From positions 320,001 through 384,000 of the forward strand of contig CAWFJP010000029.1 of NCBI GenBank assembly GCA_963816145.1: a DNA stretch of 64,000 nt, in the 5' to 3' direction. Every line of letters begins with the position of its first letter. Position 1 is the first letter of the stretch. Made by a program: the position numbers and the translations under genes. The notes under the pieces are model-generated. The model made no database searches. It was given only the letters and a program-made list of their open reading frames with translations, and was not told the origin of the DNA. The stretch is from an uncultured delta proteobacterium (GTDB lineage Bacteria > Desulfobacterota > Binatia > UBA9968). Shown here one piece after another: positions 1-64,000 of this stretch.

Positions 1-1748
1 CCTACTTTAATCATTCCGACGAGCGCTCGCAGATCCAGTTTCTAGTGCGGCGGGTTGCCGATATCGAAACTCTGGTCACGAGCAACGACAAAGAAGCGCT
101 GATCCTCGAAAACAATCTGATCAAGCAGTACAAGCCGCGCTACAACATTCGCCTCAAGGACGACAAGAGTTATCTCAGTATCAAAGTCACTACCCAGCAT
201 GCCTGGCCGCGCATCCTGGCGACGCGCAAGATCGTCAAGGACGGCAATCGCTACTTCGGGCCGTTCTCCTCGGCCCTGGCGGCGCGCGAGACCATCGACA
301 TCATCGAGAAACACTTTCAGCTGCGCAACTGCACCGACCACAACTTTCGCAACCGCACCCGGCCCTGCTTGCAGTATCAGATCAAGCGCTGCATGGGGCC
401 TTGCGTGCTGCCGGTGGCTCCGGATGTTTATCGTGAGCAGGTGCGCCAGACCATGCTATTTATCGAAGGGCGTCAGCAAGAGCTGATCGACGAGTTGAAG
501 CAGCGCATGTCGGAAAAGGCCGACGCCCTGGAGTTTGAGGCGGCGGCGCGGATTCGCGACCAGATCCAGGCGGTCGAGAAGACCTTGGAGAAACAGCGCA
601 TGGTGGCGCACTGGGGTAGCGACCAGGATATCTTCGGCCTGTACCGCGAGGGCGGTTTCATCGAAGTCCAGGTTCTGCTGGTGCGCCAGGGCAAGCTGAC
701 CGGGAGCCAGTCCTATTCGTTGGCGGATTTGGAATTTCCCGACGAAGAGATCATGGGTTCTCTGCTGACGCAGTTCTACCAAGGCCAGCGTTTCGTTCCC
801 GACGAGATTCTTTTGCCGGTGGAACTCGATGATGCGGCTGTGCGCGAGGAGTATCTCGCCGAGCATAAGGGCAAGGGCGTCAAGATTCATTGTCCGCAGC
901 GGGGCGATAAGCGCCACCTCGTCGATATGGCCATCGACAATGCCAAGCAAAGTTTTGCCGACCGCCACGATCAAGAGAAGGCGCGCGAGAAGATGCTGCA
1001 CGAGCTGCAAAACTCGCTGCGTTTGAAAAACTACCCTCAGCGCATCGAATGCTTCGATATTTCGATGATCCATGGCGCCCATGCGGTGGGCTCCATGGTG
1101 ACGTTCATCGACGGTGAACCGGACAAAAATCTCTATCGCCACTTTCGCATCAAGACCATCGGCGCCGAGTCCGGCGGCGATGATTTCGGCATGATGCTGG
1201 AGATGCTCAAGCGGCGCTTCAGCCGCGGCAAGGAAGAAGGCGATCTACCGGAGCTGATCGTCGTCGACGGCGGCAAAGGACAGTTAGCGATGGCCATCGC
1301 GGCCATGGTTGAGATCGGCATCGACGGCGTCGAGGCGGTGGGCCTGGCCAAGATGCGCGTTCAAGCGGCGCCGCGCAGCGCCGAGATCGAGCGTTCGGAA
1401 GAGCGCGTGTTCCTGCCGGGGCAGGCCAATCCGGTGATCTTGAGGCGCAACTCCAACGCGCTGTTTCTGCTCCAACGCGTGCGCGACGAAGCCCATCGCT
1501 TCGCCATCACCCATCATCGGAAACTGCGCTCCCAGCAAACGCTTTATTCCGCTCTTGATCGGATTCCCGGCATCGGCGGTGCGCGCAAGCGTGCCTTGCT
1601 GCGCGCCTTCGGTAGCATCAAGCGCATCGAAGCGACAACCTTGGATGAGGTCCTCAAGGTACCGTCGATGAATGAAAAATTGGCGCAGCAAGTGCTCGAT
1701 GCCCTGCGCGGCAAATCGGATTCGGATAACGAGCTGCAAAGAACGTAG
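1..1748 (+). CDS. uvrC: Excinuclease ABC subunit C (5' end outside window)
   Basis: GIY-YIG end (EALILENNLIKQYKPRYNIRLKDDKSY), Cys cluster, UVR domain, RIECFDIS, VDGGKGQL, RDEAHRFA and HhH. The frame is open from position 3. Confidence 0.97.
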   Translation, partial: YFNHSDERSQIQFLVRRVADIETLVTSNDKEALILENNLIKQYKPRYNIRLKDDKSYLSIKVTTQHAWPRILATRKIVKDGNRYFGPFSSALAARETIDIIEKHFQLRNCTDHNFRNRTRPCLQYQIKRCMGPCVLPVAPDVYREQVRQTMLFIEGRQQELIDELKQRMSEKADALEFEAAARIRDQIQAVEKTLEKQRMVAHWGSDQDIFGLYREGGFIEVQVLLVRQGKLTGSQSYSLADLEFPDEEIMGSLLTQFYQGQRFVPDEILLPVELDDAAVREEYLAEHKGKGVKIHCPQRGDKRHLVDMAIDNAKQSFADRHDQEKAREKMLHELQNSLRLKNYPQRIECFDISMIHGAHAVGSMVTFIDGEPDKNLYRHFRIKTIGAESGGDDFGMMLEMLKRRFSRGKEEGDLPELIVVDGGKGQLAMAIAAMVEIGIDGVEAVGLAKMRVQAAPRSAEIERSEERVFLPGQANPVILRRNSNALFLLQRVRDEAHRFAITHHRKLRSQQTLYSALDRIPGIGGARKRALLRAFGSIKRIEATTLDEVLKVPSMNEKLAQQVLDALRGKSDSDNELQRT

Positions 1749-1782
1749 CGAGGCACAGCCGCAATCCGAACTCGGAATATCT

Positions 1783-1919
1783 CTCGCAAAGGCGCCAAGG
1801 CCGCAAAGGTCGAGCGTGTCATTTCGACCGACGGGAGAAATCTTTCTTAGATCTCTCGCATCCACCCGGGATGACGGGCATGAGCCCGTCACTTGACGTC
1901 TTTGCGGCTTTGCGGCAGA
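1783..1919. repeat. Composite palindromic REP/MITE-like element, copy 1
   Basis: CGCAAAG/CTTTGCG outer arms enclose GTCATTTCGACCGACGGGAGAAATCT...GGATGACGG. Near-identical to 6832-6960 (inverted) and 12800-12922. Confidence 0.85.
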
Positions 1920-1997
1920 ACATCCGCAATTCGGTAGTTTTCGACTTAGAGCGGTGTTGCACAATCGGTAGCGCTTCTCATAAAAGAGTAAGCCAAT

Positions 1998-4475
1998 ATG
2001 GCGGACCAAGCGGAAGCAGCTGGATCAGGTTCGGTTGATCTCCATCCATCTGCTTGGCTAATCCTGCCGACGTTGTCTCTGCTGCTCGGCCAAGCGATTG
2101 CCGCGGCTTCCTGGCAGTTGCCCGATAACCATTGGCTAGCGGTGGTGCCGATTTTGCTCCTACCATTCTATCGGCGTTGGCGTCACTGGGTCATCCTCGG
2201 GTTGTTAGTGACCTTGGCTTTTTCCGTCGGCTTTGTCCGCCATCGCGAAATCCTTTTCCCCAATTTCCCGGATCATCATTTGCGCTCGGTCATGCTGCGC
2301 CATGAGCGGGTTTTGATCGAGGGGTGGCTCAATGCCGAGCCGGAGAAACTCATCAATCGTCATCGCTGGTTGATGCGCGCCGAGCGGATTTGGCATCCCA
2401 CCGGCGCGGAGGATATTGTCGGCGATCTGCAACTGAGTCTGCGCTCAACGCGGCGTGTCTGGCGCTACGGCGACCGCGTCCGTTTTTTGCTTCGTCCCAA
2501 CTTGCCGCAGAACAGCGGCAATCCCGGCGGCTTCGAGTACGCCACCTATCTTGCCCAACGGCAGATCTACGTCACCGGATTTCTTGAGAACGACGCCGAG
2601 GTTGAGTTGATCGCGCGGGAGGCGGGGGCGATTCGCGGTGCGATCGAAGATATTCGCCGGGAAATCCGTCGTTATATCGACGCCAACTTCTCTCCGGACA
2701 GCGGCGCTTTGATGAAGGCACTGACGGTTGGCGACATGGGCGGGATCAGCAAGGAGGTTCGCAATGCCTTCACCGCCGCCGGAGTCAATCACGTGCTGTC
2801 GATTTCCGGGCTCCATGTCGCCATGTTGGGCGTGGTGATCTTCGCGGCGCTCCGATACGGCTTGTCGTTTAGCAGCTATTTGCTGCTGCGTTTCAATTTG
2901 CTGAAGGCGGCAACTGTTTTTTCTTTCTTGGCGGTGGTGTTTTACACCGCCCTGGCCGGCGGCATGGTACCGACGGTGCGCTCGGCGATCATGATCGGCG
3001 TCTATCAATTGGCAGTGCTTCTCGACCGGGAAGAGGAAGTCTTTGCCAGCTTGACTCTGGCAGCTTTGTTGATCGCACTGGTCTGGCCGGGCGTGATCGC
3101 CGATATCTCGTTTCAATTGTCCTTTCTCGCCGTGCTGTTTATCACCTGGGGCATGAGCAAACTCTATCGCGGCTTGGCGCGGGAAAAGAGCCAAGAACTA
3201 CCTCAAGAGAAGAGTTGGATCAAAGAAAAGGCGCGCCAGGCGACCTTTCATTTGGCCGTGCCGTTACTGGCGACTCTGGGCACCGGGCCGTTGATCGCGC
3301 ATTATTTCGGAAATCTCTCTCTAGCGGGGTTTGTCACCAATCCGCTGATCGTGCCGTTAGTCGGCTTTGTCGTTGTGCCTATTGGTCTAACCGTCGGTTT
3401 ATTGACTCTCATCGCCAACGAATATGCCGGACCGCTGGCTTGGCTCGGCGACCATCTCTCAAGTTGGACAATTGTCATCGTCGAGTACTTCGGTCGCTTG
3501 CCCATCGCGAGCTTTCGTGTCGTTGCGCCGAACCTGCTTGAGGTCAGCGCGCTTTACGCTGGGCTGTTCGCGTTATTCCTTCTGCGCAAGCGAGGCCATG
3601 TTGCACTCGCGGTTGGGATATTTTCGATTCTGCTCGCTGGCGATGTCTACTATTGGCGCGCCGAGCGGCAGCAAACCAATCGATTGCGCATTACCCACTT
3701 GAACGTCGGTCAGGGCGATGCCGCGGTGGTCGAATTGCCTGGCGGTAAAATTTTGGTGATCGATGCCGGTGGCGCAGCGGTGGGGGACTTCGATACCGGT
3801 GAAAGCATCGTCGCGCCTTATTTGAGATCGCGGAAGATTCGCAAAATCGATTATCTGCTGGTTAGCCATGCGCGTATCGATCATTACGGCGGTATGCGCG
3901 CGCTGACCCAGGAGTTTTCTCCCGACGAGTTTTGGTCCGGCTTTGCCAAGGGCGGAACCCAGCGGTTCGAGGACCTTGAAGAAGCCTTGGATCAACTGAA
4001 GATTGCGCGCCTGGCATTATCCGCGTCAACGCCATGCCGGGAGTTCGATTCAGTGCGAGTTTGCGTGCTTTTCGGAGGCGATGGCAACACCGTCGAGAGT
4101 TCGGTGGTCGTGCGCCTGGATTACGATAAGGCGTCGTTTCTGTTCGCCAGCGATATCGATAAGCGCGAGGAGTTGCAGCTGGCGCAGCGTTCAAATGGAC
4201 TGACCAGCACTGTACTGAAGATTCCGCGCCACGGCAGTGCGACCGCCAGTTCGCCGGAATTTATCTTGGCGGTGAAGCCAAAAATCGCGATTCTCTCAGC
4301 TGGGGCGAGAAGCCGCGCCGAGGCGAAACGCGATGAGGTGGTCGAGCGTTATCGAGAAGCCGGTGTCGAAGTGCTGCGCACCTACGAGGACGGTGCGATC
4401 ATTTTGGAGACCGATGGTGCGACGATTCGCTATAGCGGTTTCAAAAGCGGCAAGGCGGGTGAATTGGTCTTGTAG
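1998..4475 (+). CDS. comEC: DNA internalization competence protein ComEC/Rec2
   Basis: NPGGFEY, HVLSISGLHV, SFQLSF, then a beta-lactamase-like domain beginning NVGQGDA. Confidence 0.95.
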   Translation: MADQAEAAGSGSVDLHPSAWLILPTLSLLLGQAIAAASWQLPDNHWLAVVPILLLPFYRRWRHWVILGLLVTLAFSVGFVRHREILFPNFPDHHLRSVMLRHERVLIEGWLNAEPEKLINRHRWLMRAERIWHPTGAEDIVGDLQLSLRSTRRVWRYGDRVRFLLRPNLPQNSGNPGGFEYATYLAQRQIYVTGFLENDAEVELIAREAGAIRGAIEDIRREIRRYIDANFSPDSGALMKALTVGDMGGISKEVRNAFTAAGVNHVLSISGLHVAMLGVVIFAALRYGLSFSSYLLLRFNLLKAATVFSFLAVVFYTALAGGMVPTVRSAIMIGVYQLAVLLDREEEVFASLTLAALLIALVWPGVIADISFQLSFLAVLFITWGMSKLYRGLAREKSQELPQEKSWIKEKARQATFHLAVPLLATLGTGPLIAHYFGNLSLAGFVTNPLIVPLVGFVVVPIGLTVGLLTLIANEYAGPLAWLGDHLSSWTIVIVEYFGRLPIASFRVVAPNLLEVSALYAGLFALFLLRKRGHVALAVGIFSILLAGDVYYWRAERQQTNRLRITHLNVGQGDAAVVELPGGKILVIDAGGAAVGDFDTGESIVAPYLRSRKIRKIDYLLVSHARIDHYGGMRALTQEFSPDEFWSGFAKGGTQRFEDLEEALDQLKIARLALSASTPCREFDSVRVCVLFGGDGNTVESSVVVRLDYDKASFLFASDIDKREELQLAQRSNGLTSTVLKIPRHGSATASSPEFILAVKPKIAILSAGARSRAEAKRDEVVERYREAGVEVLRTYEDGAIILETDGATIRYSGFKSGKAGELVL

Positions 4476-4496
4476 TCGCCTGAGGTAAGAGAAAAT

Positions 4497-4576
4497 TTAC
4501 CACGAAGCCACGAAGAGCACGAAGTTCCGAATTCTATTGTCCGAGACCTTCGTGTCCTTCGTGCCTTCGTGGTGAA
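4497..4576. repeat. Palindromic repeat of CACGAAG units between convergent genes
   Basis: ACCACGAAG-CCACGAAG-AGCACGAAG ... CTTCGTG x3 -GT forms a long hairpin. Confidence 0.8.
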
Positions 4577-4583
4577 AAATTAT

Positions 4584-5522
4584 CTACAGTGCTTTGAGTT
4601 CGCCGATATAATCCTTGAAGCCGTTGACGATGTCGTACTCCGGAGTCCAGCCAAGCACCTGTTTGGCCTTCTCGATCACCATCGGCTGTTTCGCCGAGCG
4701 GGGTTTAACTCCGGGGATGATTTCCACCTGTAAATTTGGCAGCAGTTTTTCGGCGGTCGAGACCAGATCGTCGAAGGGGATGACCACGCCGGTGCCGATG
4801 TTGAGCGTCACCGGTTCCTTCAGCGGCGTGGTGACCGCCTTGTCCAAGGCGCGGCCGAGATCTTTGTAATAAACATATTCGAAATCCCGGGCGACCTCCT
4901 GGGCGATCTTAACGACGCCGCCCTTGATGCCGGTCTGCAACATGTTTTGGACCATCTCGCCGCCGCCGGAGCCGCCGGCAAAGTGGCCGACGCCGTAGAC
5001 ATTGGCGAGCCGCAAAACGATCAACTCAAAGCCGAACATGCGCTGGTAGGCCTCGACCATGAGTTCCTTGGCGACTTTGGAGTTGCCGTAAGCTTCGCCG
5101 GGACCGCGGCGAAAACCTTCGTCGATCGGATTGGGCTCGCCTTGGCGGCGGTCGTAGACGCCAAAGGTGCTGATTTGCACCAAACGCTTGACGCCGGTGA
5201 GACGCACCGCTTCGGCGACGTTGATCGTGCCCATGACGTTGATCTGCATCCCCGCATAGATCGGGTTGCCGACTTTTCCTCCGATCAGTCCTGCCGTGTG
5301 GATGACCGTTTCGCATTTATGTTTCTGGATGGTTTCGATGAGCGACGGCAGATCGCGCACATCTCGCTGGACCACGGTAACGTTGGCGGCACCGAGTTTA
5401 TGCGCCAAGAAATCCTTGCGCGGGGCGACATCGTAAAAGACCACGTTGTCGCCGCGTTTGATCGCATGTTGCGCGAAAGATGTGCCGACCAGACCTAGGC
5501 CTGTAATGAGTGTCGATGCCAT
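4584..5522 (-). CDS. NAD-dependent epimerase/dehydratase (extended SDR)
   Basis: LITGLGLVG Rossmann motif, YGNSK catalytic motif, LRLANVYG. Confidence 0.9.
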   Translation of the reverse strand: MASTLITGLGLVGTSFAQHAIKRGDNVVFYDVAPRKDFLAHKLGAANVTVVQRDVRDLPSLIETIQKHKCETVIHTAGLIGGKVGNPIYAGMQINVMGTINVAEAVRLTGVKRLVQISTFGVYDRRQGEPNPIDEGFRRGPGEAYGNSKVAKELMVEAYQRMFGFELIVLRLANVYGVGHFAGGSGGGEMVQNMLQTGIKGGVVKIAQEVARDFEYVYYKDLGRALDKAVTTPLKEPVTLNIGTGVVIPFDDLVSTAEKLLPNLQVEIIPGVKPRSAKQPMVIEKAKQVLGWTPEYDIVNGFKDYIGELKAL

Positions 5523-5688
5523 AAGAACTCCTTTTTGTGGGTTGATTTAGTTCCTATTGCAACGGCGGCGAAATGTCTAGCGGTTATTGAGGCCGATTCC
5601 ATTCGTTTGCTTGTCATCCATTGCAAAGCGCGTTTGTGGCGGTGTATATCGCAGGAAGATTAGTTGTGACATGGGGAGGAAAAGGAAC

Positions 5689-6786
5689 ATGCAAGGAGTA
5701 GTCGATGCCGATACTCATATCGCCGAGCCGGAGGCGATGTGGCAATTGATTGACGAGGAGATGGCGCCGCGCCGGCCGGTGTTGGTGGACTTGCCGGAAG
5801 ACACTTGGTTTGGCGATCGCAACGCTCTGTGGCTGATCGATGGACAGATTTTCCCCAAGCCGGCAGGCAAGGGCAGTTATCGGCTGGTGACGCCGTCGGC
5901 GCAGAAGGCGGAAAAAGTCCGCGGCGATATCGCCATCGCCAGCCGTGAAGTCGCCAACGTCGAGGCCCGCGTGAAAGATATGGACCGTCTCGGCGTGTCG
6001 GTGCAGGTGATCTATCCGACGCTGTTTTTGGTTTACATCACTGACGATCCGGAACTCGATACCGCCCTGGCCAAAGCCTACAATTCATGGCTTGGCAATG
6101 CTTGCGCCAAGTCCAATGGCCGGCTCAAGTTTGTCGCGGTGTTGCCGCTGCGCTCGATCTCGGAATCGCTCAAGGAGATGAAGCGAGCCAAGGATCTCGG
6201 CGCGGTGGGAATCTTCTTTCGCGGCATCGAGGGTGACAAGACTCTCGATCATCCCTATTTTCATCCGGTCTACGAGCAAGCGGCCAAGCTGGGCTTGCCG
6301 ATCAGTATTCATACCGGTTCCGGCGCGCCCTGGATGTTGCCGTACTTCGAGCATGCGCGGAACCACACCTTTGCCCATGGGCGGGCGCTGCCGATCTTCG
6401 CTTTCCGGGATTTGCTCGCCAATCGCATTCCCGAGAAATTTCCCGGGCTGCGTTTCGGCTTCATCGAAGCGTCGGCGGGCTGGGCGCCGTTCATGATTCA
6501 CATTCTGCGTCGCCTGTTCAAAGACCGGCCGCAATACCAGAACAGCGCCGAGCTGTTTCGGGCATCCAACATTTTCATTGCCGCCGAGGCCGACGAAGAC
6601 ATTCCCTACCTCGCCAAATGGATCGGCGAAGATAACATTGTCATCGGTTCCGACTACGGCCACAACGATCCGTCGGCGGAAGAGAAGTTGGTCGAGAGCC
6701 TGCAGAAACGGGAAGACATTCCGGAGCCGTTCGCGAAAAAGATTCTCTGCGACAATCCGCGCCGGTTGTACGGCTTGGATGCGTAA
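5689..6786 (+). CDS. Amidohydrolase_2 family protein
   Basis: VDADTH, IHTG, FIEAS and GSDYGH motifs. ATG 5689 follows an AGGA RBS. Confidence 0.9.
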   Translation: MQGVVDADTHIAEPEAMWQLIDEEMAPRRPVLVDLPEDTWFGDRNALWLIDGQIFPKPAGKGSYRLVTPSAQKAEKVRGDIAIASREVANVEARVKDMDRLGVSVQVIYPTLFLVYITDDPELDTALAKAYNSWLGNACAKSNGRLKFVAVLPLRSISESLKEMKRAKDLGAVGIFFRGIEGDKTLDHPYFHPVYEQAAKLGLPISIHTGSGAPWMLPYFEHARNHTFAHGRALPIFAFRDLLANRIPEKFPGLRFGFIEASAGWAPFMIHILRRLFKDRPQYQNSAELFRASNIFIAAEADEDIPYLAKWIGEDNIVIGSDYGHNDPSAEEKLVESLQKREDIPEPFAKKILCDNPRRLYGLDA

Positions 6787-6831
6787 AGAAAGGATCGAGC
6801 GTTCGAGGCGATTTTAGAGACTCGGATATTA

Positions 6832-6960
6832 CTCCCGCCAAGACGCAAAGCGCCAAGTGACGGGCTCATGCCGGTCATCCCGAGTGGATGCGAGGGACCT
6901 AAGAAAGATTCCTCCCGTCGGCCGAAATGACATGCTCCGACCTCTGCGCTTTTGCGGGAG
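6832..6960. repeat. Composite palindromic REP/MITE-like element, copy 2 (inverted)
   Basis: Reverse complement of the 1783-1919 core. Confidence 0.85.
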
Positions 6961-7028
6961 ATCTTCCGGAATTCGCTTGCGGCCCTGCCGGTGCAATGGA
7001 TCACGAATGGCTTGAACTCTCTGGAGTT

Positions 7029-7736
7029 ATGAAGGACCTCGAAAACTTCGTCCAAGATGTCGCGGTGCATTTCAACGCGAATCTCGGCTCCGCCCTGGTC
7101 GAGGCGTATAAGCTCGGCAGTCTAGCCCACGGCGGCTTCAGCGACATCTACAGCGATATTGATGTCGGCTTGCTTCTCAGTTGCCGCGAACCGCCGCCGC
7201 GGATGAGCGAGCTGATCGCCGGCGCGAAGGCGCTGCACCCGGAATACGGCAAAAAACTCTCGATATTTTGGGGCAATCCTGATTTTGACTGGGGGCGTTT
7301 GCCGGTGATCGATCGCCTGGATTTGCTCGATCATGGCGTGGCGCTGCTGCACGGCATCAAGCCCCCTTTGCGGCGGCCGAGCAAGCAGGAGATTCACCAC
7401 GAGCAACTTCAGAGCATCGAGCGGAGTTGGAAACCTAGATTGCCGGAGCTGAATCTACTGACGAGTCTTGAACCAAAAGACCGCAAACCCTACATCCGCG
7501 CGATCCTCTACGCCGCGCGCTTGATTTATACCTGGGATAATCTGGTCGTCGGTTCCAATGACAGTGCCGTCGAATATTTGCACCAGGTGAGGCCCGAGGG
7601 GCTCGATCTCAAAGCGATCGACATGGCGCTCATGTGCCGCAAGGGAGAGTGTAGTGCCGAAGATGTGATGCGCTTGGGCAGCGATCTCAATCGGCACTGT
7701 GACAGCGCGATGTCCTATGTCTTGGGACGGCCCTAG
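7029..7736 (+). CDS. Pol-beta superfamily nucleotidyltransferase, distant AadA/ANT-like
   Basis: GSLAHGGFSDIYSDIDV fits GS...DxD. Helical C-terminal domain. GGAG RBS before ATG 7029. Confidence 0.75.
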   Translation: MKDLENFVQDVAVHFNANLGSALVEAYKLGSLAHGGFSDIYSDIDVGLLLSCREPPPRMSELIAGAKALHPEYGKKLSIFWGNPDFDWGRLPVIDRLDLLDHGVALLHGIKPPLRRPSKQEIHHEQLQSIERSWKPRLPELNLLTSLEPKDRKPYIRAILYAARLIYTWDNLVVGSNDSAVEYLHQVRPEGLDLKAIDMALMCRKGECSAEDVMRLGSDLNRHCDSAMSYVLGRP

Positions 7737-7799
7737 TCTGATCCGGTTGGAAAGATGTGACTGAGTTACCCTCAACTTTGCGCTGACGGGGTGTGAATT

Positions 7800-7915
7800 C
7801 GTCAATCCAGGTTTTGGGACTTGACGCGGATTCGAATCTGGATGCCGGCCTTCGCCGGCATGACAAATCTTCTCTTTGCCTGAAGCCTGCCCTGAGCAAG
7901 ATCGAATGGGCGAGG
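7800..7915. repeat. CGTC-type REP palindrome plus CCTGAGC..TCGAA.GGG repeat
   Basis: CTGGATGCCGGCCTTCGCCGGCATGAC, similar to 9018-9102. Confidence 0.7.
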
Positions 7916-7940
7916 GATTTGATCCACCTCGAGAGAGACA

Positions 7941-8291
7941 CTAACTCGCGAGTCTTTGTTTCGATTCTCCGCAACGTTTTTCGTTTTTCCATTTCAGCAG
8001 CCCTTTGCGGACATAGCAGGCGTTTAGCCGTAGATAGTCGCAAAGACTTTCGAAGGAGAACTCCGAGCTTGAGTCAGTTTCAAAAAACCACTCTTCGGCT
8101 TGTTGGAACAATTCCTGGCCTTTCTTGTCCTTCGCCAAGACGTATTTCTGAAAGTCCTCGATGGCACTCTCCAGCATGGCGTAGAGCAGCCGCTCCTCGC
8201 CCTCGCGGATGCTTTTGCGCGAGAGCTGTTCGATAATGCCCTCATCGGTGGGTTCGAGTATGCTGGATAGCGCTGCCTTCATTCGGTTCAT
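7941..8291 (-). CDS. Conserved-looking helical hypothetical protein
   Basis: 116 aa, GAAGGG RBS. Pattern ERLLYAMLESAI...AEEWFF...FSFESLCDYLRL looks protein-like. Confidence 0.7.
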   Translation of the reverse strand: MNRMKAALSSILEPTDEGIIEQLSRKSIREGEERLLYAMLESAIEDFQKYVLAKDKKGQELFQQAEEWFFETDSSSEFSFESLCDYLRLNACYVRKGLLKWKNEKRCGESKQRLAS

Positions 8292-8699
8292 CCCTTCGGT
8301 TAATGATCCATTGCTTTATGACTAACTTGCCGGCCTAGAAGGTGACAACGCAATCGGTGAGCCAGTAGCCTCTTTGTGAAAGCGTTGCAGTCGAGGTAAT
8401 CATCGGGCAAGTGGCGTAAGAGCGTGGCTGGGTGGAGTTGCCCGACGGCACGGGGCCGGGTGGTCGACCGGGCCGGCCCAAGGTGCTGGAAGTGGGTTCG
8501 GATCCTCTGGCAAAGCGATCGGCCATCTGGCGCAGAATCTAGTGCTGGGGACCGTCACGCCGCTGAGCTATGGCTGCCACGATGCGATTTGGCACCGCAC
8601 CGCGACGGTGGATTTGCCGGCCGCGGAACAGGTTGTCATGGCTAATTCAACCGAACGGCGCCCTTGAGAATCGTTCGCTGAAGTGAGATATAGCCGACC

Positions 8700-8918
8700 A
8701 TGGCCAACCTGTATCACAACGACCGGCTGATTATCGCCTACGCGTCGATGAATCAAAGCACCAAGGATTGGAGCGCGGGAGCAGAGATTACCTGGAAACG
8801 TGATGGCGAGCGTTTTAGCCACACCGTCGGCGGCTTGGGCGATCGCTTCAAGTCCAGCGAGGATGCCGAGCGGTTTGTCATCAACCTCGCCAAAGCCTGG
8901 ATCGACTCCAATCCCTGA
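8700..8918 (+). CDS. Small hypothetical protein (72 aa)
   Basis: Typical codon usage, predicted beta-beta-beta-alpha pattern, ends AKAWID. Confidence 0.65.
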   Translation: MANLYHNDRLIIAYASMNQSTKDWSAGAEITWKRDGERFSHTVGGLGDRFKSSEDAERFVINLAKAWIDSNP

Positions 8919-8971
8919 CGCCTGTCTAGAGAATCAATTAGCGTTTCTCTCGGGGATGGTTGAAATCCCGC

Positions 8972-9305
8972 GCCCCTTCGAAACACCTCTGGGCCGACTT
9001 CAGGCGAGGAGAAGGTTTGTCATGCCGGCGCAGGCCGGCATCCATTTTTGCGCGCAATGCAAGGCCATAGAAAACCTGGATTCCGGCCTCCGCCGGAATG
9101 ACCAAAGTCAAATATCCAGCAATAAGCTATGGGCATTATATCGATGTTGTGAGATTGCTTCTAATCGTCACACTCGAATGTGTCTATCGGAGGCCAGTTC
9201 CGGACTTGTCTGGATTCCCGCTAACGACATGCGGGAATGACGGAGTTGGAAACGGGAATGCGTGCAACGCAGCAAGCTGCGGGAAATCGACCCGCAGGGA
9301 TTCCA
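8972..9305. repeat. Cluster of REP-like palindromes
   Basis: GTCATGCCGGCGCAGGCCGGCATCC...GGATTCCGGCCTCCGCCGGAATGAC (9019-9102), GGATTCCCGC..GCGGGAATGACG (about 9212-9242) and CGCAGCAAGCTGCG. Confidence 0.8.
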
Positions 9306-9308
9306 GTT

Positions 9309-9740
9309 CTACCGCGGGTGTTTCGCCGTGCCGGCCCAGCCGGTTTCAGAGATGTCGATGATGACACCGTCCGGGGCGCTGTATTTGACCTCTGCGTTGA
9401 CATGGGACGCCAGGTTGCGGCCCAAACCTAATGCTTGATTGATGTCGTCGCGAATCGGCGCCCCGGCGTCGGTGAGTTTCTTGTCGATGGTTTCGATGCT
9501 ATCGACCTCGAAGCCGATATGGTGCAGGCCGCTATATTCTTTGCCCTGCGGTACGCCCGCGGTTTGGTCGTTTTTGAATTTCAGCACGGCAAAGTTGATG
9601 TCGCCGTCGGTCAAATGAAAGCCGGTGGCGCCAGGACTGTTGATCTTGGCGATTTCCCTGAGGCCGAATACTTCTTTGTAGAACTGCGCGGTCTTTGCCG
9701 GATCTTGGGTGGCGATTGCGATATGTTTGATCTTTGCCAT
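9309..9740 (-). CDS. VOC/glyoxalase family protein
   Basis: IKHIAI, FYKEVFGL, GLHHIGFEV, PDGVIIDI. Confidence 0.9.
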   Translation of the reverse strand: MAKIKHIAIATQDPAKTAQFYKEVFGLREIAKINSPGATGFHLTDGDINFAVLKFKNDQTAGVPQGKEYSGLHHIGFEVDSIETIDKKLTDAGAPIRDDINQALGLGRNLASHVNAEVKYSAPDGVIIDISETGWAGTAKHPR

Positions 9741-9948
9741 GGGGCCCCCTTTGCCGATCAATTTACTTGATCTCTACAATAGCTCGTATGCCGCCGCAAG
9801 GTTAGCCCCACGTTGGCGCAAAGGACCTGTCGCCTGCCGCATTGGAAAAGCTTCATTAAAGCAGGCAATATAGGCGAAGTTATAGAACAGACTTCGATTA
9901 GGCGGTGCGCCGACTTTGGAAGTGCGCAGGCGCGAAAGGTAAGACGCG

Positions 9949-11295
9949 ATGAACTACAACGCATGGTTTCAGTGCATTAACGGCTGCCCCGGGCAATACA
10001 ATCTCCTGGAGATTATCTATCGTTGTCCGTCTTGCGGCGATCTGCTCGAAGTCCGCCATGATATGGAAGCGCTTCGCACGCGGGCGGCGGCGGGCTGGAT
10101 TAAGCTCTTCGACGAGCGAGTCAGACAAAATGTCTATCCTTACGGTTCCGGCGTCTGGGCGAAAAAAGAGTGGGTCATCCCGTTCATCGACAACGAGAAC
10201 ATCGTTTCGACTTGCGAGGGTAATACCAATCTGTTCTGGGCCAACCGTTACGGCAAGCAGATGCATCTCGAAGACCTCTGGGTCAAGCAGTGCGGCAACT
10301 CGCATACCGGGTCGTTCAAAGATCTCGGCATGACGGTTCTGGTGTCGGTGGTCAAACAGATGATCGCCAACGGCGAGCCGATCGACGCGGTGGCTTGCGC
10401 TTCGACCGGCGATACCTCTGCCGCTCTGGCCGCCTACGGCGCCGCCGCCGGAATTCCTACGGTGGTGTTCCTGCCGCGCGATAAAGTCTCGCCGGCGCAG
10501 CTAGTGCAGCCGCTTGCCAATGGCGCTTTGGTGTTGTCGCTCGACACCGATTTCGACGGTTGCATGGCCGCGGTGCAGGAAGTCACCCAGCAAAAGCGCT
10601 TGTATCTGGCCAACTCGATGAACAGCTTGCGCATCGAAGGGCAGAAAACGATTTCCCTTGAGATCGTCCAGCAGTTCGATTGGGAGGTTCCCGACTGGGT
10701 GGTCCTGCCGGGCGGCAACTTGGGTAACGTCAGCGCCTTCGGCAAGGGTTTTTTGATGATGTACGATCTTGGCTTGATCTCGAAATTACCGCGCATTTGC
10801 GTCGCTCAGGCGGAGAATGCCAATCCGCTCTATCTGTCGTACCTGGAAAATTTCGAACACTTCGAGCCGGTGACGGCGAAAAAAACCTTGGCAAGCGCGA
10901 TTCAGATCGGCAATCCAGTGAGTATCCGCAAGGCGATCTCGACGTTGCAGCGTTTCAACGGCGTCGTCGAACAGGCCTCGGAACAAGAACTGGCCGAAGA
11001 AGTGGCGCGGGCGGATCGCACCGGCATGTTCAACTGCCCTCATACCGGTGTCGCGCTGGCGGCGCTGCGCAAGCTGGTCGATAAGAAAATCATCCATGGC
11101 CGCGAACGCGTCGTGGTGATTTCAACCGCCCATGGGCTCAAGTTTGCCGATCAGAAGATCGCTTACCATGCCGGCGCTTTGCCGGGGATCAAAGCTTCCC
11201 AGGCGAACCAACCGGTGCAGGTGAGCGCCGATCCGAAAAAGATCAGCGACGCAATCTCGCGCTACGTCGAAAGGGTGCGACTGCTGGATAGCTGA
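9949..11295 (+). CDS. thrC: Threonine synthase (plant-type subfamily)
   Basis: HTGSFKDLG (PLP lysine), [32 protein letters not shown]. Confidence 0.95.
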
Positions 11296-11319
11296 GCCGC
11301 AGGGGATAAGCGTTAAGAT

Positions 11320-11445
11320 CGGAAGGTTTGGCCGCAAAGAACGCAAAGCTCTCATAGAAAGATGACTCGGATAATTAACCGCAAAGAGCGCAAAAGGCGC
11401 AAAGAGTTGAGATTGGTAGGGGTGGGTTTCAAACCCGCCCTCACA
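11320..11445. repeat. CGCAAAG unit repeats plus GTAG-type REP
   Basis: CCGCAAAGAACGCAAAG, CCGCAAAGAGCGCAAAAGGCGCAAAG, GTAGGGGTGGGTTTCAAACCCGCCCT. Confidence 0.75.
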
Positions 11446-11475
11446 AGGCATGCGCGTTAACACAGGCAAGCAGCA

Positions 11476-12684
11476 ATGACTAAGAATTTTTCCAGTAAGA
11501 ACCCAGCCGGCAAGCCGTTTGGTTTTAGCACCTTGGCGGTGCATGGCGGCGAGCCGCGCCCCAAGCTCGGCAACTCATTGGCGACGCCGATCGTGCAAAC
11601 GGCGACCTACACGTTCGCCGATACTCAGGAACTGCACGATCACTTCCAGCATAAGATCGAGCGCGAGGAGTATGGCCGCTATGGCAATCCGACCCAACGC
11701 ATCGCCGAGCAAAAGCTCGCATCCTTGGAAGGAGCGGAGGACTGTTTACTGTTCTCCAGCGGCATGGCGGCGGTAACGACTGCGCTGTACGCGGTGTTGT
11801 CGCATAATTCCCACGTCGTGGTCACCGACGATTCTTACCGGCGCACTCGACAATTCTTGACCCAGACGCTGCAGCGTTACGGCATCGAAGTCTCGGTGGT
11901 GCCGGCGGGCGATTACCAAGCGATCGAAGAAGCGATCCGGCCGACCACGCGATGTTTGGTCAGCGAATCGCCGACCAATCCCTACAATCGCATCGTCGAC
12001 ATGGAGCGTTTTGCTGATATCGGCAAGCGCCATCGGGTGAAGACTTTGATCGATGCGACTTTTGCCACGCCGTTCAACCAGCGGCCGTTGGAGTTCGGCA
12101 TCGATCTGGTGCTCCATTCGGCGACTAAATATCTGGGTGGCCACAACGATCTGCTCGCCGGTGCCGTCCTCGGCGGCGCGGAGTTGGTCGACGGTATTCG
12201 CTCGCTGCAACATGTCACCGGCGCGATTATCGATCCCTTGGCGGCGTACTTGCTGGTGCGTGGACTCAAGACCTTCGGCCTGCGCATCGAGCGGCAGAAT
12301 GCCAATGCTCAAGGCTTGGCGGAATTTCTCGCCGGCCATCCGAAAATCGCCGCGGTGCATTACGCCGGCTTGCCAAGCCATCCCGACCACGCGATCGCGC
12401 GCCGGCAAATGCGCGGCTTCGGCGGTGTCGTGTCTTTCGAGTTCAATGGCGATCTCGATGCGACGTCGCGGGTCGTCGACGGCTGCCGCATTCCGCAGAT
12501 CGCGCCGTCGCTCGGCGGCGTCGAGAGTCTGATCGAACAGCCGGCGCTGATGAGTTTCTACGAGCTCAGCACGGAAGAACGATTGATGGTGGGCATCAAG
12601 GATAATTTGATCCGCTATTCGGTCGGCATCGAAGACACGGCGGATCTTATTGCCGATTTGGCGGCGGCTTTGGAGCAGGCGTAG
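11476..12684 (+). CDS. metB: Cystathionine gamma-synthase (Cys/Met PLP enzyme, plant-like)
   Basis: EYGRYGNPT, ESPTNP, HSATKYLGGH, IAPSLGGVESLIEQPALMS. Confidence 0.85.
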   Translation: MTKNFSSKNPAGKPFGFSTLAVHGGEPRPKLGNSLATPIVQTATYTFADTQELHDHFQHKIEREEYGRYGNPTQRIAEQKLASLEGAEDCLLFSSGMAAVTTALYAVLSHNSHVVVTDDSYRRTRQFLTQTLQRYGIEVSVVPAGDYQAIEEAIRPTTRCLVSESPTNPYNRIVDMERFADIGKRHRVKTLIDATFATPFNQRPLEFGIDLVLHSATKYLGGHNDLLAGAVLGGAELVDGIRSLQHVTGAIIDPLAAYLLVRGLKTFGLRIERQNANAQGLAEFLAGHPKIAAVHYAGLPSHPDHAIARRQMRGFGGVVSFEFNGDLDATSRVVDGCRIPQIAPSLGGVESLIEQPALMSFYELSTEERLMVGIKDNLIRYSVGIEDTADLIADLAAALEQA

Positions 12685-12696
12685 GGAAAAGAGATT

Positions 12697-13085
12697 TAAC
12701 CGCAAAGAACTTTGCGCGGCTTAGCGTCAGTCAAAGAAGATTCGGAACCAGATAATTTACCGCAAAGGGCGCCGAGAACGTAAAAACTTGTCGGAGTACC
12801 TCCCGCCAAGGCGCAAAGGTCGTAGCGTGTCATTTCGACCGACGGGAGAAATCTTTCGTGGACCCCTAGCATCCACTCGGGATGACGGCCATATGCCCGT
12901 CAGTTAGCGTCTTGGCGGGAGGAAATTCCGGATCCGGGCGCCTTCAAGTGCCAGAAGGATTTGCGCAAGCCGCGTAAATTGTGAGCTAAATTATTGCAAA
13001 GGGTGCGAAGAAAAGAAATCGATTTCCGAACTTTGCGTTCTTGGCGGCCCCTTCGATTAAACTCAGGACAGGCTTAGCGCGGCAA
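12697..13085. repeat. Large repeat mosaic including composite element copy 3 (12800-12922)
   Basis: Multiple CGCAAAG/CTTTGCG units, GTCATTTCGACCGACGGGAGAAATCT core, CCCTTCGA..CTCAGGACAGGC. Confidence 0.85.
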
Positions 13086-13174
13086 AACTCTTCACCGACC
13101 GTTGCGCACTATTCCATTCGCATCTTCGAGTTGACGACATCATCTCTGTTATTGAAGAGGCCGCCAAACCGGGG

Positions 13175-13522
13175 ATGAGAGTCGTTTTCCTCGTTCGTTA
13201 TCCCGTAGATCCCTGGGAATGGTTCCGGGACCACTGGGTGACAACAGCGTCTGCGAGAGACGCCGTGCCGGCGGGAAGGAAAGTCATGGAGAGATACTCC
13301 TGGGACGGGCAAATGGCGTTGGCAGAAGAGATGGTCACTCCGTGGCGTTCCGTTTTGCAAGAGATAGGAGTAAACGCGACCGTGACTGTTTATACCGGCA
13401 GTTTGTCAAGCGTGGGGAAAACTTATAGTCGCGAGGGCGAGATCTCACTCGTAATGCGGGCGCAGAAAAACCTTCCTGTAATGGGCTTCCTCCGTAGGCC
13501 CATCGTTGAGAGGCACAGCTAA
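13175..13522 (+). pseudogene. Probably 5'-truncated USP-like hypothetical protein
   Basis: The frame is open upstream (HLRVDDIISVIEEAAKPG-M) into the repeat mosaic with no evident start codon. Confidence 0.45.
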
Positions 13523-13909
13523 CGGCCAGCTGAAACGGCTGGTCCGTGTCAATGATCGCGGCGCTATGAAACTAGGAATGATCCGTTTGAGTTCGGAAGA
13601 CGTTCCGTGCAGCGGCCGAAATGTGTCGAGCATTCCATGCCGCAGGCAATTGGTTCAAAAGCTTCGACATTGTTAACAAAGCGACAAGTCAAGAATGAAG
13701 ACACGACGCCAAATCGCGACTAACCGTCCCAATGGCTGGTTGCCTGACGACCGCAACGGGAGCCTAACCTAACTCTAACTTGCTAACTGCTAATCTGCGC
13801 CTAAGCCTGTTGAAATCTTGATTGCGGGCTTCTGCCGGGTCAAGGTCGTTTCCCAAGAATTTTGATTGTGGCATTGTATCGGTAGCTCTTCTAAGAGCTA
13901 GGAGGCGGT

Positions 13910-14875
13910 ATGGTTTTTCGACTCGCGGTGGCGGTTTGGACGTTTGTTGCTGGGTGCAGTTTCTTAAGCCCTGTTGGCGCGCAGCCTTTGCGCATCAGTT
14001 ACTCCGGCGTTGCCGGGCAGAATCTGGCGATCTGGGTTACGTACGAAGCCGGGCTGTTCAAGAAGTACGGGCTCAATCTGGAAATGTTGATGATCGCCGG
14101 CGGGGTGACCAATCTCCAGGCGCTGATGGCGGGGGAGATCGCTTTCGTCTATCAGGGCGGAGCTTCGCCAGTGCAGGCGATTTCGCAAAACGCCGATCTG
14201 ACGATCCTCGCCACGGCTTATGGCTTGATGCCGTACGGAATCGTTACCGGCAAGGGCATTCAGACTGCCGCCGACCTCAAAGGCAAGCGCGTGGCGGTGT
14301 CGCGAGTAGGCGGCATCGAGGAGACTGCCATTCGTTTTGCGCTGGATAAACTAGGTGTTGGGGCGCGCAACGTGACCTTCATTCAAACCGGCGCTGATCC
14401 CGTGCGCATCGCCGCTGTCGAATCGGGTGTGGCCTCCGCTGCGGCGTTGGCGCCGCCCGGGCTCTTCGGCGCGACCGCGCGGGGCCTAAACTTGCTGACC
14501 GACCTTGGCACGCTCAATATTCGCTACCCGGCCTCGGTAATCTCCGCGCGCAAGACTGCGCTGACGTCGGAGCGGCCATTGGCGAAACGCTTTCTCATGG
14601 CGCTGGTCGAAGGCTTGCACGTCTATCATCAGAACAAGAGCCTGGCGATTAAAGCATTGCAGAAGTATACCCAGCAGAACAACGCCGAAATCTTGTCCAA
14701 GTCGTACGATTACTTCGTCAAGAACACGCCGCTGGTGCCGTTGTCTGACGTAGTAACGTTCGAAAACGCTCTGCCCACCGACAAGCCGAGCGAGCGGAAG
14801 CCGCAAAGCTTTTACGACAACTCGATCCTAGAAGAGCTGGTGCAAGAAGGGTTCGTGAAGAAAATCGGTCGCTGA
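13910..14875 (+). CDS. ABC substrate-binding protein, NMT1/THI5/SsuA-like
   Basis: Signal peptide, GLFKKYGL, DLKGKRVAV, GGAGG RBS. Confidence 0.9.
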   Translation: MVFRLAVAVWTFVAGCSFLSPVGAQPLRISYSGVAGQNLAIWVTYEAGLFKKYGLNLEMLMIAGGVTNLQALMAGEIAFVYQGGASPVQAISQNADLTILATAYGLMPYGIVTGKGIQTAADLKGKRVAVSRVGGIEETAIRFALDKLGVGARNVTFIQTGADPVRIAAVESGVASAAALAPPGLFGATARGLNLLTDLGTLNIRYPASVISARKTALTSERPLAKRFLMALVEGLHVYHQNKSLAIKALQKYTQQNNAEILSKSYDYFVKNTPLVPLSDVVTFENALPTDKPSERKPQSFYDNSILEELVQEGFVKKIGR

Positions 14876-15086
14876 GCTGTAATCAGGAAATCGGAATATT
14901 TCCCACAAAGGTGCCAATGCGCGAAGTTAAGAAAGAATTTATTCTCCGAACTTGGCGCCATCGCACCCCTTCGATTTTGCACAGGGCATGCTTGGCATGA
15001 GACTCATCCGGTTTCGAACCTTTCGTGTTCTTCGTGGTGAGAGAGTCTTATTGTTTATTTAATGGAAATCGTTCGAACTGAGTATC

Positions 15087-16747
15087 TCAGCCGGTGATCT
15101 CGTAGCGCACGTTGGTCGGGCCTTCGACGCGGCGGTGGGCGCCGATTTCGAAATTGTAATTGCCCTGTAAAACTTTCCCCGCGACGCGCTCGGAGCGGAG
15201 GATTAGGCCGTAGGATTTTCCTGGGCCGCCTTGTTCGGCGTGGATGTCAAAGGGTGGTACTAGGAGCCTGTCGGAGAAAGTGTTAAGGGGCAGGTATAAA
15301 AAGTTTTCAGCATGGCCATTTTTTCTGGACACCCAATTGATCGAGACTATATTGGTGTGCATGAGAACGTTCAAGTCGTACCAACCTGATCAACTTTACT
15401 TGTTGCCGCCAGCGCTTCGCGATTGGTTGCCCGAGGGGCACCTGGCGCTGTTTCTCAGCGATGTGGTGGATACGCTGGAATTGGGGCCGATCTTTGATGA
15501 CTACGAGCAGGGCGATGGGCGAGGGCAGCCGCCGTATCATCCGGCGATGATGGTGAAGCTACTGATCTATGGGTACTGCATGGGCAAGCCGTCCTCGCGC
15601 AAACTGGAGCGGGCGAGCTATGAGGAGGTGGGGTATCGGGTGTTGTGCGCAGAGCAGCATCCGGACCATGACAGCATCGCCGAGTTTCGCAAGCGCCATC
15701 TTAAAGCGTTAGCCGGACTGTTTGTGCAGGTGCTGCGGCTGTGTCAGAGAGCGGGGCTGGTGAAGTTGGGGCATGTAGCGCTGGACGGGACCAAGGTCAA
15801 GGCCAACGCATCCAAGCACAAGGCGATGAGCTACGAGCGGATGTGCAAAGCGGAGCAGGAATTAGAGCTTGAGGTCAAGCGGCTGCTGGAGCTGGCCGAG
15901 AAGGTCGATGGGGCGGAAGACCAGGAGTTTGGGGAAAAGCGCGGGGATGAGTTACCGGCGGAGTTGGCGCGGCGAGAGAGCCGGCTTGCCAAGATTCGTC
16001 AAGCGAAGGCTGAGCTGGAAGAGGAGGCGCGCCAGCGCGCCGAGCAGGCTGCGGCCCAGGCGCAAGCAGAGATTGAAGAGCGACGGCTCAAGGAAGAGCA
16101 GACGGGGAACAAGGCCAAGGGGCGAGAGCCCAAGATAAACGATCCCCAACAAAGCGTGCCCCAACCCAAAGCACAGAGAAACTTTACCGATCGGGATTCA
16201 CGGATCATGAAGGACGGGGCGACGGGGGGCTTTGTTCAAGGGTACAATTGCCAAGCGGTGGTCGATAGCCATGCCCAGATCATCGTGGCGGCGGCGCTCA
16301 CGCAACAGGCCAATGACAAGCAGCAGTCCGGTCGACTTTGCCGGGAGTGCCTTGGGTGATGCTTTCGATCTCTAATTTAGCGTATCCTTCTTTGGTGCCG
16401 TCGTCGACTCGACGATAGCGCTCCAGTGTTTCCGTTCCTTCGAGCAGTCCGTAGGCGGTCCAAGATTGGGCGTGATCGTGGATGCTGCCTTTGCGATTGG
16501 CGCCATGCACCACGCCGTTGATGGCAAAGCCAAAGTCGGGGTCTTCATAGAAAAGCAGATTGCGCCGGCCGCCGTCGGTGTCGGGCCAAGTTTTGCAGGT
16601 CTGGCGCATGGACTCGTCTTTGACCAGCGTTTCGAGTAAATCGCGGCCCTTTTTCATCCGCAATTCGGTGTCCGGGAGTGTCGCCCAGGCGTGTCGCAAA
16701 TCTTGAATGAATTTTTCGAATGCCGGGAGCCGTTTCGCAGTCGACAT
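15087..16747 (-). pseudogene. Cysteine dioxygenase-like cupin split by IS1182
   Basis: 5' part 16747-16331 ends GKVD and 3' part 15263-15087 starts LVPPFDIH. The joined protein is colinear with paralog 16888-17469. Confidence 0.9.
15264..16329 (+). mobile_element. IS1182-family element, right-truncated (transposase from 15361)
   Basis: LLPPALRDWLPEGHLA, YHPAMMVKLLIYGY, PDHDSIAEFRKRH, LDGTKVKANAS, TDRDSRIM, GYNCQ. Breaks off at ANDKQQ. The left end GAGCCTGTCGGA follows CTAG. Confidence 0.9.
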
Positions 16748-16799
16748 TGTAACCTCCGTTTGACCTGCTTCTTGGTATTCAAGATTAAAAGAGGACAAT

Positions 16800-16875
16800 T
16801 ATTCACCACAGAGGCACAGAGCTCACAGAGTTCGGAAAAGATACTGCCTCTGTGTTCTCGGCGTCTCTGCGGTGC
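16800..16875. repeat. Palindromic CACAGAG unit repeat
   Basis: CACCACAGAGGCACAGAGCTCACAGAG...CTCTGTGTTCTCGGCGTCTCTGCGGTG. Confidence 0.75.
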
Positions 16876-16887
16876 AATCTCCGATCC

Positions 16888-17469
16888 CTATTTGATTTCG
16901 TAAGGGATGTTGGTCGGGCCTTCGACCTGGCGATGCAGGTTGCCTTCGATGCTGTAGCTGCCTTGCAGCACTTTGCCGGCGACGCGTTCGGAGCGCAAGA
17001 TTACGGCGACCGAGCGTGTCGGGCCGCCTTGTTCGGCGTGGATGTCGAAGGGCGGCACGAGATCGACCTTGCCGGCATTGCCTTCGGTAACGCTTTCCAG
17101 TTCCAGTTTGGCATAGCCTTCTTTTGAGCGATCATCGACGCGGCGATAGCGTTCCAAACTTTCCGTGCCGTCGAGCACGCCGTAGGCGGTCCAGGCGTGG
17201 GCATGATCGTGAATGCTGCCTTTGCGGCCGGGTACGCGGACGACGCCGTTGATGGCAAAGCCGCATTCTTCATCTTCGTGGAACAGCAGATTCTTTCTGC
17301 CTTCGGTGGATGGCCAGGTTTTTGACGCCTGGCGCAACGACTCGTCCTTGACCAATCCTTCGAGCAGCTCGCGCCCCCTTTTCATGCGTGCTTCGGTGTT
17401 GGAAAGCTCTTTCCAGGCCGCGCGCAAATCATCGATGAACTTTTGAAACGCCGGGATATGTTTACTCAT
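16888..17469 (-). CDS. Cysteine dioxygenase-like cupin metalloprotein
   Basis: IHDHAHAW...G.E...DIH three-His cupin pattern, GAGGAGGT RBS. Confidence 0.8.
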   Translation of the reverse strand: MSKHIPAFQKFIDDLRAAWKELSNTEARMKRGRELLEGLVKDESLRQASKTWPSTEGRKNLLFHEDEECGFAINGVVRVPGRKGSIHDHAHAWTAYGVLDGTESLERYRRVDDRSKEGYAKLELESVTEGNAGKVDLVPPFDIHAEQGGPTRSVAVILRSERVAGKVLQGSYSIEGNLHRQVEGPTNIPYEIK

Positions 17470-17555
17470 GTTACCTCCTCATCGGAAATTCCCCCCGCAA
17501 AGGCACGATATCGCCAAGGTCGGAACGGGAATTAGAGTTTTTGCTAAATCTAATG

Positions 17556-18533
17556 CTATTTAATCATCTCTCGGCGGACTTCTTCAAGCGGTCGGAAGTC
17601 GACGATCTTATTCAGCGGAACATCGCCGATGCTTTTGTCGGCGCGCTGCATCTGGCTCATGTGGACTTTCAGTCCGGCGTCGCTCGCGGCGCCGTCTTTG
17701 CTGAAGGACTTCGCCAGCGATGCGTAGGACTCCTTGGCTGTGTTGGCATCGACGCGCCACTCCCGTTCGAGGATCTGGATCGATTCCTCCGGTCTTTCGC
17801 GCGCGAAGATCAGTCCGCGATAGAGTCCGCGCAGCAAGCGTTTGGTGAGATCGCGCTTTTCACTGAGTTGGCGTTCGGTGGTGGTAAAACCGTTGCTGGG
17901 AAACTCGATGGCGTCGCCCAGGAAAAGCAGTTCGCGGAAGCCTTTTTGTCTGAGAAGCACATTGTCCGGAGGGATGGCGATGGTGGCGTCGACCGAGCCG
18001 GCGGCGAGTGCGGCGACCCGGGTGCTCGGCAGGCCGATCATGATCAGCACGGCGTCCCGCTGGGCGTCCATGCCTTCACGTGTAAAGGCGATCTTGGTGG
18101 CCAATTCGATGGTATCGCCGAAGCGGACGATGCCGATGTATTTACCGCGCAGCTCTAGAATCGACTTGAACTGCGGTTTGGCCATCAAGAAATAGTTGGG
18201 CCGCGCCGCGCCAAAAAAGATCGTCTTGATCGGCGCGCCCTTGGCAGCAAGGCGCAGTGCCGAGTCGGCGACGCCGTGGTAGTCGACGTCGCCGGAAAGT
18301 AGCGCGTTATGGGCTAGCTGCGGCAGCATGATCGGCGTGTCGATGTCGATGTTGTCGTCTTTGAAGAAGCCTCTATGGATCGCGACGTAGAGCGGCAAGT
18401 AGCCCATCGATTTGGCGGGCAGCGCCAGGCGAACACGATCCGCGGCGCGGCATTCTTCGAAACCGCCATTGCCAATAACGATGAGAAACGCAGTTAGGAT
18501 TTTTGAGATATTCCACCGCATCAGATTTGTCAC
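17556..18533 (-). CDS. ABC substrate-binding protein, NMT1/THI5/SsuA-like
   Basis: YLPLYVAIHRGFF, ELRGKYIGI, RVAALAAGSVDA. Confidence 0.9.
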   Translation of the reverse strand: MTNLMRWNISKILTAFLIVIGNGGFEECRAADRVRLALPAKSMGYLPLYVAIHRGFFKDDNIDIDTPIMLPQLAHNALLSGDVDYHGVADSALRLAAKGAPIKTIFFGAARPNYFLMAKPQFKSILELRGKYIGIVRFGDTIELATKIAFTREGMDAQRDAVLIMIGLPSTRVAALAAGSVDATIAIPPDNVLLRQKGFRELLFLGDAIEFPSNGFTTTERQLSEKRDLTKRLLRGLYRGLIFARERPEESIQILEREWRVDANTAKESYASLAKSFSKDGAASDAGLKVHMSQMQRADKSIGDVPLNKIVDFRPLEEVRREMIK

Positions 18534-18716
18534 TTACCGCGGCGTTACGGAGACGGCTTGGGCGCGGTAGCCGACATTCAAGCGCTCGAGTTGCGGTGTC
18601 TCGGCGGCGGAGGCCTCTATCGGCACCAGTAGGGCAACTTGAAGGAAAGTCCGCTTGATGATTCGAACTTCCCCCTTTGGGAAAGGGGGAACGAGGGGAT
18701 TGTGGAAATGGTCCAC
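18534..18716 (-). pseudogene. N-terminal remnant of a substrate-binding protein
   Basis: Signal-like stretch, then ERLNVGY (typical SBP first strand), then a stop. Confidence 0.45.
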
Positions 18717-18780
18717 TTAAGAAAATCCCCCCCTCCCCCCTTTTTTAAAGGGGGGATTGTTCGGATCAACGGGGGGATTT
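18668..18780. repeat. CCCCCTTT..AAAGGGGG palindromic repeats
   Basis: Two inverted copies: TCCCCCTTTGGGAAAGGGGGA and CCCCCTTTTTTAAAGGGGG. Confidence 0.8.
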
Positions 18781-18803
18781 GTTCTGCTATTTGGCGCAGT
18801 ACA

Positions 18804-19241
18804 CTACCCATTCGCTCGTGCTCTCGCTTTCTTCTCTTCCGGCGCTTTGATTCGGTCAAGCTGCTTGAGCGCGAAGTCGCCGTGGCCGACTTCTTTGTCG
18901 GTGGCGCTGAAGCGCGGGTTACCGGCCGGTTCGGCGCGGGCGCCAAGTAGGATCATGTACTCGTCGCCGGTGTTGTCGAGTTGATAAAGCTGGCCGGCGG
19001 GAATCGTCACCAGCATGCCGGGATTGAGAGCCCGCGACGTGCCGTCGGAAAAGTGAAAAGTGCACTGGCCTTGAATGCAGTAGAACTGCTGGTCGGCGGT
19101 GTGCTTGTGCATCGGCCCCTTGGTGCCGGGATAGTCGCCGTGGACCCAGGTGTGAAACTGGTCCGAGGTGAACAGCACCTTTTTGCTGTGGCCGATCTCT
19201 AACTCCGGTTCTTTCAGTATATCGATAAATTCTGCAGCCAT
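18804..19241 (-). CDS. Cupin domain protein
   Basis: PMHKHTADQQFYCIQG, PGMLVTIPAG, LDNTG, AGGAGG RBS. Confidence 0.85.
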   Translation of the reverse strand: MAAEFIDILKEPELEIGHSKKVLFTSDQFHTWVHGDYPGTKGPMHKHTADQQFYCIQGQCTFHFSDGTSRALNPGMLVTIPAGQLYQLDNTGDEYMILLGARAEPAGNPRFSATDKEVGHGDFALKQLDRIKAPEEKKARARANG

Positions 19242-19329
19242 AAGTTCCTCCTTGCTTATATGACTATTTCTTAAAACTTACAGGGCGGTTATACCTTGCC
19301 AAAGTCCTACCGTCCAGGAATCGGATGTT

Positions 19330-19450
19330 TCTCCCGCAAAGGCGCGAAGCTCGCAAAGTTCGGAGATTTATGGCGAAGAAGTTCTTTAAGAAAGTTCATT
19401 GGTCCAGTGTGAGCTTAGCGTCTTTGCGCCTTTGCGGGAGAAATTCCGAA
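19330..19450. repeat. CGCAAAG/CTTTGCG palindromic repeat
   Basis: TTTCTCCCGCAAAGGCGCGAAG...CTTTGCGCCTTTGCGGGAGAAA. Confidence 0.8.
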
Positions 19451-19480
19451 TCTCCCTTGCCGTTTCGCTACACCTGATGA

Positions 19481-20038
19481 TTAACGCTTGCTTTGGCGAA
19501 ATTTCTCCCACGCGGCGATGCCGGCTTTGACCGCGCGCACGTCGCCGTCGCCGCGGTGCCCGGCGCTGCCGACGGCGCCGACGATGATATCGTCGACGAT
19601 CAGCGGAAAGCCGCCGGGGATTAAGATAATCTGTCCTTCCATCAGGCTCAGCGCGCTATGAAATCGTTGCGGATTGGTTTTGATCTGATCACCGGATTCG
19701 GCGGTGGACTGCTGTAAGGTGGCGGCGCCCACCGCTTTGCCGATGGCGAACCTTACCCAAAAGCCCGAAGTGCCGTCCATGGCGTCGAGCGAAACCAAAT
19801 TGCCGTTGAAGTCGACGACAGCGATGGCGGCGCGGCCGTTTTCCGCTTTGACCAGGGCTTTCGCCGCTTCGACGATGACGCGCGCTTCTTCCAGCGGCAG
19901 AGCGGTGGGCACGCGAATGAGCGGGCGCGCGGCACGATCGTTCGGCGCCGGCGCCGGTTTATCTTGTGCTTGCACAGACACCGAGGAGGCGGCGATGAGC
20001 GCGAACAAAAGAGTGGCAGAGAGTATTCCTGGTTTCAT
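19481..20038 (-). CDS. Secreted GlcG/HbpS-like heme-binding protein
   Basis: Signal peptide, AIAVVDFNG, AMDG, AIGKA, GGFPLIVD..VGAVGSAG. Confidence 0.85.
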   Translation of the reverse strand: MKPGILSATLLFALIAASSVSVQAQDKPAPAPNDRAARPLIRVPTALPLEEARVIVEAAKALVKAENGRAAIAVVDFNGNLVSLDAMDGTSGFWVRFAIGKAVGAATLQQSTAESGDQIKTNPQRFHSALSLMEGQIILIPGGFPLIVDDIIVGAVGSAGHRGDGDVRAVKAGIAAWEKFRQSKR

Positions 20039-20057
20039 AACAATTTTCCTCCTCTGA

Positions 20058-21605
20058 TTACTTCTTGGCCTGTGCCGCGGCGCGGGCGGCTTGCATCGAT
20101 GCGCTGTCGCCGTGGATGCCGACAATAGTGCTCACATCCAAGTTCAGTCTGTCCAGTCCAGCGACAAACTCCTTTACCGCCGGCGCCGGTCTCACTTGGC
20201 CATTGCGCGGGCTGATTTGGTCGGCCTCGATAACGATCTTTTCAGTCGGCAGGTAGACCACAACCAAGTCTTCGGCGTGCGACAAGGGCAGAGGATACAC
20301 TTCGACGCGCCGCTGGCCGTCGGTCAAGATGCGCGGGCCGCCGCCGAAGGCTTCGATGACAACTGCAGTCGGCTGCTTCGCCAAGCTGTCCGGTTTGCGC
20401 GTATGCGGCGCTTTGGCGACCCGACTGTAGAACTCGTTGGCCGAGAACGGGACGACGAGGGTCGCGCCGGTGGCCATGAAGGCACGAATGCCGCCGGCAT
20501 GGTCGAGGTGATGGTGGGTCGGAATCGCATAGCGCATCGGTTTGTTGGGGAATTTTTCTTTGATCGCTTGCACAACCGGCGCGGTGCGCGCGTCGTAGAG
20601 CGGCCCTTCGACCACCACGAGATGGTCGCGCATCTCGACGACGATGGTGGCGTGGCCGACGCCTTGGATCTTGTGCACGCCGTCGGCCAAGCGATGCCAT
20701 TCAACCGACGGCGGCCGGCCGAAGTCCAGGTAGCTGACGTTGCCGGCAACCCGGCGTAGAATCCATTGCGAGGCGATCGGTGTGGCATCAGTCTTTTGGT
20801 TGCGTACGGCTTCGGGGATGGCGAAGGGGTCGGCGACAAAAGTGACGTTGTGCTGCACGGACTTGACCTGTTCTTCCTGGAGCAGTTTACCGTTGAGCTC
20901 ATAACGGAAGCTGAAGGGCATCATCACAGCGCCCACTTTGCGCCAGTCGCCATAGCGCAGCAGGTAGCTGCTGTCGCCTTCGAGAGGATCGTCTTCGAGG
21001 ATCTCGACTTGGGTCGGCAGATGGGTTTTGGCGTCGAAATAGATCTGGAACTCATCGCCATTGTCTATGAAGCTGATGACGTGCAGGGGTTGTCCGTCGA
21101 CGTCAGCGTCGGCCAGGCGGCGCAAAGTTTTCTGCGCTGCCGCGGCGGTTAACAAGAGTTTCGCCGGCGCGCGCCGTTCCTCGCGCAGGCGTGTGGCCAT
21201 GCGGCCGGGGTGCAGGCGGCTGGTCTTGGCTGTGTTCGCTTCGCCTTCTCGCAAGAGACCGACGTTGCCGTCGATCACTTCCAAATAACGGATCGCTTCA
21301 TTACGTGCCGAGCTGCGGCCGTCCCATTCGAGGCGCACGCGCGGTTGGGTTAAGTCGCGCGTCAACGCATAGCGGAAAGTGCAAATCTGCCGGGTCGGGC
21401 CGAGCGGCTGAGGCGTCGATGACGAATCGTATTGCTTGCCCTCGCTCTCGACCATTTCGTTTCTGAGCGCACGTAAAGCATTCATGCCGCCCATCGCTTT
21501 GGCGGCTTGGTCGACCACTGCCAGGGCCGACTGAGCCCGTACAGCTACGGGTGCGACCAGCAGTGCCGTGAGCAGCCCGCCGACGGTCGATAATTTCCGA
21601 ATCAT
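20058..21605 (-). CDS. Secreted protein with C-terminal MBL-fold metallo-hydrolase
   Basis: Signal peptide, THHHLDHAGG, HAED, EAD, GIHG. Confidence 0.85.
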   Translation of the reverse strand: MIRKLSTVGGLLTALLVAPVAVRAQSALAVVDQAAKAMGGMNALRALRNEMVESEGKQYDSSSTPQPLGPTRQICTFRYALTRDLTQPRVRLEWDGRSSARNEAIRYLEVIDGNVGLLREGEANTAKTSRLHPGRMATRLREERRAPAKLLLTAAAAQKTLRRLADADVDGQPLHVISFIDNGDEFQIYFDAKTHLPTQVEILEDDPLEGDSSYLLRYGDWRKVGAVMMPFSFRYELNGKLLQEEQVKSVQHNVTFVADPFAIPEAVRNQKTDATPIASQWILRRVAGNVSYLDFGRPPSVEWHRLADGVHKIQGVGHATIVVEMRDHLVVVEGPLYDARTAPVVQAIKEKFPNKPMRYAIPTHHHLDHAGGIRAFMATGATLVVPFSANEFYSRVAKAPHTRKPDSLAKQPTAVVIEAFGGGPRILTDGQRRVEVYPLPLSHAEDLVVVYLPTEKIVIEADQISPRNGQVRPAPAVKEFVAGLDRLNLDVSTIVGIHGDSASMQAARAAAQAKK

Positions 21606-21614
21606 TGTCGTCTC

Positions 21615-22514
21615 CTAGCGCAGCTTGTTGAATTTCTGCTCTGACACTTCGCCAGGGCTCAAGTCGGTGCGGAAATCGTACAGCGAGTTTTCCCAAGAGC
21701 CGTACATCGGATTGGGCAGCATGAACCACTTGGTGCCCCATTCGCTACGCTCGAGCGCTGCGCGCATACGCGCTTCAGGCGTGGCACGATACCCCGAAAT
21801 AAAGTCGGAAAGGTCGTCCCCAACGAGCATGAGCACGCGGTAAGACTGGGCGATGAATTGGCGCCGGCTCTCTTTGTCTCTGCTCCAGCCCGCTCGTTCG
21901 CCCCGGCACAGCACGGTGTCGACTCCTTTGGACAAGGCAACGCCGATGGCGGCGAGATTGCGCCGCGTGGTTTCTTCGGTGGGATGATCACGATTGGTAA
22001 TGAAGAACACCGTGACGCCGCGCGCTTGCGCCGCCGCGATAAACTCCACGGCGCCGGGTACGGCGGCGGGTTGATTGCGCTCTTGCCACTCGCGCCAGGG
22101 CCGGCTGGAAAAGCGCGCATGGCTACGCGCCATCTTACTTTGGAAAGCGCCGGTGTCGATCACGGTTTCATCGATATCCATGATGATGGCGGGCGGCAAG
22201 TCGCGAAAGTTTTCTTTTTGCGTCGGAAGGGCGCTCCAATGAGTATCGGCGAGTGCCCGTTCCAAGTGCGTCTGAGCTGACGCGTAGATGGATTGGACGA
22301 GCACGCGATATTCGGCTGAGGTGGTCTGCCAGAGGATGGCGTCCAGACGATTGTCGGCTCGGGCTGGCGCATCGGTCTGCCGGGAGTTGGGTGGCGTAAC
22401 TGTGCACCCTAAGACGGTGCTCAGGATCAGGAACAGAGATAATACATGCGCTGCGGTGCATTGCTGATTTGCCCAAGGTGAAAGGTTTCTAGATCGTGAG
22501 GTTGATGGGTCCAT
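21615..22514 (-). CDS. Class C acid phosphatase / e(P4)-type 5'-nucleotidase lipoprotein
   Basis: Lipobox VLGC, DIDETV, ITNR, VGDDLSDF, LPNPMYGSWE. Confidence 0.9.
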   Translation of the reverse strand: MDPSTSRSRNLSPWANQQCTAAHVLSLFLILSTVLGCTVTPPNSRQTDAPARADNRLDAILWQTTSAEYRVLVQSIYASAQTHLERALADTHWSALPTQKENFRDLPPAIIMDIDETVIDTGAFQSKMARSHARFSSRPWREWQERNQPAAVPGAVEFIAAAQARGVTVFFITNRDHPTEETTRRNLAAIGVALSKGVDTVLCRGERAGWSRDKESRRQFIAQSYRVLMLVGDDLSDFISGYRATPEARMRAALERSEWGTKWFMLPNPMYGSWENSLYDFRTDLSPGEVSEQKFNKLR

Positions 22515-22528
22515 GACCAGTGAACTTT

Positions 22529-23638
22529 CTATTGGGACGCAGAGCGCCGTTCAATTTCAGGAATGACTTCCTGGCAGATCAGATCGATGGCTTCGTCCCA
22601 GTTGGGCCCCAACGGCGAGGCCATATCGATGATGTCGAAACCATAGGGTTTGGCAGCGCGCAGCATTTCGTCGACGCCGTCGACGCACTCGGCCGGTGTG
22701 CCGGCGATGACGGTGCCGACTTGGGCTAGCAGATCATCGTCGATCAAATCGATCATCTCGTCCACGGTCTTGCCCGAACCATGCGCTGCCGCGACCGATC
22801 TGGCGGTCGCTTCGGGCATGGGTAATTTCAGCAGACGCTGTTTGAGTAGATGCCCCTGGATGAGCGCGCCGGCGCCCATGCGCTTGGCAAAGCGTTTGGC
22901 CGCGGCGCCGTCACGAGACACTGAAATATGCAGATGTAAAACCTTGGTAAATTTACCGCCGTCGTTGCGGGCACGGCGGGCCTTTTCCAATTCTGCCATC
23001 GCCAGGTCGATCGCCCCTTGACGCACCAGCGCGCTCGGAAAAGACAGGTTGCTGACGATCAAGCCATCGCCGATGTCCCAAGCCATCTTGAGCATCTGCG
23101 GCCCGGCGGCGGCGACGAAGATCTCCGGTACTCGGGCCGGGGGAAGGCGGAGAAACGCTTCGGCGTTGGGATCGAGGTGGAAGAATTCAGTGAGGCTGGC
23201 AAATGTGCCGAGCGTAACCGTTTGCCCCGCGAACATTTCCCGTAAAAACAAAATGGTTTCCCGCACCATGGCGACGCGCTTGGTCTTGCGGATCATATTG
23301 GACGACGGTGAACCGGCGCCGATGCCGACGGTGATGCCGCGGTCGCCGGCGAGGTGTGCCAGAGACGCGAAGCTCGATGCCAAATCGACCGGAGTGCGAG
23401 CCCAAGGATGAGTTACCGATGTGCCGACATGGGCGCCGGTACGGCTGATGATTGCGGCCAAGATGACAAAAACATTTTCGTAGGTCAGATGATCCGGCAC
23501 CCAGACTTTGTCGAAAGCGTATTGCTCCAGTGCCTTCTTGGCGTAGGCCGCCATCTCCGGAGCGGTGCAAGGTGGATAGAGTTGGATGCCGAAGCGCATG
23601 ACGTTACGGGCCAGCCTGGGTAGTTTACTGTGTAACAT
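22529..23638 (-). CDS. LLM-class flavin/F420-dependent oxidoreductase
   Basis: FDKVWVPDH, GTSVTHPWARTP, GIGAG, AAAGPQMLKMA, IAGTPAEC. Start is 23638 or 23599. Confidence 0.9.
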   Translation of the reverse strand: MLHSKLPRLARNVMRFGIQLYPPCTAPEMAAYAKKALEQYAFDKVWVPDHLTYENVFVILAAIISRTGAHVGTSVTHPWARTPVDLASSFASLAHLAGDRGITVGIGAGSPSSNMIRKTKRVAMVRETILFLREMFAGQTVTLGTFASLTEFFHLDPNAEAFLRLPPARVPEIFVAAAGPQMLKMAWDIGDGLIVSNLSFPSALVRQGAIDLAMAELEKARRARNDGGKFTKVLHLHISVSRDGAAAKRFAKRMGAGALIQGHLLKQRLLKLPMPEATARSVAAAHGSGKTVDEMIDLIDDDLLAQVGTVIAGTPAECVDGVDEMLRAAKPYGFDIIDMASPLGPNWDEAIDLICQEVIPEIERRSASQ

Positions 23639-24020
23639 AAATTCACGGCTGGGTACTAATAGCTTTTACAAACGGCAACTTCTGGCCGGTGGGCGAAACA
23701 AACGCCGACGGCAGCGCCGCCACCTCGGCTCAATACCTCATATCGCTACCGGCACTGCCATGGTTCTGACACCGTCAGGATATCGTCTTAAAAGCACGGT
23801 CCTAAGCGCAGCTTGAATGCGAATGCTAGTAGCACTTAAAAGCTCAATCATATAATGGGCGATAATACAGGTAGATTTGTTACAAACCTAAAGTGTCGAT
23901 TGCAATTATTGGATTCGCTAGCTCCGGCAGATTTGTAAGCTGTGATGCGATTGGCGCAGGGGCATGTGGTCGGGAGACATCGTCGAGGCTTTTTGCCGTC
24001 CTCTCGGAGTGTTGTCAATT

Positions 24021-24137
24021 TTGTCAAGCATTGACAACCAACTTGGCTTAAATGTCAGTACAGTCACTCAGCGTTACCTAGAACATCCAATTGCTAAACG
24101 TTTCCCAAGTCAGCTATGACGGCAAGTCAGTGATGAC
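24021..24137. promoter_or_regulatory. Candidate enhancer (bEBP) sites, GTCA-N4/5-TGAC
   Basis: TTGTCAA-GCA-TTGACAA (24021-24037) and tandem CAAGTCAGNNATGAC (24106-24120, 24123-24137), upstream of a sigma54 promoter. Confidence 0.5.
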
Positions 24138-24259
24138 ATGAATAACGGGCATCCTTGTGTCATTTCTAGCAATTTACAATTGGGAATTTCAGATGATTCC
24201 TGGTGAAAGATTTTACCGAATAGGGACAGGGGGGGTCTTCATATGGGTCTCGATCCCTG

Positions 24260-24275
24260 TGGCATGCTTTCTGCT
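24260..24275 (+). promoter_or_regulatory. Sigma54 (-24/-12) promoter
   Basis: TGGCATGCTTTCTGCT fits GG-N10-GC. The predicted start site lies just before the riboswitch. Confidence 0.7.
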
Positions 24276-24289
24276 CGAATCCCCTTACA

Positions 24290-24363
24290 AGTTGACGCTG
24301 TGATCTGAAATCCCCAACGTGGTCACCATGGGGCTCAGGGAGCGAGTGGTGAAACCGGCAACT
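24290..24363 (+). promoter_or_regulatory. Cyclic di-GMP-II riboswitch aptamer
   Basis: GTTG/CAAC P1, TGTGA...GAGC kink-turn-like motif, CCCCA/TGGGG stem, loop TGGTCACC pairing with GGTGA-AA-CCG (pseudoknot). Matches the class II consensus GAGYNAGTRGTGNAACCGRC. Confidence 0.85.
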
Positions 24364-24384
24364 CATAGTTGCCGGTTTTTTTTT
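24352..24384 (+). terminator. Intrinsic terminator (riboswitch expression platform)
   Basis: AAACCGGCAACT-CAT-AGTTGCCGGTTT plus T run. The 5' arm overlaps the aptamer 3' end. Confidence 0.9.
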
Positions 24385-24422
24385 GTTCGGTTTCAGAAAT
24401 TCTCGAAGGGAGGGTCGAACCG

Positions 24423-24878
24423 ATGTCGTACCACTTGAAGGAAAACAAAGGCCAGAGCGCAGTGGAGTTCACCTTAGGGTTTTTGCTTCTTTATACCGTG
24501 ATCATGGCTGTCGTCGAGTTCTCGCACATGTTTTATACCAAGACGGCTCTACAGCACGCGATAGCTGAAGCGGGCCGTTATATGATCACAGGCCAAGGAA
24601 TCGACCTTACAGGAACCAATCCCAACGCTCGTTTGCAGAAAGTCCAAGAAAAATTCTGCAACAATCTGATCGCTACGGGTCTTCCCTGCGCAAATGTTTC
24701 CTCGCATCTTACGTTGACCTGCGTCGGTGGCTGCACACAACCGGCCGGCGGTCCAGGTCAGACCGTAACTCTCACTGCGACGTATTCGAGATCGTGGTTT
24801 ACCGGGATGTTCAATCATCTATTGCCCAGCATCACTCTTGCCGCGAACACGACTTGGAAAAACGAAATCTATATGTAA
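24423..24878 (+). CDS. TadE-like pseudopilin
   Basis: KG|QSAVEF prepilin motif, hydrophobic helix, AIAEAGRY. Confidence 0.9.
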   Translation: MSYHLKENKGQSAVEFTLGFLLLYTVIMAVVEFSHMFYTKTALQHAIAEAGRYMITGQGIDLTGTNPNARLQKVQEKFCNNLIATGLPCANVSSHLTLTCVGGCTQPAGGPGQTVTLTATYSRSWFTGMFNHLLPSITLAANTTWKNEIYM

Positions 24879-24896
24879 CTGGCACAGGAGTTCATT

Positions 24897-25559
24897 ATGA
24901 GATTCATACGCAAATACCTGAGTACAAAAAAAGGTCAAAGCCTGGTCGAGATGACGTTTGGTATCCCGATGTTGATTGGTCTGGGGTTCGGGGTTATCGA
25001 GATTGGCAACATGATTAACTCCTATCTGGTGTTAACCCATTTGACCCGTGAAGCCACTAACATTCTAGCCCGTCAGCCCGGAGTTAAAGGCTCGACGCAA
25101 TGGGCGACAAGTGTCAACACGGATTTGAATGCGGTCATCAGCAAGGCAAGCCCGGTCATTAACCCAACTGCCAGCGGCGCTAGAGGGCCGAATCAGTATA
25201 AAATCTACTACTCGATGATCGAGTGGAATACCGCCCCGGGAGCTTGCGATGGTGGACCAATGGCGAATGGCCAGCCGGACAATTACCGGATTCGTCGCAG
25301 CAATACAGGTTGGACCGGCAATGTCACCTGGCAATATGGTTCATTGAGCCGGAATAGCAACTTGGGCAACGATGGAGAGTGTGCCTACCTGCTTTTGCCT
25401 GAGGTCAAGAACCTATCTGCACAGGGGCTTGTTCTCCATGTCATAGAAGTTTTCTATGATTATGCCCCAAGTAAGTTAACTCCGGTGGAAGGCTTCATCG
25501 GTGCTCTCGCGCCCGGAATATTTTATCGCAAAACGGTTTTTATGGATGTTGTCGGGTAA
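24897..25559 (+). CDS. TadE/TadF-like pseudopilin
   Basis: KG|QSLVEM motif, hydrophobic helix, TREAT. Confidence 0.88.
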   Translation: MRFIRKYLSTKKGQSLVEMTFGIPMLIGLGFGVIEIGNMINSYLVLTHLTREATNILARQPGVKGSTQWATSVNTDLNAVISKASPVINPTASGARGPNQYKIYYSMIEWNTAPGACDGGPMANGQPDNYRIRRSNTGWTGNVTWQYGSLSRNSNLGNDGECAYLLLPEVKNLSAQGLVLHVIEVFYDYAPSKLTPVEGFIGALAPGIFYRKTVFMDVVG

Positions 25560-25603
25560 CCACGCGAATTGAGATGACTCGTACCTATGACAAGGAACAG
25601 ATT

Positions 25604-26821
25604 ATGAAGCGCAAAAACGAAAAGGGTCAAGCACTTGTTTTTATCTTGTTATTGTTTGCTGTGTTGCTTTTTCTGGTTGGCTTAGCCAGCGACGGCGGCC
25701 GGGCGTATTTGCTTAGAGCCTCCTTGGCTCGAGTCGTCGACGCCGCGACGATTGCAGCGGCGGCCAAGCTCAATTCACAGGGACTCACCGCGGCTCAAAA
25801 CGCTGCGTGCGATTCGGCGAGGATGAACGGTGTCGCTAATTGCGGTATTTTAAATGTCACTCAGGTGACTACTAACGATGCCGCCGGCAACCCAAAGGAA
25901 GGCGTCAAGGTTACCGCAAACGTTTCAACCCCAACGATTTTTGTCGCCGCCGGTAATCTGCTCGGTTGTACCACCTGCAGTATCATTAATGTCTCGGTTA
26001 GCGCGGTGGCAACCACGGGTGGTACAATCGATCTGGTGACGAATCTCGATAACACGGGGTCCATGGCAGGCTCCAAAATAACCAACGCCAAGATCGGTGC
26101 GAATGCTTTAGTTACGGCTTTAATGCCCAGTGGTGGTTCATCCACAGCGCTCGTCAGTGTCGTGCCTTTTCAGGGATGTTATCGGTCGAGTACAACCGGC
26201 GGTTGTGTCGATGAGGATGAAAACCCGATCAACGGCGGCATGATAGTATCGCTGACTAGTGATGCTTCAAGGCTGCATAACGGCATCAATGCTCTAAGCG
26301 CGCCGGGCGGTTCCGGAACAAACGTTTGCACCGGGCTGAAAAAAGCCCGCCAGAAACTGTTTCAAGCCGGTGTGGCTCGGCCTAATAGCTTGAGATTTCT
26401 AATTATTCTCACGGACGCAGAGAACAATTATGACACGAATCTCCCGAGTGGCGGTGTGGACGCGGCCTGTATTCCGTCCGGAAACAATGACAATGCCCGC
26501 AACCTAGACCTCGGAGTAAAAACCAATGCCCTTGCCACGGAAATCAAAGATCCCGGCTCCGACTCCGATGGGCAATCGGTTGGACAACTAGTGAAAGTCT
26601 TCGTGATCATGTACGGTCCCAACGCAACCGGAACCGTTCCGAGCAATTGCAATGCGACTGGCCTAAGCAGCGGCACTGCGACAAGCCAAAGCTATACAAA
26701 AAATCTTGCACGCTGCATCGCTTCCAGTGCCGGTGATGTTTACTTGGCGCCCAATGCTACAGATATTAGCGCCGCCTTTCAGCAAATTATCAGTCGATTG
26801 CCGGTTGTTTTGGTTAACTGA
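25604..26821 (+). CDS. TadG-like pilus protein with vWA domain
   Basis: KG|QALV, DGGR...VDAATIAAA Tad domain. vWA MIDAS-like DNTGSM, GTN, ILTD. Cys-rich. Confidence 0.88.
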   Translation: MKRKNEKGQALVFILLLFAVLLFLVGLASDGGRAYLLRASLARVVDAATIAAAAKLNSQGLTAAQNAACDSARMNGVANCGILNVTQVTTNDAAGNPKEGVKVTANVSTPTIFVAAGNLLGCTTCSIINVSVSAVATTGGTIDLVTNLDNTGSMAGSKITNAKIGANALVTALMPSGGSSTALVSVVPFQGCYRSSTTGGCVDEDENPINGGMIVSLTSDASRLHNGINALSAPGGSGTNVCTGLKKARQKLFQAGVARPNSLRFLIILTDAENNYDTNLPSGGVDAACIPSGNNDNARNLDLGVKTNALATEIKDPGSDSDGQSVGQLVKVFVIMYGPNATGTVPSNCNATGLSSGTATSQSYTKNLARCIASSAGDVYLAPNATDISAAFQQIISRLPVVLVN

Positions 26822-26890
26822 TTCGCTCGTGAAGCCGTTTTCTGGACTTAGCTTTGTTTTGGTCCAATTACGTGACGCTGATCAAACGCA

Positions 26891-26927
26891 AGGAGGGAGT
26901 CGCGCGTAAGCACGACTCCCTCCTTTT
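26891..26927. terminator. Intrinsic terminator, probably bidirectional
   Basis: AAGGAGGGAGTCG...CGACTCCCTCCTTTT. Confidence 0.85.
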
Positions 26928-26962
26928 ACATGGCAACGCTGGAACAATTGCAATGATCGCGG

Positions 26963-27060
26963 TTAGTACTCGGTCTGACGCGTGCGTTGGATCTGTTGAT
27001 TGTTACGATTGATGGTCTGCTGGTATTGTTGAATCTTCTTTTGGTTACCGATGAGCAGCC
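26963..27060 (-). pseudogene. 3' remnant of a paralog of the glycine-zipper lipoprotein
   Basis: 26963-27036 matches 28846-28919 at 70 of 74 nt (QQTINRNNQQIQRTRQTEY*). Confidence 0.75.
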
Positions 27061-27622
27061 GACTTTTATGCGTCGTGATAGCGCGGCGGAATGTGAGGAA
27101 AATCTGCGATAGGTAAATGATCTCGCGCCTGGCGAAACCAAGGGTTCCTACCATGATACCGCGGGTTTCATACAGGATGTGCCCAGCGCAGGTTACGATT
27201 ATGTCACAGCCAAACATTTCTCGCTTACGACGCCAAATTTCTGCTCGCGGGGATGGCGAATGCCAATGACATTCTTAACGTCGGTCACGGGACCGGCGAG
27301 TCCATCGTCGCCGTCTGTAGCCGCAAGTTGCGGACGGACGATAGCGACGTGCCCGATGATCTCGTCGAAGGCTGGCCCTGTCCTTCCGGGCCCTGTACTA
27401 ATGAGAAGCGGCAGAACGGTAAAGTTTTCATACCGCGGATCTCAAGGGTGATGTAAAACAGCAGTTGCAGGTGATTTTCAATGGGATTGCGGCTATCTTA
27501 AAGCTGCGCTTGCCGGTTTGACTGTGAAACTGATTGGTCGTATTTGACGGGCAGGTTGAGTTATCGAGTGTATCCTCCGATCGTACCGGGTAACGTCGGT
27601 TTTTCTTGGATGCGCGGTTGAG

Positions 27623-28519
27623 ATGGAAAACTTAATTCTTGGAATTTTCGCTCTAGGCTGCAGCATCGTGACTTTGCTCGGTTGGTTGTGGCTTAGTGCT
27701 GAGCGGGACTTGACCAAGACCCGAAGTGAAGCAGCAAGGCGCGAGTCGGAAACGCGCAAGTTCGATGAGGAGCTCAATAACCTAAAACAAACGCTTTTGG
27801 ATCACGAAAAGCGTTTATACAAGTCGGTAAATCACGAGCACGACGTGGCCACTCAGCACAACCGGTTGCGCAGCGATATCGCCGAACTCCGTGGTAAGCT
27901 CGATGAAAGCCAAGGTAAGATATTGGAGGTGGTTGAGGCCAAACGAGCCCAGGCAGTTGTCCAGGCAAGGGGTGGCGGAGATACCGCCGAGTTGGTTCGA
28001 CTTGACGATCGTATTGCCGAACTTGAGCAAGAGCTTGCTAAGGATGAGGCCAAGTTGCGCGAGTTGGATCTTGTGTGCGAGAGACTCGCTGAGGGAGAGC
28101 GGATGCGACAAGCGTTGCGCGAGGAAAGTGCCCGCCATCAGGCTCAACTGGAACATTGGCGCGATCGCAGTATCGAAAGCGAGGAAAGCGAAACGAGAGT
28201 GGCGTTAATTCAAGAGCAGTTCGGCGAACTCTTGACGATGCAAGCCACCTTTGCTGAGGCGCAGCGGCGATTTCACGACGCCTTAGTGAAGTTTGATGGT
28301 TTGATGGATACGCCCTCGAAGGCGGTGGTTCAGACCCCAACCTTCGAGGTGTTTAGAGGCAGTGGCGCCCAAGCGCAGCCGATATCCACCGGCAATGCGA
28401 CTGATAGTAGAAACCCGCAGCAGCCGACAACCCAGTCCGACGTGCGCTTGACAGAGGTGCAGCGGCAGAGCGGGTTTATACCCAGGTTGCGCAACCTCAA
28501 GACGCCAAAGGTTGGCTAG
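27623..28519 (+). CDS. Membrane-anchored coiled-coil protein
   Basis: N-terminal TM helix, long E/L/R/Q heptad region, low-complexity tail. Confidence 0.75.
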   Translation: MENLILGIFALGCSIVTLLGWLWLSAERDLTKTRSEAARRESETRKFDEELNNLKQTLLDHEKRLYKSVNHEHDVATQHNRLRSDIAELRGKLDESQGKILEVVEAKRAQAVVQARGGGDTAELVRLDDRIAELEQELAKDEAKLRELDLVCERLAEGERMRQALREESARHQAQLEHWRDRSIESEESETRVALIQEQFGELLTMQATFAEAQRRFHDALVKFDGLMDTPSKAVVQTPTFEVFRGSGAQAQPISTGNATDSRNPQQPTTQSDVRLTEVQRQSGFIPRLRNLKTPKVG

Positions 28520-28775
28520 GCGGAATTGCCCACGATGATCATTATAAGTGTGGTCGGTATCGTTGCAGGTGCTTTTTTTCGATGCTTAGCAATCGCATTA
28601 CCAAGCCGGGAATTCTTGGAGTTGTGCCTTCGGGATTAGAAAGCACTGCAGCCCGTGGGCCAGCCAATGCCAGTATCTCGGCATCGGACAAATCAGCGGC
28701 GGGTGCGAAATCAGAATCGCAACTCATTTTGCTCCCGAGGCTAGGCCTGCCGATTAAAGACGCTGCATGATAAAC

Positions 28776-28814
28776 AAAAAAAGGGAGTCGGCGATTTCGC
28801 CGGACTCCCTTTTT
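28776..28814. terminator. Bidirectional intrinsic terminator
   Basis: AAAAAAAGGGAGTCGGCGA-TT-TCGCCGGACTCCCTTTTT. Confidence 0.85.
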
Positions 28815-28845
28815 ATCTGGTGCTGAATCTACTTGCCGAGCAGCC

Positions 28846-29190
28846 TTAATACTCGGTCTGACGCGTACGTTGGATCTGTTGATTGTTACGATTGATGGTC
28901 TGCTGGTTCTGTTGAATCTGCTGTTGGTTCGTCTGGTATTGTTGCTGCTCTTCCTGCCCTTGCATGTAATCGCCGACCAGTGCGCCAGCGCCCAAGCCGA
29001 CCGCTCCGCCGATCGCCGCGCCTGTCCCTGGCCGGCCCACCGCTGCACCGATGAGACCGCCGGCCGCCGCGCCGCCCAGGGCACCGATACCTGCGCCTTT
29101 TTCACGGGTCGTCAGTGAACCCCCGGAGCATCCAACGAAGATCATGCCGGCGACTCCCAGCGCCATCCATCTTTGCGTCATGACTTTCAT
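28846..29190 (-). CDS. Glycine-zipper lipoprotein with Gln-rich tail
   Basis: AGGAGGT RBS, lipobox FVGC, GAGIGALGGAAAGGLIG..GAAIGGAVG. Confidence 0.9.
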   Translation of the reverse strand: MKVMTQRWMALGVAGMIFVGCSGGSLTTREKGAGIGALGGAAAGGLIGAAVGRPGTGAAIGGAVGLGAGALVGDYMQGQEEQQQYQTNQQQIQQNQQTINRNNQQIQRTRQTEY

Positions 29191-29239
29191 ACTACCTCCT
29201 ACGAAATCGATTCGGACCGAAATTAGTTTCTTCTTAAGC

Positions 29240-29255
29240 AGCAATGTCATTGCCA
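29240..29255 (-). promoter_or_regulatory. Sigma54 promoter of the glycine-zipper lipoprotein
   Basis: Minus strand reads TGGCAATGACATTGCT. Confidence 0.75.
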
Positions 29256-29365
29256 CGCCGCTTAGGTCCGTTTAAGCGGAAGTTTATCGAAATCAGGGAC
29301 CGATTGGACGTAATTGTTGCTGGAGATTTCTCCACTTTCGCTCCAAGTTTGGCCCATGTCGGCGC

Positions 29366-29686
29366 TTATTTGCCCCGCGCCATGGCTTCGACATCGGCGA
29401 TGGTCGGTTTGTCCAAGCGGAATGCGCGGTGGGCGCGCCACTCCAAAACCTCCATCTCGCGGATGCCGCGTTGGTGGTGCGGGTCGGTGGCGGCGAGCGC
29501 TTTAGCTTCCTCAAGGTTCGCCGCCAGCATCACATAGACGCCATAGCGGCCGTCGGTGGTTGGGCCGGAAAACATCAGCCGGCCGGCCCGATGTTGATCG
29601 TCGAGCCACTGGCGATGATCTTCATAGTTACGTTGTTTGTCTTGTTCTTTTTCCGGCAGCGATCGCGACATCACCAGATACCACAT
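29366..29686 (-). CDS. YciI family protein
   Basis: H..WL...GRLMFSGP, EEAKALAATDP. Confidence 0.9.
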   Translation of the reverse strand: MWYLVMSRSLPEKEQDKQRNYEDHRQWLDDQHRAGRLMFSGPTTDGRYGVYVMLAANLEEAKALAATDPHHQRGIREMEVLEWRAHRAFRLDKPTIADVEAMARGK

Positions 29687-29856
29687 ATCGATTCCTCCAA
29701 GATTTTCTACCCTCTGAATCCGATCTTAACGACGCGCGTGCAAAATTACCACTTGCGTCGCCAATTCACCGCGGATAAAAAGGGTTCACGCAGGGAAGGT
29801 TGAATCAGGCCGCAACGCGGGCACTGGAACTAATTCACGATCGAGAAGGAGTAACC

Positions 29857-30861
29857 ATGATTATAGATGTTCATGGACATGTTTCGCCGCCCACCGAGTT
29901 GTGGGCCTACAAGGCGAATATTCTATCCGCCCGGGGATCTCACGGCCGGGGCGGCGTCAACGTTTCCGATGACGAAATCCGCGCGGCGGCGAATCGGAAA
30001 GAAAACTGGGCGAAGGGCCATTTGGATTATCTGAAAGACCATGGCACCGACGTGCAACTGATCTCGCCGCGGCCGTTTCAGCTCATGCAGTCGGAGAAGC
30101 CGGCGAAATTGGTGCACTGGTTTGCCGAGGAATGCAACAATATCATCGCCCGGCAGATGAAGCTATTTCCCAACACCTTTCTCGGAGTTTGCGGTTTGCC
30201 GCAGGCGGCCGGCGAGCCGATTCAAAACGTCTTGCCAGAGCTGGAGCGCTGCGTGAAGTTGGGCTTTGTCGGTTGTCTGTTGAATCCGGATCCTTACGAA
30301 AATGGCGGGCAGGAAGCGCCGCCGCTGGGTGACCGCTATTGGTACCCGCTCTACGAGAAACTCTGCGAACTCGACGCGCCGGCGCATATCCACGGGACTG
30401 GTTCCCGTTCGGAGCGCAGCCCGTACTCGGTTCATTTCATCAACGAGGAAACCATCGCGGTATTCGGCCTGGTCAACTCGGCGGTGTTCCAGGATTTTCC
30501 CAAACTTAAAATCATCGTCAGCCACGGCGGCGGCGCGATTCCTTACCAACTCGGCCGCTTCGAGGCGCCGTCGCTGCGCCGCGGCACGGGCGCGCGCTTT
30601 TCCGACGGCCTGCGTAAGCTCTACTTCGATACCGTGCTCTATACCGAGGATGCCGTGCGCCTGTTGATCAAGACCGTCGGCGCCGACCGTTGCCTGTTCG
30701 GCACCGAGTGCCCGGGCACCGGTTCGTCGGTTGATCCGGCGACCGGACGATCGATGGACAATGTAAAGCCGATAGTGGAGAACATCGAAACTTTGAGCGC
30801 GGCGGATAAGCAAAAGATTTTTAGCGACAACGCCAAGACGGTGTTTAACTTGAAGATTTAG
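29857..30861 (+). CDS. Amidohydrolase_2, 4-oxalomesaconate hydratase (LigJ)-like
   Basis: MIIDVHGH, ELERCV..GFVGCLLNPDP, YWYPLYEK, HGGGAIPY, FGTE.PG. Confidence 0.8.
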   Translation: MIIDVHGHVSPPTELWAYKANILSARGSHGRGGVNVSDDEIRAAANRKENWAKGHLDYLKDHGTDVQLISPRPFQLMQSEKPAKLVHWFAEECNNIIARQMKLFPNTFLGVCGLPQAAGEPIQNVLPELERCVKLGFVGCLLNPDPYENGGQEAPPLGDRYWYPLYEKLCELDAPAHIHGTGSRSERSPYSVHFINEETIAVFGLVNSAVFQDFPKLKIIVSHGGGAIPYQLGRFEAPSLRRGTGARFSDGLRKLYFDTVLYTEDAVRLLIKTVGADRCLFGTECPGTGSSVDPATGRSMDNVKPIVENIETLSAADKQKIFSDNAKTVFNLKI

Positions 30862-30943
30862 GGTTCAAGCTATCTAAATCATTTAGGCTGCTCAAAACGT
30901 AAGAGAGGGTTCACCAAAGCGGCGACCGGCACGATTAAATTTT

Positions 30944-32191
30944 ATGTTACCGCGGGAAGAGAATGACCTACTAACCCGAGTCGGACCCGGCACGGCGATG
31001 GGGCAGTTGATGCGCTGCTATTGGATTCCAGCGCTGTTGGCGGAAGAGATTCCCATCGCCGACGGTGCGCCGGTGCGGGTCAGACTTCTAGGTGAGGATC
31101 TCGTGGCCTTCCGTGATTCTAAAGGCCGGGTCGGCTTGCTCGGCGAGCACTGCGCCCACCGAGGCACGTCGTTGTTTTTTGGCCGTAACGAACAGTGCGG
31201 TCTGCGCTGTGTCTACCATGGTTGGAAATACGACGTGGACGGCCATGTCTTGGAAACCCCGGCGGAGCCGGCGGATAGCGACTTTCGGAAAAGGCTCCAT
31301 CACACAGCGTATCCCTGTCAGGAAATCGCCGGGATGATTTTCACATACATGGGTGCCCTGGAAAGAATGCCGCTCATGCCGCGCTACGAGTGGGCGGAGC
31401 TGCAGCCGGGCCATCTGTTTCCGGTAAAATCCTTTCTTGAATGCAATTATCTCCAGGGCATCGAGGGCGACTTCGACTCCTCGCATACGTCATTTCTGCA
31501 CAACAATAACATTCAGAACGCCGAACGCTTAAAACGTGACGGCGCACCAACGTTGGAAGCCGAGGAAACCCGCTACGGTATGCGGGCGATTTCGATCCGT
31601 AAGTTTGGTGCCGAGCAGATCTACGTGCGCACGAGCCCGTACATCATGCCATCGTTCAGCATCGTGCCGGGACTGCCGACGGCCAAGTTCGAAGCGGATG
31701 ACATTCGCGGCTTTCGTTTTTGGGTGCCCGTGGATGACGGCTCTACTTGGCTTTATATTTTGAACATGCGCAAACAGCCGTTCGACGACGAGGAGCGCAA
31801 GGCATTGCGCAGTTGGGTCGAGCCTGACTACCGGCGCAAGCGGAATCTCCACAACGATTATCTCATTGACCGGGGCTTGCAGCGCACCCGGCTTTACTCG
31901 GGAATCGAAGCCGTCAATCCGGCGGAACAGGACGGCTGCGCGACCGAAACCATGGGGCCGATATTCGACCGCTCAAAAGAACATTTGGCCTACAGCGACA
32001 AAACCATCATCGCCCTACGCAAGATGTTGCTGAGCGCGCTGGGGGAGTTGGCGAAAGGCAAAGAGCCGCCTCATGTGATTCGCCAAGAGAGAGATCGCGA
32101 TTTCTTGCGGCTCCGTTCGGTGAAAGGGATTCTGCCGGCGGGAGCCGACTGGCGTAAGATCATGGACGGGTTAGGCGAGAATGATGCTTGA
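30944..32191 (+). CDS. Rieske non-heme iron oxygenase alpha subunit (phthalate 4,5-dioxygenase/LigXa-like)
   Basis: CAHRG...CVYHGW, EGDFDSSHTSFLH, EHL..SD. Confidence 0.9.
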   Translation: MLPREENDLLTRVGPGTAMGQLMRCYWIPALLAEEIPIADGAPVRVRLLGEDLVAFRDSKGRVGLLGEHCAHRGTSLFFGRNEQCGLRCVYHGWKYDVDGHVLETPAEPADSDFRKRLHHTAYPCQEIAGMIFTYMGALERMPLMPRYEWAELQPGHLFPVKSFLECNYLQGIEGDFDSSHTSFLHNNNIQNAERLKRDGAPTLEAEETRYGMRAISIRKFGAEQIYVRTSPYIMPSFSIVPGLPTAKFEADDIRGFRFWVPVDDGSTWLYILNMRKQPFDDEERKALRSWVEPDYRRKRNLHNDYLIDRGLQRTRLYSGIEAVNPAEQDGCATETMGPIFDRSKEHLAYSDKTIIALRKMLLSALGELAKGKEPPHVIRQERDRDFLRLRSVKGILPAGADWRKIMDGLGENDA

Positions 32192-33281
32192 ATCAATGGG
32201 TTCAAAACGTTCAAGCCGTTCAAATCGTTCAAAACGATTGGGGTTTGCCATACCTCTTTCTATCGCAATGGCGTTTGCGATGCTGATGCTGTTTCCCAGG
32301 ACATCCGTGCTTGCGCAACCGTTGCAGAAGTCGGTGGCTATGGTGGGGGCGCGCAGCGGCGCGTCTTGGCCGCTGTGGATCGCCAAAGAGGCGCGGCTTT
32401 ACGCTAAATATGGGCTCGATGTCGAATTGGTCTACGCGGTTCACCCGGCGCCCATCGCCGCGGTGATGACCGGCCATGCGGCGATGACTTCATCGGGCAG
32501 CGATCCCGCACTGCTGGCGGCGGCCAAGGAGCCGTCGCTGGTAGTGCTCGGCAGCTTTATGAACAAAGCTTCCTTCGCCATGATCGGTTCGAAGAGCGTC
32601 ACCGACATGAAACAGCTGGCCGGCAAAAAGATCGGTGTCGGCAGAGTCGGCGATCCGCCCTATCATATGGCGGTCAGTCTGCTCAAAAAGTTTCACCTGA
32701 CAGCGCGGGATGTCCAGTGGGTATCCATCGGTGTCGACGCCGCGGCGAGGGCGGCAGCGCTGCAGAGCGGCCAGATAGATGCGGCGTTGATCACTGCGCC
32801 GGCCTATTTTCGCCTGCAAGCGGCGGGCTTGCCTGTGCTGGCCGTACTGCTCGATCATGAGGATATTTATGTGTCGACCTATTACTTGTTTCGCCGCGAT
32901 GCGCTGGCCAGGGAGCGCCCGGCATCCTTGGCTTACATCAAGGCGCACGCCGAAGCGATCAAGCGATTTTATGACGACAAAGCCTTTGCTGCCGAAGTGA
33001 TGATCAAGTACGGCGGCGCCCGTGACCGCGGCGACGCCAATCGGGTCTACGATCTGTATCGTAACGCGCGCGTGCTGGAGGCGGTGCCCTACGCGCTCAA
33101 AGGTTCCGTTGACGCGGTGATCGAACGGCAAGGAGCGGATCTCAAGGGCGCCGATTTTTCCAAGACGATTGATAACAGCCTGGTCGACCAGCTGGTCAAG
33201 GAGAAATATTTCGAGTATGTTTTCGGCCCATCCATTCGCGACGAACAGCAGCGCCGCCAGGCGCAGGCCTTCGGACGGTAG
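32181..33281 (+). CDS. ABC substrate-binding protein, NMT1/THI5/SsuA-like
   Basis: PLWIAKE..LYAKYGLDVEL, LAGKKIGV, RAAALQSGQIDAA. Start is 32181 (overlapping the Rieske stop) or 32268. Confidence 0.9.
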   Translation: MMLESMGSKRSSRSNRSKRLGFAIPLSIAMAFAMLMLFPRTSVLAQPLQKSVAMVGARSGASWPLWIAKEARLYAKYGLDVELVYAVHPAPIAAVMTGHAAMTSSGSDPALLAAAKEPSLVVLGSFMNKASFAMIGSKSVTDMKQLAGKKIGVGRVGDPPYHMAVSLLKKFHLTARDVQWVSIGVDAAARAAALQSGQIDAALITAPAYFRLQAAGLPVLAVLLDHEDIYVSTYYLFRRDALARERPASLAYIKAHAEAIKRFYDDKAFAAEVMIKYGGARDRGDANRVYDLYRNARVLEAVPYALKGSVDAVIERQGADLKGADFSKTIDNSLVDQLVKEKYFEYVFGPSIRDEQQRRQAQAFGR

Positions 33282-33680
33282 CTAGGAACTGCGTCCGCCA
33301 CCGAATGTGGTCACGCGATAATCATCCGTTGCAGTGCCGATTAAAGCAATATTGTACAGAAATTGCCCCTCGCCTTCGCCGCGCAGCGTGACGGTGACGA
33401 GCTTTTCGCCCTTCACCGGAGTGGCGCTGAGTCCGACGATCTTGCTCGGGCGGCCGGAGGGGTGCATTTGCTTTACCTTGTCGGCAAAGATGTTCAAGGG
33501 CACGTAGCCGCGCGCCTTATCGGCAAGCATGCCGTAACCTTGATCGATATTACCTCGAACGAAAGTTGCCTCGGCAAATTCAACCGCGCGTTTGGTCGCC
33601 AAGGCGGTGTCGTGGTCGACTTTCTCGGCGCAGCCGCCGGCGATAGCCAGAAACAGCAGAAGCAGGCAAAGTATTCGCAT
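33282..33680 (-). CDS. Hypothetical lipoprotein
   Basis: MRILCLLLLFLAIAGGC lipobox, GGAG RBS. Confidence 0.8.
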   Translation of the reverse strand: MRILCLLLLFLAIAGGCAEKVDHDTALATKRAVEFAEATFVRGNIDQGYGMLADKARGYVPLNIFADKVKQMHPSGRPSKIVGLSATPVKGEKLVTVTLRGEGEGQFLYNIALIGTATDDYRVTTFGGGRSS

Positions 33681-33764
33681 GGTGGCGTTTCTCCCCGTCG
33701 ATACGGATCGTTCCATTCATTCAGCGCACGAATCGCTCGTAGTGCAATCCTGAATCGATCTTGC

Positions 33765-35375
33765 TTAGCGGTTATATCTCGCCGGCAGTTCGGTTGCGAA
33801 CGGCGGACGACGCAGGCGCGCCGCGCAGCGGGCGTCTAATTCTTTAGCCGAACCGCTGGTGATGAATTCGACAATCAGGGAGCGGGCACAGGGCGATGTG
33901 TAGCTATGCGGCGTGTTGCGTAAGCTCACTTGACGGCCATTGGGCAGTGTCGTGAGAGCCTGCGCGCCAAACTCTGCCGGCGTCGCCGGATCGATGTCGC
34001 CGGAGAGCATGAGTACAGGTGTGACTGCTTGCACCGGCTGAAAATATTCCGCGTCGATCTCGCCGCGCGGCCAGTGCGCGCAAGCTTGCTGGTGGCGGCG
34101 CGTCCGATAGGCGCCCATGAATGTGCCGGCTGTGGCGCGCGCCACTTCCGCTTCATCGATGAAGGGTAGTGATCCCGAGCAGGTGGCGCTCAGATAGGCG
34201 CCGAGATAGACGCGAAATTCCCCCGGCGCAGCGCTTCTTGAAATCACCTGCACGAAGGGGAGCCAATTTCCTTGGGAGGCATGGTCAAGTATCAAGGGTA
34301 ACAGGCTGACCGTGCGGTGGCTGTAGAGCAAAGTCAAAAGGCGGACGGCGAAAACGCCGTGTGCCAGCGTGACTGATTGCATGACTTTGCTGCCCGGGTG
34401 GAGTACTTGGAAATTTATCGTGCCGCTGTCGAAGGATCGCAAGAGCTGGGCGAATTTCGCTTGCAGATTGGGAAAGGCGGCGTTGCAGGATTCGTCGCCG
34501 GCGCAATCGTTAAACAGTTTGGCCATGGCCTGATCGGCGCCTCTGGCGAATTGGAGCGGTATTTTCATGGCCGGGGTGGCAACGCCAGTCAGAACCGCAC
34601 TTCGCACATGATCGGGATAGCGGCGCAGATATTCCAGGGCAGCCTGGGAACCATGGGAGATGCCGTACAAATTGATCTTGTTGTAACCCAAGGCGAGGCG
34701 AATATCGTCGAGATCGTCGATGGCCAGCGAGGAATTATAAAACTTTAGGTCGGCGATCCGTTCTAGTTTCTCGCGGCACAATTGGATGACCGCGGGATCG
34801 AAGAGTTCGCCAAATAAACTTTGCACATGGCGCCGATCGATAGGGAAATCGCATTGCAGACCATTGGAATCCCCGGTGCCGCGCATGTCGACGAAGACTA
34901 GATCGCGCTCGCGGCGCAACTCTCGCATGATCGCATCTTCACCGGCGCCGGCGATGCGCGCCGCGCCCTGTCCGGGCCCGCCGGTTAAATAGAAAACTGG
35001 CTCGGCCTTAGGTTCGGAACTGAGTGCCGGCAGCACAACTAAATTGAGCGCGATGACGCGACCGGATTTTGCCGAGCGATTTTCGTACACTTGATGTTTA
35101 CCACAGAGCGCGGCTTCCTTGTGCTTGGGCAAATTGCACGAGCTCAGTTCGACAGTGGATGGCCTTCTGGCAGAGATCGGCGAAGTCTCGACGGTTGCGC
35201 ATGAGGAAGTGATGATAAGGGAGAGTATCACTAGGTATGAGAACAGGTCATCGATGCCCGGCAGTTTGTGAATGCCGGTAAACCTGGATTCCGGCCTGCG
35301 CCGCAATGACCGAAGCAGAATCACCTGCGCGTTGACAGATTCTATCGCCGTTGGCTTGGAGAGAGGTGCGGTCAA
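33765..35375 (-). CDS. Alpha/beta hydrolase lipoprotein (TAP-like peptidase/esterase)
   Basis: GGPG, DMRGTG, YGISHG nucleophile elbow, GDIDPATP, His near the C-terminus. Start uncertain. Confidence 0.88.
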   Translation of the reverse strand: MTAPLSKPTAIESVNAQVILLRSLRRRPESRFTGIHKLPGIDDLFSYLVILSLIITSSCATVETSPISARRPSTVELSSCNLPKHKEAALCGKHQVYENRSAKSGRVIALNLVVLPALSSEPKAEPVFYLTGGPGQGAARIAGAGEDAIMRELRRERDLVFVDMRGTGDSNGLQCDFPIDRRHVQSLFGELFDPAVIQLCREKLERIADLKFYNSSLAIDDLDDIRLALGYNKINLYGISHGSQAALEYLRRYPDHVRSAVLTGVATPAMKIPLQFARGADQAMAKLFNDCAGDESCNAAFPNLQAKFAQLLRSFDSGTINFQVLHPGSKVMQSVTLAHGVFAVRLLTLLYSHRTVSLLPLILDHASQGNWLPFVQVISRSAAPGEFRVYLGAYLSATCSGSLPFIDEAEVARATAGTFMGAYRTRRHQQACAHWPRGEIDAEYFQPVQAVTPVLMLSGDIDPATPAEFGAQALTTLPNGRQVSLRNTPHSYTSPCARSLIVEFITSGSAKELDARCAARLRRPPFATELPARYNR

Positions 35376-35387
35376 GTTCTCGCCTTG

Positions 35388-36221
35388 CTAGACAGGCCAG
35401 CGCAGCCAGTGCGCGAGACTCTTGCCCATGATCCATTCTTTGTCGCTCGCCGAAAGAAACCCTAACTCCTCGGTGAACAGCGTGACGTTTTGCCGGTAGG
35501 TAACCGGCGACTGCGAAAGGTCGGTGCCCCACATGATGCGTTGCGGGCCAAACGCATCGACGACCCGGCGAATCTGCGGATGCAGGGTGGAAAATGGATA
35601 GTTCTCGGCGACGTAACAGGGCAGGCAGGAAGCTTTGACCGCGACGTTGGGCAAGCGGGCGAAGGTGATTAGCAGGTCGACGCCAGGCGTCAGATCCTGG
35701 CCTCTCCACTGCACGTTCAAACCCATGTGATCGACAATCACGCGCAATCCGGGATGGCGCTCGGCGATCTTGGCGATGGCTGCGACAGCGAAGGGCGCAA
35801 AGATCATGACCGGAATGTCGTAGCGCTCGCAGTCATGCCAAAACCAGTCGGCGGTGCCGTCGTCGAGAAACGAATGGGTGCCGCTGTGGCGGAAGCTGAT
35901 GCGGAAGCCTTTCGTGCCGGGTTGCTTGAGCCAAGTCGGCAGTCTGTCTTTGCTCGCCGGGTCGTTGAGCGCCACTTTTCCCATGACCGCGAAACGATCG
36001 GGATATTTTTGCGCCGCTTCGAGAGCGTAATCGTTGCGATAGCCATCCCATGACGGCGGCACTAGGATGGCACGGTCCACGCCGGCAATAGCCATTTCAG
36101 CGAGCAGCCGCTCGTAGGTAAGCGGAATCGGCTGGTGCGGTTTCGAAGCGTCCTCTTTGATGTGCGGGCGTTCCGGTGTGTCGGCTTGCCAGATGTGGAC
36201 CTGGGCGTCGATGATTTTCAT
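35388..36221 (-). CDS. Amidohydrolase_2 (lactonase-like)
   Basis: IIDAQVHIW, VDHMG, PNVAVKAS, FGPQRIMWGTD. Confidence 0.9.
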   Translation of the reverse strand: MKIIDAQVHIWQADTPERPHIKEDASKPHQPIPLTYERLLAEMAIAGVDRAILVPPSWDGYRNDYALEAAQKYPDRFAVMGKVALNDPASKDRLPTWLKQPGTKGFRISFRHSGTHSFLDDGTADWFWHDCERYDIPVMIFAPFAVAAIAKIAERHPGLRVIVDHMGLNVQWRGQDLTPGVDLLITFARLPNVAVKASCLPCYVAENYPFSTLHPQIRRVVDAFGPQRIMWGTDLSQSPVTYRQNVTLFTEELGFLSASDKEWIMGKSLAHWLRWPV

Positions 36222-36281
36222 AAGAAGGCAGTAGGCATTCGGCAACAGTAAGATCGGATGGAGTCAAAGCATCCCGATAAG

Positions 36282-37283
36282 TTATTTTGCAGCGTTGACC
36301 TGGCGCAGGATACGGTCGTCGAAGAACTGCGTAGGTTTGGCTGTTTTTGCTTCGGCAATCGATTCGGAGAGGAAATCCAGGATGCCCCGCAAACCTGGCT
36401 CCGAGGTGACGAGTTCGCGGCGGAAGCCGGCTTTCTTGTAAAACTCATAGCTGCGGTCGAGCACGTCTTGATCGGTTTCGTGGGTGTATTTGCCAATCAC
36501 CTTCATGGAGAACGTTTTGTCGGCATAGTAGCGCTCGATACCGCCGCGGACGGCGCGCAGCAATGACACCAGCCGCGGATTGAGTTCGTCGATGCGGCTC
36601 TTTCTAACCACCAAGCCGACGTTCTGATAGGGCTCGTCGATCAAGCTGACCATTGAACGGAACCCGTCACGCTCCATTCGGAAACTTGCCGGCGGCGAGC
36701 CAACGCCCCCGGCGATTTGTCCGGCATAAAATGCGGCGACGATCTGCGGGCTGCTGCCGAGAGGACGCAGTTGCACGTCCTTCGCCGTTAGGCCCAATTT
36801 CTTTAGCGCGACCAACGTACCGTAGGCAACCGGAGTCGCCGGCCGGTCGGTACCGACGATCTTACCTTTTAATTGCTCGACGTTCTTAATCTCTGGACGG
36901 ACGTAAAAATCCCAGATCATCGTATTCAAAAGCCCGGCGACGAAAGTGACATCGATGCCGCGCAGTGCAGCGGTCAGCACCGGTGCTGCCGAGACTTCGA
37001 CGACATCGATCTCATTGGCAAGCAACGCTGGGATCGCGCTGGTCGACTGCATGGAGAGAACCTCAATGTCCAAGTTTTCTCTGGCAAGCGCGCCCGAGTC
37101 TTTGGCCATCCATAAGGGCGCCATAGTTGCGGAAGTGCTCAGATAAGCTACGCGCAACGGCCGAGTTTGACGCGGCGATTGTGCCAAGCTCTTGTGCGGC
37201 GATAGTACGCTGATAAAAAGGCCAGCGACGATTAGGCTCGTCAGTTGTCTGCAGATTGCATCATGCGTCGTGGGAAAAAACAT
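36282..37283 (-). CDS. ABC substrate-binding protein, NMT1/THI5/SsuA-like
   Basis: GGAGGT RBS, signal peptide, LRVAY, PLWMAKD, LKGKIVG. Confidence 0.9.
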   Translation of the reverse strand: MFFPTTHDAICRQLTSLIVAGLFISVLSPHKSLAQSPRQTRPLRVAYLSTSATMAPLWMAKDSGALARENLDIEVLSMQSTSAIPALLANEIDVVEVSAAPVLTAALRGIDVTFVAGLLNTMIWDFYVRPEIKNVEQLKGKIVGTDRPATPVAYGTLVALKKLGLTAKDVQLRPLGSSPQIVAAFYAGQIAGGVGSPPASFRMERDGFRSMVSLIDEPYQNVGLVVRKSRIDELNPRLVSLLRAVRGGIERYYADKTFSMKVIGKYTHETDQDVLDRSYEFYKKAGFRRELVTSEPGLRGILDFLSESIAEAKTAKPTQFFDDRILRQVNAAK

Positions 37284-37637
37284 CGCGTTGACCTCCAAGC
37301 TTGGAAACAAACTCGTTTCAGGGAATTGATTGAGGGTAAGATAGGGCAGGTCGAATGATAGCGTCAAGGCAAAATGGCGCAGTCAAAATGGCGCAGTCAT
37401 TTCCTAAGCTTCCCGTAGGCTTTTTGCCGCTCGATTATGCCGAGCCCACACTTTTGGCCTTAAGTGAGCCCCAAAACGCCGAAATTTTTGTAAGGATTGC
37501 ACTTATACTTCGCATTACCGACGGCCTGAGGGTTGCTCCAAATCCAACTGACAGTGTCAGCCGACGAATTCAACGGTTAACATTTTACAGCCGCTTGCGT
37601 CTATCAAGGGTGTTCGGATCGGATAAGGGAGGTACCC

Positions 37638-37799
37638 ATGAAGAACCCTTGCGAGGCGCTGTTTGGCGTAGGATTGGCGATACTTGCGCTGGTGATACTG
37701 CTTACCGTGAATCAATCTTGGGAAACTTCACGCTCTGCCTTGGCTGATAGCAGGTCTAGCGTCACCGAGCTCGGTCTTCGCCTTTCCATGCATCGTTAG
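37638..37799 (+). CDS. Small single-TM protein (53 aa), absent from the ORF track
   Basis: GGGAGGT RBS just upstream of ATG. MKNPCEALFGVGLAILALVILLTVNQSW...HR*. Confidence 0.6.
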   Translation: MKNPCEALFGVGLAILALVILLTVNQSWETSRSALADSRSSVTELGLRLSMHR

Positions 37800-37911
37800 T
37801 CAGCGGCGCGATGAGAGCTCACTCTCCGTTAGAACCGGCGTTAGTTTTCGTGCGTCTTCAACAAGGCCTCCTGCGCCACGCGATTGGCTGATAACTGAAT
37901 CACTCCATCCC

Positions 37912-38697
37912 TCACCGATAGTCGCGCATCTGCCAAGGCGTGAAGACGACCACCTGGGTCGGCGGCGGCAGGGCCATCTTGCTGAAGGTCGACTTGTGGC
38001 TATTCAAATATTTGTTCGGGTAGCCCTTGACGAACATATCCAACAGCGCGGTGTTCTCGCGATAATGCATCGGGATCGCGATCTTGGGTTTGAGTTGCTG
38101 CAAGACTTCGCGGGCGGTGTCCGGCGGCATGGTGAACATGCCGCCGATCGGAATCATGGCAATATCGACCTTGCCGAAGGCTTTGATCTGATCTTCGGTC
38201 AATTTGTGTGCTAGGTCGCCCAAGTGAGCGACGCAGATGGTGCCCAAGTCGAAGACGAAGGCGGCGCCTTTGAGTGCGTTGCCGAACTGCTGTTGGTAGA
38301 TCGGTACCGTGTAAACCAGGATGTCCTTGACCGTGGTGCTGACCTTGTTCCACTCGGCGCCGTAATTCCCCAGGCCGCGCAAAATCACCGGTCCGTTTTT
38401 GGCGATCTCGACGAAATTGTGGTTCGGATGTTCGCGGCCAACGGTGATAGCATGGGGCGTGACGTCGGGCGTTGGATAGAAGCCGGGCGTCACCGGGTCG
38501 GTAACTATCTTGGTTCCTTTCGACGAGGTGATCTGAAAAGAATTATGGCCGAAAAACTCGATGGTCACGTCGGGCTCAGCGGCGTAGGCGGGTTTTAACC
38601 AGCCGCGCGCGACGTCGAGTTCGCGGCACGCAGAGTAGGCCGGGCCGGCGCTAGCGAGCGACAGCAGAAGCGGTAGGACGGCTAAGGGTATTCTCAT
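37912..38697 (-). CDS. Secreted MBL-fold (Lactamase_B_3-like) protein
   Basis: Signal peptide, FFGHNSF, TDP, EHPNHN, HLGDL, IPIGG, IPMHY. Confidence 0.85.
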   Translation of the reverse strand: MRIPLAVLPLLLSLASAGPAYSACRELDVARGWLKPAYAAEPDVTIEFFGHNSFQITSSKGTKIVTDPVTPGFYPTPDVTPHAITVGREHPNHNFVEIAKNGPVILRGLGNYGAEWNKVSTTVKDILVYTVPIYQQQFGNALKGAAFVFDLGTICVAHLGDLAHKLTEDQIKAFGKVDIAMIPIGGMFTMPPDTAREVLQQLKPKIAIPMHYRENTALLDMFVKGYPNKYLNSHKSTFSKMALPPPTQVVVFTPWQMRDYR

Positions 38698-38706
38698 CGT
38701 CAACCT

Positions 38707-39465
38707 CTAGGTCGCGGCGAAACGCTGGCCGAACTGTTCGGCCTTGAAAAAATCGGCGACATACTCGGTCGCCGGATGGCGCATCAGATTTTCCGGCGTA
38801 TCGGCTTGTTCGAAGCGGCCGGCATGCATGACCGCGATGCGATCGGCGAGCGCGATGCCGTCAGCCAGATTGTGGGTTACGTACAACGTCGTCAAGCGAT
38901 TTTCTTTGTGAAACGATATAATCTCCTGGCGCATCTTCAGGCGATTGGGCGGATCGATATTGCTGAGCGGCTCGTCCATCAGCATGATCTGCGGCGCCGT
39001 GACCATGGCGCGGCCCAAAGCGACGCGCTGCTGCTGGCCGCCGGAAAGCTCGGATGGCTTGCGCTTGAAGAAGCTCTCGTCGATGCCGACTTTCCAGGCT
39101 AGTGGGCGGAGGTACTCGGCGATCTTTTCGCTGGACCATTTGCGCACCTTCAACGGCAGCGACAGGTTCGAGTATTTACTCTCCTCGAAGACTTTCATGT
39201 GCGGCCAGAGCGCGTAATTCTGAAAAATCATCTGGACGTTGCGTTTACCGACGGGAACGTCGTTGACCGGAACGCCGCCGATGAAAATCGTGCCGCTGTC
39301 TGGGGATTCGAGTCCGGCGATGAGTCGCAGCGTGGTGGTCTTGCCACAGCCGCTCTCGCCGACGATGACCATGAATTCTCCAGCATTGACGTCGAGGTTG
39401 GCCTGATCCACGGCGGCGATGGCGCCAAACTTCTTGGTCAGTTTTCGTAGTGAAAGAGAGATCAC
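38707..39465 (-). CDS. ABC transporter ATP-binding protein (MalK/PotA-like, short)
   Basis: GESGCGKT, LSGGQQQR, LMDEP, YVTH. Confidence 0.93.
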   Translation of the reverse strand: MISLSLRKLTKKFGAIAAVDQANLDVNAGEFMVIVGESGCGKTTTLRLIAGLESPDSGTIFIGGVPVNDVPVGKRNVQMIFQNYALWPHMKVFEESKYSNLSLPLKVRKWSSEKIAEYLRPLAWKVGIDESFFKRKPSELSGGQQQRVALGRAMVTAPQIMLMDEPLSNIDPPNRLKMRQEIISFHKENRLTTLYVTHNLADGIALADRIAVMHAGRFEQADTPENLMRHPATEYVADFFKAEQFGQRFAAT

Positions 39466-39656
39466 ACAACCATGCTAGTACAAGGACGGGGGGGAAGACA
39501 ATATTAGAATGAAGGATCCGTTCCAATGGTTCCAGTAGTTCCATGGGTTCCAATCGTCGGAAGGGAGCGCGTTCAACTACACGGTCGCGGGGCTAGTCAT
39601 CGGAGTTGTTGTTGGATATATTGGCGCCACTTGAATTCAGATTTTTTGGAGGACCT

Positions 39657-40409
39657 ATGGCTGGGTTACTTGGATCTGAGGAGTTGATCGCGGATTTGCA
39701 ACAGACTTTGCAGCAGCGCCATCCGCGGACGCATCCGATCCGTCAGTTGCTGCTGAGCGGTCGGCTCACCAAAGAGCAATTGCAATGGTGGGCGCGCAAT
39801 CAGTTCCATGAGTTTCGCAACATTCATCGCTTCTTCGGCATCCGCTACCATAAGTGTCCGATCCCCGAGCTGCGCCGCATGTTGCTCGAAAATATGGTCG
39901 AGGAAGAGGGCGAAGATCTGTTCGGCGGCAAGTATCCGAGCCATCGCGAGCTCTGGGTGCAGTTCGCCAACGGCATCGGCATCGCCACCGACGATATTCT
40001 CAACTACGAACCCTTACCGGGGATCCGCGCCGCGCTGGAGATGTATGTGTCGCTGGTGCAACAGAGCCACTGGGCGGTGGCGATCGGCACCGGGCTGGTT
40101 TTCGAAGGCGGCGGTCCGAAACGAATGAAAGAGGAGCGCGAAGCCATTGAGAAGTATTACCGGTGGATTCCCGTCGATTGCTTGGATTTTTTCCGCGCCC
40201 ATGAGTACCACGATGAAGGCCATGGCGATATGGTAACCAACGTCATCAAACAGCACTGCATGGAGGAGAAGTTGCAAAATGAAATGCGCGAGGCGGTGCG
40301 CCAGCGCGCCGATATCATGTGGCTGCAGAATGACTGCATTTATAATGCCTTTGTCCGGCCGCAGTTGGCGGGCGAATTGATTCGGGAGATCGAAGGCAGA
40401 CTTGAATAG
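39657..40409 (+). CDS. Heme-oxygenase-like diiron enzyme (PqqC/CADD/TenA fold)
   Basis: HP...G.LTKEQL..W, EN..EE, SH..LW..F, E, FF..H...DE.H. GGAGG RBS. Confidence 0.85.
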   Translation: MAGLLGSEELIADLQQTLQQRHPRTHPIRQLLLSGRLTKEQLQWWARNQFHEFRNIHRFFGIRYHKCPIPELRRMLLENMVEEEGEDLFGGKYPSHRELWVQFANGIGIATDDILNYEPLPGIRAALEMYVSLVQQSHWAVAIGTGLVFEGGGPKRMKEEREAIEKYYRWIPVDCLDFFRAHEYHDEGHGDMVTNVIKQHCMEEKLQNEMREAVRQRADIMWLQNDCIYNAFVRPQLAGELIREIEGRLE

Positions 40410-40454
40410 CCGATCTAGGGTTCAACCGTTCAGGCTTCAATTTCGGATTGCAAC

Positions 40455-41501
40455 ATGACTGATAAGGCCATTGATCTGCGCAGCGACACTGTCACAAAAC
40501 CGTCACCGGCGATGCGGCGGGCGATGGCCGAGGCTGAGGTCGGCGACGATGTTTACATCGAAGATCCGACGGTCAATCGTTTGCAGAATCGCGCCGCGGA
40601 GATTTTTGGCCGCGAGGCGGGACTGTTCGTGCCGTCCGGCTCCATGGGCAATCTCACTTGCATCATGGCCCAGACCGAGCGCGGCCAGGAAGTCATTTGC
40701 GAAGCGGCCGGGCATATCTACAGTTACGAGATGGCTTCGATGTCCGCGCTGGCCGGCGTCTTGCCACGGGTGGTTCCGACCATTGACGGCATCATGACCT
40801 GGGAGCAGGTCGCTCTGGCGATTCGGGAAAAAACCTACACACGCCCGCAGACGGCATTGGTCGCGCTGGAAAACACGCACAACATGGCCGGCGGCACGGT
40901 CTATCCGACCCGGTTGGCGCACACGATCTGTGACAACGCCCATGAGGCCGGATTAAAAGTACACCTCGACGGCGCGCGGGTGTTTAATGCCGCGGTGCAT
41001 GTCGGACAAAAGGTCGCCGAGATCACCAAGAAATTCGATTCCGTGCAGTTTTGTTTCAGCAAGGGTTTGGGCGCGCCGGTGGGCTCCATGATCGTCGGCA
41101 GCAGGGAACTCATCGAGCGCTGCCGGATCATCCGCAAGATGCTCGGCGGCGGCATGCGCCAAGTTGGCGTGATCGCGGCTGCCGCTGCGGTGGCCTTGGA
41201 AGAGGGGCCGAAGCGTTTATATCTCGATCATGAAAATGCCCAGGTGCTGGCGCAAGGATTGGCCAATATCCCGCGAATTCGGATTCAGCCGGAAAAAGTT
41301 CAGACCAATATTGTGATCTTTGACGTTAGCGAAGCCAGGTTGGCATCGGGTGAATTTCTCAAACGGCTGGCCGCTCGTAAGGTTTTGGCCGGACCAGTCG
41401 ATGGCCGGCGCGTACGGATGGTGACTCACCTCGATGTCGATCGTAGTGACGTTGAGCAGGCGTTGAAAGTGATCGGAGAAGTAGCAGGGCAGGGGTTCTA
41501 G
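40455..41501 (+). CDS. ltaE: Low-specificity L-threonine aldolase
   Basis: IDLRSDTVT, VGDDVY.EDPT, LENTHN, HLDGARVFNA, CFSKGLGAPVGS. Confidence 0.95.
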   Translation: MTDKAIDLRSDTVTKPSPAMRRAMAEAEVGDDVYIEDPTVNRLQNRAAEIFGREAGLFVPSGSMGNLTCIMAQTERGQEVICEAAGHIYSYEMASMSALAGVLPRVVPTIDGIMTWEQVALAIREKTYTRPQTALVALENTHNMAGGTVYPTRLAHTICDNAHEAGLKVHLDGARVFNAAVHVGQKVAEITKKFDSVQFCFSKGLGAPVGSMIVGSRELIERCRIIRKMLGGGMRQVGVIAAAAAVALEEGPKRLYLDHENAQVLAQGLANIPRIRIQPEKVQTNIVIFDVSEARLASGEFLKRLAARKVLAGPVDGRRVRMVTHLDVDRSDVEQALKVIGEVAGQGF

Positions 41502-41615
41502 TCAATCGCGATTCTTTCGCGATTTTCTCGCTCTCTGGAGCGGCTTAGGGTGAGGCGCTTCAGAGGAGGGCGACTGCCGGTCGCCCGACATTCACAGGTG
41601 CACTGACGGAAATTC

Positions 41616-42107
41616 CTACCCGCCTTGTGCTTTTCTTCTCTTAGTGCCGCGGATGGAGCTCAGCGCGTCGACAGCGGCGATTCTGCCAATCGGCCCGGTG
41701 GCGAAGCAGGCTTGAAGCACTTTGCGATCGGGTCCTAACGTGAAATTTGTCGCGTGGATGATGCTACGCCGCTCTTCCCAATAAGCGCCGACGCGTTCGG
41801 CATCCTCCGGTACTTTGAGGCCGTAGCCGATCGGAAACGTCGCGCCGGTTTTCGAAACCATCTCTTGGGCCTTATCGAGTGGATCGACGGATAGGGCGAC
41901 GATGTCGGCGTTCTCAGCTTTGAATTCCTCTAAATGGGCCTGATAGTCGGCAACCTGCCGCACGCAGTAGGGTCACCAGATGCCGCGGTAGTAGATGATG
42001 ACGGCGTATTCGCCTTTGAGATCGGCGGGAATATTCAGTGTCCGGCCGTCAGTCAATGGAACCGTGAAATGTGGGAACGGGTCGCCGGGATTGAGCTGCT
42101 TTGCCAT
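41616..42107 (-). CDS. Selenocysteine-containing peroxiredoxin-like (AhpC/TSA) protein, UxxC motif
   Basis: ORFs 41973-42161 and 41616-41963 share a frame and read YRGIW-TGA-PYC-VRQ. UGA at 41973-41975 occupies the first CxxC cysteine position, with a SECIS-like hairpin downstream. Confidence 0.88.
41946..41961 (-). promoter_or_regulatory. Candidate bacterial SECIS element
   Basis: 11 nt after the UGA: G-CGGCA-GGU-UGCCG-AC hairpin, resembling the E. coli fdhF apical GCAGGUCUGC. Confidence 0.65.
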
Positions 42108-42169
42108 TTGGAAATCCATCCTTCCGGACGTTAGATTCCGCTTTCCAACATTTGGATGCAACTATTTTT

Positions 42170-43087
42170 TTAGCCGGCCAAGCCGAGAAGCTTGGCGGCG
42201 TTGCCGCCGAGTATTTTTTGTTTGTCCTCGTCGGGGATCTTCAACTGCTTCACGGTGTCGACCGCGCGCACCAGCGTGATCGGCACCGGCGGCGTGTCGC
42301 TGCCGAATACCACCTGGTCGATGCCGATGGTATCGATGGCGCATTGCACCGCGGGCGGGTGGTAGCAGACGGTGTCGAAGAAGAGTTGCTTCATGTAGCT
42401 CGCCGGCGGGCGGGTCATGACATCGGGTTCCCAGGGGCCGAAGCTGTCGTCTTTCCTTAGCTCGTAGCCGAAGCCGTAACGGCCCGGCAGCATTGCCAGC
42501 GCACCGCCGACATGGGCGCAGACCATTCTGAGCTTGGGAAACTTCTCGAAGCCACCGGCGAAGATGAAGCGGGTCAGCGACAGCGTCGTGTCGAACGGCC
42601 GCCCAAGCATCTCGGGCAAACGGTACATCTCCATCTTCTCGTTGCCGATTGTGAACTTGGGCGGATGGACGAACACCGGAATATTCAGAGCACTGACCAT
42701 TTCGAAAAACGGCGCCGCCCGCGGCGAATCGAGATACTCGCCGTCAGTGCTCGAGTTGATCATGATGCCTTTGAGTTTGTATTCGCGAATGGCTTTCTCA
42801 GTCTCTTTAAGGATCGGCCCGTTATCGTAGGGCACCGAGCAGGCGAGGCCAAGCAAACGTTTCGGATGCTTGGCGGTGAGCTCTGCCGCGTGCGCGTTGA
42901 ACTCCTGGACGACCTTCAAGGGATCGTAGCCGTCCGGGGAACGAATCCAGTTGTTGCCGAACACCGTGATGTCGACGCCGGATTTGTCCTGTTCGTCGAA
43001 CAAATGCGGCAGATCGAACATCCATTTGGGCGATTTCGGATGAAACCAGCTTTGCGGAACTAAATGGGCGTGACAGTCGATGATCAT
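42170..43087 (-). CDS. Amidohydrolase_2 (ACMSD-like decarboxylase)
   Basis: IIDCHAH, VFVHP, AHVGG, FGSD.P. Confidence 0.9.
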   Translation of the reverse strand: MIIDCHAHLVPQSWFHPKSPKWMFDLPHLFDEQDKSGVDITVFGNNWIRSPDGYDPLKVVQEFNAHAAELTAKHPKRLLGLACSVPYDNGPILKETEKAIREYKLKGIMINSSTDGEYLDSPRAAPFFEMVSALNIPVFVHPPKFTIGNEKMEMYRLPEMLGRPFDTTLSLTRFIFAGGFEKFPKLRMVCAHVGGALAMLPGRYGFGYELRKDDSFGPWEPDVMTRPPASYMKQLFFDTVCYHPPAVQCAIDTIGIDQVVFGSDTPPVPITLVRAVDTVKQLKIPDEDKQKILGGNAAKLLGLAG

Positions 43088-43186
43088 TGTTTTAAGGCCT
43101 TTCGTTGTGGAAGATTATGGGTGAGTGTGGCAAATGTCAAAACGATAAGCGATCGATATGTATCGCTTCACTTCACTTCTTAGGAT

Positions 43187-43606
43187 TCATGAAGCCGCGG
43201 TCGCTAGCGCGCTTGCGGCATCGTAAAATGCGAAAAACTCGCAGATCTTACCGTCGCGGAAATTCTGGAAATCGGCTTTTGGGGTGATCAGCGTCTTGCC
43301 GGCCTTTCGATGCTTGAACGACACTTGTCCAAGCGCGACGACGCGGTCGCCTTGGGCGATGTATTCGTCGACGCGGTAGTAGATCATATCCCACTCGGAC
43401 GCCAGGCCAGTGAAATATTGTTTCACGTCATCCTTGCAGCAGGAGGGTCGGGTGAATTGCATCTCGACGGCGCCAGCAGCCAAGGAGCCGAACTGCACGT
43501 CGTCGGTCATCAAGTTCAGCCAATGATCGACGCTGCCCGCTTTGCTGTCGTGCCAGCGATGATAGGCGTCTTTCAGAGTCGCAACGTTGCTAGGTTCGTG
43601 GGCCAT
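43187..43606 (-). CDS. SnoaL/NTF2-like protein
   Basis: LMTDDV, YIAQGDRVVALG, FRDGKI..F..YD. Confidence 0.88.
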   Translation of the reverse strand: MAHEPSNVATLKDAYHRWHDSKAGSVDHWLNLMTDDVQFGSLAAGAVEMQFTRPSCCKDDVKQYFTGLASEWDMIYYRVDEYIAQGDRVVALGQVSFKHRKAGKTLITPKADFQNFRDGKICEFFAFYDAASALATAAS

Positions 43607-43709
43607 TTATTGGGTTCCCCTATGCGTCGCTGATACGGGCTAGTCATAGCAAATTTCTTGGCGCAGGGGCAGGGGTGCGTTGTTCCGTCTTTCTACGTTT
43701 CGCTGTCGC

Positions 43710-44027
43710 TTAAGAGGAAGTGATCTTAAGCCCGACGATACCGGCGACGATCAGGCCGATGCAGGCGAGACGCGGAAGAGCGGCAGATTCGGAAAAAAGT
43801 ATGATGCCTAGGATCGCTGTGCCGGCGGCACCGATGCCGGTCCAAATTGCGTAGGCGGTGCCGACTGGAATCGTCTTGAGCGCTTGGGCGAGGCAATAGA
43901 AGCTCGCAATCATTCCGACTACTGTGACGAGGCTCCAACGCAGATGATTGAATCCCTCAGTGTACTTGAGGCTGATTGCCCAGAAAATTTCCAATAAACC
44001 GGCGACGCATAAATAAATCCATGCCAT
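43710..44027 (-). CDS. sugE: SMR family exporter, Gdx/SugE subtype
   Basis: MAWIYL..AGLLEI.WA..LK...GF, PVGTAYAIWTGIG. Confidence 0.9.
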   Translation of the reverse strand: MAWIYLCVAGLLEIFWAISLKYTEGFNHLRWSLVTVVGMIASFYCLAQALKTIPVGTAYAIWTGIGAAGTAILGIILFSESAALPRLACIGLIVAGIVGLKITSS

Positions 44028-44075
44028 GGCGGTCTCCTAACAGCGGAAAATGACTGTTCCCGATCAACGTGAACC

Positions 44076-44621
44076 TTATTGGTTGAGCGCGTTGTCATGA
44101 TCGCGAGGAACGACCGTCTCTAAGCCGCCAAGTTTGCCGGTTGGTTTGCCGTGGCAAAGCAACTCTATCTCCTGACCTTTCGTGCCATGTTTACTGACAC
44201 GGACACCAGCCGTGATTATGGCTGGCTTCGCGTCGCCCTCGAAATAATCGAAGAGGGTGTAGCGATAATCTCGGTTGTCGAAGCTAATCTCGGTGCGGTC
44301 TACCTGGGCGCGGAAGTAGTGCGCGTAACGAAAGGCGAGTTGGGTGTTGGCACGCGCCTCGGGAAATTGCAGTTCGATGGCGCCGGGTTTACCGTAGCGG
44401 TACTGCAAATATCCGCGCCGATGGTCGAGAGTGCTCGAAGCGCATAATGAAGTGATTCGTGCTCCGGGAGTAACCACGCAAGAGAACATGACTTGTTCTT
44501 CGTCGCGGCATAATGATAAGGACTGACTCTTCGGTGCTGCTTGCGCTGCGAGTAGAGTCGCCCGTGGTTGCAGGACGGCGAAAACCGGCAACAAAAGTAA
44601 CCCAATTGATCTGGCGTTCAT
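44076..44621 (-). CDS. Secreted hypothetical protein with conserved Cys
   Basis: ATGA overlap with lspA, signal peptide, SLC..FSC..SLC..LQYRYG..EL.FP. Confidence 0.75.
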   Translation of the reverse strand: MNARSIGLLLLPVFAVLQPRATLLAAQAAPKSQSLSLCRDEEQVMFSCVVTPGARITSLCASSTLDHRRGYLQYRYGKPGAIELQFPEARANTQLAFRYAHYFRAQVDRTEISFDNRDYRYTLFDYFEGDAKPAIITAGVRVSKHGTKGQEIELLCHGKPTGKLGGLETVVPRDHDNALNQ

Positions 44622-45127
44622 GGTTTGTCGGTCGCTTCTGCCGATCTTGAACTGCGCATACTTTCGGCAAGCATGAAGATCGCGCCGAATGTGATCGCCA
44701 TGTCGGCGACATTGAAGATGCCGGTGCGCAACGGGCCGATGCCGACATTGAGAAAGTCTACCACCCGACCTTCGTAGGCGATGCGGTCGATTAAGTTGCT
44801 CAATCCGCCGGCGCAAACCAGCGATAAACAGACGATTGCAAACGACGCCAACTCACGGCTTCGTAGAAGATAAACCAGCAGTGCCAATAGAAATATCCCG
44901 ACCAGGACGGTGAAAATCAAATGGCGCCAGGGATCAGGCAGGGTAGCGCCGAGACCGAGGAAGGCGCCGCTATTCTCGGCGTACTGCAAGCGCAAGGTGT
45001 CGCCGGCATAAGAATAAAGGTCGCCGGGTTGAAGATATTGCTTAGCGACAAATTTGCTGACTTGGTCGATAACGATGCAGCTCAACGTGATTAAAAAAAT
45101 TAACAGCGGCCTTGGCAGTTTGGTCAT
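44618..45127 (-). CDS. lspA: Lipoprotein signal peptidase II
   Basis: DQVSK, NSGAF, GG.SNLIDR, VVDF, FNVAD. Confidence 0.95.
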   Translation of the reverse strand: MTKLPRPLLIFLITLSCIVIDQVSKFVAKQYLQPGDLYSYAGDTLRLQYAENSGAFLGLGATLPDPWRHLIFTVLVGIFLLALLVYLLRSRELASFAIVCLSLVCAGGLSNLIDRIAYEGRVVDFLNVGIGPLRTGIFNVADMAITFGAIFMLAESMRSSRSAEATDKP

Positions 45128-45172
45128 ACTCGCTCTTTGGTAACGTTTCTTGCTTCATGTTACAACCGCGCA

Positions 45173-46939
45173 ATGGCGCGCTCGAAACAGAAACTTGCCC
45201 GGTTGATTCGCGGTGCGATGGGCGAGGTGAAAGCGGACCTCATCGTTAGCGGCGGCAAGCTGATCAATGTTTATTCCGGCGAAATCCTCGATGGCTTTGA
45301 GCTCGCGGTCCTCGACGGCCGGATTTGCTACGTCGGCCCAAGTGCTAAACATACCCGGGGTGAAAAGACGGATATTCTCGACGCTTCCGGATGTTATGTC
45401 TCCCCCGGTTTCATAGACGGCCATACTCATATCGGTCATTACGCTAGGCCCTTCGAGAATCTGCAATCGTTTCTGCCGCATGGGACCACTTCGGTGGTTG
45501 CGTCCTGCGATGAAATGTCGAGCGTATTCGGCCTGCGCGGCGTAAAATTGTTTCTCGATGAAGTCGAGAAACATCCGCTGCGGGTTTACACGTTGGTGTC
45601 GATGGTGGCGCCGCAGGACCCACTGTTGTGCAGCACGGCGGAATTTACCAACGAGGAAATTGCCGCGGCTTTGGACGATCCACGGGTGCTCGGCATGGGC
45701 GAGATCGTTTCCTGGTTGCGTTTGACTCAGTGCGACGATGAATTACTTTCGCGCTTGGAGCTTGCCTTGCATCGCGGCCAAATCATTCATGGCCACACCG
45801 CCGGGGCGCGTGATCAGAAGCTCTGCGCGGTGGCCGCCACGGGCATTTCTTCTTGCCATGAACCGATTCGCTTCGACGATGCGCTGGAGCGGCTGCGCTT
45901 AGGCTACTGGACCATGCTGCGCGAAGGTTCGTTGCGCCAGGACTTGGCCACGACGTTGCCGGAATTGATTGCATCGGGCGTGAACCTCCAGCGGCTCATC
46001 CTCGTCACCGATAGCATGACGCCGGATGAAGTCGGGGAGCGCGGGCATATGGACCACGTCGCACGGCGCGCCATCGAGCTCGGACTTCCGCCGCTGCAGA
46101 CCATTCAGTCGATGACGCTCAATCCTGCGGTTTACTCGGGCATCGAGCAGGATATCGGCGGCATCGCGCCGGGGCGGTTTGCCGACTTGGTTCTACTCGA
46201 CAATCTGGAGCGGTGTCATGTGCGCGAGGTCCGCGTCGGTGGAAAACGCGTTGCCGGGAATGGCGTTTCTGAATTCCGCGGTGAAGCGATTGCGCTGCCG
46301 CAGGATTTGATGCGATCGTTAGACGTAGGATTCAAAATCACCGCGGAGGTTTTCAAGGTCGCTGCGCCAGGCCCCCGTCCCCAAGTGCGTGTCATGGAGT
46401 TGGTGAACCAGACGATCACGGTGGAACGGATTATCGAGTTCAACGTGGCGAGTGGATGTGTCGAGGCTAATCTTTACGATGACATTCTCAAAGTTGCGAT
46501 GTTCGATCGGCATCAGCGGGCGAAGCAGGTATCATTCGGCTTTCTCAAGGGACTCGGTGCAAAAGTGGGGGCGGTCGGTCTAACCACCAACCTGGACGAA
46601 AATACTTTAATGATTGTCGGCAGCGACGATTTCGACATGGCCCTGTGCACTAATGTCTTACTAGGAGCCGGGGGCGGCATGGCGATCGTTGATGGCGGAG
46701 AGATATTGGAAAAACTGGAATTTCCCTTTGGCGGGATTTTTTCGCTACATCCGTGGCAGGAAGTGGGCAAGACGATGGCCCGCCTTCAATACCGTCTAAA
46801 AGAAATGGGCTCGTCTTTCGACAAGCCCATCTTTGCTTTGAATTTCTTGCCGTTCGTGACTTTGCCGGCGCTGCGGATTACCGCGCGCGGTTTGGTGAAC
46901 GCAAAAGAACGGCGGATCGTGCCCCTGTTCGCGGACTGA
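45173..46939 (+). CDS. ade: Adenine deaminase family amidohydrolase
   Basis: PGFIDGHTH, GH, SCHE, LREGS, LVTD, GIAPGRFADLV, C-terminal adenine deaminase domain. Confidence 0.85.
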   Translation: MARSKQKLARLIRGAMGEVKADLIVSGGKLINVYSGEILDGFELAVLDGRICYVGPSAKHTRGEKTDILDASGCYVSPGFIDGHTHIGHYARPFENLQSFLPHGTTSVVASCDEMSSVFGLRGVKLFLDEVEKHPLRVYTLVSMVAPQDPLLCSTAEFTNEEIAAALDDPRVLGMGEIVSWLRLTQCDDELLSRLELALHRGQIIHGHTAGARDQKLCAVAATGISSCHEPIRFDDALERLRLGYWTMLREGSLRQDLATTLPELIASGVNLQRLILVTDSMTPDEVGERGHMDHVARRAIELGLPPLQTIQSMTLNPAVYSGIEQDIGGIAPGRFADLVLLDNLERCHVREVRVGGKRVAGNGVSEFRGEAIALPQDLMRSLDVGFKITAEVFKVAAPGPRPQVRVMELVNQTITVERIIEFNVASGCVEANLYDDILKVAMFDRHQRAKQVSFGFLKGLGAKVGAVGLTTNLDENTLMIVGSDDFDMALCTNVLLGAGGGMAIVDGGEILEKLEFPFGGIFSLHPWQEVGKTMARLQYRLKEMGSSFDKPIFALNFLPFVTLPALRITARGLVNAKERRIVPLFAD

Positions 46940-46942
46940 AAC

Positions 46943-47350
46943 CTAGGAAGCGCTGCCTTCTTTTTTCGGTTCTTGACGCAGCGGTAAAACCCGGCCCTCG
47001 TTTTTTCTCATCGAGATGTGGCCTTCGAGGATAGCACCGTCACCGATGACCAGGCTCTGGGTGGTCACATCGCCCACCACCGAGCCGGGCGGTTGGATTT
47101 CGAGTTTCTTTTCGGCGACCACGTCCGCCATTACCTTGCCCTGTACGAGAATCGATTGCGCGGAGACTTTACCTTTGACAATCGCCTGTTGACCCACCGT
47201 GATATGGGCTTGGGCGACGATCTCGCCTTCGACCTCGCCATCGATAGTCGCTTGGCCTTCGAAATGAAGTTTCCCGTTGATTTTCGTGCCGGCACCGAGG
47301 TACGCGCCCAAATCCGCCGGCAAGCCGCTTGGTCTGTTGCTTTCTGCCAT
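46943..47350 (-). CDS. Bactofilin (polymer-forming cytoskeletal protein)
   Basis: G.GTKINGKLHF..IDG.VEGEI beta-helix repeats, L.I.DGA.LEG. Confidence 0.92.
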   Translation of the reverse strand: MAESNRPSGLPADLGAYLGAGTKINGKLHFEGQATIDGEVEGEIVAQAHITVGQQAIVKGKVSAQSILVQGKVMADVVAEKKLEIQPPGSVVGDVTTQSLVIGDGAILEGHISMRKNEGRVLPLRQEPKKEGSAS

Positions 47351-47552
47351 GAATGCCTCCTTTCCCGTCAAGTTTCGGACTATAGAACACTGGGGATTTT
47401 TTGTCTAGTTTTGCGGCTGCCATCGAATTGTCTGAATCCTTGGGTATTTCTTTTGCCGCCACTGAATCGCTCTGCTATAAATTACTTTAGGTGTAAAATA
47501 TTAGGTCGCCGAAACCTTTTTCGCTCGCCGGTGTCGAGTTAGGAGTCAACAC

Positions 47553-49025
47553 ATGCAAATCGATGACCTGAGGGATTACCTCGATATCCTGGAAGAATAT
47601 CAAGAAGTGCAGCGAATCGACGCCGAAGTGGATTGGAACTTGGAGATGGGCGCAATCACCCGGCGGGTTTACGATCTCGGTGCGCCGGCGGCGCTGTTCG
47701 AAAAGGTGAAAGGTTACCCTACTGGATTTCGCGCCCTCGGCGCACCATTGGGTACCAGCAGTCATCCCGGGCATGGGCAGTTCGCGCGAACCGCGCTAGC
47801 CATGCATATGCCGCCGTCGTCCTCGGCAAAAGAGATTATGTCGACCTATTTGCAGCGCAAGGAGAAACTGATCCCGCCGGTGATGGTCAAGACCGGACCG
47901 TGTAAAGAGAACATAGATATCGGCGATGCCGTCGATGTGCTTAAGTTTCCGATCCCCCTCATCCATGGCGGCGACGGTGGCCGCTATATCGGCACCTGGC
48001 ACACGGTGATTACCAAAGATCCGGAGAGCTCGTGGGTGAACTGGGGCATGTACAGATTGATGGTGCATGACCGCAATACCCTTGGTTGTCTGTTTCCGAT
48101 GCAGCAGCATATCGGCCAGATGTACCAAAAATACGAAGCGATGAATAAGCCGATGCCGGTGGCGGTGGCGATTGGCGGCCAGCCGGTCATTCCGCTGGTG
48201 AGCTGCGTAATGCTGCCGCCATATGTCAACGAAGCGGATGTCGCCGGCGCATTGCAGAACGCGCCGATTCCCATGGTCAAGTGCGAAACCGTCGATCTCG
48301 AAGTGCCGGCGTCAGCGGAGATCGTCATCGAGGGCGAGGTGTTGCCGCACGAACGTCGGACCGAAGGACCGTTTGGCGAATATATGGGCTATGAAGCCGG
48401 CAAGTCGTCGCCCAAACCGATACTCAAAATTAAAGCGATCACCTTCCGTAGCAATCCGATCTTGCCGTTTTCCAATATGGGCATGCCGGTGCATGAGGGG
48501 CAGACGGCCACGGCTTTGATTAAGGGCGCGGAGATCTACGCGGAATTAAAAAAACTCGGCTTGCCGGTCAAAGGCGTCTTTTGTCCGCCATTCGGTGTCG
48601 GACATATGTGTATCGTCTCAACCGAGGTGCCTTTCATCAACTTTGCCCGGCGCGTGGCCCATGCCGTGTGGGCGACCAAGCCTGGGTTGTTTGTCTATTA
48701 CATGGTGATTGTCGAGCCCGATGTCGATCCCACTAACATGGATGAAGTGCTACACGCGATCACGACCAAGTGCCACCCCGTCAACGGCATTCATCATGTG
48801 CCGCATATTCCCGGTTTCCCGGTGCTTCTACCGTTCCTCGCGCCGAAAGAACGGCTGATCGGCGACGCCGCAGGCGTCATATTTGACTGTACCTGGCCGA
48901 AGGATTGGCCCAAGGAGAGCATTCCGGAAAAGGCCAGTTTTGAAAATCTGTGGCCCAAGGAGCTTCAGGAGCGCGTCCTCAAAAACTGGGAGTCTTACGG
49001 ATTTACCACCGCGCGCGGTAAATAG
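47553..49025 (+). CDS. UbiD family prFMN-dependent (de)carboxylase
   Basis: DLRDYL, P.IHGGDGGRYI, NWGMYR, VPASAEIVIEG, EGPFGEY. Confidence 0.93.
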   Translation: MQIDDLRDYLDILEEYQEVQRIDAEVDWNLEMGAITRRVYDLGAPAALFEKVKGYPTGFRALGAPLGTSSHPGHGQFARTALAMHMPPSSSAKEIMSTYLQRKEKLIPPVMVKTGPCKENIDIGDAVDVLKFPIPLIHGGDGGRYIGTWHTVITKDPESSWVNWGMYRLMVHDRNTLGCLFPMQQHIGQMYQKYEAMNKPMPVAVAIGGQPVIPLVSCVMLPPYVNEADVAGALQNAPIPMVKCETVDLEVPASAEIVIEGEVLPHERRTEGPFGEYMGYEAGKSSPKPILKIKAITFRSNPILPFSNMGMPVHEGQTATALIKGAEIYAELKKLGLPVKGVFCPPFGVGHMCIVSTEVPFINFARRVAHAVWATKPGLFVYYMVIVEPDVDPTNMDEVLHAITTKCHPVNGIHHVPHIPGFPVLLPFLAPKERLIGDAAGVIFDCTWPKDWPKESIPEKASFENLWPKELQERVLKNWESYGFTTARGK

Positions 49026-49166
49026 CGCTAACCGAAGGGCTGTACGGCAAGCTGAGTTGTGTCACTTTGCCGTTTTTTTTATTCTTCTGACGGGCTTTGT
49101 GGCTTACAATAATCCCTTGATGCTTGCCGGCGGGTAGGCCGCGGCTAAAGGAGATTGTAAGTCCCC

Positions 49167-50426
49167 ATGGCGCGTACCGATACGATCGAGCTTTTCCCCT
49201 TCAGCCAAGGGGATTTCCAGAGGGAGCATGTCACACCGACCAAGTCCACCGTAATTTTGATTCGTTGGACGGTGGTAATCATCTGCGCCTACCTCATTAT
49301 CCATCGAGTCGAAAGCACAATTTCCGGAGATCTCTTAAATCTTCTGGTCGCGCTCTACATGGGGACCAACGTCGCCTTGTATTCGATCAAGGAGGAGATG
49401 TTTCGCCGACCGGCTTTTCATAGCTCGTTGCTGGTGCTCGATACCTTTGTCATTACCATATCGCTGATCGTCAACGGCAAAGTTGACAGCGAGTTTTTCC
49501 TCACGTTTTTCTTCCTGATTATTATTTGTTGTTTTTTTGAGAATACCAAAACCGTCGCCGTGATCTCGATACTAGCACCGTTGGGTTACGCGGCGCTCCT
49601 CTTTCATAGCGGCTCCTATGATGCGAGCGCTCTGTTGCGCTTCCCGTTTTTATTCGTTGTTTCATTGTTTTACGGTTATTTCATGCAGTTGGTAAGAACC
49701 CAGAAAGTGCTGCGCGAGCAAGCCGAACAGAAAAACCGCGGCAAGGCCGAACTACTCAACGTGCTTTCCCATGAATTGAAAACACCGCTCACCGTGATCA
49801 CCAGCTTTACCCAGGCGCTCAAAGGGGAAGTCCTAGGTAGCGTCACCGTCGATCAAAATGCTGCCTTGGGAAAAATTTTGCAGCAGTCCAATACCTTGCT
49901 GGAAATCATGAATGCCATTCTCGATACGGCTAGCATCGAGACCAGCGCAGCGGAAGTTCGTCGCGAGGAAGTCTCGTTAACCCAGATCTTGGAGGAGCTG
50001 AAGAATGGCTATGATGGGATTGGCGACAATAGTCAGCGTTTGCTTGTCTGGGATTATTCGGCGAGCCTGCCGAAAATCACGACCGATGGCGCCAAGCTGA
50101 AAATTATCCTGCGAAATCTTATTAACAACGCGATGAAGTTCACGGAAAAAGGAGAGATTCGCGTGACCGCCCGGCATCACGCCGGGCAAAACAGAGTGGA
50201 GTTTTCGATCATGGATACGGGCGTTGGTATCGACAAGGCGGAGACGGATCTGGTTTTTCACAAATTCTGGCAAGCCGACGCCGCCAAAATCAAAGATCAT
50301 GGCGGCATGGGACTGGGACTTTATATCGTTAGAGAATTCTGTGAGCTACTGGGTGGCTCGATAACCGTCCGTAGTGAGTTAGGTCACGGGTCGGAGTTCA
50401 AAGTTACCATGCCCGTAGCATGTTAG
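49167..50426 (+). CDS. Membrane sensor histidine kinase (orphan)
   Basis: Multiple TM helices, SHELKTPL, NLINNAMKFT, DTGVGI, GMGLGL. Confidence 0.93.
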   Translation: MARTDTIELFPFSQGDFQREHVTPTKSTVILIRWTVVIICAYLIIHRVESTISGDLLNLLVALYMGTNVALYSIKEEMFRRPAFHSSLLVLDTFVITISLIVNGKVDSEFFLTFFFLIIICCFFENTKTVAVISILAPLGYAALLFHSGSYDASALLRFPFLFVVSLFYGYFMQLVRTQKVLREQAEQKNRGKAELLNVLSHELKTPLTVITSFTQALKGEVLGSVTVDQNAALGKILQQSNTLLEIMNAILDTASIETSAAEVRREEVSLTQILEELKNGYDGIGDNSQRLLVWDYSASLPKITTDGAKLKIILRNLINNAMKFTEKGEIRVTARHHAGQNRVEFSIMDTGVGIDKAETDLVFHKFWQADAAKIKDHGGMGLGLYIVREFCELLGGSITVRSELGHGSEFKVTMPVAC

Positions 50427-50656
50427 TGAAGTTTCACCGTCTTTATCCAAGTTTTCAAACTCACAGCCGTTCACTGCATCACAAGCACTATTATCCGGCC
50501 GGCATGTTGGCATGTGTGCCAGCCCTGGGAGAATAATCGAAAAACGCTGTCAGGTGTCAGGATAGGAATGGCAGGACAATTGTGGCAAAGGGCTGAAAAG
50601 AATTGCTCTCGAAGCTCGTGTACCTCGCCAATATAAAGAAAAACTTTTTTGTCGGC

Positions 50657-50860
50657 CTATCCCGCTTTGGGTGCAAGGTTTTCTTCTTCCTGTACCCACT
50701 CTTGGAAGCGGCTTTCCAGTATGCGCCACTGTCCGCCGACCTTAAATGCCGGGATTTGCCGGTGCTGGATCATGCGGTGCAGGGTTCGCTTGGATATTTT
50801 AAGTATGCCGGCAGCTTCCGCGAGAGTAAGCAGCTTGATCGCGGTATCGGTTTTTTTCAT
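50657..50860 (-). CDS. HTH_17 (excisionase/BldC-like) small DNA-binding protein
   Basis: LLTLAEAAGILKISKRTLHRMI...IPAFKVGGQWRI, AGGAG RBS. Confidence 0.9.
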   Translation of the reverse strand: MKKTDTAIKLLTLAEAAGILKISKRTLHRMIQHRQIPAFKVGGQWRILESRFQEWVQEEENLAPKAG

Positions 50861-50891
50861 GGTGGTGGTACTCCTGCGGAGAGAATAAGCG

Positions 50892-50907
50892 AGCAAGTGA
50901 TATGCCA
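50892..50907 (-). promoter_or_regulatory. Sigma54 promoter of the HTH_17 gene
   Basis: Minus strand reads TGGCATATCACTTGCT, with the predicted start about 20 nt before ATG. Confidence 0.78.
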
Positions 50908-51180
50908 CCATCCCAACCGGGATTAACCCCTTGAAATTGAACAGTTCTGACGCAATTCGGGCTACGCCAAAAGATTTGCTTTAGGTCGAAAAACCGACAG
51001 ACTCGAACTGTTGATGACAAAAGTGGCGGTGGGCAAATTTGTACCTTTGCAATCAGGTGGAAAGCTTTGCAGTAACTGGAACTTGTCGGGACATGGTTAA
51101 GCAAAACTTGGAGCCTAAAAAGGAGCAATAAGTGGTTTCGAATTGGGATCAGAAATGCGAACTGAGGTGAGTTTAGAAGT

Positions 51181-51248
51181 TGGTGCGGGGAGCGGCATTT
51201 GAACCCGCAGCGATTTTTGGCACTAGCCCTTCAAACCAGTTTCTGCCA
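51181..51248 (-). repeat. Degenerate copy of the tRNA-Leu 3' portion (att-like site)
   Basis: TGGTGCGGGGAGCGGCATTTGAACCCGCA...GGCACTAGCCCTTCAAAC aligns with 52887-52956. Confidence 0.85.
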
Positions 51249-51671
51249 CACTGGTAAAGTTAAGTCAAGTCAACAAGTCAGCTCATAAATAGCTGTTTTT
51301 ATTAGCAAATATGACTTATTCTCATTCGGGCAGATCGTTTTCATTGCTACAGGTTTAGACCGATGTTTTAGTGATTTTTTGGAACGAGAATGTAACAAGG
51401 ATCTCCCGAGGGGGGGCGACCGGGGGTGCCACGGCCCCTGTCGGCGTTTATCATACTGCGAGGGTGTAGGCATTGGTGGACAATCTCGGCAGCTCTGGAC
51501 TTTTACGCAAAAGCGGACAAGACGACCAGCGACGGATGAGAAATTCCGCGCCACTTATTGACGCTAGGGGGAAGCAACGTAAAGGGCCTTCGGAAAGTTG
51601 TTGCTCAGTGAGGTCTTCACCACGGTCGTGGCCGTAACACCAGCACCAAAACAGAGGTGGGCCAAAGCATC

Positions 51672-51720
51672 AAGGCGGCACTCAATCAGTCTTTACTGGT
51701 TGGGTAGCCGCCTTTTTTTT
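51672..51720 (+). terminator. Long intrinsic terminator within the element
   Basis: AAGGCGGC-ACTCAATCAG / CTGGTTGGGT-A-GCCGCC plus T8. G-U pairs favour the + strand. Confidence 0.8.
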
Positions 51721-52099
51721 GCGGGTTCGATGGCACAGCCACCCGTGTCGCCGTCAGTCGACGCCGAGCAAAGCGATGCCCCAAAGCGCGCTAACGCAGA
51801 GGGGCATCTTACCACAACCACAACCACCGCAGGGGCGCGTGACGCCCGTTGACTACCCGGACCGCGTTATACGCCCCTCGGCACAAAAAGAAAAGGATTT
51901 TATTTTTATGGGATAAGTGTCTGTACCTGGATGTCAGTTCAAGTTGATTTAGAGCATGTGCCAATACTTCAATGTCGGAAAGGCAGTTACTTTCGGCGAG
52001 GATCATACCCAAGCGGCTTAAGTGCTGATTATTACGACAGCTGTCACCGGATCACGCGAACGAAAAGGGTATCTCTAGCACGTCGACTGAACTCGCAAT

Positions 52100-52805
52100 G
52101 AATCACTCACTGACACAAGGGTTTTGGCATTTCGGTGATACCGAGGTACTGACGCTTGCGCGACTGGATGGGGATAGGAAAACTTTATCTCTCGGCGTGT
52201 CGCTGACCAACGCGCGCGACGAGCCGAGGGGGCTCAATAAGGGGCGGCACAACTGGTGGGACGCGGAGCGGGCTGAGCGCGCGAAGGCGAAGACCCGGGC
52301 CTTGAGCTTGGGCGAGTGACTGGACCCGTACCTTCACCTCACGGTGAACGCACCATCTCCGGGACCAACCGGGCGCGCTGCCAGCACGTTAAAGGCCTCC
52401 TGGGCCGGCTGCCGTTGGCGGAGGTCACCCGTGTTTGTATCATGGAGTACAAGCAGCGGCGCCTGGCTGAACCGCTAACCCGTCACGGCAAGCCGGTTAA
52501 AGGCAGTCAGGTGCAGGGCGCCACCGTTAACCGCGAGATCAGCTGCCTGGTCGGCGCGTTGAACCTGGCGTGCGACCAAGGGCTGTGCGACGGCGCCCCC
52601 AAAGGTCAAGAAGGAGCGCGAGACCGCGCGTGAGCGGACGCTGACCGACGGGGAGTATCGGCACTAACCGCCGCCGAGCCCGCGAGGGTGCGGGACACCT
52701 GCTGGTCACCGCGAACGGGACCGCCATCGACCGCGAGGCGCTGCTCAGGCTCACCTGAAATGCGATTGGCGATGGTCTAGTCACGAATCTAGGGCGGCGG
52801 CCCAA
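52100..52805 (+). pseudogene. Tyrosine integrase remnant
   Basis: Frameshifted pieces: YKQRRLAE...ATVNREISCL..ALNLA, RERTLTDGEY, TAIDREALLRLT*. The catalytic C-terminus is missing. Confidence 0.75.
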
Positions 52806-52886
52806 GAATTTGTCACGAAATTGTAACGAGAGAAAAGTGACGTCGCGCGGTGAAGTCGATGCTTTTGACTACGGGCGTGAAAAGAT

Positions 52887-52973
52887 TGGTGCGAGGAGCG
52901 GGATTTGAACCCGCACGCCGTTTCCGGCACTAGCCCCTCAAACTAGCGCGTCTGCCGATTCCGCCACCCTCGC
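52887..52973 (-). tRNA. tRNA-Leu(GAG)
   Basis: Cloverleaf GCGAGGG...CCTCGC-A-CCA, anticodon loop TTGAGGG, long variable arm, GGTTCAAATCC. Lies downstream of secG. Confidence 0.97.
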
Positions 52974-52986
52974 AATAGGAAAAACC

Positions 52987-53373
52987 TTACGGATTTGGTG
53001 CTTTCGCTGGCTTCGTACTCTCTTGCGCTGCCGGTGTTGCTGGCGCCGGACCGGCTGCCGGTGCGGACTGCGGCTGTGCCGGCGCCACGGGTTGGGCATT
53101 CGGTACCGCCGCCGGTGTGCGGCTGTCGAATATTGTCGCCGATGGCTTCCGGCCAGCGAAATACCCGAGAGCCAACGAAGTGATCATGAAGACGATCGCC
53201 ATGCCAGTCGTCAAGCGGGTTAAAAAGTTGCCCGCGCCGCTGCTGCCAAAGATTGTTGAACTCGAACCGCCGAAGACCGCGCCAATCTCGGCGCCTTTGC
53301 CAGTCTGGAGCAGGACCACCAGAATGAGTCCAATGCTGACGATAACGTGCAAGATTGTGACTGCAATAATCAT
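52987..53373 (-). CDS. secG: Preprotein translocase subunit SecG
   Basis: VLLQTGKGA..G..FGG...FG..G..NFLTR.T. Confidence 0.96.
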   Translation of the reverse strand: MIIAVTILHVIVSIGLILVVLLQTGKGAEIGAVFGGSSSTIFGSSGAGNFLTRLTTGMAIVFMITSLALGYFAGRKPSATIFDSRTPAAVPNAQPVAPAQPQSAPAAGPAPATPAAQESTKPAKAPNP

Positions 53374-53379
53374 AAACCC

Positions 53380-54144
53380 TTACTTATTTGAGAATGCTCG
53401 AATAATCGGCAAAAATGTTTCGCTCTTCAAGCTCGCGCCGCCAACCAGTAGGCCGTTGATTTCTTCTACTGTAACCAGGCTATTGACGTTTTCCGGCCTA
53501 ACGCTGCCGCCGTACAGGATCCGTACTTGTTTCCCGGCTGAAGGCCCGAACCATTGTATCAGACGGTTGCGAATTTGGCTGTGAACCGCGCTGATCTGTT
53601 TGGGCGTCGCGTTCTGTCCCGTGCCGATGGCCCAGACTGGCTCGTATGCGATTTCGACATTGGCTATATCAGCTTTCGTCAATCCCTTCAATGCGATACG
53701 CAGTTGGCGGCGAATCACTGCCGCGGTTTTTCTTGATTGGCGTTCTTCCAGAGTTTCGCCAACGCATAAAATAGCCCGCATGCCCTGGCGAATTATCGGT
53801 GCCAGCTTGCGGGCAATCATAGCGTCGCTTTCGTGAAATTGGTGGCGCCGCTCCGAATGTCCAACGATAACATAATCGCAACCAAGTTCGCGTACCATAA
53901 TTGGACTGATCTCGCCGGTGTAGGCGCCCTGGGCTTCCCAGTGACAATTTTGCGCGGCGAGTCTTACTTTGCTGCCGCCGAGCGAGCGGCGGACCGCATT
54001 CAACGAGGTGAACGGCGGCGCTAGGACGATCTTTGCCCTGGCCGGGTTACGGCGCAGTGCGCGGACGATTTGCCGGGCCAAAAGCGCGCATTGAGCTTGA
54101 TCGCCATACATCTTCCAGTTGGCAACGACTAGGGGGGAACTCAT
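53380..54144 (-). CDS. tpiA: Triosephosphate isomerase
   Basis: ANWKM, VGHSERR, AYEPVWAIGTG, LYGGSV, LVGGASL. ATGA overlap with pgk. Confidence 0.97.
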   Translation of the reverse strand: MSSPLVVANWKMYGDQAQCALLARQIVRALRRNPARAKIVLAPPFTSLNAVRRSLGGSKVRLAAQNCHWEAQGAYTGEISPIMVRELGCDYVIVGHSERRHQFHESDAMIARKLAPIIRQGMRAILCVGETLEERQSRKTAAVIRRQLRIALKGLTKADIANVEIAYEPVWAIGTGQNATPKQISAVHSQIRNRLIQWFGPSAGKQVRILYGGSVRPENVNSLVTVEEINGLLVGGASLKSETFLPIIRAFSNK

Positions 54145-55319
54145 GGTTGGTCGTCCAGTGCTTTGATTCCTGGCAGTATTTTCCCTTCGAGAAATTCTAA
54201 AGTTGCGCCGCCACCGGTTGAAAGGTGGGCGATGCGTGAGCCTACCCCGGCTGCCGATACCGCCGCTACTGTGTCGCCGCCGGCGATGATGCCGATGACT
54301 GCGGGATGACTTTCGGCTAGGGCCTGTGCGAGCAATCGGCTTCCTTGGTCGTAGGGCGCAACTTCGAAAAGGCCCACCGGCCCGTTCCACAGGACTAGTT
54401 TTGCTTTCCTGATCTCGCCGGCGAATAATCGCGCCGTCTTAGGTCCGATATCGAGTCCCATACGGTCGGCTGGTATCGCGTTGTCGAAGGTTCGAGGATT
54501 TTTCTTCTCGCTGTCTCCTGCGACATGATCGACCGGCAACATGAGCTCTACACCGAGCTGTTTGGCTTGTTGCATCAGCTCTGCGGCCAATCCGACTTTG
54601 TCAGGCTCCAGGAGCGATTTGCCGATGTCGACGCCATCGGCCTTGAGGAAGGTATAGGCCATGCCACCGCCGATTAGTAGGGAGCTGACTTTAGGCAGCA
54701 GATTTCTAATGACGGCGATCTTGTCGGAGACTTTCGCGCCTCCCATGATCGTAACGAACGGTTTTGCCGGGTTTGCCAACAGCGGGCCCAGGTAGTCCAA
54801 TTCTTTCTGCAACAAGAGACCGGTCCCTTTGCTCGTGAAGTGCTTGGCGATGCCGACAATCGACGCGTGAGCGCGATGGGCCGCGCCGAAAGCGTCGTCG
54901 ACATAAACGTCGGCGAGGGCCGCCAGGGCGCGGGAAAAGTCTTCGTCGTTTTTTTCCTCTTCGGGGTGAAAGCGTAGATTCTCAAGTAGAACAACCTTGC
55001 TGTCTCCCGCGTGCACCAAGTTCTCGACTGCTGGGCCAACGCAATCGGTCGCCATGGCGACCGGAACATTTAGCGAGTCTTGCAAGCGGCGCTGCACTGG
55101 CGCCAGGCTGTACTTGTCGACGACTTTGCCGTCGGGACGACCCAGATGCGAGGCAATTATAATTTTCTTGGCGCGCTCCAAGATGAAGCGAATGGTCGGC
55201 AGTGCGCTGTCGATGCGATGAGTTTCGACGATTTTGCCGTCTTTGATCGGCACGTTAAAGTCGACGCGCAAGAAAACCGTCTTGTCGCGCAGGTCAAGCT
55301 CCGCTAGATTTCGAATCAT
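54141..55319 (-). CDS. pgk: Phosphoglycerate kinase
   Basis: RVDFNVP, SHLGRP, LLENLRF, GGAKVSDK, STGGGATLEFLEG. Confidence 0.98.
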   Translation of the reverse strand: MIRNLAELDLRDKTVFLRVDFNVPIKDGKIVETHRIDSALPTIRFILERAKKIIIASHLGRPDGKVVDKYSLAPVQRRLQDSLNVPVAMATDCVGPAVENLVHAGDSKVVLLENLRFHPEEEKNDEDFSRALAALADVYVDDAFGAAHRAHASIVGIAKHFTSKGTGLLLQKELDYLGPLLANPAKPFVTIMGGAKVSDKIAVIRNLLPKVSSLLIGGGMAYTFLKADGVDIGKSLLEPDKVGLAAELMQQAKQLGVELMLPVDHVAGDSEKKNPRTFDNAIPADRMGLDIGPKTARLFAGEIRKAKLVLWNGPVGLFEVAPYDQGSRLLAQALAESHPAVIGIIAGGDTVAAVSAAGVGSRIAHLSTGGGATLEFLEGKILPGIKALDDQP

Positions 55320-55422
55320 AAGATCGCCATCCGCTTGCGAAATATTTCCTAAAACGGGATTTCCTAATTGACTAATTACAAGGGTTGTAATAGTTTTTCA
55401 ATTATCCGCAGCAAAACTTGTG

Positions 55423-56163
55423 ATGGCTTTTCCCCGGTCGCTCAATCTATCAGTCCAAGACGCTCTACCGGCGCCGCACCAGCAAGGGATTCTCGACCTG
55501 GTACGGGGCTCCGGTTTGGTGGTCCAGGGGATCCTCTATATTCTCGTGTTTTTCTCGGTGATGAGCTGGGGCATTATCGCGCAGAAGTTACAGCAGATTC
55601 GGCGGGCCAAGAGAGAGTCGGCAAAGTTCATTGAAATATTCTGGGAGCGGCGAAATCTGTCGTCGATCCACGATGCCAGCCGCGAGTTGGCGTCGAGTCC
55701 GGTGGGGCAGGTGTTTCGCGCTGGTTACGAAGAGCTGGTCAGGGTGACTCGTTCTAAGAAAGAATCTTCGCTGGGGGAGAGTCTTACCACCGAACTGGGC
55801 GGTGTCGACAATGTCTCGCGGGCGATGCAGCGGGCGACCAGTGTGGAGATCACCAAACTGGAAAAATACTGCTCGTTTCTGGCCACGACGGCAAGCTCGG
55901 CGCCATTCGTCGGTTTATTCGGCACGGTTTGGGGTATCATGGACGCTTTCCGCGGCTTGAGCGTGACCCACTCTTCGAGCATCCAAGCGGTTGCGCCGGG
56001 TATTGCCGAAGCCTTGATCGCGACCGCAGTGGGGTTGGCGGCGGCGATCCCAGCTTTGATCGCTTATAATTATTTCGTTCAACAGATCAAAGTGCTCGCC
56101 GTGGAGATGGACAATTTTTCCCACGAATTTCTCAACATCGCCGAGCGCCACTTCTTCAAGTAA
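55423..56163 (+). CDS. tolQ: Tol-Pal protein TolQ
   Basis: APFVGLFGTVWGIM, VAPGIAEALIATA.GL.AAIPA. Confidence 0.95.
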   Translation: MAFPRSLNLSVQDALPAPHQQGILDLVRGSGLVVQGILYILVFFSVMSWGIIAQKLQQIRRAKRESAKFIEIFWERRNLSSIHDASRELASSPVGQVFRAGYEELVRVTRSKKESSLGESLTTELGGVDNVSRAMQRATSVEITKLEKYCSFLATTASSAPFVGLFGTVWGIMDAFRGLSVTHSSSIQAVAPGIAEALIATAVGLAAAIPALIAYNYFVQQIKVLAVEMDNFSHEFLNIAERHFFK

Positions 56164-56240
56164 CAAAATTAAAGCGTATACTCATAGACAGCGCTCAGCA
56201 GTATCGGTGTTGCTGTTGCGGATAAATTCAAGGACTAAAA

Positions 56241-56663
56241 ATGGCTATGGATGCATCGTCCCAACGTGACGGAACCACAATCGCGCAGATCAATGTGACG
56301 CCGTTGGTCGATGTCATGCTGGTTTTGTTGGTGATTTTCATGGTGACGGCGCCGATTATCCAGCAGGGTGTGCAGGTCAATTTGCCCGCGACTCGTAGCA
56401 GCGCCATTCCCGGAACTGAGGAGCATCTGGTGGTGACCGTGGCCAAGAACGGCAAGATCTATTTGAATGATAACGTCATGAGCCTCGGCGAAATCGGCGA
56501 GAAACTGCGCGCGATTGCCAAGGCTCAGCCGAACAAGCAGGTTTATCTGAGGGCCGATCAAGATGTCCGTTACGGTCTGGTGATGAAAACCATAGCCGAG
56601 ATCAAGCAGGCCGGCATTGAGCGCTTGGGTATGGTCACCCGGCCGCCGTCTGAAGGGGGTTAA
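56241..56663 (+). CDS. tolR: Tol-Pal protein TolR
   Basis: INVTPLVDVMLVLLVIFMVTAP. Confidence 0.95.
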   Translation: MAMDASSQRDGTTIAQINVTPLVDVMLVLLVIFMVTAPIIQQGVQVNLPATRSSAIPGTEEHLVVTVAKNGKIYLNDNVMSLGEIGEKLRAIAKAQPNKQVYLRADQDVRYGLVMKTIAEIKQAGIERLGMVTRPPSEGG

Positions 56664-56669
56664 TTATCG

Positions 56670-57590
56670 ATGGCCGGAGATAACGCCTCTCCAACCATTA
56701 GCTTGCGTGAACGCTCGTTTCCCCTCTCCGGCGCCGACGAACGGCTGCCGAAGTGGGTTACCTTTTCGCTCATCGCCCATTGCAGTTTGCTATTGTTGTT
56801 CGTGGTCGCCCCGTTTTCATCATCACCTCGGTTAACGACCAATCCGGTATACACCGTTGATCTGGTCGGCAGTGAGCGCATTGGCCGCACCTCCTATGGA
56901 ACCGAGTTGGGTAGCCCGGCGAAAAAAGAGGTGAAGCCGGCGGCAGCGCCAGCGCCGATCGACCCGCCGAAGAAGGAAGTCCGTCAGGAAAAGGCCGAGA
57001 AACCCAAACTCGCGGAGAAGAAGCTCATCGAGGATGAGAAAGTCGCACTGCGCGAGAAGGTCAAGAAGGAGCCCGGGAAAAAAGAGCCGGTCAAAGAAGC
57101 GAAAGACGAGGCTAAGACTGCAACAGCTTCTGCCGATAGCGTACGCGAGCGCTTGATCAAAACCGCCGCGGAGCGAGCGTCGGCGGGAAGCGGAACCGCT
57201 CAAAAATCGTCAAAAGGAGAAGCGCTCAGTACCGGCACCGGCGAAGGTGTCGGTGGATCGGCGTTGGGGGCGGGCGGCCGTGGCGGTCCGGGGATCGTCA
57301 AAGGCATGGACTATGTCATCTACCAAAATCGCATGCTGAGCACGATTAAGAATAACTGGGTATGGGTGGGGCCGCGCAGCAATATCAAAGTCATTGTCCA
57401 TTTTAATATCAGAGACAACGGCGAAATTTTCGGGCTCAAGATTGTCCAGTCTTCGGGGAACTCGTCTTACGACGATTCGGTACTGAGAGCGGTGCGAAAG
57501 TCCAGCCCGCTGCCCGCGCTAACGGACAATATTCGCAATGGCTTTTCCGAGGTCGAGCTAGCTTTTCGACCGGAGGATCTGGAGGCTTAA
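56670..57590 (+). CDS. tolA: TolA/TonB-family energy transducer
   Basis: TM helix with S...H motif, K/E/P-rich linker, SSGN..YD.SVLRAV. Operon position. Confidence 0.88.
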   Translation: MAGDNASPTISLRERSFPLSGADERLPKWVTFSLIAHCSLLLLFVVAPFSSSPRLTTNPVYTVDLVGSERIGRTSYGTELGSPAKKEVKPAAAPAPIDPPKKEVRQEKAEKPKLAEKKLIEDEKVALREKVKKEPGKKEPVKEAKDEAKTATASADSVRERLIKTAAERASAGSGTAQKSSKGEALSTGTGEGVGGSALGAGGRGGPGIVKGMDYVIYQNRMLSTIKNNWVWVGPRSNIKVIVHFNIRDNGEIFGLKIVQSSGNSSYDDSVLRAVRKSSPLPALTDNIRNGFSEVELAFRPEDLEA

Positions 57591-57594
57591 TCGG

Positions 57595-58911
57595 ATGAAA
57601 TTTTTGTTGCTAGTCTTATCTCTGAGCTTTGGCTTCCACCTGGATTTGGCTCTAGCGCAGTTCAAAGGCGAGATTGTCGGTTCTGGCGGACAAAAATTTC
57701 CTATCGCGGTTTCGCCGCTGCGTAATACCGGCAGTGCTACGGCGGATGCTGGGCGATTTTCGACTGGGATTGCCGATTCGATCGTCCACGATTTGGAGCT
57801 GTCGGGTTGGTTTCGAGTCATCGATCGATCCAGCTATATCGAGAGTCCGCAGCAAAGCGGTATCACGCTTGGAACCTTCGATCTCAAAGATTGGTCGACA
57901 CTTGGGGCCGAGGGATTAGTCAAAGGCGGATTTTCGGTGCAAGGCGATGAGATCGTCGTCGAGTTACGCTTATTCGACGTTTACCAGGGTAAAGAGCGCA
58001 TCGCGAAACGTTATACCGGCGGGGTTGGCCAATTCCGCCGTATTGCTCATAAATTCGTCGACGAAATCATCAACCAATTTACCGGCATCCCGGGTGTCTT
58101 CAATACCCAGATCGCGTATGTCTCCAATAGCGGCGGCCGCTTCAAAGAAATTTACTATTCACACCTTGACGGTAGCGAGAAACGGCAGGTGACCGATAAC
58201 CGAACGATCAACCTGTCGCCATCCTGGGGAGTCAACGGGCGGACAATTCTTTATTCTTCGTTCCAGGATCGCGCTCAAACTCTTTATCTGCGGGACCTCC
58301 CGAGCGGCAAAGACCTTCGGTTCAATCCGCCCGGCGCCGGTCGCTTTCTCGGCGGTAAGTTGTCCCCCGACGGCCAAATGGTCGTGGCCACTTACGAGTC
58401 GGGCGGGAACAGTAATCTCTATTTGCTCGATCGCAGCGGTAAGGTGCTCCGGCGCTTGACCGAAGAGCCTGGAATTGAGGTGTCACCAGCCTGGTCACCG
58501 GATGGCAAACAGATCGTCTACGTCTCGGACCGTAGTGGTTCGCCGCAGGTCTTTGTTCTCGATGTGCAAAGCGGTAAATCTCGGCGCGTGACTTACAACG
58601 GTAGCTACAACACGTCGCCTGAATGGTCGCCCAAAGGCGACCGCATCGTTTATACGGGCAGAGTCGGTAGTAAATTTGCGATATTTACAATCCCGGTGGA
58701 AGGCGGTGATCCGCGCAAGCTCACATCGGAGGCTTTTGACAGTGAAGATCCAACATGGTCACCGGATGGCAGGTTTATTGCGTTCTCGTCCAATCGTGCC
58801 GGCAAATACCATCTTTATGTAATGCAAGCGAGCGGCGAGAATCAACGACGGCTGACCGGCTCTGGAGGCGATGATACCAAACCGAGTTGGTCGCCACGGC
58901 TGGTTGATTAG
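57595..58911 (+). CDS. tolB: Tol-Pal beta-propeller protein TolB
   Basis: TolB_N domain plus P.WSPDG repeats. Confidence 0.95.
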   Translation: MKFLLLVLSLSFGFHLDLALAQFKGEIVGSGGQKFPIAVSPLRNTGSATADAGRFSTGIADSIVHDLELSGWFRVIDRSSYIESPQQSGITLGTFDLKDWSTLGAEGLVKGGFSVQGDEIVVELRLFDVYQGKERIAKRYTGGVGQFRRIAHKFVDEIINQFTGIPGVFNTQIAYVSNSGGRFKEIYYSHLDGSEKRQVTDNRTINLSPSWGVNGRTILYSSFQDRAQTLYLRDLPSGKDLRFNPPGAGRFLGGKLSPDGQMVVATYESGGNSNLYLLDRSGKVLRRLTEEPGIEVSPAWSPDGKQIVYVSDRSGSPQVFVLDVQSGKSRRVTYNGSYNTSPEWSPKGDRIVYTGRVGSKFAIFTIPVEGGDPRKLTSEAFDSEDPTWSPDGRFIAFSSNRAGKYHLYVMQASGENQRRLTGSGGDDTKPSWSPRLVD

Positions 58912-58970
58912 TGTTTTGTCCAATTCATCGATACGCTGATGGCTTATTGTGCAAAGGTAAGGAGGTTGTG

Positions 58971-59564
58971 ATGGAGTTTCGTTCCAGGGTCGCATACTGC
59001 GGATTGCTGATGATGGTGTTGGTGGCATTTGCCTGCGCGCCGACGGCAGCGACGAAGCCAGACCCGGCATCTTCCGGAACCGGCTCAGCGTCGGCAAAAA
59101 CCTCCGACACTGCACGCTCTGGCGATGGCCAGGGCGGCGGCACTAAAGAGTCGGACGCGACTTCATCTAGTTTAAAAGCGCTGCAAGAAGGGAAGCCGCC
59201 GATCACACCCGCATCAAGTCCATTGAAAGATGCGTTTTTCGATTTCGATCGCTACGATCTCAGCGGTGACGCCCGTGCCGTATTGCGAGCCAATGCCGAT
59301 TGGTTGAAAAATAATCCGTCGGCCCGGGTCGAAATTGAAGGTCACTGTGATGAGCGGGGTACCAACGAATACAATCTCGCACTCGGTGCCAAAAGAGCCC
59401 AGGCCGCACGCGATTACTTGGTGTCCCTAGGGATAGCTCCGGATCGACTGTCGACGACCAGCTATGGCGAGGAAATCCCGGTGTGCCAGGGGCACTCGGA
59501 GGACTGTTGGCGGCAAAACCGGCGGGCGCGGTTCGTCATTGTCGAGCGACGCGCAACTTCCTAA
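58971..59564 (+). CDS. pal: Peptidoglycan-associated lipoprotein
   Basis: Lipobox AFAC, FFDFD, IEGHCDERGTNEYNLALG, NRRA. Confidence 0.96.
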   Translation: MEFRSRVAYCGLLMMVLVAFACAPTAATKPDPASSGTGSASAKTSDTARSGDGQGGGTKESDATSSSLKALQEGKPPITPASSPLKDAFFDFDRYDLSGDARAVLRANADWLKNNPSARVEIEGHCDERGTNEYNLALGAKRAQAARDYLVSLGIAPDRLSTTSYGEEIPVCQGHSEDCWRQNRRARFVIVERRATS

Positions 59565-59594
59565 TCGACCGTTGCTATCAGGAGGGGTGCTCCA

Positions 59595-60428
59595 TTGTTT
59601 ACTGACAAAATCCCATTTGGGATATTCTTGATCGCTTTCGTTGTGACATCGGGCTGCGTAAACCCGCAGCAAGTGGAATTACTCGAACGCGAGCAGCGCC
59701 GTTTACGCAGCGATGTCACCACAATGCAAACCGATATCGACGCGGCGCGCACGAGTTTGGCCGATACGCGAGCCAATATGCAACAGATGCAGCGCGATGT
59801 CTCGGCAATTCGTGAACGGATCGATGAGACCCGCGTGCAAGTGGGGCGGCAAATTGGTCAAACCAGCCGAGATGGCGATCAACGGGTTAAGAATCTAGAG
59901 GCTCGTTTAGTCAAATTGGAAGAGGATGCCAAGGCTCAAGCCGAGTTGTTGAAAAATCGCGAAGCCGAGATCCAGCAAATGAAAGAAGCCGCGCAAACGG
60001 CGCAAGCGAGCGCGCCAGACGGTTATGCTGAAGCTGCGCTGGGAGAGTCGGATGCGGCGCGGCGAGAATTTGAAAGTGGCTGGCGCTTGTTTGAGCGCAA
60101 GGAGTATCGATCGGCTGTTTCCCGTTTCCGAGAATTTTTGAAAAAATATCCGAAGAGCCGGATCGCCGCTAACGCGCAGTTTTGGGTCGGTGAGAGTCAC
60201 TTTGGTCTCAAGGAGTACGACAAGGCAATTGTTGAGTTTGACGAGGTCCGGCGCCGCTATCCACAGTCCGATAAGGTGCCCGCGGCGCTTTTGCGCCAGG
60301 GTTTCGCATTTGCCGAGCTCGGTGAGAAGTTAAACGCGCGTTTGGTGCTTCAAGATGTTGTTGAAAAGTATCCGCAATCTCCCGAATCCCTAAGGGCCAA
60401 GCAAAAACTCAAGTCGCTTGAGTCGTAG
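59595..60428 (+). CDS. cpoB: Cell division coordinator CpoB (YbgF)
   Basis: Lipobox, coiled coil, TPR (KYPKS..ANAQFW.GE). Follows pal. Confidence 0.9.
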   Translation: MFTDKIPFGIFLIAFVVTSGCVNPQQVELLEREQRRLRSDVTTMQTDIDAARTSLADTRANMQQMQRDVSAIRERIDETRVQVGRQIGQTSRDGDQRVKNLEARLVKLEEDAKAQAELLKNREAEIQQMKEAAQTAQASAPDGYAEAALGESDAARREFESGWRLFERKEYRSAVSRFREFLKKYPKSRIAANAQFWVGESHFGLKEYDKAIVEFDEVRRRYPQSDKVPAALLRQGFAFAELGEKLNARLVLQDVVEKYPQSPESLRAKQKLKSLES

Positions 60429-60531
60429 GACTCTTTCACTTGCGCAGCGCATCGAAGTCCAGGCTATCTTGCGGGCTTTGCCGCTTGGGTGGTGACTCCC
60501 CGGCAGGTTCGGTGCTATTGTACCGAGCATC

Positions 60532-61488
60532 ATGCAGATAATTCGTCATATCGACGATCCAGCGCTCGGCTTCGATGGTTCCAGCGTAACCTTGGGTAAC
60601 TTTGATGGGATTCATGTCGGTCACCAGGCGCTAATCAAGAACGCGGTCGACGACGCCCAACGACTCGGCTTACGTTCGGCAGTGTTGACTTTTGAGCCTC
60701 ATCCGCTGAGAGTTCTCGCCCCGGAGCGGGCGCCCAAGATGTTGCTGACCCATAAGGACAAGATGCAGTTGCTGCAGTTCCTCGGGGTCGATCGCGTGGT
60801 GATTCAGCAATTCGATCTGTCGTTTGCCGCGATCGGGGCGGAAGAGTTCGTGCGTAAATACTTAGTTGAACGCCTGCGCGCCAAAAAGGTCTGGGTGGGA
60901 AAGGATCTGCGTTTCGGCAAGGGACGCGCAGGTGACATCGATAAGCTTCGAGCTTGGGGCGCGCAATTAGGTTTCGATGTCGGCATAGTCGAGCCGGTGA
61001 TGGTGTGCGGCGAGCGAGTGAGTAGTTCGCGAATTCGTGAACTACTCGGCGTTGGGCAAGTTGCCCGGGTACAGCCGATGCTGGCCAGATATTATTTCGT
61101 TTCCGGCAAGGTGGTATCCGGCCACCGCCGCGGGCGAGAACTCGGATTTCCCACGGCAAATATTGCCAGCCGGGCCGAGATTGTCCCGTGCGACGGTATC
61201 TACGCCACGCTGTTTCATCTCGGCGAGAATATTCTGCCGAGTGTCACTAGCATAGGATCAAATCCAACATTCGGCGCCGGCCCGCGCACCATCGAGAGTT
61301 ATATTTTGAATTTCGACCGGGAAATCTATGGCGAGTCGGTCAAGTTATCTTTTCTCGCAAGATTGCGGGGTGAGAAGAACTTCGCGTCGGTGGAATTACT
61401 GATTGAGCAGATTCGTCAAGACGTAGCGGAGGCGGACGCGCTAATCGCGCGACTGGGTTTTGCGTTGGGCGCTCCAAGTAAGGGATAA
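60532..61488 (+). CDS. ribF: Riboflavin kinase/FAD synthetase
   Basis: GNFDGIHVGH, TFEPHP, VSSSRIR, GRELGFPTAN. Confidence 0.97.
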   Translation: MQIIRHIDDPALGFDGSSVTLGNFDGIHVGHQALIKNAVDDAQRLGLRSAVLTFEPHPLRVLAPERAPKMLLTHKDKMQLLQFLGVDRVVIQQFDLSFAAIGAEEFVRKYLVERLRAKKVWVGKDLRFGKGRAGDIDKLRAWGAQLGFDVGIVEPVMVCGERVSSSRIRELLGVGQVARVQPMLARYYFVSGKVVSGHRRGRELGFPTANIASRAEIVPCDGIYATLFHLGENILPSVTSIGSNPTFGAGPRTIESYILNFDREIYGESVKLSFLARLRGEKNFASVELLIEQIRQDVAEADALIARLGFALGAPSKG

Positions 61489-61496
61489 TTTAAGTT

Positions 61497-62567
61497 ATGG
61501 GATTGGAGTTTTTCACGGTCGACGCCGCCGCGGCAGGTCAGCGCCTCGATGTGTTCGTCGCCGGCCGCTGTCCCGAGCCGAAGGAGGCAATCTTCATGAG
61601 CCGTGCCGGGGTAAAGCGGCTCATTGAGGCCGGGAACGTGACGGTCAATGGCGGGAGGGTTAAGGCCAGTCTGCGCTTGAAAGTGCAAGACCTGGTGGAG
61701 ATCCGCAGGCCGGAGGTGCGTGACATTGGGCTGGTCGGCGAAGCCTTGCCGTTGAACGTTATCTATGAAGACGAAGACGTTCTGGTTGTTAACAAAGCGG
61801 CTGGCATGGTTGTCCACCCTGCGGCGGGGTGCGCCAGCGGCACTTTGGTCAACGCGGTCTTGCACCACTGCCCAGCGATCGCCGGTATCGGTGGCGAGCG
61901 GCGGCCTGGGATCGTCCATCGTCTCGATAAAGACACCTCTGGCGTGATGGTAGTCGCGAAAAACGATTTGTCGATGCGCAGTTTGATGGAACAATTCAAG
62001 AGCCGGACTGTGCGCAAAGAATATCTCGCGCTGGTACATGGATGTTTGCCCGGCGAACGAGGCGAGATCGATCGCGCCATCGGCCGCCATCGGACCGATC
62101 GAAAGCGGATGTCCAGTCTGCGTGTGACCGGCAAGAGCCGCCAAGCGACCACACAGTGGGCGGTAGTAGAGCGTTACTTGATTGCGAAGACTGCGCGGGA
62201 TGTCGCTTGGTATTGTCTGATTCGCTTAGCACCTCGGACCGGGCGTACGCATCAAATTCGAGTTCATTTAGCAGATATGGGTCATCCTTTAGTAGGCGAC
62301 CGCGTCTACGGTCTGGGGTATCCGGTGGCGAGCCATGACGATAAACTCGGTGGTCGAGTCGCAGGCTTCCTGCGCCACGCGCTGCATGCGGAAAAATTGT
62401 CTTTTGATCATGTGCGTAGCGGTGCGCGTATGTGCTTTAGCGCGCCGCTAGCCGATGATATGGCCGGTTTGATCAATGATTTGACAAGCCACGCGGTGAC
62501 CGGCGAGGCATTTCGGCCTAATTTCTTTGCAACGAATGGGGTTGACAAGATTAGAAGTTTAAAATAG
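61497..62567 (+). CDS. rluD: RluA-family pseudouridine synthase (RluD-like)
   Basis: S4 domain, NKAAGMVVHP, HRLDKDTSG, TGRTHQIRVH. Confidence 0.92.
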   Translation: MGLEFFTVDAAAAGQRLDVFVAGRCPEPKEAIFMSRAGVKRLIEAGNVTVNGGRVKASLRLKVQDLVEIRRPEVRDIGLVGEALPLNVIYEDEDVLVVNKAAGMVVHPAAGCASGTLVNAVLHHCPAIAGIGGERRPGIVHRLDKDTSGVMVVAKNDLSMRSLMEQFKSRTVRKEYLALVHGCLPGERGEIDRAIGRHRTDRKRMSSLRVTGKSRQATTQWAVVERYLIAKTARDVAWYCLIRLAPRTGRTHQIRVHLADMGHPLVGDRVYGLGYPVASHDDKLGGRVAGFLRHALHAEKLSFDHVRSGARMCFSAPLADDMAGLINDLTSHAVTGEAFRPNFFATNGVDKIRSLK

Positions 62568-62570
62568 TAT
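62542..62570 (+). promoter_or_regulatory. Sigma70 promoter of rho
   Basis: TTGACA-N17-TAGTAT overlapping the rluD stop. Confidence 0.8.
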
Positions 62571-62884
62571 TCATTTACCGAGGATTTGTTCAGTAAACTC
62601 TTTTTAATCGTCCCCGCGCCGAAGTAAATTTTCATTCGCCGTTAATCGATCAGAGCTTATTTTGTTTTTCAAAAAAGAGATCCTTATCTGCGTTTAGCCG
62701 TTTGTCCCACGGCCGCACTTGCTTGTGCATCTGCGCCTGGCGCCAGCGTAATTTCGTTGCCACTTAAATTCCATACGGGGCACTGGCGTCATCGGTTTTT
62801 GAAGATCCCAGCAAGTGCCTGTTTTAGACCCGATTTCATAAAGATGGATTACAGCTTTGAGTGTTGAAAGGAGAAGCATAGTGT

Positions 62885-64000
62885 ATGGTTCGTGGTAGAA
62901 CTCGATCCGCTGAGGCGGAGACCGTAGAGGAAGTCGTCAAGGAAGTTGTCAAAGACAACGGGTTGAATCTCAAAGCCCTCAAGGAAAAAAAGATCGGCGA
63001 TCTAGCGCTGATCGGCAAGACCTTTAATATCGAGGGTGCCGCCAATATGCGCAAACAGGATTTGATTTTTGCGATCCTGCAGGCGCAGACCGAGCAAAAC
63101 GGTCATGTCTATGGCGAAGGAGTCTTGGAGACTCTGCCCGACGGTTTTGGCTTTCTGCGCGCCCCCGATTATAACTATCTGCCCGGTCCGGATGATATCT
63201 ATGTTTCGCCCAGTCAGATTCGTCGTTTCAGCTTGCGCACTGGCGATATCATATCGGGTCATATTCGGCCGCCCAAAGAAGGCGAGCGTTATTTTGCCTT
63301 GCTCAAGGTCGAGACCATCAACTATGAAGATCCTGAGCGCGCCCGCGAAAAAATTCTATTCGACAACCTGACACCGCTTTATCCCAACGAGCGTTTGTGT
63401 TTGGAAAATCAGCCCACCGACTACACCACTCGAATCGTCGATTTGCTGACCCCCATCGGCAAGGGTCAGCGTGGCTTGATCGTGGCAGCACCGCGCACCG
63501 GTAAAACGATGATGCTGCAGCATATCGCCAAGGCGATTGCACATAATCATCAAGAAGTAGTGCTAATCGTCCTATTGATCGACGAGCGGCCGGAAGAAGT
63601 CACCGACATGCAACGTTCGGTCGACGGCGAAGTCATCAGCTCGACCTTCGACGAACCGGCGACGCGCCATGTGCAAGTGGCGGAGATGGTGATCGAAAAA
63701 GCCAAACGGTTGGTTGAGCATGGCAAGGACGTGGTCATCTTGCTCGATAGCATCACGCGCTTGGCGCGCGCATACAACACCGTAGTGCCGCCGAGCGGCA
63801 AAATTCTCTCCGGCGGTGTCGATTCCAACGCGCTCCACAAACCCAAGAAATTCTTCGGCGCCGCCCGCAATATCGAAGACGGCGGGAGTTTGACAATTAT
63901 CGCCACGGCTTTAATCGACACCGGCAGTCGTATGGACGAAGTGATCTTCGAAGAGTTCAAGGGCACCGGCAATATGGAAGTCCATCTGGACCGGCGCTTA
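62885..64000 (+). CDS. rho: Transcription termination factor Rho (3' end outside window)
   Basis: [59 protein letters not shown]. Not in the ORF track because it has no stop in the window. Confidence 0.98.

Follow-up and report, generated by a model that had tools for sequence, protein, structure and literature searches.

The 64-kb stretch of DNA analysed here (the window) contains three pilin-like genes that follow a riboswitch and a conserved promoter-like element. We consider it probable that these genes form an operon that has a single promoter and specifies the complex of minor pilins at the tip of a Tad (type IVc) pilus, and that it is gated by a sigma-54-type promoter as well as by a c-di-GMP ON riboswitch. 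Every component belongs to a known family. What we describe is a combination of well-known parts that is new, in a lineage that is new, and not a new kind of system.

The class II c-di-GMP aptamer that an earlier sequence-only reading had recognised, with the suggestion of an Rfam covariance search, is real. The covariance model for c-di-GMP-II riboswitches (RF01786) matches positions 24284..24369 of the plus strand with 53.9 bits (E 4e-9), which is only 0.4 bits above the gathering score of 53.5 bits. The conserved core of the aptamer (24290-24363) features a P1 of 5 bp, P2, P3, and a pseudoknot in which the P3 loop pairs with the 3' strand over 5 bp (UCACC/GGUGA). Homologues of the aptamer were found in three related loci, L001, L006 and L007; the RF01786 scores of L006 (54.9 bits) and L001 (53.9 bits) are both at or above the gathering score. 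The pseudoknot is invariant in all seven aptamer copies, and 95.9% of the 146 cells in the comparison of the 21 pairs are able to pair, compared to 18-44% after sliding of the 3' partners. Because the seven copies are nearly identical, covariation does not rise above that of shuffled controls: 158-433 out of 500 shuffles score as high as the real alignment, and a single pair is compensatory. One P3 pair, G-C or A-U in the relatives, is an A-C mismatch in the window copy. Aptamer and terminator are 94-95% identical to those of L001 and L006, compared to 39% for the upstream DNA; the synonymous divergence of the cassette genes is 0.38-1.1.

The aptamer runs into an intrinsic terminator on the plus strand (24351..24384), with a stem of 13 pairs, including one G-U pair (24351-24379), and a T run. 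The 5' arm of the terminator is made up of the pseudoknot end, the pocket and the 3' strand of P1, 13 nt being common to both structures, and the expression platform is thus coupled to the aptamer. This overlap had been described before with a stem of 12 bp, one fewer than we count. The ON-switch architecture proposed at the same time is borne out as a layout: one strand serves both as the 3' strand of the aptamer and as the 5' arm of the terminator, the arrangement of a switch that would turn transcription on. Computed without ligand, the leader folds at minimum energy into the terminator form (-40.2 kcal/mol, z-score -3.6); the nested helices of the aptamer total -4.8 kcal/mol. In L001, an identical terminator follows both aptamer copies, with the same overlap design at both. 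A purine-rich ribosome-binding site read from the sequence, AAGGGAGGG (24406..24414, plus strand), is located 8 nt ahead of the ATG at 24423. It lies outside the terminator and is not sequestered, and the leader is 82-89% identical to the relatives.

Upstream of the aptamer, a sigma-54-type -24/-12 element, TGGCATGCTTTCTGCT, is located at 24260..24275 on the plus strand. GG (24261-24262) and GC (24273-24274) are separated by ten nucleotides in a TGGCA and TGC context. Judged by its letters, the site is at chance level, as there are six matches to the consensus in the window at up to two mismatches, with 12.55 expected, and the site is not among the matches at up to one mismatch. The support for it comes from conservation. 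Across the window, L001, L006 and L007, 13 of its 16 columns are invariant, making it the best conserved of all upstream 16-column blocks (mean, 3.9; maximum elsewhere, 9). The invariant columns are the GG and GC elements and their neighbours, and the 5-nt spacer between them varies. Identity to the relatives is 78-83% in this element, compared to 33-39% in the DNA further upstream. The strict pattern occurs in only three of the 19 fetched loci (L001, L006 and L007), always at the corresponding position. P1 follows at a distance of 13 nt both in the window and in L001, and the alignment is gap-free there for L006 too. A scan of the plus strand of the intergenic region for sigma-70 promoters found none. 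A match, TGGCCCTGGTTTTGC, is also present in L003, a relative that lacks the riboswitch, with 70 nt between it and the start of the first tadE; this lends weak support, because the locus contains three such matches with 1.36 expected. Of the -24/-12 promoter claimed in the sequence-only reading, then, the element itself and its conservation stand, and the match to the consensus is no better than chance. The conserved element is likely to be a sigma-54 promoter, with a predicted transcription start near 24285-24287.

The same reading had drawn attention to GTCA-N4/5-TGAC palindromes further upstream. Three are present (24023-24035, 24109-24120 and 24126-24137), out of five matches in the whole window (1.27 expected). 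Their clustering is non-random: none of 2000 Markov-simulated 64-kb sequences contained three or more matches inside 150 nt. The first palindrome is enclosed by a perfect 9-nt inverted repeat, GTTGTCAAT-N10-ATTGACAAC (24011..24038, no strand assigned), which is a candidate distal activator site ~225-250 nt upstream of the -24 element. The other two are candidate proximal activator sites (24106..24137, no strand assigned), ~125-150 nt upstream of the -24 element; they consist of two copies of CAAGTCAGnnATGAC, a direct 15-nt repeat 17 nt apart, and each copy forms a GTCA-N4-TGAC palindrome.

It could be that gating is left to the riboswitch alone. The conserved TGGCAT...CTGCTC block would then be some other signal, such as an operator, the promoter of another sigma factor or the beginning of a longer leader, and the palindromes would bind an ordinary repressor or activator, perhaps for the divergent monooxygenase gene (22529-23638) that uses the same intergenic region. 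We regard this as unlikely. It would sit well with the chance-level consensus match, with the absence of the palindromes and the inverted repeat from the three nearest relatives (L001, L006 and L007), and with our failure to see a sigma-54 activator or rpoN gene in the locus flanks or, by Pfam, among 47 window ORFs. The pattern of conservation argues against it: what stays invariant is precisely GG, GC and the bases next to them, around a variable spacer, no other upstream block comes closer than 9 of 16 invariant columns, and the spacing to P1 is fixed. The negative sigma-70 scan and, weakly, the match in L003 point the same way.

The cassette begins with a gene for a tadE-like minor pilin of 151 aa (24423..24878; PF07811, E 1.7e-11, 44.5 bits), followed by one for a tadE/tadF-like minor pilin of 220 aa (24897..25559; PF07811, E 2.7e-7, 31.0 bits), both on the plus strand and above the PF07811 cut-off of 22.9 bits. 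Prepilin peptidases recognise a G/xxxxE motif followed by a hydrophobic helix. The motif is complete in both proteins, as KG/QSAVEF in the first and KG/QSLVEM in the second, and its glutamate is invariant (Glu15 in 7 of 7 rows and Glu18 in 8 of 8 rows, respectively). The third plus-strand gene (25604..26821, alternative start at 25574) encodes a tadG-like modular pilin of 405 aa, consisting of an N-terminal Tad helix (PF13400, 27.5 bits; cut-off, 22.3), a small β domain and a vWA domain (PF00092, 30.7 bits; cut-off, 23.8). Its motif, KG/QALVF, has no glutamate at +5. Thus, of the TadE-TadE-TadG/vWA arrangement with three prepilin-motif genes that had been claimed, the families are confirmed by Pfam, but the full motif is restricted to two of the proteins. 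The MIDAS motif of the vWA domain is complete (D149-x-T151-x-S153, T239, D271), and its residues are invariant in all 19 rows. The TadG model has a pLDDT of 80.2, and its best fold matches in the PDB are pilus-tip vWA adhesins. By sequence comparison, the cassette genes are shown to be under purifying selection, with dN/dS values relative to L001 of ~0.09 for minor pilin 1 and ~0.10 for both minor pilin 2 and the TadG-like protein. The operon ends in a terminator hairpin on the plus strand (26890..26927; 13-pair stem followed by Us, -31.4 kcal/mol, z-score -4.8), which had also been noted before and which aligns with the hairpin after the fourth TadE-like gene (tadE4) in L001 and L006.

The cassette is isolated among catabolic genes. 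A Pfam scan that covered 47 of the window's 71 ORFs with 150 aa or more (the other 24 are mostly shadow ORFs that overlap better ones) gave no match to Tad core families and no GGDEF/EAL domain, and a motif scan of the whole window found no Flp-like small pilin. These results agree with the earlier statement that flp, prepilin peptidase, secretin, CpaF ATPase and TadB/C genes are missing from the window. Equally, no Tad core genes were seen in the flanks of eight close or moderately close loci (L001-L008), so that in the window and in these loci the TadE/F/G-like trio is encoded apart from pilus machinery. The cassette is also more AT-rich than its surroundings, as had been suggested: its GC content is 0.511, compared to 0.563 for the rest of the window, and GC3 is 0.55-0.59, compared to 0.69-0.74 in six flanking metabolic genes.

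Given this isolation, the three proteins might serve no Tad pilus at all; instead they might build a vWA complex of their own, anchored in the membrane, or prime a different type IV filament, such as that of a T4aP or a T2SS-like machine. The absence of Tad core genes from the window and from the neighbourhood of the eight orphan cassettes would be accounted for, as would the TadG-like protein without its glutamate; moreover, the combination of a Tad N-terminal domain with a vWA domain is very widespread, and in the literature, of which parts were accessible, we found no published report of pili in Binatota. Nevertheless, we consider this quite improbable. Two of the three proteins have the Tad-type G/xxxxE processing motif with an invariant glutamate, and full-length TadG homologues in Chloroflexota (29-33% identity) are found inside canonical tad loci, beside TadE, RcpC/CpaB and a TadZ-like ATPase. 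A precedent for orphan TadE/F/G cassettes that work with a Tad machine encoded far away is given in the accessible part of a recent report (PMC12075869).

The relatives contain a second, in-operon copy of aptamer and terminator, located after tadG and before tadE4, which had escaped the sequence-only reading; the window lacks this module. No riboswitch was found at E values up to 0.1 in six more distant loci, five of which have the cassette or part of it, and this confines the gate to one narrow clade. The second copies in the relatives score best with RF03169, the GAG variant of the c-di-GMP-II family (50.6-54.5 bits; cut-off, 40), and for this reason the assignment to RF01786 over RF03169 appears close-run. 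The copies share with RF03169 the same fold and the same U-A pseudoknot pair, which replaces, on both strands, the G-C pair of the Rfam consensus in the RF01786 alignment. The name GAG presumably refers to a G that replaces the canonical A where Gα is recognised. All seven copies have the canonical A at this position, and membership of RF03169 was rejected. The nucleotides contacting c-di-GMP in the structure 3Q3Z are A61, A69, A70 and G73 (PMC13715770); counting back from G73 along the consensus, all four are kept in the window copy and in the other six. That the aptamer senses a different ligand, for instance 3',3'-cGAMP or the ligand of the GAG variant, is very improbable: although an engineered class II variant with a one-nucleotide deletion binds both cGAMP isomers and a single base-pair change shifts its preference (PMC13715770), and although the RF03169 scores of the second copies, the U-A pair in all copies and a first P2 pair that is C-G and not A-U lean in that direction, position 69 (G in the GAG consensus) is A in all seven copies, as in the canonical family, A61, A70 and G73 are canonical as well, RF01786 is the best family for the window copy, and the regulated pilus/adhesin genes suit c-di-GMP biology.

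In the reading we prefer, a Tad tip operon with two gates, transcription would start from the sigma-54-type promoter, ~2-4 nt before P1, and an enhancer-binding activator should therefore be needed. The nascent leader would fold into a class II c-di-GMP aptamer. Without ligand, the far more stable 13-bp terminator would form and transcription would stop before tadE1. Binding of c-di-GMP would let P1, the pocket and the pseudoknot keep the 5' arm of the terminator, allowing RNA polymerase to read through. The products, two TadE/F-type pseudopilins and a TadG-type modular pilin, would then assemble as a tip complex, with the distal vWA/MIDAS domain as the adhesive end. The partner Tad machine, with its motor, secretin, prepilin peptidase and Flp pilin, would have its genes elsewhere.

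If this is true, c-di-GMP riboswitches would govern not only a major type IVa pilin in Firmicutes but also the minor pilins that form the tip of a Tad pilus, in a lineage that is uncultured and abundant in the environment. It would also tie in with the recent proposal that exchangeable tips are used to tailor Tad pili; a swappable tip module seems plausible, but the idea is not new. The compact layout, with promoter, aptamer, terminator and three small genes in 2.7 kb, would make a clean model for the integration of an activator and a second messenger, and the second in-operon riboswitch of the relatives offers a natural test of serial riboswitch gating. A bolder proposal, which we put forward tentatively, is that c-di-GMP sets the composition of the Tad tip at the RNA level: the sigma-54/activator system would open the operon, the class II riboswitch would decide whether the vWA tip complex is made, and in the sister genomes the second copy would set a higher threshold for the fourth minor pilin. 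One pilus motor would then carry graded, signal-dependent tips, serial riboswitches would act as a two-step dosage filter in one operon, and this would be the first riboswitch-controlled system for minor pilins or tip switching.

The closest precedent for the regulation is in Clostridioides difficile, where, in a 2015 study in J Bacteriol, a pilin gene reportedly has a leader with a class II c-di-GMP aptamer that acts as an ON switch by blocking a terminator, so that high c-di-GMP raises pilus gene expression. The two systems share a c-di-GMP-type aptamer in a pilin gene leader and a terminator-preventing layout. The C. difficile gene, which specifies the major type IVa pilin of this Firmicute, reportedly lies next to assembly genes, whereas here the switch precedes only Tad minor pilins and a tip adhesin, away from the machinery, in a Binatia-like diderm. 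Furthermore, there is a sigma-54-type promoter ahead of the aptamer here, and the relatives have a second copy within the operon. The canonical tad loci of Dehalococcoidia/Chloroflexia (L011 and L014) contain the same protein families, with a full-length match to the TadG/vWA protein at 29% identity, but there the genes have RcpC/CpaB and a TadZ-like ATPase as neighbours within a tad locus, unlike the isolated cassette of the window. PilB of Streptococcus sanguinis (PDB 7b7p) similarly combines a pilin N-terminal helix with a vWA/MIDAS module. The structural match to TadG is modest (Foldseek E 1.8e-7, TM ~0.37 over 396 columns), the sequence identity is only 12-14%, and PilB belongs to the type IVa pilus of a monoderm. 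Similar in gene content are the KilLMN cassettes of the Kil Tad pilus of Myxococcus xanthus, as described in the accessible part of the report: four interchangeable TadE/F/G-like tip cassettes, three of which are separate, previously uncharacterised gene clusters and the fourth of which is in kil cluster II (PMC12075869). The large TadG-like subunit shows a variable distal domain at the pilus tip, and the function is prey killing (PMC12075869). Like the cassette described here, KilLMN is a three-gene TadE/TadF/TadG-like unit; the accessible text mentions no riboswitch or sigma-54 control, and the distal domain, which has no known fold in KilLMN (PMC12075869), is a vWA/MIDAS domain in our cassette.

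The three Tad-like genes and the leader that precedes them form a real, tidy regulatory unit. The first tadE-like gene is separated from a divergent gene for a luciferase-like monooxygenase (22529-23638, minus strand) by a 784-nt gap, which holds all leader elements. The first is a perfect 9-nt inverted repeat (24011-24038), followed by two 15-nt direct repeats, each a GTCA-N4-TGAC palindrome (24106-24137), a -24/-12 promoter candidate, TGGCATGCTTTCTGCT (24260-24275), a class II c-di-GMP aptamer (24284-24369) and a terminator with a 13-pair stem and a T run (24351-24379). A purine-rich ribosome-binding site, which is not sequestered, lies 22 nt past the T run. The genes encode a TadE-like protein of 151 residues (24423-24878; Pfam TadE, E = 1.7e-11), a second of 220 residues (24897-25559; Pfam TadE, E = 2.7e-7) and a TadG-like protein of 405 residues with a Tad N-terminus (PF13400) and a VWA domain (25604-26821). 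A strong hairpin at 26890-26927 ends the unit. The aptamer, the sharing of its 3' strand with the terminator 5' arm and the closing terminator had all been proposed in a sequence-only reading, and all three were borne out.

The match of the aptamer to Rfam family RF01786 is barely over the cut-off (53.9 bits, with the gathering score at 53.5; E = 4e-9), and other evidence corroborates it. The same element occupies the same place in three loci from related genomes, L001, L006 and L007, which were found through their TadG protein (79-85% identity); the L001 and L006 copies reach the RF01786 gathering score, and the corresponding copy in L007 has decayed. The window shares 94-95% identity with L001 and L006 over the stretch that starts at helix P1 and finishes with the T run, compared with 39% for the DNA further upstream and a synonymous divergence of 0.38-1.1 substitutions per site in the adjacent genes. 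All four helices can form, with 95.9% of 146 cells paired versus 18-44% when the partners are slid. Covariation across seven aptamer copies is no better than in shuffles because the copies are so alike; there is one compensatory change, from a G-C to an A-U pair. One pseudoknot pair differs from the Rfam consensus on both strands (G-C to U-A).

In the structure of the c-di-GMP-II aptamer (3Q3Z), A69 recognises Galpha, whereas Gbeta is contacted by G73 and the A70 ribose; A70 also intercalates, A61 caps the pocket, and the first base pair of P2 stacks against the backbone of the ligand (PMC13715770). With G73 as the anchor for numbering backwards on the Rfam consensus, A61, A69, A70 and G73 are kept in all seven copies. 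Position 68 has A in place of C, with U in place of G at its pseudoknot partner. For the second aptamer copies carried by the relatives (see below), the variant model RF03169 scores slightly better, and these copies have A where the RF03169 consensus has G. Given the retained contact nucleotides and the A at the variant position, the ligand is likely to be c-di-GMP.

Three parts of the aptamer make up the terminator 5' arm (24351-24363): the final nucleotides of the pseudoknot, the ACCGG pocket strand and the P1 3' strand CAACU. The 3' arm repeats the P1 5' strand AGUUG. For the unliganded leader, the fold of lowest energy is that of the terminator (-40.2 kcal/mol, z-score -3.6); the nested helices of the aptamer contribute only -4.8 kcal/mol, to which the pseudoknot adds about -5.4 kcal/mol. 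The terminator form would thus be expected to dominate without ligand. To hold the shared strand, and so allow read-through, the ligand would have to bind while the RNA is being transcribed; the leader should therefore act as an ON switch.

The -24/-12 site had also been claimed from sequence alone. It is present and conserved in the relatives, but the sequence match by itself is at chance level: the window contains six matches to the sigma-54 consensus with up to two mismatches, compared with 12.55 expected, and we rejected an assignment by consensus alone. In a four-genome alignment, the site is the most conserved 16-column block upstream of the aptamer, with 13 of 16 columns invariant (365 other blocks average 3.9 and none exceeds 9; the aptamer, at 12.8, is equally conserved). 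TGGCAT and CTGCTC are invariant, and the intervening 5-nt spacer varies. The distance from the block to P1 is constant at 13 nt, but the sequence there is little conserved (27-45%). Of the 19 retrieved loci, only three contain the strict pattern TGGCAY-N5-YTGCW, always at the homologous spot, and a sigma-70 scan found no plus-strand promoter in the gap. Taken together, block conservation, the varying spacer, the constant distance to P1, the rarity of the strict pattern and the lack of a sigma-70 promoter make a sigma-54 promoter likely. Initiation about 12 nt past the GC would place the 5' end of the transcript 2-4 nt ahead of P1, which fits the mismatched outer P1 pairs of the Rfam model in this copy. 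A Pfam search of 47 ORFs revealed no rpoN or activator gene in the window. L003, a relative without the riboswitch, has TGGCCCTGGTTTTGC 70 nt ahead of its first tadE start; this is only a hint of a promoter, because that locus contains three such sigma-54-type matches where 1.36 are expected.

The GTCA-N4/5-TGAC palindromes reported earlier are indeed there. Three of the five matches in the window fall within 115 nt, compared with 1.27 expected per 64 kb, and none of 2000 simulated sequences had at least three matches within 150 nt. The cluster is non-random. The palindromes are well placed in the window, at -125 to -250, though absent from L001, L006 and L007. The runner-up among the conserved upstream blocks (24215-24230; 9 of 16 columns invariant) lies about 30-45 nt before the -24 element and could be a site for a bending protein or related to an activator. 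The only other strict TGGCAY-N5-YTGCW match in the window (50892-50907, minus strand) falls at the start of an 84-residue ORF (50657-50911, minus strand) that, judged by eye, is an excisionase-like helix-turn-helix protein. A tRNA gene and, by eye, an apparent integrase fragment are nearby (52316-52633, plus strand, and 52890-52973, minus strand), possibly the remnant of an integrated element.

In L001 (region 11238-11923), L006 (11210-11895) and L007 (6745-6852), a second, near-identical aptamer with a 13-bp terminator directly follows the tadG stop codon (the gap in L001 is 16 nt), leaving no room for a separate promoter. Behind it, L001 and L006 have a fourth TadE-like gene, tadE4, of 182 residues; the L007 contig stops just past the second terminator. 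The second copy looks like a serial, in-operon riboswitch. The whole aptamer-terminator-tadE4 module is missing from the window: tblastn with tadE4 recovered only TadE2 (24% identity), and nhmmer over 324,140 bases found no further aptamer copy, as did blastn. The closing hairpin of the window aligns with the hairpin after tadE4 in L001 and L006. An apparent second-aptamer remnant after the window tadG (about 26871-26890, by eye) was rejected, as blastn and nhmmer were negative and the alignment was unconvincing. In L007, the P1 5' strand of the first aptamer (4330-4435) is missing and the T run interrupted, and frameshifts break up tadE1 and tadG (4385-6727); the second aptamer there is intact. 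These defects reflect either decay and pseudogenisation or an error in the metagenome assembly. The L006 tadG also looks frameshifted.

An Rfam search at E up to 0.1 found no riboswitch in L002, L003, L004, L005, L008 or L018, in five of which the cassette or part of it is visible; L009-L019 gave no class II match. Since the more distant loci lack the riboswitch, the RNA gate is a recent addition in one clade. Class I c-di-GMP riboswitches are present in two Chloroflexota genomes (L011, 4908-5026, and L014, 4682-4799, both minus strand), about 5 kb from a tad locus and divergent to it. In L011, the gene behind the riboswitch encodes a Thr/Pro-rich surface protein that has a membrane anchor at its C-terminus, and a vWA/SdrD-B adhesin-like gene comes next; the L014 riboswitch precedes a 518-residue ORF without a Pfam match.

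All three cassette genes had been described as carrying a prepilin motif. The full motif is present in TadE1 (KG/QSAVEF) and TadE2 (KG/QSLVEM), whose Glu is kept by every relative (7 of 7 and 8 of 8, respectively); the corresponding sequence of the TadG-like protein, KG/QALVF, lacks the Glu. The AlphaFold model of this protein (pLDDT 80.2, pTM 0.70) has a long helix at the N-terminus, a small sheet and a vWA domain, whose MIDAS residues D149-x-T151-x-S153, T239 and D271 do not vary among the 19 sequences compared. The best fold matches in the PDB are vWA adhesins of pilus tips, with modest TM-scores of 0.26-0.41 on the query: PitA (7w6b), Mfa5 (6to1, 6tnj), SpaC (6m3y), RrgA (2ww8) and PilB, a modular minor pilin of S. 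sanguinis (7b7p). The predicted structure of TadE2, from eight sequences, is poor (pLDDT 52.8). All three genes have a dN/dS of about 0.1 relative to L001. Full-length TadG homologues are found in Chloroflexota (29-33% identity), and those of L011 and L014 lie inside tad loci alongside TadE, RcpC/CpaB and a TadZ-like ATPase. This genomic context argues that the TadG-like family is a genuine Tad component.

The window encodes no Tad core protein among 47 scanned ORFs (out of 71 of at least 150 residues) and no Flp-like pilin in a motif scan of all six frames, in agreement with the initial description of the cassette as an orphan. L001-L008 show the same tadE-tadE-tadG order, as far as the available DNA extends, among unrelated neighbours; the available flanks, some on short contigs, contain no Tad core gene. 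The named homologues come from Candidatus Binatia MAGs. A tree, from which L006 and L007 were omitted because of their frameshifted tadG, places the window with L001 and P0004, a TadG homologue, in a well-supported clade. The cassette is AT-richer than its flanks, as had been noted by inspection (GC 0.511 versus 0.563 in the surroundings; GC3 0.55-0.59 versus 0.69-0.74). The same holds in L001, L006, L002 and L003, barely in L008, and is reversed in L005.

An 84-nt direct repeat, 93% identical (26963-27046 and 28846-28929), corresponds to the 3' end of a glycine-zipper lipoprotein gene and flanks about 1.8 kb missing from L001. This stretch holds a 298-residue coiled-coil ORF (27623-28519) and an unassigned 187-residue ORF (28542-29105, minus strand), and marks a local rearrangement or insertion beside the cassette. 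Further away, a transposase-domain (DUF772) ORF (15244-16359) lies amid many NMT1-like, amidohydrolase-2, Rieske and luciferase-like genes, a content that we take to be typical of Binatia-type regions rich in catabolic genes. In L008, a Bdellovibrionota MAG, a 620-residue flagellin (5277-7139) with six FG-GAP repeats between its N- and C-terminal helical regions is encoded about 1.6 kb upstream of the orphan cassette.

The combination had not been recognised as described for this lineage, and we likewise found no paper in which TadE or Tad genes are combined with a class II riboswitch, nor one joining c-di-GMP-II, pilA1, riboswitch and terminator. Judged by titles and abstracts, none of the matches listed concerns a riboswitch and sigma-54 on Tad or pilin genes, and those for Binatota and pilus concern other subjects. 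A broad search on pili, Tad and c-di-GMP gave no mention of Binatota or Binatia among the matches listed. What is new here is the lineage and the variant; the kinds of component are already known. In C. difficile, a type IV pilin operon is reportedly turned on by a c-di-GMP riboswitch, the same control of pilin genes as proposed for the window cassette. The Kil Tad pilus of Myxococcus has interchangeable TadE/F/G tip complexes, three of which were identified as separate gene clusters, much like the orphan trio of the window (PMC12075869). Between them, the C. difficile and Kil precedents cover most of the idea.
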